In this document: piece after piece, positions 1 through 64,000 of the stretch | Layout: each line of letters opens with the position of its first letter | How positions within the stretch are numbered: the first letter of the stretch is position 1 | Origin: Podarcis cretensis | Lineage: Eukaryota | NCBI GenBank assembly: GCA_951804945.1 | Contig: OX638162.1 | Coordinates: 29,698,001 to 29,762,000 of the forward strand | Reading direction: 5' to 3' | DNA: 64,000 nucleotides | Notes under the pieces: model-generated | What the model was told of the DNA's origin: nothing | The model's database searches: none | Seen by the model: only the letters and a program-made list of their open reading frames with translations | Program-made: the position numbers and the translations under genes

Positions 1-1499
1 TATGCAGCTGACCTGGGATAACAACCAGCAGACATTGGAAATTAAAAGGAAGCTGTATGGCTGTTTGAGATTAAGGGAGCTACACAAAGTGAAAGCGTCC
101 TGAGCCTGAATGTGATTATTGTGTCATAGGCCAATTACACAAGCTATTAGGCTGCCTTGATCCCGATACATGCACATGTTTTTTGCAGCTATTTTCCATG
201 GCAGTCCATAGCCAGGGTTTGAACTCAGGACGTATGCTGAGTCTCTGCTTTTTCCAGCTTAGCTATGGCTACATGCAAAGCTGGTCTACGGGTCTGAAGG
301 AGAAGAAAAGAGGGGGATACCCTAGGAAATTAATACAATTGCTCCATCATGGCACTTCTGTGTCCGGCTGCCTGGAACAAGGGGCCAGGCCTGCAGTCTT
401 GCTGTGCCATCCTTTTCTCACCTAAAACTATTCTTCCCACCCAGGCCTCCAAAATAGGAGCCTTTACATCTCCCTAACGTCCAGGTGCTGTATCCTTTTT
501 ATGATGTTGCTACTAATCCCCACACAAGGGGGGCGGTGCCAACCACAGTCTTGCCACTGTCAGCTCCATTATTCCCCCTTTACGTGTGGCATCCCTTATC
601 CCCTGCAAAAGGCTTTTCCCAAACACTTTGTGCATGGCTGTTGCAGAGGAAGCATTGTTTTGCCAGCAGGGCTTAAATCCTGCATGGGGCAGAGAGCTCT
701 TTGCACAGGCTTCTTATCCACAAGTACCTGGTTGGCTTGTGCAGGGAAAGACAATATAGCTTGTTCTGGTAGCATAGCCAGGGTTGGGTAGCCCCACAAG
801 GTCACCTGAAAATTCTATGCAGTGCTAGGAGCTTTCCTTGCCTGGCTGGAGATGTGTTGTTGGTGAGCATAATCTTTGTGGTTGGTGGCAGAATTGCCAG
901 GCCTGCTGTGGTGGGTGTGTCTATTCAGTGTTGCTGTTGACTCTGCTGCTGGTTCACCAGAGGAGGAGCGTGACTATGTTATGCTTGGCAGTAGCTGTGG
1001 CCTAGCAGCTGCTGGGGGAGCACAAGGGCCATCTGATGGCCCTGCGTTTGGAGCACTTCAGTGTAGAGGTTTATAAAACTATAAATGAGAAAAGCATGAA
1101 TGGAGGGTAGTTTTTCTTTTCTAGTAAACAGAACTTGCAGGGTCATCTATTGACAGTGATAGCCAAGCAGGATCAAGAGGCAAAGGCTTGTCTCTGGCTG
1201 CCTCACACACAGAACCCATTAGAAGTCCCACCTAGCCCCAGACATGGAAGGTTATTAGAGACAATTAAAGGGGCCCTTTTGGGGCACCCCTCCTCACCTG
1301 TGCAAAGGCCTGGCTGGGTGCACTTGCACACCTCGCTAAGAGAGACCAGGGTGGGAGATTGGGGGGGGGGGATTCTGTGGTGCTGGGAAAGGAGGGCAGA
1401 GAAAGAGAGGGAGAAGCTCTGTGGGGAGGAGGGAGAGAAAAGGAAACTTGGCCAGGGCCGGAGAGAGAGGAAGTGCGAAAACAAAAGCGAGATAAAAGG

Positions 1500-1803
1500 G
1501 GCTGCTGCTGCTGCTGCTGCTGCTCTCGCTCTCCCTCCTCTGCGCCTTTCTTTTTCTCTCTCCCTTTTTCTCAGAGCTGGGTTAGGAGGGGCTGTTTTGC
1601 ATCCCTTCACGTCAGCCCTGCCTCATTCCCTTCTTCCTTCCTGCTAGAGAGCGAGAGAGAGAAAAGAGAAAGGGAACTGCGAGCAAGCGAGGAGCCGGCA
1701 GCACCCAGACGAGGATCTGCCCCAGAAGGAGAGGTGAAGCGGCCTCCCTTGCCTGCCTGCCCGTTACCCGCCCCCCTTGCCAAGCCTCTTCGCGAGTCCC
1801 AGG
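1500..1803 (+). other. ZNF710: Probable non-coding first exon of ZNF710 (start approximate)
   Basis: Donor GTGAGT at 1804; the ATG lies in the next exon (24530), consistent with a 5' UTR exon and a long first intron. Confidence 0.55.
1501..1524 (+). repeat. (GCT)8 trinucleotide microsatellite
   Basis: Direct reading. Confidence 0.95.
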
Positions 1804-3782
1804 GTGAGTTCGCCTCAGCCCCAGCCAGCTGAGCCAAGCCCTCTCTTCCCGGGCCGGAGAGGAGGCGGGCGCCGAAAGCCCCGCGGGAGGCCCGGTGGGC
1901 TGCCCCAACCGCTGCCGCCTCTATCCATCCCGGCGCTCTAATGCCAGAGCAGGGAGAGAGAGAAAAGAGTGATGGCGTCTGGAGAAGGAGGGAGGGAAAG
2001 AAGGAAGGAAGGAAGGAAGGATAGAAAGAAGGGGGAGGAGGGAGAGGAGGACGCACAACTGGGCTTGGATTGCGGCGCTTCTTGTCTTGCTGGGGCTCAC
2101 AGCACGTGGGGGCTAACACTCGAGGAGCCTCCCCCACATCCTTGTTGCTCGCTTGCAACTTTCCCCTCCTCTTGCTGCTTTACAACACAAAGTTTTGCTC
2201 TGCAGGGAGCCGATCCGGGGAGGAGGGAGGGAAGCAGGCAGCGGCAACAGCGGGAGGGGAGTCTCGGGAGGTGCCGGCGTGGAGCTGATGGAGTGGACCC
2301 CTCTTCGGTTGGTCGGCTTGCAGGAGGAGGCAGCCGGTGGGTTACCTGTTGCCGTCTCTGCTGTGCTTGGCCATAGGGGGACGAGGCCCTCGTTCTCGAA
2401 CCGCCCCTGGAGAGGGAAGTGCCGGCTGGACTTTCCCATTCTGTGCCTGGCCGCGGTGAACTTTCCCTTTAACAATCCTCCGGATAGGATTGGAGGGGAC
2501 GGAAAGAAACTGGAGGGGGACGGACCTGCTCCCTTGCATGTTGGCGGAGGCTCAGTAGTAGCGGGGTTTGCTCTCTTGGAAAGCGCGCCGCCTCAAACTG
2601 CAGCCTGCGGATAGTGCCTGAAGCTTCTCTGCCTGCTGTTGACTGGCCTTGCCAAAGAGCTACGAAGCAGCTTTCCTGGAGCGGTGGCTGCAAAGGAAGG
2701 GGGGGACTTTGCTCTTTGTCTGCCCAACCCCTTTGCCTTCCGTTAACTCTAACATATGAGAATGTGTTTTTCCTTGACTGATTCCGTGGACTCGCCTGTG
2801 TTGGGATCTGCGCTGTTCAATGGGAGTCATTCTGTGCAGCATCTTTGCTTTCTCTCTCCTTGACTGCCCTGCTGAGGTCTGTGTCATTGAGATGGTTCTT
2901 AAAAATACTCAGAGGTGTTGCCCATAGAAGCTGCTCTTGCAGAGTGGGCTGGTCTGTGCTCTTGGGCACCTTCCTCAGCCCTGTCCATGTCCCTTCCTCT
3001 CCCACTTCCAGAACTATCTGAAGAATTTAGTACTATCTAGATACTGTGAGGAAACTAGTGGTGGGAAAGCAGCAGATGATTCTGTTGATGGATGGTGACC
3101 TCTCCAATGATGATTCCCCCACACACACCGCCCCCCCCCCAAAAAAAAACCCACTGGCAACATAAAATGTTTATCTCAGAAATGCTTCAGCTGCAGTTGT
3201 CTCCTTGAATGGAGGGTATGGTCCTTGCAGTATAGGCTAAACAGTGTGAACAACAAAAACTCACATCTAAATTCTAAAGTGTTGTTGGCACTTGAGTATC
3301 AGGTATGCACTGTGTGGGGCACCCCAGATGGATTGCAGAAGGCAGCACAGAAAAGGTTGCTTGCTTGCCATCTTCCAAGGACTGTCTCAAAGCAACTCTG
3401 TCCTGGCAGAAAATCAAAGATTCGCCTTTTAATCAATGCAACCTTAGACTTCCGATCTGCTTTTGGAATGGTGTCTGTAACTCTTTAAGCTACATTTGCA
3501 ACTGGCTGTGACTGTAAAATGACTGCCTGGTGAAGATGGTGCCTCCTTCCTGACATAGCTTGAGAGGAAAACTCTAACAAGGGAGGGTGTTTCATAGGAA
3601 GGTAGCAATACCTATGGTATTAGATAAGTTATTAGATAATGTATACCTCTAAAGCAAGGATTTCATTTCCCCATATAGAGTATGCTACTGTTTTTGTTAA
3701 TAATCGTCGTACTTGTATGCAACTGTTCCTAAAGCACTTTGCATATATCAAGGGTGGGGAACCTGTGGATGTTCTGGTGTTA

Positions 3783-3990
3783 AGAACATAAGAAGAGCCT
3801 GGCTGCTGGATCAAGCCAATGATCCATCTAGTTGAGCACCTTGTTCTCACAGTGGCCATCCAAATGCCTCTGGGAAGCCCGCAAACAAGACCTAAGTGCA
3901 TCAGTGCTCTCCCAGCTCTGTACTCCCAACTCCCATCATATTTGTCCCTGCCAGCAGGAGCTGATTGGAGCTGCAACAACATCTGGAGGC
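3783..3990 (-). mobile_element. CR1-type LINE 3' UTR fragment
   Basis: Reverse complement resembles the 57640-57930 family, with GCTCTTCTTATGTTCTT-type tail. Confidence 0.55.
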
Positions 3991-4526
3991 TCACAGGTTC
4001 CCCACCCCCGACATACATTATCTCAGTAATCATTACTCCCTTATGGAACTGAGGCTCAGAGAGAATACCATGGGTCGGCCTCAAGAGGTCAGTGCCTTTT
4101 CCTTATGGAGCTCAGAGATGGTCTACTGTGTGAAATAGCTTGCTGTTTAATAGCTTTTCATGTCATTGGAAGGTGACGTTCCTATGAGAAATGCTTAGAA
4201 TCATAGAACTGTAGAGTTGGAAGGGACCCAGTTGTCTAAAATGGTGCATTACTTTTCCAAAAGCGTGCACACACCTTTCTCTCCTTTTAAAGTTTTCCTT
4301 TATTCTTGCAGTAGAATCTTTATAACTGGAGTGTGTCTAAAACATTTCCACATATTAGAAAAGATGTTGAAAGTTCACTGGAGACTTTTGAAATGTTTTT
4401 GTTTTTTTCTGTTTGGGGTGCTACAAAGTTTTCTTGGTGTAGAATTTAAGGTTAACCAGAAAAAGGGAGAGAGAGATTGTTCAGGGCTAAGCTGTAGGGC
4501 AGTGGTTCTTGAACTGTTGGGGGGGA

Positions 4527-4848
4527 GGGCCATACTTCAGTGGCAGAGCATCTGCATTGCATGCAGAAGGCGTCAGGTTCAATCCCCAGCATCTCCAGGT
4601 AGGGCCAGGAAAAGTCATTGTAAATACTGAACTACATGAACCAATTACCCGGCTCACAATAGTGAAAGGCTGTAGCTTACTGTATAACAACTGTTTTGCG
4701 TGCAGAAGGTCCCAGGTGCAGTCCCCAGCATCTCCAGATAGAGCTAGGAAAAAACCCTGCATGAAAGCCTGGAAAGTTGCTGCCTACCAGTGTAGAAAGT
4801 AGTGAGCTAGATGGACCAATGTTCTCTCAGTATATGGCAGCTTCATAT
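4527..4848 (+). mobile_element. Two adjacent tRNA-derived SINE copies (Squam3-like)
   Basis: tRNA-Ala-like head (CAGTGGCAGAGCAT...GGTTCAATCCCCAGCATCTCCA) occurs twice; the second is followed by the CTGGAGAGCTGCTGCCAGTC-type body. Confidence 0.7.
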
Positions 4849-4886
4849 ACCTGGGTGGTGTGGAGAATGAAGTTCCAGGAGGAATA

Positions 4887-5056
4887 ATAGAATTGTAGAG
4901 TTGGAAGAGATCCCGAGGGTCATCTAGTCCACACCCACCCATCCTGGTAATGCAGGAATCTCAACTAAAGCATACACAATAGATGGCCATCCAACTTCTG
5001 CTTAAAAACCTCCAAGGAAGGAGAGTCTTACCACCTCCTGAGGCAGACCGTTCCAT
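4887..5056 (-). mobile_element. CR1 LINE 3' end fragment
   Basis: Reverse complement matches the CR1 tail seen at 58090-58316. Confidence 0.65.
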
Positions 5057-5646
5057 GGAGCCCAATTAAACTTTTGAGTATACCTGCAGAGCATGAGTTC
5101 TCAAACTTTCTACCCCCAGGGCCCGCTTGAGACATCTGAAAATTACTGAGACCCACCAGTCACAAAGTGGTAGGAGGTGGAAGCTGAGTTTGGCATAGCA
5201 GTTACGGACATTTTCTGATATCTAATCCATATTTGGAAATTGCTAGATTCTATGCCATTGACATTTCCTCATGGCAAGGAGTTCCACAGCTCAGTTTTCC
5301 TTAAGCTAAGTACAGACATCTGCTCTGGTGAGATTGTGAGGTCTTCTCTTTGTTTTTTAGGCAGAATATGCTAATCTAGAGGCTCTTAAATACAGAATAC
5401 CTTTCTTTCCCTTTCCCTTTCCCTTTCCTTTCTCCTTCTGCCCTCACATGCCTCTCAGAGTATTTTTACTCTTCTCCTGTAATTTTATCTTCCATTCTCC
5501 TGCCACACTCAACTTGAACCTTATTCCTTCCTCTCCCCCACAAAAGTGCCATTTTTAATCTCTCCTCTCTAGCCCTGTTACATTCACTCTAACATTCCTT
5601 CTCCTACATTCCTCCTCTCTTATCCCCTTCCTTTCTATTTCCAGTT

Positions 5647-5670
5647 ATCATCATCATCATCATCATCATC
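5647..5670 (+). repeat. (ATC)8 microsatellite
   Basis: Direct reading. Confidence 0.9.
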
Positions 5671-8600
5671 AGTAATATGTAATTTTGTAACAACATTTTA
5701 TATCACTAGCTAATTTCCTTCAACACCTCCTCTGGCCCTTTCCCATCAGAGGAAGTAAGCCTTCTTCCTTCTTCCCACCCCTCTCTCCTGACCACCTTTA
5801 ATCAGCATATAAGTTGCTGGTGCTGGTCCAACCAATAACTATGGCATGGCTAGGGGCCAGAGGGAGGCCAGTCAGGAGACAGTGGGCAAGCTGTGGCTCT
5901 GAGACCGACCTGAAAGTGCTCAGTGTAGCAAGAATGGCTTCTGTAAGGAAAGGGTTGGCAGTCACTGCTTCTTGCCTTGATACCATTATGCTAGGTTCTC
6001 CCAGGGAGGAGTTTCACTTTCTCTTGGTCCTCAAAGCAGCTACAGCTGCAGCTTAAAGCATCAGTTAAAGGTGGGGAACCGTTATCAAGAATTCAGGATG
6101 TGAAACTGTCACATAGAATTCCACTAACTTAGCTTCAGGAGCAGAAACACACAAGCATGTGATATTGTAGTTGGTTTCCCAGCAAAACATTTAAAATGCT
6201 TTCAGTGTATCCAAGAAGATAATATTGGACCTGTCAGTGAAGGTCTGGTCTGCAGTTTTGGTGGCTATCCCAAGTGATCAAATGCAGGAATGAAAAGGAC
6301 GGAAGGAAGGAAGGAAGGAAGGAGGGAGTGCTAGAATTACAGAAGGAAGAATGCTAGCTTGTTCTAATTTTATCTTTCCTGTTTCGCTGTCTGTCTTGTG
6401 TTGCCGGTGCATGTACTCAAATATTTTACAGTATTCCTGCCACAAACACATTTTCTGTCTTTCTGTTATCTTCACAGATACGTACTTTGGTGTAATTTCC
6501 TTCAAGTTGCATAGACACTAGGTCTTCTCAGTCCCATCAGCTTTGTAGCTGTTTTGCTCTGAGGTTTTCCTTCCTATCCCTTCCCCCTGCCTGTCCAGCT
6601 GAAAAATGTTGAGAACTGCTATACAACCGCCCCCCCCCCCCCAGTTCCTTAGCCATGTCTGCAGTGGGGAGGGGGAGTGTTTCCATGGGAGCTATTCCCC
6701 TCCCAGGATCCAGTGTGCCAGCTGTTCTGTGGATCTTCTTACAGCCCTTGAGATTAAAGGCACTTTGGCTTCTGTGTGTTCCTGGGTAACAGCACTGAAA
6801 TTAAAAGAAGTGAGCCTATGGGAGAACAGAGCAATGTTTCCCTTGCAGAGGTCTTTGTTCACTAAACTTACTCTGCTGCTTTCTTGTTCTCAAAAACTAA
6901 AATATGGGTGTTTTCAAGCTTGCTGTCACATATGCACTCTGTTCTTTGGATGCTGAGTATTATTCCCACCTCTGCTTCTTATCAGCCTTTTGAGTTAATT
7001 CCCCTGTCACACCTGTTCCTTTTTCTAATATCTTCTTCTTGCCTGCCATTCTGTGGTCTGCAACCACTGACCAATATTTAGAAATATAAGCTCCAGGAGT
7101 ATTCTGGTCTCAAGATCATCTCCGACTGGCTTCCCGTTGCATGTGAACTTCCCTTCATTTTGAAAAAGTTTGATAATTAAATCCAACTTGGGATGGTGTG
7201 GAACAAGCAAAAAAAGTTCCATCAGAAATGTTCAAAAAAGTTTTTAACAACCCAAGACAGAGACTCTCCTACAGTTCATGGTTGTTGATCATTATGCCTT
7301 TGTTGTTTGAGCATAGTTCTTTAGTGCTTGCACAATAGAGTGTGAGCAGGTTGTGGTCTATTGGGGTTGCAGAACTATGCCCCAGATTGTGAAATCTGTG
7401 TCCCTGGAGGAGTTTGGAACCTCAGGAAAGCCTTGCTGGATAAGACCAAGAATTCACCTTGTTCATCATCCTGCCTCCAGCAGAAGCCGCTGCCAAACAG
7501 ATGTTCCTGGGGATCCCAGAAGCCCAGGCATGAAGGAAAGAGACCATTCCCACAGCTATGTGGACCCTTTGCCTCTTGAACATGGAGATACCAGTGGCTA
7601 ATAACAGTTGATAGGCCTCTCTGCCATGAATTTGTCATTGCTACATCTTGAGGCAGCAAAATCTGTGGATTAATTATGTGTTGTGAGAGGAGGTACTGCT
7701 TTCATCTATCCAGGCCCTACTGTCAATCAGTTTAATTGTTTCTAGTCTTGTGGGAAGTTTTCCATGAAATTTCAAATTTTCCCACTCCCCTAAATCACTT
7801 GAGATTTGACCTGGCATGTTTATTGGTTCATATTTAGGAAACAAGTGAAAACAAAATGCCATGTTAAATTTGTGTGCTGTAAATACCTCCGACAGTCAAA
7901 AGTAGTTGAACTGAAATATAAGGGTGAGGCAAATCCACAAAACACACTTGCAGCACAATCCTATAATCAAGTTAGGCCAAATGGGGGCTATAAGGTACAG
8001 TGGAAGGCCCACTGTCCTAGCATAAGTTGAAGATAATGTCTGTTGGACTAGAGATAACAGCAACACACCTGCAACACCAGCAGAACTCTTCTAGCATAAG
8101 CTCAAAACAATGCTGAGATGTGGATGGAACTGGGGAGAAGCAGAATTATGCCGAACCTTGTAGTGCTTCAGATGTTTTTCCTGCCCCAACGCTAGAAAAA
8201 AGTCCTGACCTCAACACCAACTACAGAATAGCTGTAGGTGAAATATCACCCACTCAGTAGACTGGAGTAAGAGCCACTGTTCCCCATACCCTTCTGCCCT
8301 ACTCATGATGCCACAGAATCTAATCACAGCACACCAATATCAGTGTCAAAAATCCCAGGGAGAAAAAGACCACAACTTAGATGACGGGGCATGAGACTTT
8401 ATTGCTCTGATCTCGTGTCATGCATATATAGAAAGAGCACAGTGGTAACACTTCTTTCCCAGACCTCTTACAGGTACTTTGTCTTGGGACTTCAGGTCAA
8501 AACACTCTATTCCCTCTCTCAAACTGGGGAGGCCAGAACAAAGCATCCCCACAAGCAAGCTAATAAGTTTAAGTGTTGCAGTTGTCTTCATCACCTCTTG

Positions 8601-10065
8601 CTGGAAGCCTCTTTCCTCTGGACCAGCGGGGAGCAGCATCTACCACCCAGGCAACATGAGGGTCAGCATGCAGAAGTGTTCTCTGCTGGAGGATGCTGAT
8701 CCTGCCCAAGAACTCTTCCCTTGCAGGATCACAGCCTGGACATAGGGAACAGCCGCTGCACACACGCTGCAAGCCCCCTGCAGGGGAAGGGGCGTGTATT
8801 GCCTACTTCTTAGGGGAAACTGAGGCAAGGGGGCTGGATGAGTGCTTAAGTGGAACCACTCCCTCTCTTGCTGTCATCCTCACAAGCACCACCTCTGCAT
8901 CCAGGGCCCACTTGTTCCAGTTGCTGATCACTGCTCATTACTCTCTGTGTGTCTCCCTTCACAGCTCTCTAACAGAGGAAGAGGACCTTCCTTATGCCCA
9001 GCTACATGCAGGCTTCCAGGAAAGCTGCACCTGCTGGGATTATCCTTTCTACACAACTATGAAGCCTTGCCCACTTTCCCACCTGACCACCCCACACTTC
9101 CAGTTCTTCCTCTGTAAGCAGAACAACTCCTGCTACTCTGCTGTCTGTCATGCAACTTTCAAAAGCACAGGAGCCCAGCTGGGGCTACCAGTCTGAATAC
9201 AGGCCTACGTTTGTTTAGGCCTCTATCTCACCCCCCCCCCCACTTCCCCAAAGGCTATTCAATAAAGGCTATAACTTTGCCATGTGTGGTATTTTTTTAT
9301 TACTAGGGATTCGCCATGTCCTCCCAATCTCAGTCCTGTTAAGCTGGCCTCAGGACGGGAGGGGGACTAGGAAGCATGTTCCTGTGGGATGGATTTTAAT
9401 GGATAGGAGAGGATATATTAATTGCAATTTATCTATCCAGGCACCACATGTGTAGGTTGAACAGAGTTTCAAAATCCCATCCTTGGCAGCAAAATTAAAA
9501 GCATAGGAATTAGGCTGCAATGTCTTATTTTGGGCAAGTCCAGCTGGCTTCCCCCTTCTTACCCTGCTTAGCAAAGAATCAGCCAACAACTTGCAAAGTT
9601 TAAAAATATAATTTACTCACATAATCTTGCATTGGTTCACAGCAATGGCAGTAGTAAAAACTATGCAGGAAAAAGATATATATACAATACAACGAGCTTC
9701 AGGCATGTGCCTAAAGCTGAAGCAAGCAGAGGCATGTCTGCATCCAATGCTGGTCAGAAGAAGGGAGGAGAGAGGAATAGGAAGCACTATATGCTCTTTC
9801 CTGTCCAGGAGAGGAAGGGAAATGACACCAATTGTCTACCAATTGTATTTCTATGGTCTGAGTATCTGCCTATCAGCAATACAGCTCTGTGGTATTCGCT
9901 CCTTCTTTTGCTAACTAGTAAGAATATGCTTTTTTTTAGGTTTGGCTGCTAATCTCCCACAGTTCCTGCAAGAGCTCAGGACTAATGACCCTTTCCACTC
10001 TCTGCCTACTTAGACTCCAGGCATCATTAGGGTGGCAGACCTCTCAGACTGTACTGAGGTCATCA

Positions 10066-10240
10066 ATCAGTGGTAGAGAATTCGCTTTGCATGCAGAATG
10101 TCTCAATCTCCAGTATCTCAAGGTAGTAATTGGAATGTCCCCTGTCTGAAACCCTGGAGAGCTGCTGCCAGTCAGTGTACACAACTCCAAGCTGAGTGGA
10201 TCAAGGTTGTGACTCAATATAAGACAGCTTCCTATGTTCC
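10066..10240 (+). mobile_element. tRNA-derived SINE (Squam3-like)
   Basis: TCAGTGGTAGAG head; GAAACCCTGGAGAGCTGCTGCCAGTCAGTGT body; CAGCTTCCTATGTTCC tail. Confidence 0.7.
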
Positions 10241-11164
10241 AACTTGGGTTGAGTGCTGCCACCATGATGTATGAGACAGTCAGTTGAGGTGAAAGGACTG
10301 TGAGACCTGCTGGGATGAAAGCCAGAAAACTGGGTCTGTCAGAGAAGCAGTATAGTGGCAGTTGCTTGGGTTGAGCCTGACATATTCATTCAAAATGCAT
10401 ATATTCTGCTTCATAGCCCTTAAGAGGCTCTCAAAGCAGTTTACAAAAGATCCTCTCATTCAAGTAAGTGTGGTACCAAGGAGCAGAACTAACATGTCCA
10501 TGCAGACCCTGTATGATTCAGTATTTCAGCTAAGGGATGACAAATGTCCTGTGATGTCTGCTCTGTCATTCCTCCTGGTACAGTTGGAAATCACACGTTT
10601 CCCAAATCCATACCATATGCCAGAGGTAACCAATGCAGTATCCTCCAGAAGTTGAACGGCCAGTGGTCAGGGAAGAGTCCAGCAACGCCTGGAGGACACC
10701 ATGTTGGCCAGGCCCAGGTGGAACTTGTCCTGTTAGAGTAAAGTTATAAACTCAAACACAAAAAAACCTGCTGGTCATTGGCGGAGGGCCCAGCCAGCTT
10801 AGCCCACTGTTACAACCACCCCAACCTCCAGATGTTTTGGATGGCAACTCCCATCAGCCCTCAGAAGTTATGAACTGAAACTCCTATTAGCTTCAGCCAT
10901 CATGGCTGTGCTCCCATCAGCTCCAGCATCCTACAGTTGTGGTGGCTGGAGCTGACATGGGAATTGTAGTTCAAACCATCTGGAGGGTACTCGGTTGGGG
11001 AAGGCTACTCTATTATGCATTTCTCAGTTTTCCAAACTAAGCTTTTATGGATTCCTTTTAAAAAGAAAAATTTTGAATACAGCAGATATAGGAAGTGTTA
11101 GTTTGTGCTCTTGGAAAGTCCATTGTGGTGGCTGCTCCAACCTGCTGAACTTGGCAAATCCTTT

Positions 11165-11319
11165 GTGTGATGGCTTAAGTTGTTGTGCAGACTCTTGCTG
11201 ATTTGAAATGCATTCTTGACTCCTATCTTTCTGCAGAGATCCTCCGTGTGATGGCTTAAGTTGTTGTGCAGACTCTTGCTGATTTGAAATGCATTCTTCA
11301 CTCCTATCTTTCTGCAGAG
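11165..11319. repeat. Tandem duplication, 2 x 74 bp (period 81)
   Basis: 11165-11238 and 11246-11319 differ at one position; 7-bp spacer ATCCTCC. Confidence 0.95.
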
Positions 11320-13901
11320 GGGTTGGTTTTTCAAGTTTGAGTGCATGCAATTAATTATTAAGATAGGAACTTCAATCTCAAATCTTGCTAACTTCCATAT
11401 CAATCAGTTACCTAGAAAAGCATTTGTGTGCTGGTTCTGATACAGTTGACAATATATTGCGATGGGTCAAACTGGGACAGTACACTCCAGCTCTAAAGCA
11501 TTTTCCACTTATTCCTTCACCTTCTGTGTCGTGGAGCTTACCTGAGGAAGCTTGGATCTCCCTGTACTCCCCCGCCCCCTCAACTCCTGTATTGGGTTTC
11601 ACATTGTGCAGGGAGGAAGTCCACTGTTGTGAAAGGGGAGAGGCGTTGTCTTTGCTGGTCCACAGCTGTGGCTGGTAGATCTGGCTTCAGATGGCATTCC
11701 TTTGCTGTGCGTGTTTCTAACACTGTATCACAGAGAGTTCAGGTCTGGGAAATAAAGCTCACATTGGAACACCCACAGGAAGTTAAAATGATGGTGTGCC
11801 TTGTAGGTCTGACCTGCTGCAGGTTAGTGCTGACACACCTGTCTGCCTTGAGAAGCATTGACAACAATGCTATGACTTAAATAGACAGCAGAGGGGTGGT
11901 TGTGTTGTGTGAACTTCATTCCCTCCCAGTCATTGTGTAGCATGCAGAGCAACTGAGCAAGGAAATCGCAGCCCTCAACAGACTAGCTTAGCAATGCTGT
12001 GTATGTCAGAAATTACATTTAAATGCTTTTGTAAACTTACATAGCCTTGTAGGCCAACTAATGATTTACTGTTTCCTTTTAAAAACAAATCCTCAGTTGT
12101 CTTTAAAGATACTGCCTTCCAAGTGTGTAATTCTTCTGAGTTATGATTTCCATTACTTGAGTTATGGACCCTCCAAGACCCCATCCCTGCTACTCCTGAA
12201 AACCCAATGCTTTTTTATTCTGGTGCTCTGACTCTAGCAATTCTTGGATGGAAGATGAGCCCTGCCAGCATTAACCCACCTGTGAGGAAGGTGACGCAGA
12301 ACCCTTCCAAAGTTGGCCAGTAGACCACAGTTTTCTTCCTATTGACCAACCAACACTTTGGTCCAGTTGCATTAAATCTGAAATGTTGAGAGGTTGTTGA
12401 AAAATATTTGAGCTGTTTTGGCTGCTTGAGGGTTTCAAGATTTATTTCATTCATTCTCTCTGTCTCTCTCTCTCTTTATGGCATGGGACCATTGAGGACC
12501 AGGCAAAGGGCCTCATCTCCTCACCAACACACATGCCCAGACAGACACTCTTGTTGTCTAGTTTGGAGGTTCAATGGAAAGCAACTTGTTCTCTGCCAGC
12601 TCCAAGGCTGCGTGTTTCTGACAAGCAGGTCCCTGTTTCTTTTGCCTCTGAATATTTTCTCATAAGAGAGAGCCCTTCTCCTAACCTGTAGGATGCTTTG
12701 TTTGTTAAAGCAGAAGCTTTCCTCTTAAATAACCTATTTATTTTTCATTGGATTGTGTGCGCTTTTTTTCAAACAAGGATTCTTACAAGTCGCTTCACCA
12801 TCCATTTGGCCAGATTTATTTTCTGCTAGGTTGAGAATCAAGTCTCTTTCCCTCCGCCTCCACGGGAAAGAGGGAGAATGTGAAAAAAAAGAAAAAAAGA
12901 CTTTTGCATTGTGGTGATTGGCACAGCCTGTGAATCAAGGGTCATTTTGTGTAGCTGTTTCTTTTCAAGCATTCTCTCTCTCTTTCTTTCTTTCTTTCTC
13001 TCTCTCTTCCCCCTTCCATGCACAATCTATTCAGGCTGGAAGCATTCTTTCTTTTCAGAGTCTTTTCTGCCTCTCTCTCTCTTTTCCCCCTCCTTTATTT
13101 TTCATCTCTTTTCATTCTGTTTCCCTCCACCACCCCCCTAGAGGCTCTTTTTTCCCCTTTCCTCATTCCTCTATTCAGTTCCCTTTTTTTTTTGGTTGCT
13201 TCTTTTAAAATAGCTTTTCTATTTTCAGAGAGGACAGGGAACATGTAGGAAGAGAAGTCGTTTCAGAAAGGAGGAACCTGAAAGTCTTTCTCCATTTATT
13301 TCAGCAAACGTTGTTTTTCAAGCAAGAGAACCAAGGGCGACAAAAAGAAACCCAACTTTATTTTGTTCCCACAAACAGCGCAGCCCCAAACACCCCCCAG
13401 AGTATTCATAAGTGGTCACATCTCCAGTAATATGCTAAAATACTGGCAGCTTTGCTTCTTTATTATGTTGCCCTGGGCATTTTGGTGCAGAGACTAGAAA
13501 CACAAGAGGCATGGCTGCTTTCCTGGATAGACCCCATTGATGCCCCTCTTTGCAACTTCAGACATCACCCATTTCTTTTAGCTCTGCACCAAGAGTTGTG
13601 GGGTGCAGGGCCCACTTGGATGCTGCCTTTAGAACAATTTGTCCTTCATGGTGAACCTTCAGCAGGGAGCTTAGGAGATCTCTGTGCTAATGCAGAGAAC
13701 AATTTTGTGGAAAGCAGCAGTGAAGACTTAAAGTTGTGTAATCTCAGGTTTGTAGATCTCTAGATGTGCATTGCTTAAAGCATTGACTAGCCCCCAATAG
13801 CCACGTTAATCAGAATTGCGTGGCGAGTTCCCGCCCCCACCAGGATAAATAAAGACACAAGACACCGTATGTAAGGTTAATTGGGCGAATTAGGCCACAA
13901 C

Positions 13902-13907
13902 TTTATT
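13902..13907 (-). terminator. Poly(A) signal of the retrotransposon
   Basis: AATAAA on minus, followed by a GT-rich element GTGTCTTGTGTCTTT (~13851-13865). Confidence 0.65.
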
Positions 13908-14243
13908 GAATTCAGGAATGAGAGGCATTGGCATAGGCATTGGTCCTAACGGCTATCCGGCTCCAGCCCATTTGCTGGAGACACGGGGAAGGGTTAACCT
14001 TATATCGGGGGAGACTCCCGCAAGGCACGTCGACTAGGAGCTCCCCCGGGTCACCGCTCTGGGGCGTGCCTTTGGCCCACACCTCCATAGGCTTCGGACA
14101 GGGCCACGCCCCCCGGGGTCCTTTAACGGACCACCCTTCGCTCGCTGGGGGGAGGTGATGGCGTTCCTCCCCCACACACATCGTCTTAACCCCTTCTTAC
14201 CAATGCCTACTGCCACACGAGCAAACGCTCGCCGCCAATACTC

Positions 14244-14813
14244 TCATGCCTGAAACCAATCCCTTATCCCCATAGCTATGTCCTCAAGCCATATATCATT
14301 TCCTGCATCAGACAGATGCACGCCATCAAACCAGTAGAGGGCCTCACAGTTGAAACGAATGCCCGGGTGTCGTATGACTTTTCCCCCCAGGGCTGCCACT
14401 CTACGTACCACCGCCCGATCCACGGCTTTCCTCGCCCTATTTATGGCCATCGGGCACCTGCAATCTCTCCAAACCCGCCTCTCCATCAAGGAGGCCCAAA
14501 TGATTGTGAGGTTTGGGTAAGCAGCCTTAAGCTCCTCCAAATCCCCGAGTATGTGCCACTGCAAATCAGCCGCCTTTCTATAGGCCAAATCGTTTTCACC
14601 CAATTGTAAAAGTAAAGCATCCGGGGGGCCCTCTCTCGCGACTCTGGTCTCGAATGCGGGCAACATCTCAGCCCAACGCATTCTCCTCCGTGAAACCCAG
14701 GATATCGTGATGCCATCAGGCAAGCCCAGTCGCGGCCCCAGACCGGAATTGATGGCGCGGACCCTGGCCCAATGCACGATGCTGTGCCCGATTATCCAGA
14801 CGTGCACCCCCAT
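14244..14813 (-). CDS. SGNH/GDSL-type hydrolase (esterase/lipase-like), 189 aa, element-encoded
   Basis: Block I IIGHSIV, block III LQLGENDL, block V DGVHLS; block II appears altered (SRRRMRW). Confidence 0.85.
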   Translation of the reverse strand: MGVHVWIIGHSIVHWARVRAINSGLGPRLGLPDGITISWVSRRRMRWAEMLPAFETRVAREGPPDALLLQLGENDLAYRKAADLQWHILGDLEELKAAYPNLTIIWASLMERRVWRDCRCPMAINRARKAVDRAVVRRVAALGGKVIRHPGIRFNCEALYWFDGVHLSDAGNDIWLEDIAMGIRDWFQA

Positions 14814-14870
14814 ATCTCCTGCAATAAATCAAAGAACAGGCCATGGTCAGTAAAATCCCCAGCTGGGATG

Positions 14871-15800
14871 TCATAAATTCTTTCTCAGGTAGCGCTTGTA
14901 TGCGTCCGATTTCCAGCGGCCTAGATCCTTGATCCTCTCGGCCGTAAGGCCCAGGTGCATTGCCGTGGTGGCCGCTCCAATCCTAAAGGAGTGTGCCGCG
15001 AAATCTGCTGGTGGGAGGCCACATGCTTTAAGTGTTAAGCGCATGACCCTGGTGAACTGGTGCCGCGTCAGGGGTACGCCGTCTGCATGGATCAATAAAG
15101 GCCCCGCCATGTTAGGTCTCATAAACAAGAAGCGCCTGGTGTCCTTCACTGGACACGGGCCTAGTTCCCCTGTTGCCAGTAGCCGGACCAGAGCACCCCT
15201 CCCGAACTGGTCTGTCTTGGAACTACGAATCCGCACGACCAAATCTTCACGTGAAAGTGTAATGTCACTCAACAGTAAGCCCCGGGAGGAGCCATGCTGA
15301 CCTTCCTCAAAAACCACCTCACCCACATGCATTGCCCCGAAAAATGCGATAGAGTATGCCGCTGAAAACAAGCGTGCCTCATACTTTGACCAACAGACCG
15401 TTCTCAACCTTTTATGGATTTGGAAAAGTATGTCAAAAGATATAGGCCTCCTCGCATCCCGGGCTGGGGGCTGCAGTCTACGCCAGCCTTCTAGGGTCTT
15501 TCGTATGACGAACTCAGCGCATGGATCTGACGAAAATAACGCTTTGCAAAAGAAAGAAATCGCTGTGGCCTGTAAGTTGAGGGTTTTTGGGGCACATCCC
15601 CGGCATTTCAAGTGCACTAGATAGGACAAGACCTCAGACCTGATGGGAGGGGCGTTGCTCCTGGCGGGGCTGGATTTTTCACGGAACTTTAAGAAATCCG
15701 ACCACGCCTTCCTATAAGACCTCAATGTGGAGGGCGCCAATGAGGCTAATACTCCCTGAATCACTTCTGGTTCCCAGGACTCTGGTCCCCAAGTCTCCAC
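14871..15800 (-). CDS. Tyrosine recombinase (lambda integrase family), ~309 aa; true start uncertain
   Basis: SLAPSTLRSY N-terminal region; FFGAM[H]VGE, SKTDQ, HSFRIGAAT, GRWKSDAYKRY motifs; frame open from ~15892; track start is GTG. Confidence 0.92.
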   Translation of the reverse strand: METWGPESWEPEVIQGVLASLAPSTLRSYRKAWSDFLKFREKSSPARSNAPPIRSEVLSYLVHLKCRGCAPKTLNLQATAISFFCKALFSSDPCAEFVIRKTLEGWRRLQPPARDARRPISFDILFQIHKRLRTVCWSKYEARLFSAAYSIAFFGAMHVGEVVFEEGQHGSSRGLLLSDITLSREDLVVRIRSSKTDQFGRGALVRLLATGELGPCPVKDTRRFLFMRPNMAGPLLIHADGVPLTRHQFTRVMRLTLKACGLPPADFAAHSFRIGAATTAMHLGLTAERIKDLGRWKSDAYKRYLRKNL

Positions 15801-17479
15801 AGCTGTTCCGGGAAGGGCTGAGGTAGTAACTGAGCATCCGGTGCTAACGAGCGGAAGCGGTCCATCTGAAAACGAGATAGGGCATCCGCGATGTCATTGT
15901 TAACACCAGGCACAAATTTAGCCGAGAAGTGGATATTAAGTTCTAAACAGCGGAGAACAAAGGAACGCAGAAGGGCACCAACTCTTGAGGAATGCGCGGC
16001 CTGCCTAGTAAGGACTGCTACTACCGCCTGATTGTCGGTGTGGAAGCAAACCCTATGGTTGCTAAAGACCTCTGACCATAGGTGGATTGCCACTACAATC
16101 GGGAAGAATTCTAGGAAGGTTAGATCTCTGGTAATGGGCCCTCCCCTCCAGGCTTCAGGCCAACGCTGAGCACACCATTGCCCCTTACAATAAACGCCAA
16201 ACCCGAGGGAGCCTGAAGCGTCCGAATGCACTTGAAAGTCCACCTGCAGTGACAAGTTCTCTTGCCATAGGGAAATACCGTTGTAGTTCTCGAGGAACTT
16301 CAACCAAACTTGTAAGTCAGATTTTACTTCCCTAGAAAGCCGAATCCTATGATGAGGGGAACGCAGGCCTGCCGACAGCTTCGCGAGGCGACCACAGAAA
16401 GGACGGCCAGGGGAAACCACGCGGCAAGCAAAATTTAGATGACCAAGAAGAGCTTGTATCTGCCTAAGTGTAACTTTTTTAAGGGGGAGGAGTTGCTGAA
16501 TGAGGTCACCAAGTGCCACCAGCTTCTCTCTGGGCAGTTTTGAGGTCTGCGCTACAGTGTCCAACTCGATGCCTAAGTAGACCATGGTTGTAGCTGGGCC
16601 CTCCGTTTTGTTGTTGGCTAGGGGAACTCCTAGCTCCCCTGCTAAAGATATGAAAGCTTTGAGAAGCTCTGCACACCCCTGCCTGCTATCAGCCACGAGG
16701 ATAAAGTCGTCCAGGTAATGCGACACACCCTCCGAGCCAGTTCTAAAGCGAAGGGCCCAGTCCAAGAAGGTACTGAATGCCTCAAAGGCTGCGCAGGCCA
16801 CTGAGCAACCCATGGGCATAGCTTTGTCCACAAAATAAGCCCCCTCAAATTTGAATCCGAGGCACCGGAAATCTTCCGGGTGCATTGGCAGAAGCCTAAA
16901 GGCCGACTCGATGTCACATTTTGCCAGCCACGCTCCCTTACCAAATTCGCGAATGACTTTGACCGCATGGTCAAAGGTGGCGTATTTCACTATACAGAGC
17001 TCCTGCGGTATCGCATCATTGACGGACCCACCTTTTGGATAGGAAAGGTTGTGAATCATGCGAAACTCGCCAGGCGCTTTCTTGGGGACTATGCCTAAAG
17101 GGGATACATGAAGGCCAACGATTGGCGGAGCTAGAAAGGGACCGGCTACCCTACCTGCTTTGATTTCTTTGCTAATTTTCTTCCGGGCCACCTCCGGCAT
17201 CTCCCTGACTGACTTCTGATTGGGGGGGTTGCCCGAATTGGGTGGAAACGCTACCGGGATTCTGAAACCAGTACTAAAACCCTCCCATAAGTACACTGCT
17301 GCTGTCCTATTGGGGTAGATGTCTAAGAGGTTTTTTAACGGGGCCAGCTTGATGGGGGAATAGGCCAATTCCAAATTAAGGTTACTGCCTGTTCCCTTGA
17401 GGTCCGAAAGAGGCTCCCTGGCCACCTCTGGGACCGTGATTGTAAGAGCCCCTTCCACCCCGAAAGGGCTGCCTCCCTT
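15761..17479 (-). CDS. Reverse transcriptase + RNase H (pol), probably expressed as a gag-pol fusion
   Basis: KCDIESAFR, MPMGCSVAC, YLDDF; RNase H SDAS, FLEFFPI, TDNQAVV, DIADALSR; frame opens just after TGA at 17482-17480. Confidence 0.95.
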   Translation of the reverse strand, partial: KGGSPFGVEGALTITVPEVAREPLSDLKGTGSNLNLELAYSPIKLAPLKNLLDIYPNRTAAVYLWEGFSTGFRIPVAFPPNSGNPPNQKSVREMPEVARKKISKEIKAGRVAGPFLAPPIVGLHVSPLGIVPKKAPGEFRMIHNLSYPKGGSVNDAIPQELCIVKYATFDHAVKVIREFGKGAWLAKCDIESAFRLLPMHPEDFRCLGFKFEGAYFVDKAMPMGCSVACAAFEAFSTFLDWALRFRTGSEGVSHYLDDFILVADSRQGCAELLKAFISLAGELGVPLANNKTEGPATTMVYLGIELDTVAQTSKLPREKLVALGDLIQQLLPLKKVTLRQIQALLGHLNFACRVVSPGRPFCGRLAKLSAGLRSPHHRIRLSREVKSDLQVWLKFLENYNGISLWQENLSLQVDFQVHSDASGSLGFGVYCKGQWCAQRWPEAWRGGPITRDLTFLEFFPIVVAIHLWSEVFSNHRVCFHTDNQAVVAVLTRQAAHSSRVGALLRSFVLRCLELNIHFSAKFVPGVNNDIADALSRFQMDRFRSLAPDAQLLPQPFPEQLWRLGDQSPGNQK

Positions 17480-18989
17480 TCATGCAGGCCGTAGATGGGT
17501 GACTACCAAAACATCTTTCACATTCGTGACTGTACTTACAGGCCGGCCTCACACAAACCCCTTTATTAAATTCCCAACATAGGCGCTTCTGCTTGGCGGC
17601 GGTCCTCCAAGATTTTGATGGATCCTGGTACTTTTTTTCCACGAAGGGGCCCACATGGTCCGACCAATAGTTTTGGTCCCTCAGGTCCCAGCGCGTGGAG
17701 GGTAGCAAAGAAGCATTTCTACGAAAATCCTCGTCGTAATTCAAAGCAGCAATATCACCCGCTAATTCCCGCGCCCTCCGAATATGGGCCAAGTATGCAA
17801 TCAAATGCATTGCCCGTTTAGGATAAGCAGCGCTGACCACACCCATGAACACCTGGAACCCATTGAGCCAATTGTCGAAGGTATGCTCGGCTCTTGGTGC
17901 TCTGTACCTGCGCTTCCCGTAACTGCGCCTCTTTTCTCCTTTCCCTGTCAGTTTTGCGGGGGGCAACAATCTGAATATGTCAATAAAATCCCCATTGAGG
18001 ATTTTGTCCCTTTTCCTTTGAGATAAGTGGTTGCCTACAATGAAATCTGAGGACAAGTGAGTGGAGGTTTTTACGTCGGGCACCAGGGAGCCATCCTTCC
18101 ATTCCAGTGTCCCATTGAAGGTCTTACGGTAGGAGTTGGCCCTCCTTTCATGCGCCCATGCGGGAAGACCCACGCAATCCTCCCCATGGCCCCAATACTC
18201 CTCCCTAGGAGCATCACTATCAGAATCGGATGAGGAAGAAGTACCTGAGTCCTCCTCGGATTCCGACCGCCTGCTCTTCTTGCTTTTCTTGGACGTGTGC
18301 TTCCTTTTTTCTTTCCTCTTCCCCCACGGGACCTCAGGGGGGGTCTGCTCCGGAATGCTACTTGCAATTACCGCCTGTCGATCGTGCACTTCCTCATCCG
18401 AAGTTGATTCCGACGCGCCCTCGGCTGGCGCCGTCTGCGGGGGCAGGATCTGAAAAAGACTAGGTACACCTGGGTCCTTTTTAGGGTTAGTAGCCTTAGA
18501 GCCCTGGGCGCTAGCCTTGCCCTTCGCGGCTCCCCTCTGGCCTCCTCTTGACTTGCCTGAGGAGGCCGACTGAGAGCTGGTGTTTTTCTTAAGCCGTCCT
18601 GCAGCCTTTTTTGCCGCAGTCAACACAGCCACCGTGGATGCAGAAGTGCCGGGAAGTACTACCTCCCTAAGTTGAGAGTCTTCGATGTAATCCTGGGAGA
18701 ACGCCATTGGTGCAGAAGGCGCTGATGGTCCTGCTGCCGTTGTCATTGGCGACACGATTACTGGTGCAACCGCTGTTGGCGCTGTCGTGATTGTCGTTGG
18801 AGCTGCTGCCCCTGGCGCGGGTGCCGCTTGGCCTGCGGACCTGCTTTGTTTATAAAACTCCTGAAAGGCAGTGAAAAACTGGGCCAAAGCCTGAGGGTTA
18901 CTAGGAATAAGAAATGGTTGAGACTCCTCCTGGTTCCCTTGGTTCCCCCCAGATACAGCGTCATTTACCTGATTACCCTGAGCCGACAT
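17382..18989 (-). CDS. Gag-like protein, 535 aa, with C-terminal Cys/His zinc-finger cluster
   Basis: ATG at 18989 (MSAQGNQ); low-complexity Ala/Ser/Lys N-terminal half; CWEFNKGVCVRPACKYSHECERCFGSHPSTAC; RG-rich tail. Confidence 0.85.
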   Translation of the reverse strand: MSAQGNQVNDAVSGGNQGNQEESQPFLIPSNPQALAQFFTAFQEFYKQSRSAGQAAPAPGAAAPTTITTAPTAVAPVIVSPMTTAAGPSAPSAPMAFSQDYIEDSQLREVVLPGTSASTVAVLTAAKKAAGRLKKNTSSQSASSGKSRGGQRGAAKGKASAQGSKATNPKKDPGVPSLFQILPPQTAPAEGASESTSDEEVHDRQAVIASSIPEQTPPEVPWGKRKEKRKHTSKKSKKSRRSESEEDSGTSSSSDSDSDAPREEYWGHGEDCVGLPAWAHERRANSYRKTFNGTLEWKDGSLVPDVKTSTHLSSDFIVGNHLSQRKRDKILNGDFIDIFRLLPPAKLTGKGEKRRSYGKRRYRAPRAEHTFDNWLNGFQVFMGVVSAAYPKRAMHLIAYLAHIRRARELAGDIAALNYDEDFRRNASLLPSTRWDLRDQNYWSDHVGPFVEKKYQDPSKSWRTAAKQKRLCWEFNKGVCVRPACKYSHECERCFGSHPSTACMKGRQPFRGGRGSYNHGPRGGQGASFGPQGNRQ

Positions 18990-19224
18990 ATCTTCAATCA
19001 ACGCCCTGGATTGCCCAATCGGAGGCAAGAAGCTTAGTTGTTATGTGTTAGCAACAAGCAGTGGTCTGTACTGTAGTTCAGTATTGACTGCACTGGACGG
19101 ACTTAGCACAAATTAAAATCACTGGTAAGCGACCCAACTGCCAGCCCCACTGGCTGTGTTAGCGTCAAGTAAGATATTAGCTCAGTACTGTCTGCACCGG
19201 TATTGCTCTAGCTGGTATAAAATT

Positions 19225-19350
19225 AATGGTTTCTTATTTTTATTTTATATTAATTTTTATATTAAATTATATTAATTTATTCTATTTTATTTTTTTATTT
19301 TTTTATTTTTTTATTTTATTTATTTATTTATTTTATTTATTTATCTATTC
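19225..19350. repeat. AT-only low-complexity tract, (TTTA)-like
   Basis: Direct reading. Confidence 0.85.
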
Positions 19351-19663
19351 ATATAACCTTATGCAATTAAACCAGCTGATCACTAAGTTGACCACTTAGC
19401 CAAATTAGGAAAATTAAGCTATACCCTTACAGCAGCGAGGCTAGACTGCCCGTGCCTATGTAATTAATTAGATGCCAGTTAAATCTCTTGCAAAGTAGAT
19501 TAGGTCTAGATAACCTTTAAAATTAGATTATATTGATTAGAGGCACACTTGAACTAATTATGCTTTACCCAAGGCAAGCACTTTAATTTAAGCGAAATCA
19601 GCAACGTAAAAGCACCAAAACTAGATCAAATTCAAAGAAATAAAATCTGAGTACAATGAAGCA

Positions 19664-19910
19664 AAGTAAAATAACAAGGAAAATGGATGAAATTAGGTTA
19701 AATCAAATTAATTTAAATCGAAGTAAAAATAAGGCCAATCGCAGTAAATTAAGGCCAATAACAGTAATACCAGCAAAGTAAAATAAAGGAAGTAAAATAA
19801 CAAGGAAAATGGATGAAATTAGGTTAAATCAAATTAATTAAATCGAAGTAAAAATAAGGCCAATCGCAGTAAGGCCAATAACAGTAATACCAGCAAAGTA
19901 AAATAAAGGA
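19664..19910. repeat. Tandem duplication of a ~120-126 bp unit in the element leader
   Basis: AAGTAAAATAACAAGGAAAATGGATGAAATTAGG starts at 19664 and again at 19790. Confidence 0.9.
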
Positions 19911-20533
19911 ATGAAGCAGTAAATCCCAGAAATGCCAGCAAATAAAATCAAGTAATAAGGCAGCAAAGGAGTGACGACTGAATTGCCTGCGCAGCACCCA
20001 CTGCAAAGGATTGAATGCTAGTTGCTGCTCGGCCAGAAATAAATTGCCCCTTAAATCACCTTTCAAATTTACTAAAGAACCAAGTTAAGATTTATTTAAA
20101 TGATAAGAACAATTGTGAGGCAATTGCCAAACACACACACTCCCACAGGTGACTGCCTATACTAAGATGGCGGCCACTACGGAAGCAACGTGCTCCAGCA
20201 AAATGGTGCCGGGACCAGCTGGTCGCTAGGCAATGGTGCCGACCGCTGTTGAACAGATCAATCCGGCCCTAAGAAAGCAAGCGTTGTAATCAAATGCCAA
20301 CAAAACGAATGAGTGTAGCACGAAATTAGACGTTGCAGAAAGTTAGAAGTTAAACCCACTTTCCTAGTACCCTCCTGAATTAGCCAAAGCAAGGATAAAG
20401 ACGCAATAAAGACTTAGTTCCCACGTGGCTTGCCTCTCTTAAAATGGCTGCCGCCGCAAGGCCACGTGGTTAATCAAAATGGCGGCTGCAAGCTACCCGT
20501 TGCCTAGCGACGCCGCACAATTTCCCAGTTCAG

Positions 20534-20596
20534 GGCTATCAGACAAATACTATCAGGCACTGCAGGCTATCAGACAAATACTATCAGACAAATACT
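20534..20596. repeat. Short repeat CTATCAGACAAATA x3
   Basis: Direct reading. Confidence 0.85.
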
Positions 20597-21224
20597 AGCC
20601 CCGATTCAGGGCACGCCAAGCTGCAAAGTAATGAGTAAAGGCTAGCGCTGCACTTCGAAACGGCTCCTAAGCCGTAGTGGCACAAGCGGACCACTCGACC
20701 GGCGAGTTCCCCCCCCAAAACCAATACGTTACCGCTGCTGCCTTCGGGTTCACTGGAGATCACCCGTGCGGCCGGAGAGAGGGGAGGAAGATGCCGGAGG
20801 GTGGCTGCGCGGACGGTAACCAGCTGGCTGGCGGCTGGCGGGCTCCCGCAGTTACGAGGTGACCGCAAAGGATAGAGTAATTCACCCGAAGAAGTCGAAG
20901 CGCTGAAGCGGTTCCTGCAGGATGAATGAGGCAATGGCAGCCGCAAGGAGAAGGTGCTCTGGCCGCTGCGAACCAGCCTTTATTCTTAGGCTAACACCGC
21001 CAGCTGTGCAGCGGAGCGGCACGAAGGAGGCAGCCGAGGTTCCTTTTCGCCGGCGAAAGAGCAGGTCGGGAAATCCTTGCAGCGGGAGTGGAGCAGTGGG
21101 AGAAACAGTAACCAAAGCCTGTAAAGGAAAACTAGAAACCGCGTAATTGAACCAAGCACAGAAACCTGCAACAAAGTATACGAACCTCCAGGAAGACCTC
21201 CAAAACGTGGGGGCGAGCCGGCGA

Positions 21225-21425
21225 AAAGAGGGCGAGCCCCCTCCGCGCTGGCCCTAAATAGGGCAAGCCACGCCCCCCAGCCGACCAGCTGATTGGCTAG
21301 CTGGGGGGGGGCAGGCCCCGACGGGGAATCCCCTGCTCTCGCGGGGGCTGGTGCCAGCCCCCGCTCACGTGGGGTGGGCGTGAGGCCCGCAACCCCACCT
21401 CCTGGGGCAGGCCCGGAAGTGGCTT
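21225..21425 (-). promoter_or_regulatory. Putative Pol II promoter of the retrotransposon
   Basis: On minus: TATTTA (21260-21255) and CCAAT (21296-21292); also GC boxes, E-box CACGTG (~21366) and ETS CCGGAAGT (21413-21420). Confidence 0.55.
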
Positions 21426-24400
21426 TTTTGAGCTCTGGCAGGATGCCACGAATACAGGCCCTTTGTTTATTACGACTTCCCAGCCTCTTATCTCCTGAAT
21501 TTCATTGTTGAATTAGTGCCTTTTAGTAGTAATTGTCTTCTGTAGTATTGATAACACTTTGCTTTGGGGAAAGAGTGTGAATTCTCCATCCCTGCTGGAG
21601 AGGATCAGGCTTGCAGGTGGTGGAAGGAGAGGTATAGCCAAGGGCAGAAAACTGCAACTCAAGTACTTCTTCCTGTGCCATTAGAGAGAAACCGAGTTCT
21701 TCTGTGAAAGCCTATGATACAAGAGTGCCTGGCCCTTTCTCAGATGGTTCTCCTATGACAACCTTCCCTAAATCAGTGGCTTCCACATGCCACCTCCCAT
21801 CAGATCCAGCATCACATGGCTGGACTGGCTGGGGTTGCAGTCCTACGTCAATTCCTCAACAAGAGATGGTTGGTCAAGAAATGAAGACGGGAGTCATCCA
21901 GTAGACATGGATTTCCAAAGAGAGAAGTGGAACAAGTCTTGAGAGCCAGAGTGTTGGGCTAGGTAAACCTCTGTCCCAGTCCAGCAAAAGCCAATTCTCA
22001 GGTGCTTATGCTTTTATTCGTGTCAGGGCATAAAAAGTCTGAAGGGGGCTGATGTAGATGCTTGTTTTCTGTGATGGAGATGCTCTCAAAAGTAGGAGGG
22101 TTGAGAGAACCTGCTTCAAATGAAAGCAAAGGTACAGATGACTAGGGAATAGGGACACACCTGTCTGGAATCCAAACATGCACCTGAGTTGGTTCTATGG
22201 TGATGGTGATGTGCCTGCTTCTGTGGGAAGCAATCCTGGCTGTCCCTACGTAGCGGTTGGATCTGGTTGGTTTCTTGAAGGTTGGCTTGGTGTGAAGAGT
22301 GTCCCCTTCAGGTAGGAAAGTGGGTCTTGGTGTGGGTGGTCAGCCACACACTTTGGGGATTAAAGAGGGAGGTAGCCAGTGAGAAGGGACTCCATCCAAA
22401 ATCCATACACCTTGCAGAGCCTGGCTTTGAAAGTTTCTTCCACCCACCCACCGAAATATGTGATTCAAATCTAATGTCACCTGGAAGCTGAGATGGGACA
22501 TTAGAGGAGATGGAGGTGGGTGAGAGAGCGGGGTTGGAATACAGAAGGAGATTAAGAGATTGATGAAAGTGAGAGAGAAAGAGAGAGGAGATAAGAGAGG
22601 CACACAGGACTGAACTATCAAGCTGAGAGAGGCGTTGCCAGGGTAACGGAAAGAATGAGGGAGAGAGAGAAAGATGGAGAGAAGAGGCAAGAATCAGAAA
22701 TGGAAGGGAAGTGAGAGGGAGGGAGAGCAGGCAATGGATTTTAAAGGGTGAATGAGAGAAGCAGATGGGTTTTAAAGGCTGAAGCGGCTGGACAGGCTGA
22801 CACACACACGACAACTAAAAAAAAAAAAAGCTGCCTATGCCCACAATCAATAATTCTAGGTGGGCTACCCTCTGGCACCTTTGCTTAGGATTGCTACCAT
22901 TCTGTGCCCAGGACATGCCGGCTGGCACAGAAGTGGCTGCCATCATGGCCAGTCTCCAGCTTCAAGGCTGCCTCCTGTGAGGAGGGAATCAATACTGTTG
23001 TTCCCCTTTGCCTCTACAGCCCATTGACATGAAAGTGTGCTTAACAGGGGCCCTCCTTGCATTGTGGTGGAGCTTGCATGCAAAATGGGTCAGGCACGGA
23101 GGCCAGCCTGCGGGTCACCACATGGCCTTCTCCTGCTTGTCTCTGGGTGACCTGATGGGCCCCTTCTTGGCCCTGCTGCGCTCATTGCCGCCTCCGCCTC
23201 CTCTAATCCTCCCCCATACCCAGCCTCCTTCCTTCCTTCTCTCTTCCTTTCTTCTCCGATGCCTGCCAGCCCCCTCTTCTCTTCTCCTTCCTCCTCTCTC
23301 CTTCCTGCCTCCTCCCCTCTCTCCTTTGTTTTGGCTGCCTCCATACACTGCTTTCTCCTTCCCCCTCCTCCCCCCACCTGCCTCTTGCTATCTTTCCCCC
23401 CTCCATTTCCTCTTTTTGTCTTCCCTTGTTCACATTTCTTTTCTCTGCACCAGCCATCCTCACCCGCACAGGGTTTAAGAGCATGCAGGCAGCTCTGGCG
23501 GAGAATGAGGTTCATTTATTTCCAGTGGTTCAAAAGTGGGAAGTTCTGAGGTTGTTCTGTCTAGCTGTTCCCTTTGCCTCAGGGTTAGTCCAAGCCTGGC
23601 TTGTCTTTCTGCTCTGCACCCAGGAAGACTGGCTTTGTATTTCAGGTGAAGAACAGTTATTCTGCCTCTTCTGGTCCTGCTAGCCCCATACTGGGGGAAG
23701 AAGCAGTATCCCCCCCCCCCATGCTCTCCTCTCTCTGTCTTAGCTTTCTGGTTCTTCCCAGTCACACAAAAAGCACATACTGAGAGGGGAGGTCCTAGGG
23801 TTCTAAGGGCTGCCTCCTAGGTCCGAGTCCTGCCTGGCCCTGCTTGCCACCTTCACAACCAAGGAGGCTGCTGTGCCCTTTCTTGTAGAAAGGAATCCAG
23901 CCCAACCTGGTGGGCGACAACATCCCAGTACCTGGGGAGGTGCAGCAGTCAGACTGCCTGCTCTTTCTAGAAGTGCAGAATTTGCCACATTTGGGGAGGC
24001 TCCTGACCTGGCATGCAGAAACCTTCCCCCCAGGTATCAGATAGAAGGCCACAAGATTTTGCTACACCCTGAGCCCTTTACAATAAAGAATAAACACAGT
24101 GCAACTGAGCCATTGTACAGGGCTCTATGGAATACCGGTATATGGTTTCTGCTAGTCTTGGGAAATGGTAAGGATATAAATGTCTGGCCTGTCATCTGGC
24201 CACTAGGCATTCCCACCACCACCATCCCTCATTCTGCCAGTGAAGCACACCCATGTTTAGATTGCAGGTTTTGCTCCATTTTCAGGAGTGCAGAATATTT
24301 GTTTAGCTCCAAAACATGGGATGCTTTCTGGTTCTAAGCTCTGCCCTTTGGTGTTCCTTTCATTTTAAAGGCTATGTCCAGAGTAGATGCCACTTTCCAT

Positions 24401-24529
24401 TGCCATGATTTTGGAGCTGCCACCTAGGGCTCTCAGCCCACAGCCCTCTGCTTGGCCAACAGGGTAATGGCTTCTCTTTCTCCCCTTTGTTCCTGCAGAC
24501 AACAGAAGCTGTGCTTGATGGTATGAGCC

Positions 24530-25954
24530 ATGGACCGCTTTGCCCACTCTGGAACACAGACAGATGCCGTGGTGGTGCTGTCTCTGGCCCAAGCAGCCGT
24601 CCTGGGCTTGGTGACTGAGAACGAGTTTTTTGGTGCCACCGTCAGCCCCGGAGGTTTCTTCTCCAGCTTCGCAGGCAGGCTCGACGGCATGTCCATGGTT
24701 GAGTTGAAGCAGCCGGAAAGCCATTGCCCTCTGGAGAATGAAGGCCAAGGTCACATCGAGCCAGCGGAGGAGGATGAAGCAGCAGAGGCTTCCTTCGGGA
24801 AACATGCCCGGAGGAGGAAGCGCCCGCCTGTGAGGCTGGTGCCAAAAGTGAAGCCTGAGAAGGGGGAGTGGGGGCAGGAAGACGGCGCTTACGAAGCATC
24901 AGTAGCAAGTGAGGGCAAGGAGGAGCAGATGGGCAACCACCCTGTGAGCCTGGAGGAGTCCCCCTGTGAGCAGACAGTGCAGAGCAGCGCTACCAAGATG
25001 ATAGATCTCAGCACATTCAACAGGAAGCCTCGACGCCTGCGGCACCTGCGGCAGCAAGCTCCAGAAGAGCTGTCCCTGGGCGGGTATGAGGAGAGGCTCC
25101 CAAGCACCCCACAAGCCAGCCTGGACAGCACTCCGGGGAGTGCAGAGGTCTTCTCCAGTGACTGTGGCTTCCAGGCTGGTGCTCCTCCTCCCTTGATCAA
25201 TCTGGAGCATCCTGTACCACACTCTCCTCCGGGGCAGGGCAAGAGCGAGCTGGGCTTTGTGTGGCAGGAGCCCCTGGACTTTGAGGCGGAGGCCCACGGC
25301 GAGCACAGCAAGAAGGTTCAGCTGGACCGCCTGGACATCAATGTCCAGATAGACGACTCCTACCTGGTGGAGAAGCGTTGGCNNNNNNNNNNNNNNNNNN
25401 NNNNNNNNNNNNNNNNNNNNNNNNNNNNNNNNNNNNNNNNNNNNNNNNNNNNNNNNNNNNNNNNNNNNNNNNNNNNNNNNNNNNNNNNNNNNNNNNNNNN
25501 NNNNNNNNNNNNNNNNNNNNNNCTCACCCACCAGGGCACGCGGCCCCACAAGTGCCAGGTGTGCCACAAGGCCTTCACCCAGACCAGCCACCTCAAGCGC
25601 CACATGCTGCTGCACTCCGACATCAAGCCCTACAGCTGCCGCTTCTGTGGCCGCGGCTTCGCCTACCCCAGCGAGCTGAAGGCCCACGAGGGCAAGCATG
25701 AGAGCGGGCGCTGCCACGTCTGCGTGGAGTGTGGCCTGGACTTCTCCACCCTCACCCAGCTCAAGCGCCACCTGGCCACCCACCAGGGGCCCACCCTCTA
25801 CCCCTGCCCAGAGTGCAACAAATCCTTCCATTACCGCAGCCAGCTGCAGAACCACATGCTCAAGCACCAGAACGTGCGGCCCTTCGTCTGCACCGAGTGT
25901 GGCATGGAGTTCAGCCAGATCCATCACCTTAAGCAGCACTCGCTGACCCACAAG
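24530..25954 (+). CDS. ZNF710: ZNF710 coding exon 1 (C2H2 zinc fingers; contains a 140-N gap)
   Basis: Acceptor TTCCTGCAG ending 24498; MDRFAHSGTQTDAVVVLSLAQAAVLGLV; LDRLDINVQIDDSYLVE; C2H2 fingers; donor AAG|GTAGGC. Confidence 0.95.
25383..25522. other. Assembly gap (140 N) inside the ZNF710 CDS
   Basis: N run. Confidence 1.
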
Positions 25955-26384
25955 GTAGGCCAGGCAGCAGAGCACCAGCTTGAAGGGCGGGGGGGGGGTG
26001 TTGGGTAACCGAAGCCTTTTCCCATCCGTGGCTCTAAGGGCTTTTATAGAGGAGTGTGTGTGTGTCTACCTGCAGTGCCCTGAAGGGGTACCCAAAGGGC
26101 TTCACCTTAGCTGGCTTGCTCTTTTTGTTGTCCTTGGTCACCACAGACCTGGATTCTGAAAAAAGAGGCCTTGCCACAATTTGGGTTAAAACAGCTTCCA
26201 TAGGAGGGAGGGAAGGAGTGGGGATCCAAAATGCCCTGGTCTCTTCCCCCTTGCTCTGAAATCCCCCAAACACTACTGAGCATGAAATCACCATGGTTAG
26301 CCCTGTCCTCCTTGGCAAAGGTGGGATTGGGTGGTACCTCTTGGCTGCAATGAAGCCTTGTTACCTGCTTGCTGTTGTCTTCAG

Positions 26385-26576
26385 GGCGTGAAAGAGTTCA
26401 AGTGTGAAGTGTGTGGGCGAGAGTTCACGCTGCAGGCCAACATGAAGCGCCACATGCTGATCCACACCAGTGTGCGCCCCTACCAGTGCCACATCTGCTT
26501 CAAGACCTTTGTGCAGAAGCAGACACTCAAGACCCACATGATCGTCCACTCGCCCGTCAAGCCCTTCAAGTGCAAG
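26385..26576 (+). CDS. ZNF710: ZNF710 coding exon 2
   Basis: AG/GT-flanked 192 nt; GVKEFKCEVCGREFTLQANMKRH...KPFKCK. Confidence 0.95.
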
Positions 26577-26980
26577 GTAGGTGGCAGAAGTGCAAAGAGC
26601 AGAGGCTGCCGCGGGTGGTGGAATATGAAGAGCCTGAGATCAGGGCTGCTGCCAGGGCAAAGCGGAGTGGCAGAGCCTGCAAAGACAGGCCAGACTCAAC
26701 TCCCAGAGGGGCAGTGGTCATTTCCAAAACACACTTCCCACATGAGCAACTGGATGCCCACATATCCACCCTCCTCTCAAGCACAGCTTAGTCATTCCGG
26801 TTTTGCCAGCTGCCTGGACTGAGCTGAATGTGGAGTGGATCCTGGTTCTTGGCCATTGGCCAGGAAGGGGAACTGGGGTGGATGCAAGCAGGTGAATCCC
26901 TCCCCTGCTGCCCACAGTCCAGGCTGCCCCAGCCTCCGCCAACAGGTGATCCTCTCCTTTTCCCACCCCACCTTCCGCAG

Positions 26981-27155
26981 GTGTGTGGGAAATCCTTCAA
27001 CCGCATGTACAACCTCCTGGGCCACATGCACTTGCATGCAGGCAGCAAACCCTTCAAGTGCCCTTACTGTTCCAGCAAGTTCAACCTGAAGGGCAACCTC
27101 AGCCGGCACATGAAGGTCAAGCATGGGGTGATGGACATCAGCCTGGACAGCCAAG
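26981..27155 (+). CDS. ZNF710: ZNF710 coding exon 3
   Basis: 175 nt; VCGKSFNRMYNLLGHMHLH...MDISLDSQ. Confidence 0.95.
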
Positions 27156-27385
27156 GTAGGTGGGGTGGGGAGGGAGCTGGAGGGATGGGTCTAAGGCATC
27201 CTACCCACCCCCCTCCAAGCCCTGAAAGACAGAGGCAGCCTTCTCATGCTGAAAGGCTGCACTGCAGCTCCCTCTGCAGGCTGTCTTGGCTTGCTGGCAA
27301 AGAAGGCTGTGGTGGCCAGTGCTGAATCCACATTGCAGCACTACCGCTCAGGTGCTGCTCATTTCTTGTCCTGTTGTCCCCTCAG

Positions 27386-27555
27386 ATCCCATGCTGGAGC
27401 TGGCAGGTGATCATGCAGAGCTGGACGGACAGCAGGAGATGGAGGACTACGAGGAGGAAAACTCATATGACTATGGGGTGGTGGGGAACCCTGCCAACGA
27501 GTCTGCCTTGACCGAACACGCCATGAAGGAAATGGCCTACTACAGCATGTTGTAG
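27386..27555 (+). CDS. ZNF710: ZNF710 last coding exon
   Basis: 170 nt; DPMLELAG...EMAYYSML*; phases join to give ~653 aa. Confidence 0.92.
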
Positions 27556-28191
27556 CCTGGGGCAGACTGGGTGAAGAAGGGGACATGCAGCTGCTTCCAC
27601 CCCCTCCAAAAAGCTCTGTTCGGGCAGCACAGAATTTGATACTCTTGCCCTCTTCAGCCGTTTAGTCCTGCACTGGATCTGTGGAAGTCTTGCTGCCACC
27701 AACCCTTGACTGGGCTCTGCCGCTGGGCTGGGCTGGCAGTACTTTTCTCTCCAGCTTGAAAGGACCAGGAGTGGACAGCACTTGCCTTAGACTACCTCCC
27801 ACAGCACCTTGCACCCAGCACAAAGAAGCAGAAGGCCTTGTAGTGGTGCTGATAGGCCAGGACCAGCCAGAGCTCAGTGCTACAGGCACCAGGCTGTACT
27901 GCAGAGCCAAACTGGATCAGCTCCTGTATGTTTCTCTTACTAACTACCTCTGCCCTGCGCAAAAAAAAAGAGGGGGACACACAGCAGGGTCTCTGCCCCA
28001 AAACCAAATGGGTCTTGAGTGCCCCTTTGCCCATCCCCTATCCCTGGCAGAGCAGTTAAGCCAGCCTGCTGTGGAGAACATCCCTGTACAGCCTGTGGCC
28101 ATCTTAAATTATTATGTCATTTCCACAAGGTGGATTGTCCCGCTTGTGCATAGATCTACTGTGTTTATTTTCTGTTCTGAAGAAATTCAGC

Positions 28192-28197
28192 AATAAA
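28192..28197 (+). terminator. ZNF710: Candidate ZNF710 poly(A) signal (second candidate at 28337-28342)
   Basis: AATAAA downstream of the stop codon. Confidence 0.5.
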
Positions 28198-28370
28198 GGA
28201 ATACTCTTTGGAAGAAGGGCCAGATGGGTTGGTGCTGAAGCAAAAGACAGGGTGTGTGGGGAGAGGTTCAAGGGGGGCTGAGACTTGCCTTTCCCCAGAA
28301 AAGAGTCACCATAACAGACAGTCGACACTGGGAAGCAATAAAAACAACAAGCCATGTGTAAAAGCTATAA

Positions 28371-28376
28371 TTTAAT
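28371..28376 (-). terminator. IDH2: Candidate IDH2 poly(A) signal ATTAAA
   Basis: ~340 nt after the IDH2 stop, followed by a TTGTTGTTTTT GU-rich element on minus. Confidence 0.55.
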
Positions 28377-28716
28377 AGCTCTATTTGGCACCATGAGGCC
28401 CAAACCACAGTACATAAATTACAGCACAAACCATTATGACCGCCTGGCAGGGGGTGGGGGGTCCAGCACTGAGACCTTCCCCCAAGCCAGCAGTAGCAGC
28501 AGCTGGGACATGTTATTGGAGCCCAAATAGGGCGGCTAAAAAGGTTTTAAAAAAACAACCAGGTTACAAAAATGTCTCTGGTTGACAGTACAAACAGCCA
28601 TAATTTGTTCTGTTAAAAATGAGGCAATCCCCTTTCCTTCATCATGTGCCTCCATGCTATGCTGTGCCCTCCTCCACCCACTACCAGTACGTTCCAGCAC
28701 CCCCCTCCAGCTCCTC

Positions 28717-28801
28717 CTATTTGCCCAGAGCTTTGTTCAGGTTGTTCTTGATAGCTTCCAGGAAGTCGGTGGTGTTCAAATAATGTTCGTTGAGCTTCAC
28801 A
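28717..28801 (-). CDS. IDH2: IDH2 exon 11
   Basis: [27 protein letters not shown]; AG acceptor. Confidence 0.95.
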
Positions 28802-28929
28802 CTGAAAATGCAGAAGGTGGGGTGGGGGAGTATGAGAAGCCCAAGCCGGTGGCAAGTTGTGCTTCCTCAACTCGTGAGAGAGAAGGTAGGAGCCACAAGC
28901 TAGCCCTGCAGCAGCCCAGGAATACTCAC

Positions 28930-29022
28930 TTGTTTAATCCATGAATGCAGCCAGCCAGATCCTTTGTCATGGCACCACTCTCCACCGTCTCAATGCAGAC
29001 CTTCTCCAGAGTCTCACCAAAC
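28930..29022 (-). CDS. IDH2: IDH2 exon 10
   Basis: 93 nt; [28 protein letters not shown]. Confidence 0.95.
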
Positions 29023-29506
29023 CTGGCCATGGAAAAAAAGAACAGCCTCTAGCACAGGAGGAAAAACAGCAAGGCCCAACATCTCCCTGCAGCCTCTGAC
29101 TGACAGGCCAGGCCCAGCCTCACTCTCGTTTTGCAGGGAGCAAAGCTTGTTTGTTTTCTCAGTCTTGCTGTGCTACTGCCGTTATTTGATTTGTGCATCA
29201 CTTGTTGAAGCAACTAGCAGATGCAGCGATATGCAGTATGGAGTGTGCCAACAACACGCTTGACGCTCACCTTCAAGCAGGTCTTTCACAACACCATCCA
29301 GGAGCCCTGCATTTCCTTCTTCAGGGTCCCCCTTTCCCCCTGGGGGGCCCAGGGCACTCTCCCATTACAATATCTGGGTCATTCTTATGCCTGTACTTCA
29401 AAAATCTCTGTCGTGAGCCTGACATAATTGCAGCCCTATTCCCTCCCCGCCAACTTGCTCTCCCACGGCAATGTTGTTTTTCATGCTGCTGGACAGTGGC
29501 CCTTAC

Positions 29507-29604
29507 TTGATGAGGTCAGCGTTGCTGTCCAATTTGCCTCTGTGCTTCAGGCCTCCTGTCCAGGCAAATATGCTTGCGATAGGGTTGGTACTGGTAGGAT
29601 TGCC
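29507..29604 (-). CDS. IDH2: IDH2 exon 9
   Basis: 98 nt; [26 protein letters not shown]. Confidence 0.95.
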
Positions 29605-30157
29605 CTGCAGGGGAGGAAAACAGGTAGGCACAGTTAATTGCCAGCCACTGCTAGAGGTAGCAGACCAGCAAGCATTTAGCTTGAGAGAGGGGGAGACCTG
29701 TATCCCTCCATGGGCTATTGGACCCCATCAGTCTCGGTTAGCATGGACAATACTTAAAGAGACTTAAAGCAACATTAGAGGACTACAGTTTCCCTATCCC
29801 TAGTCTGGTGAGAACGCAGATGCAGCAAGTTGGCCAGAAGAGGGCGCTCACATCCCTCCCACTGGTCTATTTCATTCATTTATTTTATTGACTATATTTA
29901 TATCCTCCAATCACAGTGTTCACTGGGGAGCTTACAGCAATAAAACATTAAAATAAAATGGCAAAACTATAATAAGCGGCATATTTTCAGCAGCAACAAG
30001 CAAACTAGCACAATCTAAGACTCAGTAGATTAAAAGGGTGAAGCTATTTAAAGCCTGGGAAGCTGAAAGGGTCTTCACCTGGTACAGAAAAGAGTGAGAC
30101 AATATGCCTAAAGAAGGGGCCAGGTGAGCCCCCTCCACAGCCACCCAGTTGACCCAC

Positions 30158-30270
30158 CTTCTGGTGCTCCCGGTAGTGGCGTGTAACAGTGCCGTGAGCT
30201 GCCTCCGCTTCGATGGTCTTCCCATCTGGGCAGACGAGGACGGAAGTCATGAGGCCGAGTGAGCCAAACC
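30158..30270 (-). CDS. IDH2: IDH2 exon 8
   Basis: 113 nt; [38 protein letters not shown]. Confidence 0.97.
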
Positions 30271-30754
30271 CTAGGAAAAAAGCCAAACTCCTGTTGGCTG
30301 TCTCTGCAACAGCAGCTTTCCACACCTTCCTCTGTGGGGAAGGGGAGGTCCCTGGGCCCCTTTGTTTCTGTGCCTATGAGGTGCTCCCCTCTGGAGCATG
30401 GGGTGCCTGGCACTCTATATCAACAGATTAAAGCCAAGTGCTCAGCTGACTCGCAAGGAAGGAAGAAACATTTGAATTCTCTAGCTTCACCATCAGCGGA
30501 GCATCTGATCTGCCAACCCACTCTGCAGAACAGACAACTGCAGCAGAGCTGGAGAACAGCCACAGGGAGAGAAAAGCCCATCTTCTGAGATGCTAGTCAG
30601 AAGGGCAGGAAGTGGGCTGTAAAATGTTCTGGCCTTGCCTTGTGCAGTCTCCCTTCTGAGAACCATTAATCTCACAAAGACCTCAGCAACATGGCTTCCC
30701 CCCTTGAGAGCAGAAACCTGCCCTTTTGAGTGCTATGCAGTCTTGGAGAAAGAC

Positions 30755-30885
30755 AATAGCTCAGTAGCAGAGTGCGTGCTTTGCGCATACAAGATCCCAG
30801 TTCCATCCCCAGCATCTCCAGAGAGGGCTGGGAAAGGCTCCTGGTGAGGTGCTGCCAGTTAAGATGAACCAGTGGCAGCTCCCTA
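30755..30885 (+). mobile_element. tRNA-derived SINE (Squam3-like), degraded
   Basis: ATAGCTCAGTAGCAGAG...CCCAGCATCTCCA head. Confidence 0.6.
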
Positions 30886-30899
30886 CATGGGAGGGTCTA

Positions 30900-31241
<342 letters not shown>

Positions 31242-31439
31242 TCATGCAGCATCAACCCTCTAATCCTCCTCACACAGCACCTCCAACCCATCCCAACAGG
31301 GAGGTGCTCTGGCACTTAGGATCTCACCTCTGGCACTTAGGATCTCAGCAGGAAATGCTGGGTTTTGGGGAAGGTGGGAGAAAGCAACTCCCACCCACAG
31401 CTTCCTGGCTTAAGCCAAGAGGGGGGTCAGAAGGGCTTA

Positions 31440-31652
<213 letters not shown>

Positions 31653-31755
31653 TCAAAGGGGAGCAGCAGGTCCCCAGGATGCAGCAGCCAGCCTCACCCC
31701 ATGGAGGGGACCCACGAAGCAACTAATGCAGGGGTCTAGCTGGCATTGCCCTCAC

Positions 31756-31899
31756 CTCATCTGTATTGTACATGCCCATGCCGACGCCTCCGCCGGGGAA
31801 GTTGTACACCTCCCACTCCTTGACTCCGCTGCCATCCTTGGGAGTGAAGACCATCTTAAACGTCCCAGACTTGTCCACAACAAAATCTGTGGCTCTATA
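31756..31899 (-). CDS. IDH2: IDH2 exon 5
   Basis: 144 nt; [15 protein letters not shown]...GMGMYNTDE. Confidence 0.97.
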
Positions 31900-32722
31900 C
31901 TGGAAAGCAGAAACCCACATGTTAGGAGAGCCCAACAGTATCAAAGTGTCTCAATTCCCCCACATCAAACCCCCTAATTAGCCCCATGCTGAGGCCTGCT
32001 CCCTCCCAATGTATTCTGTAGCTAGGATCCACAGTACTGTCCTGTAGAAGAGCAAGGGGGGAGCCTCTGGAATCCTTTGGGTTTACCCCACCACCTGTAG
32101 GAGGCAGGGGCAATTTGAGCTGAACTTCTAGCTTCTAGACTGGTCCTGTTTCATGAGCCCCCCACTAAGGGATTGGGTTTTTCCAGTTAATTTCGGTTTT
32201 TATTTTTCTCTGCTTACAGCCACCCACCTCCTCCATACACCCTAGAGAGGGACATAGCTTTTTTAACCACATGGGTGAAGGTGGAGGAATTTGGGGGCAA
32301 AGATGCCTGCCCCCCCCCCGTTATGACCTGCCCCTGGGAGGTTCAAGGGAAACTGAACCAAAGGAAGTTATGGCAGTAGCTGGGCATTTACAGTGACCAT
32401 CCATCCTTCCTCCACCATACCATACTCATCACCCACAGCAGGGCTTTCCAGGCTGCTAAAGTCTGAGGGAGGGCCTGTTTGTTCCCTGCACATTTTTTGC
32501 AAAGTCTGCTTTATAGAGAGCATGGAGGAGTCAAGTTCAAGGCAGCTGGTCTCTCCGCCTGAGGATGGGAGGAGCCAACCCCAAAGGATTCCAAATGTCC
32601 CCCTCACTTCACTGCAGAACAGGACATTTACTATAAGAAAATTCTAGTTTTTTCTCTTCTGATTCTATTCCTATAGAAGATTATACAGCATTTGAATTTA
32701 GGACAGGTATTTAAACCAAGTA

Positions 32723-32930
32723 CAGTGGTACCTTGGGTTACAAACACTTCAGGTTACAGACTCCGCTAACCCGGAAGTAGTACCTCGGGTTAAGAACTTT
32801 ACCTCAGGATGAGAACAGAAATCGCATGGTGGCGATGGCCCCATTAGCTAAAGTGGTACCTCAGGTTAAGAACAGTTTCAGGTTAAGAACGGACCTCTGG
32901 AATGAATTTTCTTAACCCGAGGTACCACTG
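32723..32930 (+). mobile_element. Tc1/mariner (Tigger-like) MITE
   Basis: TIRs CAGTGGTACCTYGGGTTA; TA on both sides; second copy at 51682-51923. Confidence 0.9.
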
Positions 32931-33117
32931 TACCTGGTACTCAAGGATGAAGGAGATTTATCAGTGAGTTTTTTTCAAAGCTTCCTGTACTCTTGCCATC
33001 ACTTCCTGACTCAGCCAGCAGGATTCCAACAACATTCCCCCTGCTACTCCTGACTTTGTGCATGCCTGTCTGAGGTGGGGAGCAGATTGGAGCCAGACAG
33101 ATAATCAAAACACAATT

Positions 33118-33480
33118 GACGCAGGTGGCGCTGTGGGTTAAAGCCTCAGCGCCTAGGGCTTGCCGATCGAAAAGTCGGCGGTTCGAATCCCTGCGGCGGG
33201 GTGCGCTCCCGCTGCTCGGTCCCAGCGCCTGCCAACCTAGCAGTTCGAAAGCACCTCCGGGTGCAAGTAGATAAATAGGGACCGCTTACCAGCGGGAAGG
33301 TAAACGACGTTTCCATGTGCGGCTCTGGCTCTGGCCAGAGCAGCGATGTCACGCTGGCCACGTGACCCGGAAGTGTCTCCGGACAGCGCTGGCCCCTGGC
33401 CTCTTAAGTGAGATGGGCACACAACCCCAGAGTCTATCAAGACTGGCCCGTACGGGCAGGGGTACCTTTACCTTTACTTT
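33118..33480 (+). mobile_element. Sauria SINE (Squam1), near full length
   Basis: A box GTGGCGCTGTGGG, B box GGTTCGAATCC, (ACCTTT)n tail; nearly identical inverted copy at 53347-53707. Confidence 0.92.
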
Positions 33481-33539
33481 AAGAGAGACTGACTGGCCCT
33501 GCTCTATCCCAGAGGGTTTGTAGAGAAGAGAATGCTCTA

Positions 33540-33990
<451 letters not shown>

Positions 33991-34158
33991 GCTCCTTGCC
34001 AATCCACTGCCCTAGCACCAGCCACTCCAGCCATCCCAAGAGAAAAGAGGAACAGCTGCAATCTGCTTTGGGCTGAGGGACTTCCTCTTGGGAGAGGGGA
34101 CCTGGAGTGCAGGTCATGCCAGATTCCTTGAACCCTGCCATGGGCATTTCCCATGTAC

Positions 34159-34324
34159 CTTCCACGCGGGCTTCATCGGGGGTGATTGTGGCACACTTGA
34201 CAGCCACGCTGTATTTCTGGGTGGCCAGGGCAGAGTCTATGGTGACCTGGTCATCCGTCTGGTCCCGATTCGGCAGCCCCAAGTCAAAGTACTTCAGCTG
34301 GACATCTACGTTGGGCAGGATCAG
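34159..34324 (-). CDS. IDH2: IDH2 exon 3
   Basis: 166 nt; [21 protein letters not shown]...[13 protein letters not shown]. Confidence 0.97.
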
Positions 34325-35133
34325 CTGTGCCGGGATGGGAGGAAGGCAGTGAGGACAAAGGTATGTAGATGCAGACCCCGCAGTAGAGATCAACACACCA
34401 CCGAGCAAGTGCAGAAGGCCCATCAGAGATGTGCCCCAGAAAGCTTCCACACAATACCCTTCCCGTGCATGCAAAAAGCGCACTTAAAAAATTAATAATA
34501 ATTACATGTTATTCACACAATTCCCCTCCTGTTGCAAGGATGGTGTGTTCTGCAAGCTCCATTTGGTCTGTGGGGAAATGGGACACTAACCTGCCCCAGC
34601 CTCCCCAACTCCAAAGTTGGTGCCTTCTAGATATTTTGGACTACAACCCCCATCAGTCTCAGCCAGTAAAGCTCTGCTTCCATCAGCCCCACCATCATGC
34701 AGCCATGTTTGCTGGGACTTAAGGGAGTTGTAGTACAAAAGAGCTGAAGGGCACCAGGTTGGCAGGGGCTGCCTGACTTTATATAACTCATTCATTGCTG
34801 CATGTGGAATACGGCTGTGTTAAATGTCATCATCTGGTTTACCTAAGATATATCCAAGGATGTTGAAAATTGTAAGGAAAAAACCTGGCTCTCTCCCCAC
34901 ATCATTCGTAATGTTATAAATCTCTTATCATACTTCCCCTGGGAACTTTTTCAAAGCTGAGAAGCCCAGACCGCCTTAGCCTACTGGAAGAAACATCTTC
35001 CAGTCCTCTTTCTATTGCCCCTTTCCTCACCCTTCCACAAACTGTGAGCATATTAGAAACATGACTGTGCTTCCAATGCACATAGTCCTTGCTGCTTTAT
35101 TCCCAGCCCCTCGGATCCAAAACTTCCAGGTAC

Positions 35134-35225
35134 CTTCTCCTTGATGCCGGCCCAGATGATCCGGGTCATCTCGTCACCATCCATCTCTACCACAGGGTTG
35201 GCAACTTTGATCCTTTTGTCAGCAT
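35134..35225 (-). CDS. IDH2: IDH2 exon 2
   Basis: 92 nt; [30 protein letters not shown]. Confidence 0.97.
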
Positions 35226-36249
35226 CTGTGGAGAAATGTCAGAATGCTGAAGAGACACCAGAGACAACCTCCAACACCCAAACAATTGTGTGATGTGGGC
35301 TGTGCCAGGGTGCAGCTGCTAGAACCACTGGAAGAAAAATCCCAGGGCCTTGGCGTGTGTCTCTATCCCAGCACACCACTCTCAAAACAAATCCTTGTTG
35401 GGGTCTAGAGACTGATAAACTGTCTCCCTTGTGGAAGCTGCCTGCACTTCTCCTGCAAGCCTTTCTCCCTTTGTGTATGTAAACAGCAACTGACGCCGGT
35501 GCTTCTTAAGAATCTGAAATATTTCCCCAGCTCTACTGCGAATAGGCACAACACAGAGTGGAGCTAAAGCAGTCAGGCCAAGGTGCCTGCTGTGTCTACC
35601 CTGTGATTGACCCTGGCAGGAGAGAAAGTGAATTAACTGCTGCCCAGTGGCTCTCTAACTAATCCCAGCTGAGCCCAAAGCCCTGCTGACTTTCACAAGC
35701 CATAATCCAAGCACATTTGCCTGGGGTGAGGCTCCTCCGCTGGGGATCTGCCCGCAGCCCCTTTTCCACAGACTGGACCTGCAACTCTACTGCTCCAGCC
35801 AGTTGGTCAAGGGACAAGGTCACCCTCAGAGGACAGCAGGGGAGCAGCAGGCACACCCTCCCTCTGCGGCTTTCTCCCTGCCCCTCGGAGGGTGAGCTGG
35901 CACGGCGCTCCAACAGGTCCTGGAGCCAGCTGCTAGCTGTTCAAAGCAGGAATGGCAGGGCAGGGGGCAGCCAAATCCTCTGTTCGAGATCCACACACAG
36001 AGGAAGGAAAAGGAGTTTTGGTCATGCTGGAAAGAGGCCTCCTCAGCGGCTTAGCCTTAGGGTGTGCATGGGGGGGCTGTGGGGGGGGGGAGGTCTTCCA
36101 TGGCGACATAGAAGCAAAGCAACTGCCGGCCTACATTCCCAGGCCTGGCACAGCCTCAATGAGTAAAGCACGTATATGCAGACAGGGTCTTAATGCCCCC
36201 CCCCCAGGCCAGCTGTGTGCTGTGCCAGTTTCTGCTCCATGCAACAGGA

Positions 36250-37620
36250 TCCCGCCAAGCTGGCAAGCCTTCCGCCCGCCAACCCCCCCCCCACCCGGGC
36301 CACTTTCGAGACGGGGCAAAAGAGGGGCTGGCATGTGGGCCTCGCGTCCCCCAGCTGCAGGTCTCCCAGGAGAGACAATCTGCTCTCCTCCTCCAAGTCT
36401 CCCGGTGCCCCGAGGCGGGCAAAGCCGCCTTGGCCGCCCCGGAGTTGAGCGGGAGCGGCTCCACCCGAGGCGGCTCTAAATATAGTCCCTGGGGAGGCCC
36501 AGCATGGCAGGCGGGGCCGAGCGAGACCAGGCGCAGAGGAAGGCAGCCGGCGGGGCCCGGCGGGGCATCGCAAGGTCACCGGCGGACGGGGGGCCGGGGC
36601 GCTCCAGGACCCTGCCACACAAGGGCACGGCCATGGCGCCGGGCATCTCGGAGGGGGCAAACGCCTGGCCGGCTTCCTCGGGGCTAGAGAGGTGGCTCCC
36701 GTCGCCAGGCCTTGGGAGGGGGCAGCGCCGGGACCTTCTGCTCTAACCCCCCTCCATCTTTCCTCCACTCCCCCCCCCCTCCCGCCACTCACAGTGCCGG
36801 TGCGGCGGGCGCTGCGAGACGCTCAGCACAGGGAGCAGCGCGGCAGGAGAGCGGCCCAAAGCGGCCGAGGCGACGGCCGGAGCAACAGCGCGGAGGTAGT
36901 GGGCCATCGTGGCGGCGGACGGAGGAAGAGGAAATGGAGGACGTGCAGGCGGCGGTGGCGGCGGCGGCGGCAAAGAGGAGAAGCCGAGCAGCCGAGGCGC
37001 GCCAGGCGGAGCAGATGGAGCGGCCGCCCGCCTGCCCTGCCCCCTAAGTCCCCGCGCTTTGGGAACCTCCCCGTCGGGGCGGGGCGCCGAGGTCCAAAGC
37101 GGGCCACCCGGGAAATGGACACGCAGCGGCAGCAGCCATTGTTCTTTTACTGCCCCTTTGGCTCCCGTGAGTGCCACGCTCTTGCCCTCCCTTGGGCGAC
37201 AGCATCTCCACTGCCTTTGTTGCCCCCCCCCTCCCGCGTTACAAATGTGGCCTTCGCGGGGGCGCTGGGCGGCGGGATGCCCTAGACGCCCAGCACGGAG
37301 GGCTACCCAGCTCACTCCCCACTTCTTCGCCTTGTGCTTGGGTAACAGTAGCTGCAGCCGCCAGACAGGCAGGCGGGCGGGAGCGCCAAGGCCAGGCCTG
37401 GCTGCTGATAAAAGACATCCATCGAGACGAGAGGCGAAGGCCAGCTTCCCAGGATGCGCTCCTGTGCTGGACGTGGCCTGCCTGAGCCGCCGTCGGGGCT
37501 GAAGGGCATTGGCAGAGCCGGAGGGCATTGCGCCATTTGTTTGTACACTGACGGCAGCCGCCGGTCGCTACTAATCCAGGAATAGCCCCGGGGAAGAGGG
37601 CCCGGAGCAGAGCAGATCAG
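36250..37620 (-). promoter_or_regulatory. IDH2: CpG island / IDH2 promoter
   Basis: CpG-dense; GC box GGGGCGGGG ~37076; ETS CCGGGAAAT. Confidence 0.8.
36793..36907 (-). CDS. IDH2: IDH2 exon 1 (mitochondrial transit peptide)
   Basis: 115 nt; MAHYLRAVAPAVASAALGRSP...; donor GTGAGT; the 11 exons total 1356 nt = 451 aa + stop. Confidence 0.92.
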
Positions 37621-38099
37621 GGTCTAGGCTGGTGCCCAAGAGAGAAACCCCGTGGGGACTTCCTACGAGGGCCCTTCCTTCCATTTCGCCTGGAGGTGCA
37701 AGAAGCCCTCTTGACAACCCAGCCGGGGGGGGGGGGGGAGCCCCTTTGGGAAGGCAGGCACTGGGCCTGGAGGGTTAGTACCCATGGGCATGGTGGGGGT
37801 CGGAGCTGGCACTGAGCACAGTGCAATCCAAGCAGCCCTTGCTTTGCTCTCGGCTTGAACCACCCAGGGTCAGCACTGGCTCAACAAAAAAACAGCCTGG
37901 CTGCTGGATCAGTCCAAAGAGGGGCCACCCAGAATCCTGTCCTCATGGTGGCCAACCAGATACCCCAAAAGGAAAGCCACAAGCAGACCATGTGTGCACT
38001 TGTGATCCCCAGCAGCTGGCATTTAGAGGCACCCTGACTCCAGCAGTGGAGGCAGCGCAAAGCTATGCTCCTCTTCCTTCAATTTCTTTAATTCTTGTA

Positions 38100-38520
38100 T
38101 CTGTGGTCAGCCTCAGTTGGAAGACTTCACTGTTAAACATCTGTTAGCTTGCCCCTTATATAGAGACCCAAAAGATCATTTTCTGAAACCTTTGTTCACA
38201 GAAGCAAGCAGGTGCATCCCGGCAGAAACGGTCCATTTTACTTTGGGTGACAATAATAGCTTTGTAACACACAGTGTGGCCCTCTATCCACCAGCTGCAA
38301 ATAACTATCAGGAAAAGGGAGTTCGATAGAACACTATAAAGTTGTGGTGAGGTTTAATTTGAAATCAAACTGGATTTGAGTTTGTGGGTGTATCTGGCAA
38401 CCTCTGTCTTACATCACTGATGTTGCCTCATATTATGGATGTATGATCTCTATTGTTTTATTGGGACTGTGGCTGCAGGTTTCTAGCCTTTGGCTAGAAC
38501 AATAAACTTTGATTGACTGG
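38100..38520 (+). mobile_element. LINE 3' relic, RTE-X-like
   Basis: HLLACPLY...FVTHSVALY resembles a LINE ORF2 C-terminal zinc-knuckle region; AATAAACTTTGATTGA tail. Confidence 0.5.
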
Positions 38521-41185
38521 CACAGCCGGGACCTGACATGCTCTCAGGGCAGAAACACAAGAAAGGAGTCACACAAACACACTCACCAGCAACACCACCA
38601 ATCAGGAAGCAGCCGGCCAAGACCACCCCAGCTTGAGTTTGGGGAGAGAGGAGGAGTTGCCCCTCTGCCCTCTTGGCTGCAAGGCCTCAGCCAGCAGAGC
38701 AGTTGGGCAGTTTTAGACTTTGGACTTAATTCAATCCCTCAGTTTAATTCTGCCCATCACCCCCTTTAGAGTTGTGTGCTGGCTGTGTATGGGGTAGCGT
38801 TGTCCTGCCCATTCTGCCAAGTGGGGGCTTCTGCCCCAAAGCTCTGCCTCAAGGGCACCATATAGCTGACCCCTGCACCTCCACCCATCTAAGTTCCAAC
38901 CAAACAGGAGCTGGGGAGTCCAGCAGCACGTAGAGGGCCAAAGGCTCGCCCCACTCCAGTCCTGGTGGAGGTGCTACTAAGTTTGATGGGCCAATGTTCT
39001 TGACTAGATCAGAGGCAGCATGCATGGACTGCAACTCCCATCAGCCCCAGGCATAATGAGGCAACAGTGAAGGATGATGGAAGTTGTAGGCAAAGGTCTG
39101 CTTTGGAGGTTCCCCCTTACCCAGCCTTGCCTACCCAGTGGTTGGCCAGTTGGACATCCCCCTGGGGAAGAGAGGAGGGGGGGCAGGAAGGATAGGGGGC
39201 ACCAGGGCAGAGCCAGGGTTCCCTGTGTGTGAGAGAGAGGGAATCTCCAGGGCTGTGGGGGTCACTATCTGGGCTGCACTGGCTCATGCTGAGTGTGAGC
39301 ACTTGTGACAATAGAATATAACTGCTTCTTTCCTACATGCTCAAAATTCCTTGACCTTTTCATGCATGAACAAACCAGCCATCTGTTCTTCAGGTGCTTT
39401 CAGTTCTCTGTAATGGATTCCCATCCTTTAGACTACCTATCTGTGAAATGGGTAGATGTCTTCTAGAATGACTGTGCATAAGACTGCACTGGACCTGCAG
39501 CTTGACATGCTATTTGCCGCAGGGCTCACCGGCTGCTTGAGACACCTGCACTGGGCTCACTCATAGTTGCTACTCATGAGACAATTGGCATCTGAACTGT
39601 GTTGGGAGGATGTGCTTCTTGGCCATTGGAGATTGCACATGTAGCAGCTGTACATTTTGGACAAAGGGAACTTCATCCTTGAAGCACCAGCCTCTGCTTC
39701 TTGCCTCATGGGCACGGCTGGTTTGCCCTGAGCCACTGGGCTGCTCCCCTGGCAGCATGCTGGGCTCCAGGCTAGAGTTACTTGGCAAGAGCTGGCCGCT
39801 CTGGCCATGACTGGCTTCATCTTGGAGGAGGCCTCCTTGGTGCTGGACAGGCTTAGGCAATGGATCCAGGAGGGGAGAGGGCTCATGTGCTCGAATCCTG
39901 CTTTCAGGTTTCCCACCAGCATCTGGCTGGCTGCTGTGAGTACAGGATACAGGACTACATGAGCCCATTTGGCCTGATCTGGCAGTTTCTTCTTATGTTC
40001 CTAGTATTCTTTGATTGACTGAGCCAAGGAGCCAGACCCAGAGGCACTCCAAGAGGCCAGCCTGGTTACCTCCCCTACTTGGGAAGAGGCTTAGTACTGC
40101 TCTCCTTCTCACTTGGGCCTCCTTGACTCTGCTTCCCACAGGGCAGGAAAGGGTGTCAGTTTGGCACCCTGGTTGGTTGCAGGCAGGGTTGGGCACCCTT
40201 CCATGCAAACTCTGCATTTGCCCAGGATCCCTTTCAGCAGCAGCTGTGATCTTCTGGAATTGCCAGCCTCACCAACTTTCAGACAAGATCTTTTAATTGA
40301 GCACAGACTTGATGACTTAACAGACATTAAAGCACAAAGTTTCCTCATAATTACGGCGTGTAAAATCTTCTCATGGGTTGCAAAAGTTGTCTTGTTGGAT
40401 TTAGGCACCGCCTAGACTGTGGTCCTTTGCAGACCGCAATGTGCTTTTCAGGCAGGCCTGGAGAGACAATACGTGTCTCTCAGCTCCAAGATTAGGCATA
40501 TCGCATGTTTAGGGGAGGGTGAAAATGGAGTGGCTCTGGCTGCAAAAACGACCCAGCCACCCCCTGTGCCTATACACAATGTGTGGCAATGCACAAGTGG
40601 CTCTACTGACATCTCTCACAGAATTAGAGTGAGAAAACGGAAAGAGAACTTGAGTGGAATCTACACACATATTAAAAAAACACACACTATGAAAATGCTT
40701 TTTAAAAAAACGTTTTGAAAAATACATTGAATTTGCCATAGCTCACTGTCACCATCTAGTGTCACACAACACACTTAAGATGTTTTATTTGCAGCTGTGC
40801 AGCTGGAGTCCTAGCTCTTGGCAGGGCCCCTATTGTAACAGCCTGCATACAAACCCCCTGCTTCTGGACAAACCGAAAACTCAAAAGTGTCTAAATCTGA
40901 GGCCTGATTTGAGCTTGAGGACCCTGGCCAAATGGCTATCCTGCCTGCCCCCCCCCCATCGCCCTAATTGGCCCTGACTGTAAAAAGATGCAGCCACTCA
41001 CCAGTAGCAATGAGGGCTAGATTCTGGCATTTCTTCTTACCTTCTACTTACCTGTGGTAGCTTAGATCCAATGAAGCCATGTTTGTCTCTTGGACAAACG
41101 AGGCAAGATTGCAACTTTTTTTATGTGCACATATTTATAAAGATTCTCTTTAATGTCTTTGTTGTCCCCCACCCCGCCCAGGCTA

Positions 41186-41445
41186 GAGAGCCAGTGTGGT
41201 GTAGTGGTTAAAAGTGGTGGACTCGTAATCTGGTGAACCGGGTTTGCTCCTCCACATGCAGCTGCTGGGTGACCTTGGGCTAGTCACACTTCTCTGAAGT
41301 CTCTCAGCCCCACTCACCTCACAGAGTGTTTGTTGTGGGGGAGGAAGGGAAAGGAGATTGTTAGCCACTTTGAGACTCCTTGGGGTAGTGATAAAGTGGG
41401 ATATCAAATCCAAACTCTTCTTCTTCTTCTTCTTCTACTTCTTCT
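41186..41445 (+). mobile_element. tRNA-derived SINE with CORE/L2-like body and (CTT)n tail (Squam2-like)
   Basis: A box TGGTGTAGTGG; GGGTGACCTTGGGCTAGTCAC core; CTT tail. Confidence 0.75.
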
Positions 41446-41584
41446 CTCTCAAAAAAAAACCCCACCTATGCTGCTTGCTAAGGCTCATGCCCATATGGCA
41501 ATGCTTTCAAAAGCAGGATGGTTTAAACAGAAATGTTTCAGCTGGATTACAGAGGTTGGATGGCCTCCTGTCAGAGATTCTTTA

Positions 41585-41668
41585 GCTGTGATTCCTGCAT
41601 TGCAAGGGGTTAGACTAGATGACCCTTGGGGATCCCTTCCAACCCTACAATTCTATGAGTCTATGATC
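41585..41668 (+). mobile_element. CR1 3' end fragment
   Basis: GACTAGATGACCCTT...CCTTCCAACCCTACAATTCTATGA. Confidence 0.7.
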
Positions 41669-43149
41669 TGGGCTTGGAAAGTTCAGTTTTGGTCCCATTA
41701 TATAAATGAACCAATTTATTTGGGATTGGGATTGGTGACTAAAAGTCGCTAATCTGCATTAGAGTCTTCTTGTGGTTCTTACTGTGTTTTATTGCTGCAT
41801 GGTGATTATATTTAATTTTTGTCTTTGCTGACTGTGTGTTCCAGACTGGACGAGAGGTGGGAAGGAAAAGTCACAAACAAGCAGAAATAATCTCAGGAGC
41901 TTCATGGGGGCGGGGTATTGACCAGTGAGAACAAACAGGCACCCAAATGCAGAATAGCCAATGGTCAGGGGAGATGGGAATTGTTGTCCACAAACATCTG
42001 GAGAGCCCCCACACGATACTCCTTCCTACTCAAAAGGCTCCCCAGACAGAAAGGAACACCTGAAAAAAGGAGAAACTAAATACTTAGTGGGACGGAATGG
42101 GACATAGCATCAGTTGGTGAACAGAGCAGGAAAGAACAGCCCAGGAAACGAGCAAACAAAGCTAACCCATGACTTCTCTTGAACTTAAAACACATGATAA
42201 GCTTCTAAGCTTGACCACTCAGACAGCAGTTAAATGAGGTCCAGGCAACTCTTAAACAAACTACAAACATAGGAGATAGCACAGCTGAGCTGCAGAGCAA
42301 AGTACACGATGCGTTGTAAAAATATAAATGAAGAGTATCTCAAACAAGAAGACCTTGAAAAAGATGGCCCCCAAAAGCTTCATTTTCCGACTTTGCTAAA
42401 GCAGTAGGGGGTTCAGGCACAGAAATCTCCCTTGGAAGTTGACTTGGCCAGCTCCTGGACCTGGAAGAAATGGGCAAGGCCCCCATGCACTGAAGGTAAG
42501 TCCTGAGCAGGCTTGGAAGCTGGTGCCCCTGAGCCCTAACATGACTGCGGCCTCCACAATAAAGCATACACCATCTTTCTCCTCTCATGGAGAAGCAAAT
42601 ATCCCAGTGGAGGGGACTTGCAAGATTTATGCACAATAAAACAAAGGAGACAATGTTAGCTGAAGCCAGAAAAAAGATGCTCACTCAAATAATTGATTCT
42701 ACAAACTCTTTATTCCTGAAAAAATATTTTTATACCACCCTTCATTAATAATACCATGGTGGTTCAAAACAATGCAATTATATTAAAACTGGTACATTAA
42801 AATATATACAGTAATAAAATACATCACAGGCCAGCCAGATGCCACCCAAAAATGCCTTATGGGGTGACTTCAGCAAGCAGGAAAAGCCCATCAACGCTGG
42901 TGCCTTATTTCAAAGGAGAGGCCGTTCCAGAAGCTGGGTGCCACAACAGAAAAGTCCCTTATTTGGGTTGTTGCAGGAAGGATCTCAGCACATACCCAAG
43001 ACAAGCTCATCCAAGGATCCTTGCATTGGGCTAGTACATACAGGAGAAGGCTTTCCTTCAGGTAATCTCACTTCATTTATAGTGTTTTATACATCAAGAA
43101 AAAGAAAGATAAGCACAATATTTAAGGAAACAGTTTATCATCATCATCG

Positions 43150-43320
43150 TCATTATCCACTTTGCATACAGAATGTCCTAGGCTCAATCTCTGGTGGCAT
43201 TTCCAGGTAAGGATGGGAGATAACCCTGTCTGAAACCCTGGAGAGCTTCTGCTAGTCCGTGTAGACAGTGCTGAGCTAGATGGAACAATAGTCTGGCTCC
43301 GGGAAGGACACTTCCTGTGT
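43150..43320 (+). mobile_element. tRNA-derived SINE (Squam3-like)
   Basis: CTGAAACCCTGGAGAG...GTAGACAGTGCTGAGCTAGATGG body. Confidence 0.65.
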
Positions 43321-43657
43321 CTCTGTTACTTTCTCTCTCCCTTTTCCGTCTTTTGCTTTACAACCGGCCTGGAGAGGAGGCCTGGAGAACCTGGAATCTC
43401 CCTCCCTCCCTCCTGCCCTTTCTCCTAGTGAAGGGGTTGCTCTCTTGTGATTTGGAGGTGTTCTCTTCCTTGCATGAACCAATACAGCTCAGGACACATT
43501 TTGCTCTTTAACCTTCGTTTTATTTTGCTGGTTTTCTTGGCATACTTCTTAGTGGGTTTGAGCTGGAAGCCAAAGACAGTCAATGTCGCTTTCCTTTCTT
43601 CTGCTGCTGGCATTTTGCCGAGGAATATCACTGAAACAGACACCTGTCCTTGTAGGG

Positions 43658-44476
43658 CATGGGTGGACAAACTAAGGTCCATTGCCTTCTAGATCCGGCC
43701 TGCGGACGGTCCGGGAATCCAGACAGCCGGCATAGCGCGTGTGTGCACATGATGATTTTTGCGACTCAGCCAGGCTTGGGGGTCAAAAGTGAGGTGAGTG
43801 GCTGCTCAAGACAAGCCCCTTCTTCATCTGTCATGCACACGCATCAATCTTTGCTTCCAGGGTGGGGGTGGGGATTTCCACCATGGAGCTGCCGGCAACT
43901 GGCAGTTGCGGCGGCCGGGGCTTGGAGGCGCCTCGGGAGCGACGCCCGCTGGTGTCTGTGGCGGCAGTGCTCCCCGCCCAAGGAAGCAGGGAGCACGTGG
44001 GCAGCTGCACTCCAAAGCAGTTCTGCGCTCTGCTGGGGAGGCCGCTCGTTAGCCACACGGTGTGAGCCATGGAAAGGTAAATAGCTGCCGCCGCCTCGTC
44101 TTCCCTCACGGGGAGAAGAACGTTTTTGCTTGAGCGGCACTGGCCTAACTTAGCGTGGCCAACGGCTATTCCTTCACCCACACATGCACAAACACTCTCC
44201 AGGGCTGACAGAAATGGTGCGCTTACCTCAGCCCCCCACCCTGCCTTACGAGAGAAATAATAGCTGTCAACGTGTAAAACGCAAAGGAAGCAGCGTGGGT
44301 GTATGAAGGAACACCCCCTCCCAAAAAAAATCACATTTCGGCAACGTTGGGGTTAGTCCCAATAAGGGTTTTTGCCAAAAATGTGGGTCATAATCAAGGC
44401 AACATATAGTCCGGCCCCCTACAAGGTCTGAGGGACAGTGGACCGGCCCCCTGCTGAAAATGTTTGTTGACCCCTG
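43658..44476 (-). mobile_element. Non-autonomous hAT DNA transposon, 819 bp
   Basis: Perfect 8-bp TSD TTGTAGGG (43650-43657, 44477-44484); imperfect TIRs CATGGGTGGACAAAC / CAGGGGTCAACAAAC; subterminal sequence shared with 61348-61573. Confidence 0.88.
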
Positions 44477-44484
44477 TTGTAGGG

Positions 44485-45830
44485 GCTTCCCTGGATGAAC
44501 AAAGGCGCCCCTCCAGGAACCAACCGCCTTATAGGTCTCCATGCGCATCCCGCCATTGTCCACGAGAGGGCGCTGCTCCCTCGCTCCGTGGCGGCGCCAC
44601 TTGCTTTCACCTTCGGGAATCCCTTCGCTTAATTCCTCATTCTGTAAAATCCTCCCTGCAGGAGCGCCCCCTGGAGGCCATTGATCGAGTTGCATAAGGA
44701 AATGGAAGGGAGCGGTCTCTGCCCGCAAGCGGCTTACAGTCATGCTAATAGGCAGCAGGGAATGCTATGGGCGGGGGAGGGGAAGGATTTGAACTCGACC
44801 CAACCTGGGAGCGGGGAGGAAGCCAAAATCGGGGGGCGGGGCTCCTGCTGCTGTCCTCAGTGCAGCCCTGGGGCTGCCGCTACTCGCTGGTCCGAGCGGT
44901 GGTCAGAAGGGAATCCCGCTCCCCCATGCCAAGAATCAGCCCCGCACCTCTCCCTCTTCCACTTCCCCTGGTAGAGATTAACGCGCGCCTTGCTCGTTTC
45001 CTCCACTGATTTGGCCAGGAACCGACAACGGGGGGCGCAGGGGGTCTCTATTGCTGTTTGAAAGGGACCTTCTTTTGCAGCATCTTCGGCTGACCGGGGT
45101 GAGGATCGTGCTTACCTGGCAGAGGGGTAGGAGGCGATTCTGTCCAGGGGGGCTGGGTGACATTTCGGGGTCCCGCCCCCTCCCCAGCCTCCGACCAGCC
45201 CGCCACACCCCCGCATCTGCATTGTGTGGACCCCTCCCCGTATTCAACCCCCCCCATCTCCTCCCTTTCTTGATGTCACCAGTTGGTCTGGAAGCACCGC
45301 CCCGATCCCTCCCCCCACCCCGACGGCGCCCCGCGATTCCGGCACAGACAGGGAGGGACGCACCACAAAGAAAGGCGACGGCGGGCCACGGCAGAAGAGG
45401 CTGGGGCCGGGGAGAAGGGGTCGCGTCTGTGCAGGAGGTGAGAGAGAGAGAGGCGGGCGGGCCGGGGGTGTCTCTGCCTTCAAAGGCTGGCTCTGTGACG
45501 GGACTCATCCCCGAGACCTGTTAGCAGCCAAGACAGACAGTGCCTCTGCCCATGTGCCGAGAGTCTTTTATCCCGGCAGAGGCAGGGCAGGCGGAGGGAA
45601 GCCCCTCTTCCCTGGCACAATAGCGCGCCAGGAATTTTGCGCGCCCCCCCCCAGAGAAAGCCCCTGCAGTTATCATCGAAATTTAGCGTGGGAGCGGCAG
45701 AAGCTTTCTATATAGCTAAAGGGCTTCCGAGATTTGGGGGGGGGGGGTGTATGGCCGTCTGAATGGCTCTTTTCAACATTGGAGGCTTGCAAGTGATGGC
45801 CCCTCTGGCGCGCCCCCCCCCCCAAGTTTA
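44485..45830. promoter_or_regulatory. Orphan CpG island with CTCF-like motifs
   Basis: CpG-rich with no recognisable CDS; CCACGAGAGGGCGCTG (+, 44560) and TGGCCTCCAGGGGGCGCT (-, 44680-44663). Confidence 0.65.
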
Positions 45831-48519
45831 GCCTTAGGCTGGGGATGTGACAACCAACAGAGCTTGTAACAGAGCTGGGACTGACCCCTCCTGAACTCTG
45901 GGGTTCAGCCGTGGCCCTTTGGCAAGCAAAACAACCTGATGCCCACGTGCCCCACCCATCTCAGCAAGGCGCTGGACCAGACCCCGTCACCACACAGCCA
46001 GCCCTCAAGGGCCACCCTGAGGCAAGAGAGGAAGGCATCACAAGCGGGGTTCTAATGGCCCCCGCTCACCATATCGCCTGCATTTGCAAAACCCTTCATC
46101 TGCTGTTCCCCCACACCAGGCTGTGCTGCCAATCTGGGCACCCATTATCAAATGTTTGTATCTGTCTTGGATAGAGCATGCTTGCCAACTCAGATTTTGC
46201 CACAGAAGCTGTGAACAAAGTGCATTTCGGAAGGACTGTCTGCCACAGGGGGGCGGCGGAGAGAGAAAGAGAAAAGGAGGGAGGGAAAGAGAGAGACTGT
46301 ACCCCCAGAACCCTAGGAGAGCACCTGCTTTATAGGAACATATTTTTTAATTGCTTTTATATTCAATCTTGTTCTCCAGTGAGTTCAAGGTAGTGTATAT
46401 GGTTCACTCCTCCTCAATTAATTCTCTCAAACTTGAGGCCCTGTCTGTTGTTGGACTACAACTCCCATCATTCATAGCTAGAGCACCTGTGGTCAGGGAT
46501 GATGGAAGTTGTAGTCCAACAACAGATTAGTGTGTCAGACTAGGACCCCGGGAAACCAAGGTTCAAATCCCCATGAAGCTCATTGGGCCAGGTACTGTCT
46601 ATCAACACATGGTTGTTGTGGATCAGGGATCCACATGCACACCACCTTGAGCTCCTTGGAGGAAAAGCTGGGATAGAAATGCAATAAACAAATACCAGTC
46701 ATCCCCAAAACCTCTTTCCTGTTGTACCAGCTGCCCATGTTGCAGAGAACTTTGCACTTCCTGTCAGTGGACCATGACATCTTGAGAGCTTCAGGCTGGG
46801 GGAGGCTGAGACTGACCACATCTTTCAACTATTCCGACTTGGTTGAGAATTTTCATATTTAAAACCTTATTTCCTTCTCCCCCTCTCCTAGGTCCATTCT
46901 GAAAGCCCCAGCTGACCTCAGCATCGCTGGCCTCCCGGCCAGGTGAAACTAGTTCCTTGCATCTTCGCACCCATGCCAGCTGCTCAGAGCTGAAGGAGGT
47001 GAGTGTCAGCTCAGCCTGTCAGCTCATGTGCTTCCTTTATGAGATGAAGGATTGACAAATGGGCAAAGAAGTCAAAGCAGCTGCCAGCCAAGAGGGTATT
47101 TGGCATCTTCTGGAAAAGGCTGGGCAATCAATGAGGGAACCTGCCTGCAAAAAAGGTTCCCCCCCAATGAATTTGGGGCCTTTCTTGGCCAAGTGCCATT
47201 ATGTGAACCCCAACCTACAATAGTGGGACCCACCAGGGTTATTGGGGAGGGCTTCCCCTGGTGTCATGTGGTGGGAGGCAGCTCACGACCACATATCTTT
47301 CTTTCTGACAATATCCAGCTATTTAAGGGTAGTGTGTGTGTTGGGAGGGGGGAAGGGAGAAGGGATTGGGAGTCACCATGTTTTTAGGGTGGCAGACATT
47401 TTCTTCCTTCTCTCCAACCTCCCCACCAAAATGTTTGAGAACAACTCAACTTCCACCAGGGCATCAACGGAAATAAAGGAAGTAGCCTGGAACCACCAGG
47501 TCAGAGTATTTTCCCCTTGGCTTTATTGGAAACTAGAAGCAGGGAGGAGTGTCTGTGGTGGTGATGATTTATTAATTTATATACCGCGTAGATGCCAAAA
47601 CGGTTTCTAAGCAGTTTACAAAACCAATATGCAGAGTACACAGCGGCATCAAAACACCCTTAATTTGAATTTACAATGAAACAAACAATTTAGAAAGCAT
47701 GACAATGAAAGACAGTTTGAAAAAAAGCAGTGAAAACAATAAAACCACAAGTTCAAGTTCAGGGAAAGGCTTACCAAAGCAGGTGTGTAACCAGGTGGTG
47801 GCAGAATGCCAACGGTAATGGGGTGTCTCGAATTTCATCAGAGAAGGCATTCCACAACACTGGTGCCACCAGCAAAAAAATTAAATAAATCCCAACCTCT
47901 CTGTTACCACAAGCCGATAATCATGAGATTGTGGGCCCTGCTGTGGTGCTGATGGCCTGGCATTTGCCCGTGGGAGCTACCTTACAGAATTGCTGTTTTG
48001 TTTTATGTGGCTGAATCTCTCCCTCTCCACCTGCCTTTGTTTCTGCCACCCTTGGTGCCCTCCAGGAACTGGCAGCAGCCATGACTGCACAACCCTCTGT
48101 GGGAATGCTGTGACCTTAGGGGGGCGGATTCTAACATCAGTTGCAGTTGCAAAGAGGAACAGCCTCCCTGGCAGCCTGCTTGCACTCTTTGGGGTAATCA
48201 GTGGCCCTTGCTGGGTCTCTCTGCCATGGGAGGAGGGCACAGAGCATCTTGATTGAGTCAGCGTGGCTTAGGACATGGCTCCTCTGAGCTGCTCCCCACA
48301 TGCATGCTGACAGTACTGGGCAAGGAAGAGGCAACCCAAGAAGGCACTTGCTCATGTGTGTCCCAGCCAGCCTGGTTGGCAGTGACTGGGGAGAGTTTTT
48401 TCTCCCAGGGAGGAGAGGGGGCATCTGAAGGTCTACATTGGGTCATCCGACTGGACCAGTGGCTGGTTCTTGCTTCAGTATTAGCACCCAGCACTGCAGT
48501 GGGTCACACCCACCCCATA

Positions 48520-48636
48520 CACATTGAAAGTGCATGGTTTTCCCCAAAGAATCCTGTAGTTATCCTCAGAGAGCTACAATTCTCAGCACCCTTAAACTGT
48601 AGGATTCTTTGGGGAGAGTCATGCACTTTCAATGTG
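48520..48636. repeat. Palindromic MITE-like inverted repeat (~40-bp arms)
   Basis: CACATTGAAAGTGCATG..CCCCAAAGAATCCT pairs with AGGATTCTTTGGGG..CATGCACTTTCAATGTG. Confidence 0.85.
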
Positions 48637-51059
48637 GGAGAGTCCCTGAGGGCAGGCAGTGGTGGAGGGGGTGCAGCAGGTCATATGGCACATGGTGGTC
48701 TGTCTCCCAATACTTTGCAGGGGCTCAGTCTCCCCCACCCCCAATACAGCACCTGGATCCTATATAGGCAACAGGGCATGGGCTTGCCCTTCCCTTGTCT
48801 GAAGGCTGAAAGGGCCAGTGCTGAGCTCCTACCCAGCTTCTACAGGCTGGTCTCCCAGCTGCCTGCCCCTGCCTGCAACCAGATCTGGGCCCTGCCCTGA
48901 GCTAGGAGATCAAATGACACCATTGATTGTGTGCTTTATCAGCTGGCTTCCAAAAAGATCCCTTCCTCCCAGATCCCAGGGCACGACAATAGACCTGGGC
49001 CAAGCAAAGCTGGCTGGCTGCATTTTTCTCAGGCCCAGAGGTCTCCTGTGGGTGGGCAGCCAGCCAGCTAGCTAGCCACCTGGGCAGCCACCTGGAATCT
49101 CAGCCTCCAGGCTTCCTTTCCTAATGTCTGGAAGTGGAGGAGAATCCAAGAGAAGGCTCAGCAGGGGACTAACTGCCTTTTTGATAGGGAAGGAGTGCAT
49201 GCACACTTTGACATTTGCCCTCCCAGCCAACAGGAGGCTCCCCAAGGTGCTAGTCCACAACAAGCAAGGAGCCCTAGCACGGGGGTGTGGCTGTGAGGTC
49301 TGTAGATGGAAGAAAAGGACCCAAGCCCACAAGGGCGCCTCCTTACTCCAGGCATGGGTGGCCAGCTCCCCCCCCCCCATTTATCCATTGCCTCTGCCCA
49401 GTTGAATTGATGCAGTTGTTTCAGTGGTGGGGTTGTGTAACGATAAACAGTGTTAGAAACCCACCTGCCGCTGGAGATGCCTGAGCACCTCTGCAAGCAA
49501 AGTGCAGGATTGCAAAGGGAAGGGCAGAAGCGCTGGGCTGTTTGGCTTCAAGCCCTCTACCCCCTCCTCTCTCCCAGCCACTGGCTGCCCTTGGAGAGCT
49601 TTGCTCCTTCCTTCCATCTCTCAGCCCAGGAAAGGGGAGTCCTGGGGTGAAGTTGGCCTCTCTCCCAAGCTGCTTTTGTCCTGGCTGCCAGGGCTTTGCC
49701 TCCCTCCTTTTGCAATGGGTGCTGCTGCTTGGGACCAATCCAGAGCCACATCTTGGCCACCCTCCCTCTGGGAAGAGGAAAACAGCCACTGCCTTTCCTC
49801 CTCCCCCACTTCCTCCCCCGCCTCTCTCTCTCTCCCCCACTTCGCTCCACTGGGCCCCTGATCCTCCCCGTGCTGATGCCAATGCTCATTGACCCACCAC
49901 CTCGACCCTTGCTAGTTCCCGGGGCCATTCTCTCATGCTCCTCCGTTGCCATGGCAAACCAAGTGGCAGGCATTCATCACGGGTTGCCGTGGTTACTGCT
50001 GGACGGATGCAGCGGAGGAGGTCCTCAAGGGGTCTCCTGAGCAGAGTCCCACCTGGACCCTCTTCATCCTCCTCTCCCTCCTGACAGCTGTGTTTGGGAG
50101 GAAAGAAGCCTGCTCAACTGTCCCAGCGCCCCAAAGAAGGGGAATCAGGGGGAATCCTTTTTGTTTAGGGCCAAGCCTGTGCATTGAAACCCTCCCCCAT
50201 CTCCTCGAGTGCTTGCTCCTCTTGCTGCACAGTTTGTTTTCCTAAAGTGAGGGGAGAGGTGATGGTTCTGTATACTCCCTTTTTGTGCAAAGACAGGGTG
50301 TGGATGGGCCCCTGCCAGGGCTCCCAGTGTCATAATTTCCCTGGAAGAGTTTAGAGAGCAAATATCTGCGCTGAGTTCAAGGCAAGAGTGGGAGATCTTC
50401 CTTTCTGAAAGTCACGTGGCGGTTCCTGCCATGATTCTCAGGAACTGCATTATATGTGAACTGGAAGGCCACAGGAGCCATGTTCTCTGCCACAAGCATG
50501 TCTCCCTCTCTGCTTCTCCCTTTAAGATGCAAAGGCTGAATGCTGGGCATGAGCAAATGATTCCTTCGCCACCATCCTTGGCAGAGCTGCCACTACCCAC
50601 TGGAAGGGGTGGGGGACTTAAATGCAGGCAATGCCAAAAGATTTCTCCTTCAGACAGGGCTTCCCAGAGCTCAGGGGGCTTCTTAATTCTTAGAACCACC
50701 CCACAAGGGTGCTGTGGTTGCTGGAAGTGGAAGGGAAGTAGAAAGAGGGGGGGGGGATAGAGTTCTGTGCATAGGTGACTTGGGGATTCTCATTTCCTAA
50801 AGTACAGCCTCTATTTGTTCGAAGTGATGGTATCCCACCCTTTGCTTCAGCTCTAAAACCTCTCAGGGCAACTGACTTGTGAAATGAAAGCTAATGGAGT
50901 ACGGTATTTTTTTTTTTTTTGCTGTGGTTGGGGATACACACATCTCAGGCCTGCTGGGTCAGCATCTGGAGCCTTGCAGGGTCTGCCATGACCAGTTGGC
51001 TTTGCATTTTGCTGATGAAAGTGACTGCCTGTTCATTCCTGTGCCCAGTTCAAGGTGCT

Positions 51060-51455
51060 GGTTTTGGTCTTCAAGGTCTTAAACCATTTAGGACCAGGTT
51101 ACCTGTAGGGCTGTTTGCCCACCTGAACGTTGAGATCAGCGCCTGAAGTCCTGAGGTCTGGCTTGCCAGTAGGAGAGGTTAGATTGGTGGGCAGCAGGGA
51201 CAGGGCCTTTTGAGTGGAGATCCCACATCTCTGGAAGCCTCTCTCCAGGGAGAGATGTACATCTTGGACACTGATAGCCTTTAAGGAAGCTCTGAAGATG
51301 TTTCTGTTCCAGCCTGTGTTTGATTATTTCATATGCTGTGCTTGAATTTCTTTTAAAATTAGTGGTTCTATTGAAATTGCTGCTGTCTTTATGAGCTTAA
51401 AACAGCATGTGAACAACTTTTAGAAGGTGGGTTATAAATATTTGAATAAATAAAA
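51060..51455 (+). mobile_element. L2 LINE 3' relic
   Basis: GGGACAGGGCCTTT...CTGAAGA..TTTCTGTT pattern; AATAAATAAA tail. Confidence 0.55.
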
Positions 51456-51681
51456 ACTCAAAATACAGCACAACAATACAACACATACCATCTTTAGGCA
51501 TTACTGCCCTGAAGAAGCAGCACACACATAATGGAAGAGCACTACCAAATCATTGCTCAGCTCCTTCTAGCTTCTCCCTCGTTTGACTGCTATGCAAGGA
51601 GCTTCCTGTGCTCATGGAGGCTCCCCACATATGCTCCTCCAGTGCAGGAGGCTTCCTGCATCAGAAGGAAGGGACTAAATA

Positions 51682-51923
51682 CACTGGTACCTCTGGTTAC
51701 GTACTTAATTTGTTCCGGAGGTCCGTTCTTAACCTGAAACTACTCTTAATCTGAAGCACCACTTTAGCTAATGGGGCCTCCCGCTGCTGCCGCGCTGCTG
51801 GAGCACAATTTCTGTTCTCATCCTGAAGCAAAGTTCTTAACCCGAGGTACTATTTCTGGGCTAGCGGAGTCTGTAACCTGAAGTGTCTGTAACCTGAAGC
51901 ATATGTAACCCGAGGTACCACTG
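51682..51923 (-). mobile_element. Tc1/mariner (Tigger-like) MITE
   Basis: TIRs and flanking TA; inverted homologue of 32723-32930. Confidence 0.9.
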
Positions 51924-53346
51924 TAGTGCCTGAAGAGGACTTCAGTTAAAACCAGCTCCAAAATATGTTGGGTGAGCAATAAGAGCATCTTTGCCTGCCA
52001 CCCAAAGGACATCAGCACTAGATGAGAGTCTTGGTTGCAGATGCTGAGGTGGGCACTGCACTGGGTCCTCTCTCTCTCTCCACAATTCCCACCCACCAGA
52101 CTTCAGAGGGCTTCTACTGGACGGCTCAGGTGACAGTCATAAAGTCCAGGTGGGCTTATCTGTGAGGAGGAGGAAAGATCCACAGCTGTGCTTGCCTGAT
52201 ATTGCAAAGCTGCTATTACATAAAAGCCCCCAGGGTGGCTTCCAACAGTATAATTGAAAACAGACACACGTAGCAATAAATATAAAACCAGCAGTAATAA
52301 AAAAGAAAGCAGCAAAACAAAACAAAAACCCATAGCCAGTTTACAGCTTAAAGCTGTAAGGAAATGCAGAAGTCCTTTGCCTGGCACTGAGATGACATCA
52401 GGCCTTTAATGGGCAGCACTTTGAATTGTGCCCAGAAATGGATGGGCAGCAGCCTGGTGGCCACGGGTCCTCTCTAGAGCCAGTCCCAGCCCAACAGCTG
52501 CATTTTGTCCTGACATTTCTGGGGAACCTTCCAAGGCAGGCAAGCAGGCCCATGTGCACCGCAGATTGCAGCTGTGGTTTAAGCTAGGAAGCTTCAGCTC
52601 TCTAATTATTCTTGATGGAGGGGTTGAGTTCTAGTCTGAAGAACATCAGAAGAGCCTGCCTGCAGCAGCTGGGTCACACCACAGGTTCACCTAGTTCTCT
52701 GTCTTGTTCCAAACCAATGCGGAACTCATAAGCAAGCAGGTCCTGAGCCCTCCTTTGCACTGGGCAGCACATTCCGTTTGGAAGCAGAGCAGAGCTGCAC
52801 ACTGGCATCTTAAAGCTTATGTGATGCAGGATTAGGCTTCCCAGGTCACCTTCTGAAAGGCAGAGGGCTCGGCCTAAAAGTGCACCCAGGGCAGAGGCAG
52901 AAGAACCTTCAGAAACCATCTAGTCAATAGCATATTAAAGAAGAAGAAAAAACTGGCACACAATTAAAGCATTAAGAATTAAAAATAAACATGTCCAAAC
53001 AAGCTGACCAGGAAACTCAGGTCAGTACAGGGGTTGCCATTTGCAAGTCAAGGCCCATAGAACTTTCTATTGTTTGTTACAGCTTTTGTACAGCCATAGA
53101 CAAGGAATTAATCCGTTTATTCTTAGGTGAAACACTTTATATACAAAAAAACTCTAAAATATTAAACCAGACAATTCAGCAACAGACAAAAGACAGGAAA
53201 CGCATTCAGCTAATATTATAGTCGCCATTTTAATTTGTTGTCTGTTGTTTGTTTAACAAATATAGATATATAGGATGCTCAATCAAGTGGTCCCCCACCT
53301 CTGCCCCACCCCAAACCATGGGTCTTGGCATCAGGATCAGCATGGG

Positions 53347-53707
53347 TAAAAGGTAAAGGTACCCCTGCCCGTACGGGCCAGTCTTGACAGACTCTGGGGT
53401 TGTGCGCCCATCTCACTTAAGAGGCCAGGGGCCAGCGCTGTCCGGAGACACTTCCGGGTCACGTGGCCAGCGTGACATCGCTGCTCTGGCGAGCCAGAGC
53501 TGCACACGGAAACGCCGTTTACCTTCCCGCTGGTAAGCGGTCCCTATTTATCTACTTGCACCCGGAGGTGCTTTCGAACTGCTAGGTTGGCAGGCGCTGG
53601 GACCGAGCAGCGGGAGCGCACCCCGCCGCAGGGATTCGAACCGCCGACCTTTCGATCGGCAAGTCCTAGGCGCTGAGGCTTTAACCCACAGCGCCACCTG
53701 CGTCCCT
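53347..53707 (-). mobile_element. Sauria SINE (Squam1), full length with TSD
   Basis: 11-bp TSD ATCAGCATGGG (53336-53346, 53708-53718); A/B boxes; ACCTTT tail. Confidence 0.93.
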
Positions 53708-53922
53708 ATCAGCATGGGAGAGTTCCTCAATAAATAGTTACTGTGGAAACTGGAGGGGCAAGAAAGACTAGTGGGCATCAATGGAGCTGAATGTTGGGAG
53801 ACTGAAGACAGATAAGAAAAAGCACTTCTTCATGCAGTGCTTAGTCAAACTACAGAAATTGCTCCCACAGGAGGCAGTGATGGCCACCAACCCAGACTGC
53901 GGTAAAAGAGGGTTGACTATTT

Positions 53923-54076
53923 TGGGAGAGGGGAGACTGCAGCACTGGGGAGCGGGCAGGCTGGCGAGGCCCCCTAGACTTAGAGGCCTGCCCTCACATG
54001 AAGTCTTGGGTTTGCAATTTTGGGAGAGAGGAGACTGAGGCACTGGGGAGAGGGCAGGCTGGTGAGGCCCCCTAAG
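53923..54076. repeat. Imperfect ~55-bp direct repeat
   Basis: GGGAGAG..GAGACTG..GCACTGGGG..GGGCAGGCTGG.GAGGCCCCCTA at 53923 and 54021. Confidence 0.8.
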
Positions 54077-54929
54077 TAGGCTTCAGCCTATACATAAATC
54101 TGGCACTGCCACTGGGACATGATAATCTTTAAGGCTCCACCCTCCAAGGCAGATGCAGTCTGTGTTAAGAGATTTAGCTCATTCAGGATAAGATTTTACA
54201 TAAACAAAATCAAGGAAAGGGGTGTGATCCCTGCTCGGGAGTGTTGTAATGATGGTGTTGATATTTCATGTTTTACTTCCACCCTGCTGGTGGAGAGAGA
54301 GGCGTTCAGTGGTCCCTGACCCAGGCAGCTGTTAGGGTGGACTCTCAGCCATTCACTGCTGATGCACCAGAGGGAGTTGCAACCCAGGAGGAGAAGGAGG
54401 TCAGACTGGGCAGAGCCAGGTGCTCAGGGAAGGCTCAGAGCAGCGGGCCAGTTGCCAGGGGAACAGGCAGGAGCCTGTTGCAGGCCTGCCTCTCTGAGGC
54501 TGCCCTGCTGGTTGGCCCCACAGCCTGTGTGTCTCTCCCTCTCTGTTTGCCAGCCCTGCCTGGGCGCTCTGCCAGGGCAGGGTGGGCACGGTGCCCAGGA
54601 GAGCATGGAGATTAGCCCAGAGTTCAACAATGCCCACAGGGCAGAGGAGCTGCCAGGGAGGTCTGGCCCAGTGCGGGGGGCATGCGGACACTTCCACCCC
54701 TTGCTTCTCCCCAGTGGGGTGTTCTTGAGATGCCCCCATTCAGCTTAGCTCCTGGGAGAAGCAGGCATGGAGCCCAAGGAAGAGTTGGAAGGAGAGGGGG
54801 GTGGAGGTGGGGCTGTCTTTGTCATAGTGCCCCGGAGGGAGGGAGGTTGCCTTGGGCCCAAGAGACTCTTTTGTTTTGGGCTGCAGTTTTGGGGTTGGCG
54901 GGGGGGGGGGACCCATGGGTGCTAAAGCT

Positions 54930-55740
54930 GTCGCGTGCTTTGGTTCGACGGCACCGCCAGGCGAAGCCCCAACGAGGGTAGCTGCCTAGCTCGGGATTGG
55001 AGCTTCAGTTTTGGAGGGCGGGAGAGAGGAGGAGAAGGAGGAACCGCATGGGGGTGGTGCGGTTCTGGGAGAGATTAGCAAAGGGACGTTCAGGGCTGCT
55101 TTCAACGGCCGGGGAAAGATGTTGGGGCGGGGCCGGCCCTCGGAGCTTCACCCACATCTCCTCCTCCTCCCTTTCCCTCTCCCTCTCCCTCTCTCTCAGG
55201 TCCGGACCTGTCTCTTCCCGAGGGAGGGGGCGGAGGCGCGGCCACTCCCGCCCCGACGGGGGAGGAGGAACCAGAAAGAGCAGCAGTCCGAGCAGCTCCG
55301 AAGTTTTGCAACTTGATCCGCCTGCCTGCCTGGTCGAGCGAGCAAAGCCTCCGACGCTCCGCAGCCCGCCGCTGCTGCTGCCCAGGCCCCGCTCCCCTCG
55401 GACCCACTGCGCCATGGGGCTCCGGAAGTCGGCGCTGCTGCTGTTGGGAGCGCTCCTGGCTGCCGCTGCCGAAGAGGAGCCGGTGCCGCGCCTGAGTCTG
55501 CGCCTCGGTAAGCCTGAGAGGTCGGGGGCGGCCCAGCCACAGCGGAGGCCCCGTCGAGGGATGCTCCTGGCTGGGGAAACGGCGGGGGACCGGACCGACG
55601 CTGCTGTCTCGGCCTGCCCCTTCGGGGTCTGGTTGGTGGGGGGCGCTGATATTTCACGCTGCTGGTGGGGAGAAGGAGATCTCTGCAGGCTGATGGGGTG
55701 TTTTAGTATCTTACGGGGGCTCGAGGGCGTGGAGCCCAGG
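54930..55740 (+). promoter_or_regulatory. SEMA4B: CpG island / SEMA4B promoter
   Basis: CpG-dense; GC boxes ~55123 and ~55226. Confidence 0.75.
55414..55507 (+). CDS. SEMA4B: SEMA4B first coding exon (signal peptide); remainder lies outside the window
   Basis: Kozak GCCATGG; MGLRKSALLLLGALLAAAAEEEPVPRLSLRL(G) resembles recalled human MGLRS...PRISLPLG; donor G|GTAAGC; synteny with IDH2. Confidence 0.8.
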
Positions 55741-55920
55741 GTCTTTTCCTTCTGCTCTTTGTAAAGCACCTGGAATACTGACACCCCCCCCCCTAGAAAG
55801 GCTCCGTGAAGAGGTTTTCCCTTTGACCTTCTTCCTCGATGCCGCGAGGACTGCCATGGCACTTTTGGTCTCCCCATTGGTGTCGGAAGCCTTGAAAGGG
55901 GGCCACCAAGACCATCCAGC

Positions 55921-56046
55921 CTTTCTCAACCTTGGGTACCCAGATGTTTTTGGCCTACAACTCCCATCATCCCTGACCACTGGTCCTGTGAGCGAGGTAT
56001 CATGGGAGTTGTAGGCTAAAAACATCTGGGGACCCAAGGTTGAGAA
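55921..56046. mobile_element. Palindromic MITE (CTACAACTCCCA family)
   Basis: TTCTCAACCTTGGGT.CCCAGATGTTTT...AAAACATCTGGGGACCCAAGGTTGAGAA; related copies near 10830, 34590, 39030, 46440, 63530. Confidence 0.8.
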
Positions 56047-57639
56047 CCCAACCTTTCACCTTAGGAAAGGGTTCCTTGACTGGAGAGCAGTGCCGCTCCA
56101 TGAAATCAGGAGCTGGGCCTGATTTGGCCCATGGCCGGACTGGGTGGCCAGCATCCATATGAAAACTACACATGTCTTGCACCCTGGTGGGTGGGTGGCA
56201 TCAAAAGCATCCTGGCCAGGGCTTTGTTACCCTTGTTTTTCAGCCCATCTAGTGCCAACCCCCTTTGATCCATTGGGGGCTTTGGCCAGGGGCTCCTGAG
56301 CATGTCCCCAGGGAAACTGTGGCTTCGGACAGCTGATGTCTGTGTGGATGGGGTCTTTTGGAGCTGAAGGGGAGTCCAGCTGACCCTGCAGCAGTCCTGG
56401 GCTGAGCCTGAGAAGGGGGCTCCCTGTCCCCTGGGCACTGCCATTCATTGCCAGAGCAAGAGTAGCTGCCAGCCTCTCACATTCCAGGGGGTCCTACAGT
56501 GACTGCCCCAACATCTCTTGCTCCATAGGGCCTGGGCAGTGAAGGAGGTCCTTCCTCCCCTGGGAGGTCACTGCAACCACTTCTGTGGTCAGTCAAGGCC
56601 TCTGCTGCTACCCCAGATCCACAGCAGTCCCCTGCAGTCCCTACTCTCCCTGGGCTGTGTTTTTGTTGCTCCCCAGACCAGCAGGGGGCAGGAGGAAGAG
56701 AAGGAGGGACCTGAGCACCCTCCCTCTCTCAGGTTTGTCTGAAGGTGGCGGGACCTGCCCCAACAAGCTTTTCTGGCAACTGCATTTTGCTTCAGTGGAG
56801 CTGATGAAATAGAGGCTGGGTAGCTACTGGGGACCTCCAGAGATCTGGGGAAGGATTGGGGCCTTCTCCTGTGCATGTGCCAGCCAGGTGCCAGCTGCAG
56901 TGGGTGACCCGAATGGTCCCAACAGACTCACCTGTGGTCTCCCTGAAATACTTTCTTTTGTGAAAACCATTAATTATCATATGGGGAGATGGTTTATGGA
57001 GGGGATTAGTAGCAAATAACTGCTTAGAAAAATTGTGTATAAGACAAAACACCCATCTAGTGGGCAGACTTTGGGGTGGCTGCTATTTCCTCCGGCCTTG
57101 GTTGGGTGTGTGCGTGCAAGAAGCAACAAAGTGCTGTCTCAGCTTGCAGCTTGCTTCTTCCAACACAAGGCCAGGTGTGCAGGTTGAGTGGGTTTGAGGA
57201 AGAGGCACCTGTCCCTCCGACAGCTGCCACATCAAGTGACAACTTGCCCATAGGAAGCGCTTATCACAGGACACAGTCCTATGTGACCTCAAAAACCATC
57301 CCTTCTGATAAGGATGCTTCACAGGGCTTTGTTCAGGAATAAGCCACTGGGAAATGAGATGGGCTCACCTGGGTGCCTCTACCTGGAAACGCCTCTTGCT
57401 GACCAGGTAGAGGTTGGAGTTTGGAAGACTCTGCTCCCTCTTGCTGTTACTCCTCTCACAGGAGCCAGTTGGCCACTCCAGCAGTAAGGAAGACCTGTCA
57501 TGTCCTGGAGGACCCAAGCTGGAAGCATCTGCAGTCAGTTCAGACAAGCTGTTGCATCTCCTTCCCCCCCTTCCCACAGCTTGCAAGGGAAAGGGGGGCA
57601 GTTTTTTTCTAGCGAAGCTTCACAGTTTGAGGTTCAGGG

Positions 57640-58412
57640 CAGGTGCATAGTTAAACTGTGGAACTCGCTCCCACAGGAGGCAGTGATGGCTTTTTCAGTT
57701 TTTAATGGAGGTGGCTTGTCAATGGCTACTAGCCATGATAGCTGTGCTCTGCCACCACAGTTAGAGACAGCAATGCTTCTGAATGCCAGTTGCTGCAAAC
57801 TGCAGGCGAGGGAGGGGGTGCTCTTGTGCTCAAATCCTGCTGGTTCCCAAATCCCACAGGCACCTGGTTGGTCACTGTGAGAAGAGGATGCTGGACTAGA
57901 TGGGCCATTGGCCTGATTTTACATTCTTATGGAGGCTTTAAGAGATGATTAGACAAATTCATGGAGGAGGATACCAAATTCATGGTGCCAGTGGCTACCA
58001 GCCACAATGGCTATGCTTTCCCTCCGCTGTTGGCAACAGAATGTTGCTAAATGCTAGGTTGGGGAGAGTTGCTACCGTTGCGCTCAGGTAGAAAAAAGAT
58101 TCCACCTAAACATTAGGAAGAACTTCCTGACAGTAAGAGCTGTTCGACAGTGGAATTTGCTGCCAAGGAGTGTGGTGGAGTCTCCTTCTTTGGAGGTCTT
58201 TAAGCAGAGGCTTGACAACCATATGTCAGGAGTGCTCTGATGGTGTTTCCTGCTTGGCAGGGGGTTGGACTCGATGGCCCTTGTGGTCTCTTCCAACTCT
58301 ATGATTCTATGATTCTAGGTCTGGTTGGGGCGTCTGGTTGGCCATTGGGGGAACTGGATGCTGAGCTACATGGACCCCCTTTGGCCTGATCCAGCAGCCA
58401 CATTCTTCTTAG
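57640..58412 (+). mobile_element. Two older CR1-type 3' fragments, the second interrupted by a younger CR1
   Basis: GGATGCTG...GGCCTGAT...TTCTTA tails at ~57925 and ~58410. Confidence 0.6.
58090..58316 (+). mobile_element. Young 5'-truncated CR1 LINE
   Basis: AACATTAGGAAGAACTTCCTGACAGTAAGAGC ORF2 end; (ATTCTATG)n tail. Confidence 0.88.
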
Positions 58413-59189
58413 GACCTTGTATTCAGTGTCTATGGAGATGTTGAACCCTACAGCACCATGTCCTGAATTCCTCTTGCTTGATCATAGGTGTGTGTCCCTA
58501 AAGGACTGTGCATCACAGCCGGTCCTTTTCATGGACACTGTTGTCTTTTGGTTGTGCCTTTGGACTCTCTTTTGCTGGTGTAGGAACTTGGCAGCCCAGT
58601 TCTTCCCCTCATATTCACTCATTTCCTAGAGAGCTGCTGCAGCAACAGAGTTGTCTGTGTAATACTTTGGAGTCCAGACCAGGAAATTCCTGGATTGGAT
58701 AGACTGGTGGGAGTGGCCCTCTGCCAGCCTCTGCCCCTTCTGGGTCACAAGCGAGAGCGAGAGATTGCCCAACCCTGTGACGAGGTATGGAGTCACAGAT
58801 GTGTGCTCTGCTGGTGCCCACGGATCACCATCCTGCGGAAGCTGGCTCATCCAGACTGGCAGGTAGGTGCCTGTTCCCCAGCAAGAGGCAAGCCTCCCGT
58901 TCCCTGCTCAGCTGTTTCCCTCTTGCCATTCCCATAGTTGGACTATCCGTCCTCTGCTGGTGAATGTGAGTTGGGGCTTTTCTAAGGGATATTCAGAACT
59001 GTGCAAGTGCTACGTGATTGTAGTTTGCAACATACACCTCTGCATTTTCTCTGTGAGTGTGTGCACACACACTGTTGCTTGGAGTCCTATTCCAATGGCA
59101 TTTGGAGGACAACACAAGAGTAGCAGAGAATCCTCAGAAGTGGGAAATCTGGCAGCGCTAATGCAGAGACGTTTTATATTCAGGCTTAT

Positions 59190-59720
59190 TTATTTAGTTC
59201 ATTAAATTTATATAGTGCTTGATTGTAGAAAACCTTGATTGTAGAAGTGGTTGACAGAAAGAATGAAACAGCAAGGTCATTAACAAAGCAATTAAAACAT
59301 TCAAAAAATTAGAAAGCAGCAATGAACTAACAAACATGTCTGGGTATGCTTGTCTGAACAAAAATGTTTTTAGCAGGCGCTGAAAAGAGTACAGGGAAGG
59401 CGTCTGCCTAATGTCAATAGGCAAGGAGTTCCAAAGTTGTAGGTGCTGCCACCCTAAAAGATCAAGTTACTATAAATGTGGAACAGGTATTATGTGCCGC
59501 CTGTAACAGTGCCATTTCGTCAGATCAAAGTGGTCAAGAGGTCACATATGGGGTAAGGCAACCTTGCAGGTAGACTGGTACCAAGTTATTAAGGGCTTCA
59601 TTTGTATAGTAATTGTAACACATTGAACCTGGCCTGGTAGCAAATCGACAAACAATGCAGGTCTCTGAGCACATCTGTTATATGCTGGCCCAGTCTCACT
59701 GTCAGTATTATGCTGCAGTA
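59190..59720 (-). mobile_element. L2 LINE 3' relic
   Basis: PIDIRQTPSLYSFQRLLKTFLFRQAY is a typical L2 ORF2 C-terminus. Confidence 0.75.
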
Positions 59721-60719
59721 TTCAGCTTCACACAAGAGATGTCATGAACTCAAACAAAACTATGTTTGGAATAAGAGATTTTTAAAAAGTCAAGGGATGC
59801 ACGAACATCAGTACAACGGAGCTCAGCTGTCCCACTTCCCAGTACACAGACTATATTGGAACCAGGAAGTCAGTTCTTAGAGAAATAGTAATCTTTGGTA
59901 TCACAGATCCCATTCATCACTCAGAGACGAAAGTGTTAGTAATTTCCCAGGCACGTGGTCAGCTTTGTTAGCTAGTTTCTTCCTGCTTCTGGGAGGCCAC
60001 AGGGCTGGAGAAGTGGGGCAACTGAGACAGGCTGGAGGAAAGCTCTCCTCTCTTGCCTTGAGAGACACAATCGCCTTCTAGGGCAGTTGCAGGAGCTCCC
60101 AGTGTTTACAGAGGTGGCCTGCATGAGCTGCTCTCTTGATTGGAGGACTTTGCTGTCGCTCTGTGTTGGAGTGGGGAGGGTCGGGCATGGTTCACTCTTG
60201 TTATATGTCAGGAGACAGAGATCATGTGTGAAGAGGGTGACTTCAAGAGCTTAGAACATCCTTCCCTGGGGCCTCCTTGAAGTCAGGATGTGGCTGGCTT
60301 CTCATTGCAGTGACAAATCTAGGCAGCAGATTTCTGTAAGTTGAACAGTGTTGTTCCTGAATGTTTATCGTCTTGTAGTATTTGGAGGAATCTTGGGGCG
60401 CTTCCAGATGAGGGTGTCATGTTGCAAATGAGCCATTCAGATCCAGTTTCTTGGTACATTCTCTTCCATACACTGTTTGGGTATTTGTTGCTGCACATTC
60501 TGGTGGGCAGAGATTGATGGAATATATTTGTGCTATTCTGGACCTGCACACAGGTTTTTCTGTACCTGAGCACATGCAGGTTGTTTTTTTTAAAAATAAT
60601 AATCACCAGAAGCACACAAGCAAATGTCAGCAGCTGTTAATTATCACATTTCACAAAAGGCCAAATGGAGGGCTGTGCTTTTGTCAGGGAGCAATATCCA
60701 TTTCCATTTGAGTTTTTTA

Positions 60720-61720
60720 AAAATAATACTGAGGTCCTGCACAAGAGTGATTTCAGGTGACAAGAAGAAGTGGAGTTGAGTGTCATCAGCATATCAATAG
60801 CACCTCATTGCAAATCCCCTGTTGATGGTATCAAGCAGCTTTGTAAAGATAATAAAAAGCTGGGGGGGGATACTGTGGGACCCTCAAAGCACAAATGCAA
60901 CTGAGTTAAGTGGGAAACTACGTTATCTTCTGAAACTGCCTCTGCAGATAGGAGCAGAAGCTCCATGTCTCGTGAGTCCCCTATTCCCAATTACAGGTTT
61001 GGTCCAGCAATACACTGTGGTCAGTGATATCAAAAGATATCAAGAGTTTTAGGAGGGTCAAGAGAATCACAGAGGTCATTTATTAGGGCAACCAGGGTGT
61101 TTTCAGTACCCAAACTGAGCTTACACCCAGCTTGAAATGGTTCTAGATCCTCAGTGCCCTCCCAAGATGCCTGCAGCTGAGTTTCTCCAAGTGCCTGCCC
61201 CAAGGGAGTATCTGGACAGTAATTGGCCATATTTCTTGGGTCCAAAGTGGATTTCTTAAGATGTGGCTGCTCAGCCACCTCTTTCAAGGCAGCTAGGACT
61301 ACCCACTCTCTGAAAGAGGTGTTGCTCATCTCTCAGACCAACTAGCCCAAGGATCAGCAATTTTTTTTCCAGCAGGGGGCCGGTCCTCTGTCCCTCAGAC
61401 CTTGTGGGGGGGCGGACTATATTTTTTTTGGGGGGGGGAATGAACGAATTTGTATGCCCCACAAATAACCCAGAGGTGCATTTTAAATAAAAGGACACAT
61501 TCTACTCATGTAAAAACACGCTGATTCCCAGACAGTCCGCGGGCCGGATTTAGCCAATGCCACTCATCCCCTGGCTAGCGGTCATTAGCCAAGACGGGAT
61601 CAAGGGTGTGGTCAGCCACACCTTTGCCAGATTCTTTATCCACATCCTCAGGCTGTTTCAGTTGAAACTGATCCCATAAAGAGACTAGACACCTTCATAG
61701 GAGCAGCATCCAAGTTGGTC
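60720..61720 (-). mobile_element. Degraded L2-type RT fragment
   Basis: LKKSTLDP..ANY.P and LEPFQAG...GTENTLVALINDL; YADD-like ATATGCTGATGAC on minus ~60785-60795. Confidence 0.7.
61348..61573 (+). mobile_element. Short non-autonomous hAT element nested in the L2 relic
   Basis: CAGCAGGGGGCCGGTCC..GTCCCTCAGACCTTGT and CCGCGGGCCGGATTTAG ends shared with 43658-44476. Confidence 0.75.
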
Positions 61721-62311
61721 AGGTTCACAGTGAATACGAACCACTTTAAGACACAAATGTTTCACGTTGCTTTCCTTCAATAAGGTCCCTGCTAAGACTG
61801 CTCTGTTTTCAGTCTTTCCTAGCTTGGAGCTGTCCAGAAGTTTTGGAGTACAGCTCACATCAAGCCCAGCCAGCACAGCTGTAAAAGAAAAACATCTGGA
61901 AGGCACCAGGATATTATTATTATTATTATTATATTTTGCTATAATCCTGGCACCACCACCCTCATAAAAACACTTGACAGTTCATGACTCTATACTGGAA
62001 GGGATCCCTTCAACTTTGAAACATTGGGGAACCTCTTGAGGACTAGAGTAGTGTGGAGACTGCAGTGACTGTGTTTGAGGAGGGGAAGAGAGATGGGTGG
62101 CCTGATCAGGCTCTAGGGTTCTAGAAGACCCCAGACTGCTCACTAGATGCCCTCACTTTTTACAGCAGTAACATAATACAACTTCTGCATGATACTTGAA
62201 TTTCAGAACTGCACAAGTATTTGGAGATTTGCACCTCCCCTCTCCACAGAACATCACACTTTGTGTCCAACCCCCATTGGAAGGTAGGTTGGAGGAGGTT
62301 TCCTGGTCTTC

Positions 62312-62462
62312 NNNNNNNNNNNNNNNNNNNNNNNNNNNNNNNNNNNNNNNNNNNNNNNNNNNNNNNNNNNNNNNNNNNNNNNNNNNNNNNNNNNNNNNNN
62401 NNNNNNNNNNNNNNNNNNNNNNNNNNNNNNNNNNNNNNNNNNNNNNNNNNNNNNNNNNNNNN
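62312..62462. other. Assembly gap (151 N)
   Basis: N run. Confidence 1.
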
Positions 62463-64000
62463 GGTTGCCCCAGTCACTTTGGCTGGCTTCTAACATATAT
62501 AAAAACATAATAAAACATTACACATTAAAATATGATGGACTCTGCCTTTCTCTGCCCCATGGTGGTCCCCACGGACCACCTGAATGGGTAGTCTGAGACA
62601 CTCCCTCTGTGTCCCTTGTTAAAATTTTTCGCAATGCCTGCTGTGGCCCTCTGAGATGTTGGCTGTTTTCTGTGTAAACACAAGCTGGCTGTGTTATCAG
62701 TGGGTTTGGGAGGCGTTGATTTGTCCAGCTGCTGCTGTGGCCAGTCAAGGGGCAGGAAGTCATGGGGCGGCCCAGCTCCAGCAGGCAAATTCTGGTAATT
62801 CTCCTTCACCTCTTCATGTCTGACCTTCCCGCTAGCTACACTGTGCTTGGGCCTCTCAGCCGTTTTGTTGCACTGCCCCTCAAACTTGCTGTTATCCTGC
62901 TCTATGAACACTTGCAGAAAAGCAGGGATTTCAACAGTCAGCTGTTTTTCTCAGGGATGAGGAACATGTGCCCCCTCCCCAGAAATGGTTGCACTGCAAT
63001 TCCCATCATCCATGAGCCATGCTAGCTGCTGGGATTTGAAGTCCAGCACCTGGGGGCTTCAGTTGTTCCCCATCCCTGCTGGACACCCATATAATTTTAT
63101 TTCTATTTATTACAAAATTGTGTTGCTTAATTTAATAAATGTTTCTAAACTATACAAATACCACCACTCAGAAAAATGTCCCAAAACTAGAGAAAACTAA
63201 AACTAAAACAGAGCAATCTGCAAAACAGAGAACTTTGAGTCAGAGTTCGAGACAGCTTGAGTAAACATAAAGTTTTAAAAGAGTTGTTTAAAGGTCATTC
63301 CTGTCTGCTTCTCACAAATTATCCAAGGGGAGGGCATTCGAGGGGTTGTAATGGCTTAACAGACCTGCTTCCATGTTGTCACCAACTGCTGGTCATGAGA
63401 TGACCAGGAAAGCATCCTGAGAGGATCGTATAGATATGGGCTTTGGGGATACAGTATTGGTAAATTTCCTTCCCCATACTTTCAGGGTTGAGATTTTTAA
63501 ATGCCATAGATCAGGACTGGCTAATCTATGGGCCTTCCAGATGTTGGACTACAACTCCCATTCTTCCTGACCCTTGGCCACCCTGACTGCAGCTGAAAGA
63601 GGACCACAGACACACTCCACACCTGCTCTAAGTCTTTGGCCTGGGTCTTCCTGACACCCCAAGCTAAAGTGGCCACCTCATACTTTGCCCTGCCTATCTA
63701 GGCTAGCATCCTGTTTCCTGCAGTAGCCAAAGAGATGCCTTCAGCCCACAAGCAGGACATGAAAGCAACAACTTCTTTCCTGGTGCAGGGGAGGGAGTGG
63801 GAGTGCTGCTCCCCAGCAACTGGTACTGTATTTAGGCACAGTTGCATATAGCCATTATGACGGATGACTACTAACTAACGATAAGACTTCTCCTCCTCTT
63901 CCTCTGTGAATTTGTCCCTCTTTTCCATAGCACTGATTTGGGACTTTCAGAATATTCTGAATTGAGGTTTTATTTTAGGGATGGTGGGAACCCTGCCTTG

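Follow-up and report, generated by a model that had tools for sequence, protein, structure and literature searches.

Four open reading frames including an SGNH hydrolase, together with split direct repeats, have been published for the Xenopus elements DIRS-53_XT and DIRS-54_XT (PMC9210276), and the layout gag, reverse transcriptase/RNase H (RT/RH), tyrosine recombinase (YR), SGNH is therefore not new. In DIRS-1 of Dictyostelium the cDNA is single-stranded and mostly linear, and the report states that the primer and the recombinase specificity are unknown (PMC7192593). The origin and mobility of short forms, such as the solo AB repeats of a Cafeteria Ngaro element and the SIRE of VIPER, are left open in the consulted sections of the respective reports (PMC8547959, PMC6681497). 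Priming, end rebuilding and integration of split-repeat YR retrotransposons are open questions, and for every one of these steps the lizard family described here offers a short candidate signal: a 40-nt junction hairpin, a 15-nt G-run, a 100-nt spacer RNA and two alternative pairings of the B repeat. These family-level data (signals, breakpoints and junctions) are the new part of this work. Our literature search found no paper on these signals, and older Ngaro work may describe some of them.

The element in the window (the whole 64,000-nucleotide stretch of Podarcis cretensis DNA analysed) is a Ngaro-type tyrosine-recombinase retrotransposon. This identity had been predicted originally, and it is supported by the lack of a methyltransferase, the SGNH frame after the YR and sisters with split repeats. 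RT/RNase H is combined with a tyrosine recombinase and no DDE integrase, the order is gag, RT/RH, YR and the optional SGNH hydrolase, and the family has split direct repeats (A1-body-B1-A2-B2). The inverted terminal repeats, ICR and methyltransferase of DIRS1-like elements are absent, and without a methyltransferase the element does not fit the PAT-like type, which joins that domain to split repeats. Between the last RNase H motif and the stop there are 37 residues in the window copy (31-37 in 5/5 elements), and Pfam matched no methyltransferase after RNase H in the element. When a DIRS1 element was sought in the genome as an outgroup, there was no Dam-family match, the 15 LAP2alpha loci examined contained no RT, and none of five matches in a longer-protein search had a methyltransferase. 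VIPER has its YR before the RT; here the YR follows RT/RH, and the host is a lizard rather than a kinetoplastid. In an RT tree of 46 rows, none of them a named reference element, the window RT nests among families of the same genome and lacertid proteins. Protein relatives carry the label 'uncharacterized', and Xenopus proteins are about 50% identical to the lizard element in RT/RH. Neither the C-run nor a match to the spacer model described below was seen at 80 loci from metagenomes, where the RT is 34-49% identical; most stop before the repeats and are thus uninformative. No relatives were found in viral contigs.

The ends of the window copy were settled by an empty site, whose search had been proposed with the prediction: a contig of a related species runs from window position 13815 straight into 21425. 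Consequently, 13783-13815 and 21425-21431 are host DNA. The predicted span 13783..21431 does contain the element, and its outer bases, including the final 33, do not belong to it. Apart from the AA core that both share, comparison with the empty site reveals no target duplication, and AA precedes A in 60/65 copies. The downstream plus-strand exon belongs to ZNF710 (98% to a Podarcis raffonei protein), and the element lies upstream of this first coding exon and antisense to the gene. A CpG-rich stretch at about 1.5-2.5 kb of the window holds a candidate donor at 1803. Since the element sits between this stretch and the exon, that is, between the candidate donor and the acceptor at 24498, its proposed location in ZNF710 intron 1 is likely, and the gene itself is confirmed. 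The features are collected in Table 1.

Table 1. Features of the window copy and its host site (window coordinates)
Feature	Position	Strand	Remarks
Whole element, one-B form (A1-body-B)	13816..21424	-	7,609 bp; ends common to 20 sisters
Host AA target core	21425..21426	-	kept in empty site
A1 repeat, ~222 nt	21202..21424	-	92-95% to sisters' A; left half of recombination site
A-side arm of B|A junction hairpin	21388..21424	-	calculated family hairpin
Candidate Pol II promoter	21224..21296	-	sequence motifs
R-like segment	21202..21231	-	where truncated sisters rejoin internal sequence
Long leader	18990..21201	-	differs between subfamilies; AT-rich tract, internal tandem duplications
ORF1, gag-like	17382..18989, frame open from 19040	-	C-terminal CCCH/CCCH-type zinc-knuckle motif
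ORF2, reverse transcriptase (YLDD) + RNase H	15761..17479	-	frame +1 to gag in 13/13 elements
ORF3, tyrosine recombinase	14871..15893	-	frame open
Predicted 3' splice site	14819..14850	-	branch-like CTGAC, pyrimidine tract, AG; just upstream of SGNH ORF
ORF4, SGNH hydrolase	14244..14828	-	predicted fold, weak Pfam GDSL match, catalytic residues
5' arm of predicted long-range RNA helix	14199..14260	-	part above 14215 outside B, present only before B1
B repeat, ~400 nt	13816..14215	-	strongly folded (predicted); 98-99% to young sisters' B
3' arm of long helix, AATAAA (13907-13902), invariant GTTGTGGC	13894..13944	-	predicted pairing
Host ZNF710 first coding exon	24499..26008	+	acceptor 24498, ATG 24530

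The window copy is a fairly recent insertion. The predicted CpG excess is real, with an observed/expected ratio of 0.70 within the element vs 0.19 and 0.24 in the flanks. Recent activity of the family is likewise borne out, by the empty site and by a newest burst whose members are 98.8-99.8% identical to one another. The word 'young' holds for the family and must be qualified for the window copy, which has 93.4-94.4% identity to its nearest sisters in the ORF block. Its private substitutions amount to pN 0.9% and pS 3.1%.

Its four minus-strand frames are free of stops as predicted (552, 572, 340 and 194 aa), and they are not cleanly consecutive: gag and RT overlap by 98 nt, RT and YR by 133 nt. 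Of the Pfam matches, RVT_1 (7e-14) passes its cut-off, while those to phage-integrase families (4e-5 at best) and to GDSL lipase (3e-6) fall short of theirs; ORF1 matched no family. The first catalytic motif position of ORF3 is unlike that of all 27 other motif-bearing copies among 34 examined. In ORF4, the catalytic Ser, Gly, Asn, Asp and His are unchanged across 22 relatives. A sequence search of solved structures gave no match for ORF4, and its predicted fold (pLDDT 96) resembles SGNH/GDSL esterases, including that of the ZfL2-1 retrotransposon (4c1b, Foldseek 3e-7). A pyrimidine tract and AG precede this frame in 13/13 elements, several of which have no ATG behind it; the SGNH protein would be made from spliced RNA.

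The window copy has the form A1-body-B only, a reduced copy of a split-repeat family. It is probably a dead end, because the A2-spacer-B2 tail is missing and one catalytic recombinase position is altered. Most signals sit in A2, the spacer and B2. The prediction of undescribed cis-signals thus holds for the family (C-run, hairpin and spacer), while most of them are absent from the window, whose copy is ordinary on its own. The tail is carried by 11/20 sisters, and the same layout recurs in divergent families whose RT identity is 66-86%. Because the families are all related and were all taken from a single genome, the counts given here overstate the number of independent events. A1 and A2 are 99-100% identical within young copies, whereas A varies between copies.

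Short A-spacer-B forms of about 790 bp are the majority (54/86 loci) and keep a conserved structured spacer, C. Independent amplification of these A-C-B forms is not favoured, as they have one diagnostic deletion in A in common with the full-length masters. We propose that the one-B copies, the window copy among them, and the A-C-B forms would arise from complete elements by repeat-to-repeat loss during or after insertion. They could instead be direct products of single-junction intermediates, from an RNA ending in B1 or a short A2-promoted RNA, an explanation to which we give a serious if somewhat less than even chance. It would account for the ratio of 54 A-C-B to 9 body-B forms despite B repeats that are longer and closer together than A repeats, and for a one-B copy (L008) that is 99.8% identical to a two-B copy (L002). 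However, selection against long copies could distort that ratio, the two-B copies are mostly young (4/5 at >=97% in B), a bias that gradual loss of repeats would produce, and the shared A deletion also speaks against it. In addition, the Cafeteria report, as far as consulted, interprets its solo AB repeats as having arisen by recombination (PMC8547959). Read depth was far higher over B than over the ORFs, which we do not take as copy number.

A1 comprises the left half of the recombination site, a promoter-like part and an R-like end. We take its motifs to be CCAAT (21296-21292), a GC box (21275-21268), a TATA-like box (21260-21255) and a pyrimidine initiator-like tract (21231-21224), where transcription presumably starts. 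CCAAT, TATA-like and pyrimidine elements recur in unchanged order in A of other families. The right half of this site lies at the end of the B repeat. The predicted helix found only at B1 reaches bases before AATAAA in 7/10 elements and not in the L108/L122/L123 clade; its cognate arm is the best partner in just 3/9 rows (mean -32 vs -23 kcal/mol), and B1 shows no consistent excess of pairing at the hexamer itself. In complete copies, the invariant GTTGTGGC is predicted to be able to pair with the spacer end.

The A2-B2 spacer is unique, 161-183 nt long, and opens with a C-run that constitutes a G-quadruplex motif on the minus strand in 10 complete elements, divergent families included. It lies 0-4 nt past the end of A1/A2 identity in 10/10 and is the sole such motif in each element; its loop bases change and its C3 tracts are kept. 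The background frequency of the motif is 12 per 400 kb of strand. No such run was found behind the first A in 33 copies. The remaining spacer holds a conserved predicted RNA fold, derived, as is the junction hairpin below, from the very sequences on which it was scored: 98% is paired, with changes on both sides at 4/27 pairs and no variation at 16/27. The spacer core folds better than shuffles (z -1.3 to -3.6), whereas a 226-nt segment around it does not (z -0.19). Searched against Rfam at E up to 10, the 3'-terminal 1.5 kb from a two-B copy yielded no match and hence no known ribozyme or RNA family.

Just before the C-run, at A offsets 196-224, fall the A-side breakpoints of 7/8 young truncated copies, checked by eye (p about 7e-6 vs uniform placement in A; a figure of 13/17 includes old copies diverging near R). 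L003 departs from this pattern, as its breakpoint, at about offset 164, falls outside R; this copy also carries a 191-bp duplication although it begins with A. In two copies that have a foreign leader, the join to A lies where it does in the truncated copies. One subfamily has spread a host first exon across the genome; a source copy of it was found neither within 50 kb downstream nor on that contig among 9 matches, and an atlas look-up for it gave nothing.

We hypothesize that plus-strand DNA would begin in B1, traverse the junction and A2, and stall at the G-run that the minus-strand template presents at the start of C. The stalled strand would then transfer through its R end to the minus-strand end, rebuilding the left end, and mis-transfer would yield the copies of A plus truncated body. 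Alternatively, and rather improbably in our estimate, the left end would be rebuilt as in the first retroviral transfer, the minus strand jumping from the 5' end of its RNA to the A2 of another, and the C-run would be, rather than a DNA stop, an RNA site for poly(C)-binding proteins aiding B2 processing. Breakpoints within R suit such a jump, CCCN repeats match a PCBP-type site, and the run is present only upstream of B2. Yet the acceptor RNA would also offer U3 and C, and breakpoints end at 224; the first A continues into C in none of the 33 copies, and A1/A2 identity stops within 4 nt of the run in every complete element.

A covarying predicted hairpin of 39-41 nt straddles the B|A junction, and the crossover falls at its internal loop. 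Its cells are 92% paired, changes on both sides occur at 7/13 pairs, and its covariation score was reached in 0/500 shuffles. Most of this covariation lies in the inner stem, entirely within A; just one outer-stem pair from B to A has a two-sided change (2 sequences, separate clades). Of the two strands, the plus strand gives the better fold in 9/9. As calculated, the junction has the structural features of an attC-type site: an imperfect hairpin of conserved structure and variable sequence with the crossover at the outer stem. It cannot form in the window copy, because the outer stem requires a B end next to A.

Most copies were inserted cleanly at a 2-3 nt core without duplication. Flank duplications of 13-245 bp were observed in five A-less copies (L001, L093, L016, L104 and L116), which keep precise B ends. 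They begin at or beside the AA core in 4/32 loci without a recognisable A start, plus L116, and one of 65 copies with an A start has a duplication; A-less loci are mostly without one. The standard model for the order (PMC3266345, PMC7192593, as far as consulted) is a full double-stranded circle whose insertion takes two strand exchanges at a short core. On this view, the hairpin at the start of A would be an RNA or promoter feature, and the other motifs would serve transcription or RNA handling only. The clean insertions and the covariation mostly inside A agree with it. However, a double-stranded circle has two identical junctions and permuted insertions are thus expected, whereas the form A-C-B-A-body-B was seen at none of 31 exact junctions (16 mapped first and 15 later, two not settled). 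The long flank duplications with precise B ends are also left unexplained, as is the base pairing between the B end and A, and we consider this model unlikely here. A plus-strand strong stop followed by integron-like single-strand integration would fit the C-run, junction, breakpoint and duplication data together.

The scheme that we favour can be read from these motifs as follows. Pol II would start about 190 nt into A1, and the genomic RNA would pass through B1 and end in B2, the B1-only helix and the B2-only pairing biasing the choice of poly(A) site. Minus-strand DNA would begin near the RNA 3' end, for which the folded spacer and its pairing with bases behind AATAAA are the best candidate priming or packaging signal. 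After strand transfer, the new single-stranded junction would fold, and a single strand exchange, completed by host replication or repair, would join it to an R-B-A-A|H site of the host. Aborted insertions would leave A-less copies with long flank duplications; YR elements able to do so would mislead repeat annotation. In our judgement, there is an even chance that this reading is right as a whole: a one-repeat copy, likely a dead end, lies in the window and belongs to a family using plus-strand B|A DNA, a G-quadruplex stop and single-strand hairpin insertion at host AA. It is tempting to go further and propose, quite tentatively and at less than even confidence, that Ngaro elements integrate like integron cassettes, with a G-quadruplex-halted strong stop, an attC-like hairpin, a single exchange and a four-way spacer RNA junction clasping the RNA 3' end for priming or packaging. 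If true, recombination through a folded single strand would exist in eukaryotes, and split-repeat elements would gain the replication scheme that they have lacked.

The family resembles Xenopus DIRS-53_XT/54_XT in its four overlapping ORFs, lack of methyltransferase, split direct repeats and recent activity (PMC9210276). A is of similar size (222 nt vs 236 in Xenopus), whereas B is about 400 nt vs 152, and the unique A2-B2 spacer is a lizard feature. In the consulted part of that description, there is no mention of a promoter, a G-run, a junction hairpin or a pattern of breakpoints. Scattered short A-(spacer)-B forms recall the solo AB repeats of Cafeteria Ngaro (PMC8547959) and the SIRE of VIPER (PMC6681497), in which A and B are likewise separated by some 30 bp of unique sequence. 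Unlike these, the lizard short form, at about 790 bp and with its conserved structured spacer, is the majority form. DIRS-1 shares the internal copy of the circle junction, insertion without target duplication and single-stranded cDNA, here proposed for the lizard family too; the inverted repeats, ICR and methyltransferase of DIRS-1 have no counterpart in the lizard element (PMC7192593). An SGNH fold in a retroelement is known from the ORF1p esterase of ZfL2-1 (PMC3905857; PDB 4c1b), whereas in the lizard YR element SGNH has an ORF of its own, probably expressed by splicing, and lipid binding is conjectural. The attC x attI reaction of integrons (PMC5027507) would be a likeness of working: a tyrosine recombinase acts; the imperfect hairpin is built of an outer stem, an unpaired spacer, an inner stem and a loop that varies, and its structure is conserved where its sequence is not; the crossover follows AA, the two strands are asymmetric, and a single exchange that replication completes is proposed. 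In contrast to attC, the lizard site, known here from sequence, belongs to a eukaryotic retroelement, is a hairpin of about 40 nt and is paired with a loose target.

The element lies antisense to its host gene, ZNF710, upstream of the first coding exon. The empty site in a related species, a check named by the original prediction, was found: one contig joins window position 13815 to 21425. Because of this joint, the limits of the element are those in the table below, and the last 33 bases formerly assigned to it are host DNA. Both ends are common to 20 sister loci, drawn from 39 non-self matches. In three samples of a closer organism, single-copy pieces of the window copy's leader are present and contigs reach 22-28 bases into the element at both ends (31 bases being the bridging threshold); no empty-site joint appeared there among the matches listed.

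The four open minus-strand frames of the original prediction are borne out by the sequence, as is its CpG excess (observed/expected 0.70 in the element, 0.19 and 0.24 in the flanks). Split repeats, lack of a methyltransferase and an SGNH hydrolase after the tyrosine recombinase (YR) agree with the definition published for Ngaro (PMC9210276; PMC3783388), and the assignment to this type is supported. The closest reverse transcriptase (RT) relatives come from lacertid lizards (68-77%), followed by other squamates and amphibians (~50%). The element adds a new member, from a lacertid, to a superfamily already known. At the first catalytic position its recombinase is unlike that of the 27 other copies whose motif could be located (34 examined). 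What the window holds is a reduced, probably inactive copy. The same intron holds two 81-bp tandem copies, 96% identical, and two neighbouring genes are presumably IDH2 and the start of semaphorin 4B, the usual neighbours of ZNF710.

The copy had been called young. It is recent, yet not part of the newest burst of the family, since its ORF block is 93.4-94.4% identical to the nearest sisters, against 98.8-99.8% among members of that burst. Compared with the related species, the flanks carry 25 substitutions in about 1,590 bases. Most changes that set the copy apart from its sisters are synonymous (pN/pS 0.17-0.24), and window-private pN is 0.9%.

The layout A1-body-B1-A2-C-B2 was found in 11 of the 20 sisters, with A of 222, B of 401 and the unique spacer C of 168 nt; young copies have A1 equal to A2 and B1 equal to B2 at 99-100% identity. 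The window copy is A1-body-B, C being wholly absent. The exact 16-mer of the B end occurs 407 times. A census of 86 loci in positional order (out of 95 loci among the first 100 matches listed) gave 54 A-C-B short forms (~790 bp) and 16 other short forms, besides 9 body-B, 5 two-B and 2 unclear loci. Of 65 copies, 60 have AA directly before A and 61 a purine at -4; G is seldom found at +1. The genome harbours at least eight diverged Ngaro-type lineages whose RT frames are open, and in several of them the repeats are 100% identical. In L117, a two-B copy, the internal B1-A2 junction is deleted at a microhomology.

The value of the finding lies in the family's signals. Twenty further loci, picked from 72 matches so as to cover other families (RT identity 66-89%), yielded eight more complete elements, and ten were compared. 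C measures 161-183 nt, and its core is 75-88% identical where the alignment of A is lost. Its predicted fold is a multi-way junction in which 98% of the cells are paired (two-sided change in 4/27 pairs, 16 invariant); no Rfam match turned up in the 3' 1.5 kb of a two-B copy at E up to 10. Four C3 tracts open C; on the minus strand they make up a G-quadruplex motif, the sole one in each of the ten, 0-4 nt past the end of A1/A2 identity. A predicted hairpin of 39-41 nt bridges the B-A junction and places the crossover in its internal loop; it is 92% paired, with two-sided change in 7/13 pairs (13 rows, including L110, which lacks A behind the B end) and the plus strand more stable than the minus in 9/9. 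Bases before AATAAA are predicted to pair with sequence upstream of B1, possible only at B1 and reached in 7/10 elements, and at B2 alone the invariant 8-mer that closes C could pair with the likewise invariant bases following AATAAA. The window copy has the B1-type helix. L184 and L215, distant metagenome relatives, carry complementary GYCAC/GTGGC-like bases beside AATAAA as a local hairpin. L130, retrieved for another reason, holds an old spacer-like match (49 bits, covariance model).

All 13 elements have a predicted 3' splice site ahead of SGNH. In 13/13, the RT frame is +1 relative to gag and RT homology starts right at the gag stop, which suggests that RT is reached by a +1 frameshift. 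No ATG occurs within the first 50 codons of the YR frame (4/4 checked). One distant family (L205, L208, L210, L212) has an SGNH match that precedes gag instead of following YR, which may reflect tandem copies or a different gene order. Among the papers listed by our searches, none was found to describe these signals; the founding Ngaro papers, Xenopus supplements and Repbase/Dfam may hold part.

Features of the window element and related loci
Feature	Location	Strand
Window element	window 21424-13816	minus
ORF products: gag-like with zinc-knuckle motif; RT/RNase H; tyrosine recombinase; SGNH hydrolase		minus
Start of RT homology	window 17382-17400	minus
Tandem copies	window 11158-11319	
Neighbour genes	window 33971-34483; ~55000-55800	
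Captured host exon	L012:1090-1580; also L011, L004	
Source of captured exon	G000:C6:24314884-24315442	minus
L117	G000:C6:79622030-79632029	
L003	G000:C13:37202705-37212704	
AATAAA hairpins	L184:7280-7310; L215:4800-4830	
Old spacer-like match	L130:7400-7522	minus

Two loci, L011 and L012, carry ~470 nt of CpG-rich host sequence in the leader, with a remnant in L004. It corresponds to a host CpG-island first exon carried by a young subfamily. The captured sequence, from contig C6, ends at a canonical donor, joined to an acceptor-like site in the element leader. It was probably taken up by splicing and subsequent retrotransposition; a switch of template at a microhomology of 3 nt is possible as well. 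No element copy that could have donated the acceptor was found in the 50 kb downstream, nor on that contig among 9 matches. L011 and L012 have three short deletions in common relative to the host copy. Just behind A1, L004 has an inverted copy of R, the R-like end of A, with 26 nt of the exon; this inverted stretch ends where transcription is inferred to start.

In 7/8 young truncated copies, A is joined at offsets 196-224 to internal sequence via short microhomology, and in 0/33 does the first A repeat run into the C-run. In five A-less copies the B end is precise and 13-245 bp of flank are duplicated, starting at or beside the AA core; such a duplication was found in 1/65 copies with an A start, and is lacking in most of the 32 loci, many of which are old, where no A start can be recognised. 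The permuted form was found at 0/31 exact junctions in the genome, two of them ambiguous. L003, a very young one-B truncated copy, is an exception to the breakpoint and duplication patterns: its A start is intact, yet it has a 191-bp flank duplication, and its A breakpoint lies upstream of the TATA-like box.

One model, every step of which we infer, best joins signals, breakpoints and duplications. In each cycle, A would be rebuilt from a plus-strand DNA running across the internal junction as far as the G-run, where it halts; its R end would then be transferred to the minus strand, and the new junction, at that point single-stranded, would fold into the recombinase substrate. This would account both for the internal junction never being used and for the precise B end that aborted insertions retain. 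As counterpoints, the data come from one genome and related families, hairpin covariation is mostly within A, the poly(A) helix is not universal and one breakpoint lies outside R. Rival explanations are the double-stranded circle of the classical view, and a jump of the minus strand in which the C-run would be a protein site on the RNA. Regarding the preferred model, DIRS-1 cDNA is described as single-stranded (PMC7192593). In layout the junction hairpin resembles attC (PMC5027507), and the A-C-B short forms compare with the solo AB forms described for Cafeteria Ngaro (PMC8547959) and under the name SIRE (PMC6681497).

What the first reader, a model, noticed from the sequence alone, without database searches (positions are those of the whole stretch)
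13783..14243. No split direct repeats or ITRs found: an apparently repeat-less element bounded only by TTGA
Ngaro/PAT elements normally have an A1...B1-A2-B2 layout and DIRS1 has ITRs plus an ICR; these let the RNA regenerate both ends. By eye I find no long match between the 460-bp 3' region and the 5' end, or within the 3' region. Only TTGA recurs at both inferred junctions (predicted empty site AAAGCA-TTGA-GCTCTGG), which fits a short YR crossover core. The predicted TSS (~21225) and poly(A) site (~13880) both lie inside the ends, so a monomer transcript would lack both termini. Options: B1xB2 recombination deletion, assembly collapse, or a lineage that replicates from circles or tandem read-through transcripts.
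Basis: partly seen in the sequence, partly recalled or inferred. Interest (0 to 1): 0.75.

Follow-up and report, generated by a model that had tools for sequence, protein, structure and literature searches.

The report
Lizard Ngaro retrotransposon missing split repeats
This lizard jumping gene really lacks the repeated ends its family normally uses to copy itself, but it looks like a one-unit leftover of a normal element that lost its duplicated tail, not a new repeat-free kind.

Summary
Observation confirmed: the 7.6-kb minus-strand element (gag, RT/RNase H, tyrosine recombinase, SGNH hydrolase; best hit Podarcis, 83%) has no long direct or inverted repeat, in itself or in the window. Its layout is A-ORFs-B. 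TTGA alone is chance-level (51% of random site pairs). Most likely it derives from a standard Ngaro (A1-ORFs-B1-A2-B2) by loss between B1 and B2. Contigs of two conspecific runs show joints from B's inner edge (14173/14194) to the predicted TSS (21228/21224), the A2-B2 junction. A 37-bp RNA helix hides the AAUAAA only when B is preceded by the post-ORF arm, as in B1. In one long-contig invertebrate assembly, 2 of 7 intact relatives are also repeat-less; one has a proven empty site, and both sit beside split-repeat sisters. Repeat-less consensus sequences of split-repeat families are already in print. Against: no B-to-A junction among 15 of 103 joints shown, and no lizard assembly or long reads could be examined, so assembly collapse or a natively repeat-less lineage remain open. 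Mostly ordinary; the poly(A) switch is the interesting by-product.

The parts
13783..13786 (.). TTGA core at the element's 3' end (TCAA on the element strand); probable recombinase crossover core
   Evidence: B ends in TTAA or TTAAA in 9 of the 9 split-repeat relatives examined. Not above chance on its own.
13787..14194 (-). B unit, single copy, highly structured; carries AATAAA at 13907-13902 and a terminal hairpin at 13800-13824
   Evidence: Inner edge from read-contig joints at 14173 (+13 letters, effectively about 14181) and 14194; very high depth. Folding z = -4.0.
13905..13944 (-). 3' arm of a 37-bp RNA helix that covers the first three bases of AAUAAA
14199..14260 (-). 5' arm of the same helix; lies outside B, between the hydrolase ORF end and B, so it is B1-specific if the joints mark B's edge
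   Evidence: AAU of the signal is unpaired with probability 0.09-0.19 with the arm and 0.91-0.94 without it
14244..14828 (-). SGNH/GDSL hydrolase ORF, 194 aa stop to stop, Ser-Asp-His motifs present
   Evidence: Pfam Lipase_GDSL_2, E 2.9e-6, below the curated cut-off. Lacertid and gecko relatives at 40-74%.
14871..15893 (-). Tyrosine recombinase ORF, 340 aa, open; His stands at the first catalytic Arg position, as in its closest relative P0001
15761..17479 (-). Reverse transcriptase / RNase H ORF, 572 aa, YLDD present; ends about 40 aa after RNase H, no methyltransferase domain
   Evidence: Pfam RVT_1, E 7.4e-14; translation
17382..19040 (-). gag-like ORF, 552 aa stop to stop (first ATG 18989), Cys/His cluster near the C-terminus
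   Evidence: No Pfam hit. Matches the first ORF of related elements.
19041..21227 (-). 2.2-kb 5' leader with an AT-rich tract (19230-19356), a 126-bp tandem duplication (19664-19911) and YY1-like motifs
   Evidence: Parts are single-copy with 0 differences in X1 and X3.
21224..21427 (-). A unit, single copy: promoter with ETS (21419), E-box (21371), CCAAT (21296), GC/KLF (21275), TATA-like (21260) and TCT-like initiator (C at 21228)
   Evidence: Motif positions (names recalled). Inner edge from joints at 21228 and 21224 and the depth step at about 21227.
21428..21431 (.). TTGA core at the element's 5' end
   Evidence: Flank contig ends at 21397 in X1 and X3.

Best explanation
This is a real one-unit (A-ORFs-B) derivative of a hydrolase-bearing Ngaro retrotransposon whose full form is A1-ORFs-B1-A2-B2. 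Inferred working of the full form: A is the promoter and ends at about the TSS; the RNA reads through B1 because the post-ORF arm pairs over its AAUAAA, copies A2, and ends in B2, where the arm is absent. That RNA holds one whole B and one whole A, enough to rebuild a circle with two B|A junctions, and the recombinase integrates it at a TTAA/TCAA-type core. This copy lost A2 and one B, either by homologous B1xB2 recombination after insertion or by recombinase resolution of the two-junction circle before insertion; the two routes give the same product. It keeps clean ends but cannot rebuild them from RNA, and its recombinase has a changed catalytic residue, so it is most likely a dead end that may still supply gag, RT and hydrolase in trans. 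Shown: gene content, absence of repeats, right boundary, A-to-B joints in the species, predicted helix, the same monomer type among distant relatives. Inferred: the full layout in lizards, the TSS, the poly(A) switch, and the route of loss.
For: (1) Two different joints in conspecific runs link B's inner edge to within 4 nt of the predicted TSS: X1 14173 to 21228 (depth 16.4) and X3 14194 to 21224 (depth 14.2), table 5c. Random internal deletions of a 7-kb interior would not be expected to share both edges. (2) The helix covers the poly(A) signal only with the arm present; its duplex energy of -50.7 kcal/mol is reached by 2 of 1144 sampled window pairs. A switch of this kind needs a second B without the arm. 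(3) Depth at two B positions (13833, 14168) is 1.3-3.5 times that at the arm (14253) in all 4 runs, where 2 is expected for two B per element (table 4; weak). (4) In one long-contig assembly (G002), 5 of 7 relatives with intact ORFs have the split repeats and 2 do not. L099 is a clean repeat-less insertion into a MITE, with the empty site shown by intact MITE copies. The repeat-less L099 and L180 are sisters of split-repeat L101 and L103 (support 92 and 99), so the loss recurs. (5) In print: the DIRS-54_XT consensus lacks the repeats but 2 copies have them, and many copies lost them (PMC9210276); VIPER and TATE consensus sequences lacked the 3' repeats (PMC6681497); solo AB units occur (PMC8547959; SIRE).
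Against: No B-to-A (21427 back to 13787) joint and no high-depth A-to-B joint is among the 15 of 103 joints or 12 of 19 table-5c rows shown, nor among the 24 of 1119 loose ends. This may be because multi-copy junction contigs are only about 50 nt long, but that is my inference. Each supporting joint is single-copy and shown in one run only. Depth stays high across the arm (X1: 3408 at 14174, 3387 at 14253), so B could extend to about 14260, which would make the helix not B1-specific. Folding z-scores do not favour the RNA strand (-4.0 minus, -4.5 plus), only 3 of 37 helix pairs are G-U, and a cruder control (70 nt before B against all of B) was not significant for the window (z -1.6) and reached z of -2 or lower in only 5 of 16 relatives. 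Most of those relatives have no AATAAA in B (4 of 16 have AATAAA or ATTAAA). All split-repeat examples fetched are invertebrate elements at 26-40% recombinase identity; no lizard copy with split repeats was seen.
Confidence: 0.6

Rival explanations
1. The lacertid lineage is natively repeat-less. All copies are A-ORFs-B, and the ends are restored from tandem or circle read-through RNA, or the unit is excised and re-integrated as DNA by the recombinase, like a Crypton. The A-to-B joints would then be non-autonomous deletion derivatives.
For: No B-to-A junction among the rows shown for 4 runs. The ends are intact and the four ORFs are open. X6 shows a mini-element joining 13866 to 21337 that keeps only the outer ends, so other deletion derivatives exist. 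Cryptons move with only 4-6-bp terminal repeats (PMC3212892, passages). 2 of 7 intact relatives in G002 are repeat-less.
Against: A tandem or circle model also predicts a B-to-A joint, which was not shown. The poly(A) signal lies upstream of the promoter on a unit circle, so no terminal redundancy arises. Repeat-less relatives do not form a clade, and L099 and L107 had no second full-length copy in their assemblies. The joints share both edges. This copy's recombinase has His at the first catalytic Arg.
Confidence: 0.18
2. Assembly collapse: the locus is really A1-ORFs-B1-A2-B2 and the assembler took the short path from B1 to the flank.
For: A-ORFs-B is the shortest path through such a repeat graph (inference). 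Database consensus sequences of DIRS-54_XT, VIPER and TATE lack the repeats while real copies have them. The left junction has no read cover to confirm it. The X3 joint at single-copy depth could belong to this locus.
Against: The element is assembled without a gap and keeps copy-specific alleles and a 126-bp tandem pair, which suggests long reads. The joints shown for X1 and X3 differ although both carry this insertion. A genuine monomer exists in an assembly that resolves 100%-identical repeats in five other elements.
Confidence: 0.14
3. The boundaries are misplaced: the element is a B1-truncated copy, or the 5' end comes from another subfamily, and TTGA is coincidence.
For: TTGA is chance-level; the left flank was not covered and no empty site was seen.
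Against: The right flank contig and the depth steps agree with the inferred ends. The core resembles the TTAA end of relatives. Truncation exactly at the end of B1 gives the same sequence as the best explanation.
Confidence: 0.08

Closest known systems
Hydrolase-bearing Ngaro elements of Xenopus (DIRS-53_XT, DIRS-54_XT; PMC9210276)
   Same: Gene order gag, RT/RH, YR, SGNH hydrolase; no methyltransferase; copies that have lost split repeats are reported; the DIRS-54_XT consensus is repeat-less.
   Different: DIRS-53_XT has A (236 bp) and B (152 bp) repeats. Here A is about 200 bp and B about 400 bp, each single, and there is a 2.2-kb leader. No direct sequence comparison was possible.
Lacertid relatives annotated as 'integrase/recombinase xerD homolog' (Podarcis, Zootoca, Lacerta)
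   Same: Recombinase 55-83% identical; fused RT and hydrolase gene models; P0001 shares the His at the catalytic Arg position.
   Different: Only proteins were available, so their terminal layout is unknown.
Invertebrate Ngaro elements in host contigs of MAGs (L086, L090, L093, L095, L101, L103; L099)
   Same: gag/RT/YR order; TTAA-type core at the B end; L099 has the same repeat-less A-ORFs-B layout.
   Different: 30-35% recombinase identity; no hydrolase; most have A1..B1-A2-spacer-B2; no AATAAA in B.
Solo AB units (Cafeteria Ngaro, PMC8547959; SIRE of T. cruzi VIPER, PMC6681497)
   Same: Reciprocal product of recombination between split repeats; the lizard A-to-B joints fit this class or the A2-B2 junction.
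   Different: They keep A and B and lose the ORFs; this copy keeps the ORFs and loses A2 and one B.
Crypton DNA transposons (PMC3212892)
   Same: Tyrosine recombinase, 4-6-bp terminal direct repeats, no long repeats.
   Different: Cryptons have no gag, RT or RNase H.

Membership tests
Ngaro-like | gag, RT/RNase H and tyrosine recombinase in this order on one strand | tested here: met
Ngaro-like | No methyltransferase domain after RNase H | tested here: met
   ORF ends about 40 aa after the last RNase H motif; only RVT_1 in Pfam
Ngaro-like | SGNH hydrolase ORF after the recombinase (vertebrate subgroup) | tested here: met
   (E 2.9e-6, below cut-off); feature from PMC9210276
Ngaro-like | Split direct repeats A1..B1-A2-B2 in this copy | tested here: not met
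   The copy is therefore filed as a derivative, not as a complete member.
Ngaro-like | Split direct repeats in the lizard family it belongs to | tested here: inconclusive
   A-to-B joints present; B-to-A joint not among the rows shown
Ngaro-like | RT tree placement with named reference Ngaro elements | not testable with these tools
   No named reference sequences held. A quick recombinase tree places it in a 35-row clade (support 99) that holds all hydrolase-bearing loci, next to split-repeat elements.
DIRS1-like | Inverted terminal repeats plus internal complementary region | tested here: not met
   Longest inverted match between the ends is 10 nt
DIRS1-like / PAT-like | Methyltransferase domain | tested here: not met
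Crypton | Recombinase only, no reverse transcriptase | tested here: not met
   Intact RT ORF

The most novel reading that the evidence does not exclude
Repeat-less A-ORFs-B units are not only post-insertion deletions but are made and inserted as such. Either the recombinase resolves the two-junction circle into a monomer circle and a solo A-B circle and integrates each, or the lacertid lineage has dropped the split repeats altogether and moves its unit as DNA, Crypton-like, while still carrying RT. Alongside this, a post-ORF RNA arm acts as a B1-specific poly(A) switch, which would explain how split-repeat elements read through the first of two identical B units.
Probability: 0.2. Interest if true: 0.65.

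Novelty: new member of a known kind. Interest (0 to 1): 0.27.

Why it matters
As a repeat-less lineage it would overturn the accepted need for split repeats in Ngaro replication, but the evidence points to an expected deletion product. Two by-products are useful. First, A appears to end at the TSS and a post-ORF arm may hide the poly(A) signal in B1 only; this is a cheap, testable answer to how one RNA reads through the first B and stops in the identical second B. I found no statement of it in the passages read; 7 library searches were not aimed at it, and the main Ngaro papers by Goodwin and Poulter did not appear in the library listings. Second, clean monomers with intact ORFs occur in long-contig assemblies (2 of 7 in one), so 'no repeats found' in a single copy or a consensus is weak evidence about a family.

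Tried and rejected
No whole genome is held for the window, so other lizard copies could not be aligned. A 21-nt B-end pattern found 0 matches in the metagenome collection. The viral collection gave no relatives. Rfam on 13000-22500 gave only 2 chance microRNA matches far below cut-off, so no known ribozyme. No RNA holder was listed among the 24 runs; this says nothing on expression. The left flank bin 13401-13701 had no cover in any run and no empty-site joint was shown. tblastn of all 139 fetched proteins against the window found no gene model running into A or B (2 weak hits, E 0.16 and 0.55). Searches for solo A-B units of L086 and L090 in G002 gave no clear case: none for L086, one diverged candidate for L090 that I did not examine. 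L107's family has only a fragmented second copy. The pre-B versus whole-B duplex control was mostly not significant. The 20-40-fold depth excess at the ends was considered as proof of many solo A-B units and rejected: the profile is patchy (X1: 487 to 8584 within B) and loose ends past 14260 continue into diverged hydrolase ends, so diverged subfamilies explain it equally well. Short matches between B and the leader (13822-13837 with 20701-20716) are chance-level. The Xenopus paper's supplement, which tabulates repeats per copy, could not be read and may bear on how common repeat-less copies are. Searches for Ngaro or DIRS in Podarcis or lacertids gave nothing relevant (0 papers; 3 off-topic listings). 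Earlier scan findings were not open.

Full report
What is there. The window holds a 7.6-kb element on the minus strand, 21427 to 13787, with four open frames: gag-like (17382-19040), RT/RNase H (15761-17479), tyrosine recombinase (14871-15893) and an SGNH hydrolase (14244-14828). The best recombinase hits are from Podarcis (83%), then Zootoca, Lacerta and geckos, so the host is a lacertid or close to one. There is no methyltransferase domain. This gene set matches the hydrolase-bearing Ngaro elements described in Xenopus (PMC9210276; passages and section 8 read). CpG observed/expected is 0.53-0.71 inside and 0.12-0.13 in the flanks, as expected of a fairly young insertion. The recombinase has His where most relatives have the first catalytic Arg; its nearest relative P0001 shares this.

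The observation. No long direct or inverted repeat links the ends or lies within the 3' region, and no second A or B lies elsewhere in the window. The longest exact match between the 3' region and the 5' leader is 12 nt, against 9.8 on average in 200 shuffles. TTGA is at both inferred junctions, but 51% of 5000 random site pairs share a 4-mer under the same tolerance, so it needs outside support. That support comes from two sides. In runs X1 and X3 the unique right-flank contig (3504 bp, 0 differences, single-copy depth) stops at 21397, one 31-mer inside the element, placing the end at about 21426-21431; it runs on without a break, so no empty allele is apparent in either animal. And B ends in TTAA or TTAAA in 9 of 9 split-repeat relatives examined, one letter from the TCAA read on the element strand here. 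The left end is supported only by bin depth.

Other copies in lizards. No genome is held, so I laid contigs of 4 of the 24 listed runs on 13100-22100 at 85% likeness. Depth in X1 is about 18 in unique DNA, 106-340 over gag, RT and recombinase, 7300-10000 over B and 3450 over the bin holding A, with a step at about 21227. Table 5c shows two joints from B's inner edge to A's inner edge: 14173 to 21228 with 13 letters between (X1) and 14194 to 21224 with 7 letters between (X3). Position 21228 is the C of a TCT-like initiator 32 nt downstream of the TATA-like box (motif names recalled). An A unit that ends at the TSS and is followed directly by B is the A2-B2 junction of the standard layout, or the solo AB unit that results from A1xA2 recombination. 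Against this: both joints are single-copy and each is shown for one run; no joint going back from 21427 to 13787 is among the 15 of 103 joints shown; and X6 shows a different mini-element (13866 to 21337). My explanation for the missing B-to-A joint, that multi-copy junction contigs are too short to be laid, is inference and could not be tested.

An internal sign of a second B. The minus-strand RNA folds a 37-bp helix between 14260-14199 and 13944-13905. It covers the AAU of AAUAAA: these bases are unpaired with probability 0.09-0.19 when the arm is present and 0.91-0.94 when the RNA starts at 14194. Both joints exclude the arm. So a B preceded by the ORFs would be read through and a B preceded by A would be cleaved, which is what A1-ORFs-B1-A2-B2 needs. 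The duplex (-50.7 kcal/mol) is matched by 2 of 1144 window pairs sampled along the element. Cautions: it was picked after inspection; folding z-scores are alike on both strands; only 3 pairs are G-U; a cruder control was not significant here (z -1.6) and reached -2 in 5 of 16 relatives; and read depth stays high across the arm, so B might include it.

Distant relatives. A recombinase alignment fetched 80 metagenome and 48 MAG loci, apparently animal host DNA at 24-57% identity. Among those with long flanks, L086, L090, L093, L095, L101, L103, L105, L106, L115 and L120 show A1..B1-A2-spacer-B2. For one assembly with contigs of 0.36-2.8 Mb (G002; long-read origin inferred, not checked) I took the 14 strongest distinct places of 25 matches. 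Of the 7 with intact ORFs, 5 have both repeat pairs and 2 have none; of the 7 with broken ORFs, 2 have both pairs, 1 has the B pair only and 4 have none. One repeat-less copy, L099, sits in a MITE; intact MITE copies give the empty site and show a clean insertion with a 2-bp core. In a quick recombinase tree (53 rows; careful search unfinished; L120 left out as too short) L099 groups with split-repeat L101 (92) and L180 with split-repeat L103 (99); a third, L107, is unresolved. The window falls among lacertid proteins inside the clade that holds the hydrolase-bearing loci. One of these, L083, has a 761-bp direct repeat after its hydrolase, but its contig lacks the 5' end. So repeat-less monomers with clean ends arise repeatedly from split-repeat lineages.

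Literature. PMC9210276 (section 8): DIRS-54_XT has no repeats in its consensus but has them in copies 5 and 10, and copies often lose 5' or 3' repeats; its supplement could not be read. PMC6681497 (passages): VIPER and TATE consensus sequences lacked the 3' repeats that real copies have, and SIRE equals A2-B2. PMC8547959 (passages): solo AB units in Cafeteria. PMC7192593 (passages): DIRS-1 needs its ICR, and integration leaves a short core at both ends. PMC4157794 (passages) and PMC3212892 (passages) gave the defining features of the groups and of Cryptons. The two-junction circle model for split-repeat elements is recalled, not taken from a call.

Mechanism and odds. Best reading (0.60): a genuine A-ORFs-B derivative of a split-repeat Ngaro, formed by B1xB2 recombination or by recombinase resolution of the two-junction circle, unable to rebuild its ends from RNA. 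Rivals: natively repeat-less lineage or DNA-level mobility (0.18), assembly collapse (0.14), misplaced ends (0.08). The circle read-through idea is weak on geometry, since the poly(A) signal precedes the promoter on a unit circle.

Verdict. This is a new lizard member of a known kind in a derived state that has precedent. Interest 0.27, mostly for the testable poly(A) switch and for the lesson that single-copy repeat searches mislead in this superfamily.

Noticed in passing
L099:4573-10529 (G002:C11): Repeat-less Ngaro with three intact ORFs inserted cleanly (2-bp core) into a high-copy palindromic MITE, in an assembly that resolves split repeats elsewhere; a natural monomer with a proven empty site.
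   Followed up: yes
L086, L090, L093, L095, L101, L103, L106, L115, L120: Split-repeat relatives have a unique spacer of about 50-170 bp (950 in L115) between A2 and B2, often starting with a CCCTCCC-like or T-rich run. A starts with two or three TTAA motifs and holds a GCATGCGC motif. The usual A1..B1-A2-B2 scheme omits the spacer.
   Followed up: partly
L086, L090, L095, L099, L101, L106: The inner edge of B1 lies within a hairpin whose upstream arm (CTTGGG-like) is outside B and pairs with a CCCAAG-like motif in B; seen by eye, and the energy control was weak.
   Followed up: partly
window 13866 / 21337 (run X6): A contig joins the outer 80 bp of B to the outer 90 bp of A with 8 letters between: a mini-element without TATA box or poly(A) signal.
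   Followed up: no
window 21265-21325: An abundant subfamily lacks about 55 bp of the A promoter, including the CCAAT and GC-box region (joint depth 882 in X5, 83 in X1, 100 in X6).
   Followed up: no
window 20164-20483: Three to four YY1-like motifs in the 5' leader fall in the short patches conserved in a diverged copy of another species (X6).
   Followed up: no
window 24527-26008: Large plus-strand exon of a C2H2 zinc-finger gene (ZNF710-like by recall, no call names it). The element lies about 3 kb upstream in antisense, probably in an intron.
   Followed up: partly
P0123-P0126, P0129, P0130: Lacertid and gecko gene models fuse the Ngaro hydrolase to host-like proteins (ZNF638-like or SRRM2-like in both Zootoca and Podarcis, several isoforms); possibly a domesticated hydrolase exon.
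   Followed up: no
L081-L128: Many GTDB 'bacterial' and 'archaeal' MAGs hold eukaryotic host contigs with Ngaro retrotransposons, some over 2 Mb long.
   Followed up: no
window 36001-38000 and 55001-56000: GC-rich islands (64-69% GC) with long frames that have no Pfam match; probably promoters or CpG islands.
   Followed up: partly

Follow-up and report, generated by a model that had tools for sequence, protein, structure and literature searches.

The question raised by this locus is how a lizard retrotransposon expresses an SGNH hydrolase that follows the tyrosine recombinase (YR) gene after a short gap. The element lies on the minus strand of a 64-kb stretch of the Podarcis cretensis genome (64,000 nucleotides, contig OX638162.1, positions 29,698,001 to 29,762,000), hereafter called the window, and all positions given are those within the window. 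YR retrotransposons have overlapping ORFs which often lack usable start codons, and the role of their hydrolase is unproven. Here the gap between the YR and SGNH ORFs is 57 nt (14870-14814, minus strand), with an ATG at 14813. The YR itself needs an unusual route of expression as well, since there is no in-frame ATG until 15332, at the first catalytic box.

By its sequence, the element is a Ngaro-like YR retrotransposon with the ORF order gag-like, reverse transcriptase/RNase H (RT/RH), YR and SGNH (Table 1). The gag-like, RT/RH and YR ORFs are all present, the RT overlaps the YR, and the SGNH domain comes after the YR. No methyltransferase domain is present: RVT_1 is the sole Pfam domain in the RT ORF, which ends approximately 35 residues past the RNase H motif, while the gag-like ORF gave no Pfam match. 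The best solved structure for the SGNH family profile was the esterase chain of ZfL2-1 ORF1p (4c1b_A, E 2.3e-11). Neither split direct repeats (A1 ... B1 A2 B2) nor an inverted terminal repeat was found in the window copy, where the 3' end matches sequence near the 5' region over at most 16 nt, and the class is therefore given as 'Ngaro-like' rather than as proven membership. Excerpts of PMC9210276 describe some copies and one consensus without split direct repeats, and their absence here may be a loss in the window copy. The closest named homologs came from lacertid lizards and the element family was multi-copy in two genomic read runs, while the viral contigs searched contained no SGNH or RT relatives. 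In both genomic runs the contig depth of the 3' segment at 13885-14254 was approximately 50-100x that of the element body. The segment also forms a long hairpin when folded (a fold taken without a shuffle control), and may exist as a short, abundant solo repeat or non-autonomous element. The window also contains a tandem duplication of 126 bp at 19664-19911, and an exon of a C2H2 zinc-finger gene with an N gap at 24527-26008 (plus strand), with the element on the other strand and upstream of the exon. The N-terminus encoded by the exon appears similar to that of ZNF710.

Table 1. Positions of the element's features and candidate splice signals within the window.
Feature	Position	Strand	Basis or remark
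3' terminal region, long fold-back, AATAAA at 13907	13815..14243	-	element end approximate
SGNH hydrolase exon	14244..14818	-	Pfam Lipase_GDSL_2, E 2.9e-06, below curated cut-off
Acceptor GCAG, phase 1 for SGNH	14819..14822	-	same register in sister subfamily and gene models
Polypyrimidine tract, 14/18 pyrimidines	14823..14840	-	sequence
Branch-point motif TACTGAC	14846..14852	-	sequence; branch A at 14847
Tyrosine recombinase ORF	14871..15893	-	first in-frame ATG only at 15332
Candidate second phase-1 acceptor TTTTCAG/AT, opening the YR frame at 15865	15866..15900	-	inside RNase H motif ADALSRFQ; gene models have D at the junction
RT/RNase H ORF, +1 frame relative to gag	15761..17479	-	Pfam RVT_1, E 7.4e-14
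Full gag-like ORF, 535 aa, C-terminal CCCH-type finger	17382..18989	-	'gag-like' by position; proposed product of unspliced RNA
Putative shared donor CAG/GTACTT, in phase 1 following gag codon 248; exon ends at 18245	18239..18247	-	matched to junctions of P0181, P0176/P0030, P0031
Gag N-terminal half, K/R-rich then S/D/E-rich tract at end	18245..18989	-	coding part of the proposed shared upstream exon
Promoter-like motifs (CCAAT, GC box, TATA-like) close to presumed 5' end	21254..21296	-	read by eye

The gap ahead of the SGNH ORF contains all the features of a U2-type 3' splice site: a branch motif, a pyrimidine tract, a YAG and an AG-free interval, with no further AG from 14864 to 14820 on the minus strand. 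The SGNH exon would start at 14818, 20 nt ahead of a conserved Trp codon. The sequence-only reading had placed TACTGAC at 14852-14846, followed by GCAG, an exon start at 14818 and an ATG at 14813 within a 57-nt gap, and every one of these coordinates was correct; it had estimated the distance from the branch A to the AG at about 27 nt, and from the A at 14847 to the A of the acceptor AG we measured 27 nt. A first site rule, requiring at least 15/18 pyrimidines, failed to pick up the 14818 site, and the tract is thus good rather than extreme. The second rule (at least 14/18 pyrimidines, a branch motif and the AG-free interval) was home-made and loosened post hoc to fit the site. Under this fitted rule there were 19 sites with YTRAY, three with CTRAC and one with TACTRAC on both strands of the 64-kb window, the last being the 14818 acceptor itself, and among 5000 dinucleotide shuffles of the gap there were matches in 21 (YTRAY), 6 (CTRAC) and 0 (TACTRAC). 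By this post hoc rule the acceptor motif is nonetheless clearly above chance level, and is unlikely to be a coincidence.

Conservation of the site across family members had been proposed as a check on its function. We compared the region 13700-19220 in two genomic runs and two presumed RNA runs. Position 14825 is an A in the window copy and a pyrimidine in most genomic copies, which therefore have a stronger tract, while some genomic copies carry one-base indels at 14852 and 14830, and hence the gap between YR and SGNH is not kept in frame. A 52-codon frame starting at 14874 was considered as a gene and ruled out, as copies carry indels within this frame. A sister subfamily (three contigs from run X1) diverges above 14800, and has a T-rich tract and CAG/G 20 nt before the Trp codon; its exon letters differ from those of the window copy, and there is no ATG. 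A scan of metagenomes gave 51 candidates and seven loci, of which six were distinct at the acceptor (L005 was dropped as a duplicate of L004). These distant loci show 27-39% identity and a YR upstream in 5/6, and the nearest YAG was within 21 nt and in phase 1 in 5/6 (P ~2.6e-4 versus shuffles). Position and phase of the acceptor are therefore kept in the sister subfamily and in most distant loci, but this does not extend to L007, which lacks such a site, or to the composition of the distant tracts, which are AT-rich more than pyrimidine-rich (8-14 of 19 pyrimidines). None of the 15 joints listed, from a total of 41 in the two genomic runs, was located at 14818, and the two presumed RNA runs each covered 2/30 bins over 13700-19220, none of these at the acceptor, so that their blank result counts neither for nor against splicing.

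The identity of the upstream exon is suggested by the gene models of relatives. The comparison set for SGNH consisted of 32 proteins with at least 43% identity; two were off the motif pattern, leaving 30 rows, and removal of three with fewer than seven upstream residues left 27 close homologs. When the donor ends in G, a phase-1 junction needs a codon starting with G, and accordingly the residue at the junction position is expected to be G, A, V, D or E; this was the case in 20/27 close homologs (Gly in 15; four rows represent one locus), while 7/27 had a different residue. Just before this junction, a tract rich in K/R/H and then one rich in S/D/E were found by script in 6/30 rows and by eye in three gecko models, and the species with such models are Podarcis muralis, P. 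lilfordi, Zootoca vivipara, Lacerta agilis, Paroedura picta and Sphaerodactylus townsendi. In 24/30 SGNH rows this Gag tail was absent by the cut-offs of the script. The alignment of P0031 to the window Gag starts at residue 1 (E 2.5e-06) and the tract in the window Gag ends at codon 248, and hence the tract before the SGNH junction corresponds to mid-Gag. The X1 and X3 isoforms of P. muralis LOC114602446 are distinguished by a stretch of 22 residues, the last of which is the SGNH junction Gly. The donor at 18245 is mediocre, ranking only 16 on a donor frequency matrix, and because of this rank its identity rests on homology. All junction evidence comes from predicted gene models in which RNA support is not visible, and models of one pipeline are not independent; in NCBI practice, several isoforms at one locus usually reflect transcript evidence. 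The gene models are mixed, with read-through at intron ends, starts inside a domain, RT-YR joins and host exon-SGNH joins, and YR-SGNH joins were present in P0016, P0006, P0028 and P0045. Separately, a zinc finger 638-like model from Zootoca and a similar Podarcis protein (P0017, P0018) end in the SGNH exon at the junction Gly, making host-gene co-option of the element's esterase in lacertids possible. Five large unnamed proteins (P0025, P0026, P0027, P0029 and P0046) contain two to six SGNH domains of this element's family, and are possibly domesticated tandem esterases.

The same Gag tract is found ahead of the recombinase in some gene models. A TTT CAG matching the second acceptor (Table 1) was present in both distant loci in which the RNase H motif was found, although with the RNase H motif conserved, this acceptor sequence could be explained by protein constraint. 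Among 22 YR matches with at least 40% identity, the basic Gag tail was present in eight, six of which have D at the junction position of the window, and was absent by the script cut-offs in the other 14. P0181 from Podarcis raffonei, with 55% identity to the window Gag over 228 residues, joins the YR directly after the tract matching gag codon 248. In Zootoca LOC118082278, isoforms X1 (YR) and X2 (SGNH) have 207 identical residues, and then continue with either D-G-P-L-P (YR) or SGNH.

We consider it likely that the site at 14818 is a functional 3' splice site, and that a shared mid-gag donor is alternatively spliced to YR or SGNH, with both expressed as fusions to half of Gag. Joining the phase-1 donor at 18245 to the acceptor at 15865 would remove an intron of 2379 nt and give GagN-YR of 579 aa, while joining it to the acceptor at 14818 would remove 3426 nt and give GagN-SGNH of 439 aa; the unspliced RNA would provide both full Gag (535 aa) and the genome. 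Both spliced products would drop the C-terminal finger of Gag and retain the basic tract, which probably brings the enzymes to the element RNA or particle, and by analogy with the ZfL2-1 esterase GagN-SGNH may tie the element RNA or particle to membranes. For the window copy the motif, the phases and the ORF layout are established, and comparison adds the conserved position and the junctions in public gene models; it is from this conservation and these predicted models that we infer splicing itself and the donor of the window copy; all functions of the products are likewise inferred. For the RT, no convincing phase-1 acceptor was found ahead of its ORF in the window copy. The gag/RT overlap contains CCC TTT CGG in the gag frame at 17460-17468 (minus strand), with RT in the +1 frame. 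We take this sequence at 17468 to resemble a +1 frameshift motif; L005, the single locus that covers the end of gag, showed no match to it there.

The sequence-only reading had proposed that the hydrolase is made from a spliced subgenomic message, either from its own ATG or as a phase-1 fusion. The first of these options, in which a short or non-coding 5' leader is spliced to a real acceptor and translation of SGNH begins from the ATG at 14813 in the manner of many env genes, is in our view quite unlikely. While the in-frame ATG is only 5 nt inside the exon, no Met was found within seven residues before the conserved Trp in any of the 27 close homologs, so that this ATG looks incidental and probably is; the sister subfamily has none either, and in 4/6 distant loci there is no Met after the last in-frame stop. 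A conserved own ATG after the acceptor, which would mark an env-like spliced ORF, was thus not found. Three short homologs do start with Met, at -3, -4 and -6, but at these positions V, A or L is found in relatives, and the Met residues may represent alternative start codons called under a bacterial code. The best-scoring donor of the element, CAG/GTAAAT at 18969 (18963-18971, minus strand; gag codon 7, phase 0), would fit a short leader, but gives a 15-codon frame extending past the SGNH ATG. There are acceptor-like sites at 20374, 20268 and 19646 in the long AT-rich 5' region (19040-21250, minus strand), and together with the codon-7 donor these suggest further introns in the leader. Of the two options it is the phase-1 fusion that is supported, with donor and acceptor both in phase 1 and the Gag tail joined to SGNH in gene models. 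The broader proposal of a spliced message has good support from positional conservation and from the gene models of relatives, although these are predicted models and not reads.

Heterogeneous gene models, and host-like N-termini joined to SGNH at the same junction (P0017, P0018), would also be seen if the main users of the site were host genes or transcripts reading through, or if the junctions were annotation artefacts, without the element relying on the site. We judge this very unlikely, as capture by host genes depends on the presence of the site, but would neither preserve its position and phase in elements that share 27-64% identity nor put the donor at one and the same Gag spot for two different acceptors. 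The remaining explanation does away with splicing, with SGNH expressed by stop read-through, frameshifting or reinitiation after YR and the motif present by chance. YR and SGNH are indeed in the same frame with a gap that is a multiple of three, but read-through would need to cross two further in-frame TGA codons besides the YR stop, and copies have one-base indels within the gap. An ATG at 14874 does overlap the YR stop, but both this ATG and that at 14844 (the latter in a strong context) are out of frame and precede 14813. With the chance rate of the motif also below 0.5% for the gap under the fitted rule, expression without splicing appears extremely unlikely, and alternative splicing from a shared mid-gag donor is the reading we retain.

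With regard to the state of the window copy, the first catalytic Arg position of YR (15327-15329, minus strand) has His in the window copy and Arg in 71/74 matched homologs. In SGNH, residues S11, N74, D163 and H166 agree with 29-31 of 31 homologs, while block II (14682-14684, minus strand) has Arg in the window copy and Gly in 28/31 homologs. Because it differs from its relatives at these two catalytic positions in YR and SGNH, the window copy may be partly defective or inactive although its ORFs are open, even if the scheme holds for the family.

If the proposed splicing takes place, the actual protein products would be GagN-YR and GagN-SGNH, which would explain how genes lacking a start codon are expressed, and would provide a switch, under host control, from genome to enzyme messages and back, as well as a structural parallel to the esterases of LINE ORF1p. 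The exact junctions, 18245-14818 and 18245-15865, are directly testable in lizard RNA-seq. We lean slightly towards a wider generalisation: that animal Ngaro retrotransposons generally express their recombinase and hydrolase as spliced GagN fusions from one donor, with the host spliceosome determining how much genome, integrating enzyme and membrane-targeting esterase is made relative to one another, that for twenty years these proteins have wrongly been described as free ORFs, and that the acceptor allows host genes to capture the esterase as a last exon.

Comparison with known systems places the element close to DIRS-53_XT and DIRS-54_XT of Xenopus, Ngaro-like elements which in the excerpts of PMC9210276 have the same order of gag-like, RT/RH, YR and SGNH and the same overlap of RT and YR. 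In contrast, all ORFs of these two elements overlap, whereas the window element has the 57-nt gap before SGNH and no split direct repeats in the window copy. The hydrolase of Ngaro-like elements is treated there as a separate ORF with an unproven function, and there were no matches to splicing or introns in the searched text of PMC9210276. Spliced expression of Ngaro or DIRS elements was also not found in titles and abstract openings, although the 2004 paper by Goodwin and Poulter, the 2015 one by Poulter and Butler, Repbase entries and supplements may mention it, and it was likewise absent from the searched text of PMC9210276, PMC7192593, PMC3783388, PMC6681497, PMC4157794, PMC8547959 and PMC4495291; the last of these deduces that an acceptor precedes a co-opted DIRS gag in the part covered, which is a different matter. 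The window element is of a known kind, with a mode of expression that is apparently undescribed.

The sequence-only reading had likened the hydrolase to retroviral env, and this analogy is partial: it would hold for a spliced 3' ORF, but not for what is upstream, where the first exon would carry approximately 248 Gag codons, and the same donor would also serve the acceptor of the integrating enzyme, a point absent from the sequence-only reading. Retroviral integrase is part of Pol. The env/ORF3 genes of retroviruses and LTR retrotransposons, among them the GDSL ORF3 of bdelloid rotifers, resemble the proposed arrangement as 3' ORFs reached by removal of the pol region from the genomic RNA, and according to excerpts of PMC5408684 spliced messages are the typical source of ORF3 expression. 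For the proposed GagN-SGNH protein a close parallel is ORF1p of the CR1/L2 LINE ZfL2-1 (PDB 4c1b), which in the portions of PMC3905857 covered has a C-terminal SGNH esterase starting at residue 136 and preceded closely by an arginine-rich motif at residues 98-114; the esterase binds phospholipids. While ZfL2-1 ORF1p is a single unspliced ORF with a coiled coil, the fusion in the window element is proposed to arise via splicing from half of Gag.

Follow-up and report, generated by a model that had tools for sequence, protein, structure and literature searches.

A predicted PA-X-type +1 frameshift site between gag and pol in a Ngaro-type retrotransposon of the lizard Podarcis cretensis

Background

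In influenza A virus, PA-X is produced by a +1 shift on UUU_C at the site UCC_UUU_CGU, and shifting fell but was not abolished when UCC was replaced by CCC, or CGU by CGG (PMC3498833). UUU_CGN has also been described at the ORF1-ORF2 junction of amalgaviruses (PMC5052127) and in vertebrate ASXL1-TF (PMC5644247); an earlier note on the present DNA, made from the letters alone, had named the motif as that of PA-X and the amalgaviruses, as these sources confirm. Among retrotransposons, yeast Ty1 and Ty3 form Gag-Pol by a +1 shift (PMC5052127, PMC3498833). The available portions of a survey of animal LTR elements report pol in the +1 frame in only 2 of 51 and do not mention DIRS or Ngaro elements (PMC5009743). 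For Xenopus DIRS-53_XT, which is Ngaro-like, the accessible parts of the describing paper give no mechanism of Pol expression (PMC9210276), and PMC13003380 quotes a guess by Poulter and Butler (2015) of programmed frameshifting from RT to the tyrosine recombinase (YR; -1). In the literature found, expression of the start-codon-less pol ORF of the DIRS order has so far been left to general guesses, and no report of a UUU_CGN gag-pol site was found in published work on DIRS/Ngaro elements.

Here we describe a Ngaro-type YR retrotransposon of the lacertid Podarcis cretensis, located in a window of 64,000 nucleotides. It shares with DIRS-53_XT the overlapping gag, RT/RH, YR and SGNH hydrolase ORFs, the A1...B1-A2-B2 split direct repeats and the lack of a methyltransferase (PMC9210276), and the Xenopus Pol proteins are approximately 49% identical to its Pol. 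In contrast to the guess of Poulter and Butler, its gag-pol junction has a defined candidate +1 site and its YR junction is splice-acceptor-like. The candidate site resembles that of PA-X in the UUU_CG core, the +1 direction, P-site Phe, A-site CGN Arg, a pyrimidine-rich E-site codon and no evident 3' structure (PMC3498833). It differs in that the lizard E site is CCC (CTT or TCC in some subfamilies, and varied in distant relatives), that all four CGN codons are used, and that the product of the predicted shift is the essential Gag-Pol of a nuclear retroelement. With the amalgaviruses and ASXL1-TF it shares a +1 polymerase or transframe ORF lacking a start codon, a conserved in-frame UUU_CGN, use of all four CGN codons, some lineages without the motif, and the comparative kind of evidence, although it is a retrotransposon, whereas the former are dsRNA viruses and the latter belongs to a host gene (PMC5052127, PMC5644247). 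Ty1 and Ty3, in contrast, are LTR elements with a different motif (Ty1 CUU_AGG_C, PMC5052127) and a dependence on a scarce yeast tRNA.

Methods

Own-genome copies were taken from part of the 150 scored matches out of 882 candidates; 2 of the 150 loci had no pol match and were left out, and merging of duplicates gave 101 distinct junctions. For the tree, 41 of the 101 were excluded as broken or short, and the remaining 60 were reduced to 39 subfamily representatives with less than 92% nucleotide identity. These representatives are kin, and p-values therefore overstate their independence. For distant relatives, 80 of 483 metagenome matches were used, of which 14 lacked a usable call of gag or of the pol start, 7 had pol outside the +1 frame, and in 3 gag was broken. 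A search of viral contigs with the pol alignment found no relative; the gag alignment was too divergent to search with. Comparisons with published systems draw on portions of the cited papers.

Organisation of the element

The element lies on the minus strand, with its ORFs in the order gag, RT/RNase H, YR, SGNH hydrolase (ORF list and Pfam domain search); the RNase H and YR matches fell below the Pfam cut-offs, with the motifs present. Homology between copies stops at 21426 on the A1 side and at 13816 on the B side. The 5' terminal repeat A1 (21202..21426, minus strand) matches both A repeats of L239 and of the full-length relative L231 (in L231, 86% to A1 and 93% to A2), and the single 3' terminal repeat B (13816..14215, minus strand) matches B1 and B2 of L231, L239 and L240. 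The window copy retains only A1 and one B, A2 and the second B being missing, and among 12 full-length relatives, 6 have the complete split direct repeats, one of them L231 (94% identity). Pol matched RT/RH only, with no methyltransferase, and the fourth ORF gave a GDSL match after YR, as in the amphibian-type group. The YR retrotransposon label given in the earlier note holds, and can be narrowed to Ngaro-like on the split direct repeats, the hydrolase and the absent methyltransferase. Assignment to the DIRS1-like superfamily was rejected, there being no terminal inverted repeats and no methyltransferase match.

The gag-like ORF (17382..18989, minus strand) encodes 535 aa from the ATG at 18989, ending in a CCCH and CCHC zinc-finger pair followed by an RG-rich tail. 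It has homologues in Podarcis and Zootoca, and its zf-CCCH_10 match is weak (E 0.011). The zinc fingers (17484..17579, minus strand) end 5 codons upstream of the shift-site Pro codon, and their Cys/His residues are invariant in distant homologues and in the 39 representatives. The pol ORF (15761..17479, minus strand) matched RVT_1 (E 7e-14), with weak RT_RNaseH/RVT_3 matches below cut-off, and has an intact YLDD.

The gag-pol junction and conservation of the site

Just as had been claimed, minus-strand gag has CCC TTT CGG in frame at 17468-17460, and pol is in the +1 frame. At this predicted site, CCC_UUU_CGG (17460..17468, minus strand; E, P and A sites), ribosomes that slip by +1 on UUU_C would read TTC GGG GTG GAA, enter the pol frame and give the junction peptide QPFGVEGALT that the earlier note had proposed. 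A dual-coding overlap of 27 gag codons follows (17382..17462, minus strand), in which frame 0 encodes the Gag tail and the +1 frame the Pol linker. The opening of pol after TGA at 17482-17480 was correctly read in the window copy, but is not a shared feature, most close copies having TTA there; this stop was dropped as a functional feature because it is copy-specific. The first pol ATG (17200) does lie downstream of the YP...GF..GFRIP stretch, at 88 codons after the site and not about 86.

Among the matches listed, YYY_TTT was found in 99 of the 101 distinct own-genome junctions, and TTC, which the earlier note had regarded as contrary evidence, in none; in the other two junctions the gag junction itself is absent. 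The 99 TTT codons are followed by CG in 92 cases and by CA or TG, as expected of CpG decay, in 7. Across the tree the Phe codon is TTT in 39/39 representatives with 0 synonymous changes, as against 4-14 (mean 8.1) at 25 conserved two-fold codons upstream. The Pro codon is CCC in 36/37 with 1 change, against 11-12 at four other Pro codons, and CTT or TCC takes the E site in some subfamilies. The Arg codon is CGN in 38/38 and never AGR, which seven other conserved Arg codons use in 2-23 of 34-38 sequences. The third base of CGN is free to vary (13 changes), as are the Gly codons that follow. The frozen motif at the junction is more than chance, and the in-frame TTT-CGN with suppressed synonymous variation that the earlier note had put forward as a check is present in the element's own genome.

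Reading frames around the site

Between the site and the gag stop codon, no stop interrupts the +1 frame in 39/39 representatives, and a -1 shift was ruled out, pol being in +1 and the -1 frame being blocked by a stop in 13/39. Slippage on the run of G after the site was also rejected, since this run shows no conservation. At the DNA level neither a conserved acceptor nor a conserved pol AUG was found in the 39 representatives; 16/39 have no upstream ATG in the open frame and the others have scattered ones, and the first downstream pol-frame ATG, where reached, lies 10-219 codons past the site.

Counting against a frameshift, the +1 frame is frequently open for tens of codons upstream of the site (4-167 codons across the 39 representatives), some in-frame ATG occurs upstream in 23/39, and one column, at -65, is ACG or ATG in 28/39. 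These observations would suit ordinary coding constraint, with Gag Pro-Phe-Arg lying over Pol Pro-Phe and Pol starting further upstream by AUG, a near-cognate codon or reinitiation; a change of TTT to TTC would moreover turn the pol Phe into Ser. We consider this highly improbable. In 10/39 representatives, including the window copy, the upstream +1 frame carries a stop, which closes it 4-15 codons before the site with no intervening ATG; the pol residue after Phe is variable and adjoining overlap codons change freely; and among the distant relatives listed the site differs in position relative to the zinc finger.

Distant relatives

All counts from metagenome relatives are among the matches listed. 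Of the 66 loci in which gag and pol were both called, 59 have pol in +1, and lineages differ in whether the site precedes or follows the zinc finger. In-frame TTT_CGN occurs within the gag/pol overlap in 22 of 41 clusters, so that the conservation seen in the lizard extends to these relatives in part; the motif is missing from the overlap in the other 19 (5 with TTT_CAA and 1 with TTT_CCA) and is therefore not universal. By frame, TTTCG counts in the overlaps are 26/2/4, the first being the gag frame, and in-frame density is 26 per 3034 overlap codons compared with 17 per 9283 upstream (p 6e-7). Where the overlap encodes Phe-Arg, TTT is associated with CGN (26:3 vs 4:10, p 1e-4), an association that gives p 0.2 upstream. 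TTT_CGN makes up 26/43 of the Phe-Arg pairs in the overlaps and 17/42 of those upstream, which is not a significant excess (p 0.08, or 0.22 when clustered at 70%). Including CCC, CTT and TCC, the natural series of E-site codons is varied and extends to AAT and GGG, and all four CGN are used.

In 123 distant Gag proteins, the residue following PF near the zinc finger has C-starting codons in 44/56 cases, against a background of 0.32. This test was relied on because a conserved YDEQFR motif inflates the FR count for the linker that precedes the zinc finger, and that count was set aside. Gag tails are rich in RG, and RF, the same dipeptide reversed, is also frequent there (37 vs 70 FR); the excess of FR may thus be driven in part by the protein.

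Predicted mechanism

The freezing of the site and its in-frame recurrence in distant relatives support the suggestion of the earlier note that UUU_CGN is used to make Gag-Pol: tRNA-Phe very probably slips +1 here, as in influenza PA-X, to give low-abundance Gag-Pol. Translation of full-length Ngaro RNA would begin at the gag AUG, and most ribosomes would terminate at the gag TAA to yield Gag of 535 aa. On a small fraction of the ribosomes that reach CCC_UUU_CGN, P-site tRNA-Phe would re-pair from UUU to UUC while the A site holds the CGN Arg codon, so that one base is skipped and translation goes on in the pol frame. The predicted Gag-Pol of approximately 1075 aa (509 + 566) would carry both zinc fingers, RT and RNase H, and slippage would set a high Gag to Gag-Pol ratio. 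By analogy with PA-X, we infer an efficiency of about 1-2%; the window copy has the CCC and CGG variants that were weaker in PA-X mutagenesis, and could therefore shift at less than 1%.

A 3' structure is apparently not needed: folding gave no support for a stimulatory one in the window copy (z -0.63) or the 39 representatives (mean z -0.45). Local folds of most of the 39 lizard representatives do pair CCCUUU with the downstream run of G, and in an RNAalifold prediction from 7 sequences the site is covered by a 5-bp stem, as if CCCUUUCG were the 5' arm of an RNA hairpin used in packaging or replication instead of a shift site. That function is extremely improbable, since the pairing relies on G-U pairs with Gly codons and changes register from copy to copy, two-sided change is seen in 0/5 stem pairs, many of the metagenome sites listed are unpaired or weakly folding, and the frame-specific enrichment is left unexplained.

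If the +1 shift is true, the UUU_CGN mechanism is extended from RNA viruses and ASXL1 to a class of nuclear retrotransposons, at a precise predicted site that can be checked with a short reporter. The natural E- and A-site variants (CCC, CTT, TCC, AAT and GGG; four CGN; possibly CAA) may help to see how the slip is stimulated. We lean towards a broader reading, in which a PA-X-type UUU_CGN shift would be an old and widespread Gag-Pol route in a large animal Ngaro clade, from lizards to marine invertebrates, with the site having shifted, in different lineages, to one side of the zinc fingers or the other, so that Gag-Pol carries or drops them, with UUU_CAA as a variant, and with YR and hydrolase expressed by phase-1 splicing and not by the -1 frameshifting that reviews have proposed. 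In that case a poorly understood shift site would be present in many natural forms across animal genomes. The +1 shift in pol expression may also account for gene callers recording such loci as split or artificially joined proteins.

Probable splicing of the downstream ORFs

The YR ORF (14871..15893, minus strand; Phage_int_SAM_4, and Phage_integrase at E 0.003) is -1 to pol and has no early AUG. Where it opens, inside the pol motif ADALSRFQ, a pyrimidine tract and CAG form a splice-acceptor-like site (15866..15885, minus strand) in phase 1 for YR. This CAG is kept in 13/13 own-genome full-length stretches, and 63/64 Gln codons at ADALSRFQ are CAG in the metagenome loci among the matches listed, many of which are near-identical. 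Upstream of the hydrolase ORF (14244..14828, minus strand; Lipase_GDSL_2, E 3e-6), a second such site (14819..14850, minus strand) has a branch-like CTGAC, a pyrimidine tract and CAG, again in phase 1, and YAG lies exactly 20 nt upstream of the first conserved Trp in 12/12 copies holding the hydrolase. YR and hydrolase are probably reached by splicing to these two phase-1 acceptors.

Apparent splicing of other ORFs in the same element counts against a frameshift-only view of pol. Pol itself could be translated from a spliced mRNA, with the CCCUUUC tract forming part of the splice signal, the acceptor placed in the gag tail and the donor either in the leader or in gag; the conserved acceptor-like sites upstream of YR and hydrolase fit such a route, as does a phase-1 GTAAGT inside the zinc finger in 24/39 representatives. 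We judge it very unlikely, given that no AG column reaches at least 60% of the 39 representatives from -74 to +229 of the motif and that the best candidate acceptors vary in place and phase among copies. A pyrimidine tract would also allow T/C exchange, yet TTT is frozen and purine runs come next, and the enrichment in the listed distant relatives is limited to the gag frame. In four runs of contigs of unrecorded kind, none of the 15 joints listed (a further 82 lay beyond the listing) is at the gag-pol junction, a result that bears on neither splicing nor expression.

The zinc-finger GTAAGT, a candidate shared donor, can also arise from Cys-Lys-Tyr coding. In YR, the first catalytic Arg position is His in the window copy and Arg in 11/11 relatives with the motif matched.

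Conservation of the gag-pol junction

By ORF reading, gag (18989-17382) and pol (17479-15761) both lie on the minus strand, pol being in frame +1 with respect to gag. The gag-frame CCC TTT CGG was read at 17468-17460, and a one-base slip at UUU_C leads into pol, yielding the junction written in the earlier note. That note had placed the first pol ATG about 86 codons further on; the count is 88 codons past the site. The TGA described as opening pol is present in the window copy but is not a shared feature, being TTA in most close copies, and it was thus ruled out as part of the signal.

A total of 150 own-genome loci were gathered, 148 with a pol match, comprising 101 distinct junctions (Pol N-terminal identity 53-100%). 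YYY_TTT was found in 99 of these junctions, the remaining two being copies missing the gag junction, and none of the 101 had TTC for the site Phe. The next bases were CG in 92 and CA or TG in 7, the latter attributable to CpG decay. Synonymous changes were counted on a tree of 39 representatives (<92% identity) drawn from 60 intact copies. The Phe codon was TTT in 39/39 with no changes, whereas 25 conserved two-fold codons upstream, used as control, had 4-14 changes each (mean 8.1); the reduced synonymous variation at a conserved in-frame TTT-CGN that the earlier note proposed as a check therefore holds in the own genome. The Pro codon was CCC in 36/37 with one change (11-12 changes at other Pro codons), and the Arg codon was CGN in 38/38 and never AGR, with 13 changes at its third base. 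These counts indicate that CC-TTT-CG is fixed with free flanks, the expected pattern for a UUU_CGN signal.

Gag and pol were found in a single frame, open for up to 1099 aa, in nine own-genome copies (L061, L066, L068, L118, L119, L126, L136, L137 and L144). The cause is 1-base losses at or close to the overlap, chiefly within single-base runs, representing either decay or assembly error.

Access to pol

From the site to the gag stop, the +1 frame was stop-free in 39/39 representatives and the -1 frame contained a stop in 13/39; over an equal upstream stretch, the +1 frame contained a stop in 10/39. We infer slippage at the site, and its rate, from sequence and from analogy with influenza A PA-X, and consider it very probable that +1 slippage of tRNA-Phe at CCC_UUU_CGN makes Gag-Pol. 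As in PA-X (PMC3498833, available text), the single tRNA-Phe would shift its P-site pairing from UUU onto UUC while CGN occupies the A site, and the product would be a Gag-Pol of about 1075 aa, perhaps at 1% of Gag. According to the same text, PA-X shifting is weakened but not abolished by an E-site CCC or an A-site CGG, so that the window variant should function at low efficiency. Folding of the window copy and the representatives revealed no 3' structure standing out at the site, and it is highly improbable that the site is part of an RNA hairpin.

Coding constraint on the motif, combined with upstream initiation of pol, is a quite unlikely explanation. No conserved pol AUG was found in the 39 representatives, 16 having none upstream in the open frame and the others having scattered ones, and the +1 frame was shut 4-15 codons ahead of the site in 10/39. 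As counter-evidence, many copies keep the +1 frame open over tens of codons ahead of the site, and a single upstream column is ACG or ATG in 28/39. Expression of pol from a spliced mRNA also seems unlikely; no AG column was shared by at least 60% of the 39 representatives between -74 and +229 of the motif, and the best acceptor candidates near the junction vary in position and phase between copies. A phase 1 GTAAGT inside the Gag zinc finger (17534-17539, minus strand; 24/39 representatives) is a possible splice donor, and coding for Cys-Lys-Tyr could also explain it.

Distant relatives

The analysis covered 80 of 483 metagenome matches, and pol was +1 to gag in 59 of the 66 loci with both ORFs called. 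After removal of 3 loci with broken gag, clustering at 80% Pol identity gave 41 clusters, of which 22 carried an in-frame TTT_CGN inside the overlap (17/31 at 70% clustering). Split by frame, the overlaps contained 26, 2 and 4 occurrences of TTTCG; the in-frame count was 26 among 3034 overlap codons, compared with 17 among 9283 codons upstream (p 6e-7). Within Phe-Arg pairs of the overlaps, TTT was paired with CGN (26:3 vs 4:10, p 1e-4), with no such link upstream (p 0.2). The site was often 11-60 nt past the final +1 stop, and whether it preceded or followed the zinc finger depended on lineage. FR was the commonest dipeptide in Gag tails (52/125 proteins), and the residue following PF in distant Gag proteins was an amino acid with C-starting codons in 44/56 cases; named members of this set came from gecko, anole, girdled lizard, toad, scallop and pearl oyster.

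The motif was missing from the overlap in 19/41 clusters (TTT_CAA in 5 of them, TTT_CCA in 1), and the TTT_CGN share of Phe-Arg pairs was not significantly higher in overlaps than upstream (p 0.08), both of which point in the opposite direction. In-frame TTT_CAA was seen in the overlaps of L155, L158, L161, L174 and L179, metagenome relatives without TTT_CGN. TTT_CA occurred 15 times in overlaps and 11 times upstream, where the codons were three times as numerous; TTT_CAA is a candidate variant shift site. In another metagenome clade (L196-L200, L203, L210-L217, L219, L221 and L226) pol is in +1 with an overlap of 260-330 nt; neither TTT_CGN nor TTT_CAA was present in the representatives examined.

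Comparison with published elements

The literature covered, which did not extend to the founding Ngaro papers, Repbase or supplements, held no report of such a site in DIRS or Ngaro elements. No DIRS/Ngaro gag-pol shift site is named in the available portions of PMC3783388, PMC8547959, PMC3266345, PMC6681497, PMC13003380, PMC9210276, PMC5052127, PMC5644247, PMC5009743, PMC3498833 and PMC7192593. Ngaro elements and the UUU_CGN signal are each already known, and their combination appears to be new.

Expression of the recombinase and hydrolase

A conserved AUG was absent for the YR and hydrolase ORFs as well. The YR frame opens at a splice-acceptor-like site (15866-15885, minus strand), a pyrimidine tract and CAG within the pol motif ADALSRFQ. 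This CAG was present in 13/13 own-genome stretches and in 63/64 Gln codons of metagenome loci, many of them near-identical, which points to splicing of YR rather than a -1 frameshift. Our acceptor-like junction differs from the -1 frameshift proposed by Poulter and Butler, as quoted in the available text of PMC13003380. Ahead of the hydrolase frame, a second acceptor-like site (14819-14850, minus strand) has a conserved YAG exactly 20 nt before the first Trp in 12/12 copies. Both sites are phase 1, which suggests that one shared putative donor may serve them.

Anatomy of the element

Gag of the window copy has CCCH and CCHC fingers, its RT/RNase H matched RVT_1 (E 7e-14), and a domain search identified the remaining two ORFs as tyrosine recombinase and GDSL/SGNH hydrolase; the first catalytic Arg of the recombinase is His in this copy and Arg in relatives. 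The anatomy agrees with that of Xenopus Ngaro-like elements (PMC9210276, available text), and the nearest named proteins were from Podarcis and Zootoca, which suggests a lacertid lizard as host. Split direct repeats (A1...B1-A2-B2) were present in 6/12 full-length relatives, several being 100% identical, indicating that those relatives are young.

The window copy retains A1 and one B. In several close copies (the window copy, ending at 13816, and L232, L233 and L234) a single B is followed by a shared end base, with A2 and B2 missing, as if through B1 x B2 recombination or an alternative insertion form. Contig depth was far higher over the terminal repeats (13700-14220 and 21000-21500) than over the inner part of the element, and at one contig joint 14206-21331 is skipped, suggesting many non-autonomous derivatives or an A2/B junction. 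Between A1 and the gag AUG lies a long, very AT-rich leader (19000-20100, GC 0.33) with local tandem duplications, strongly variable between copies, which may be an intron. A C2H2 zinc-finger-like repeat array on the plus strand (25600-27060) probably represents a neighbouring host gene.
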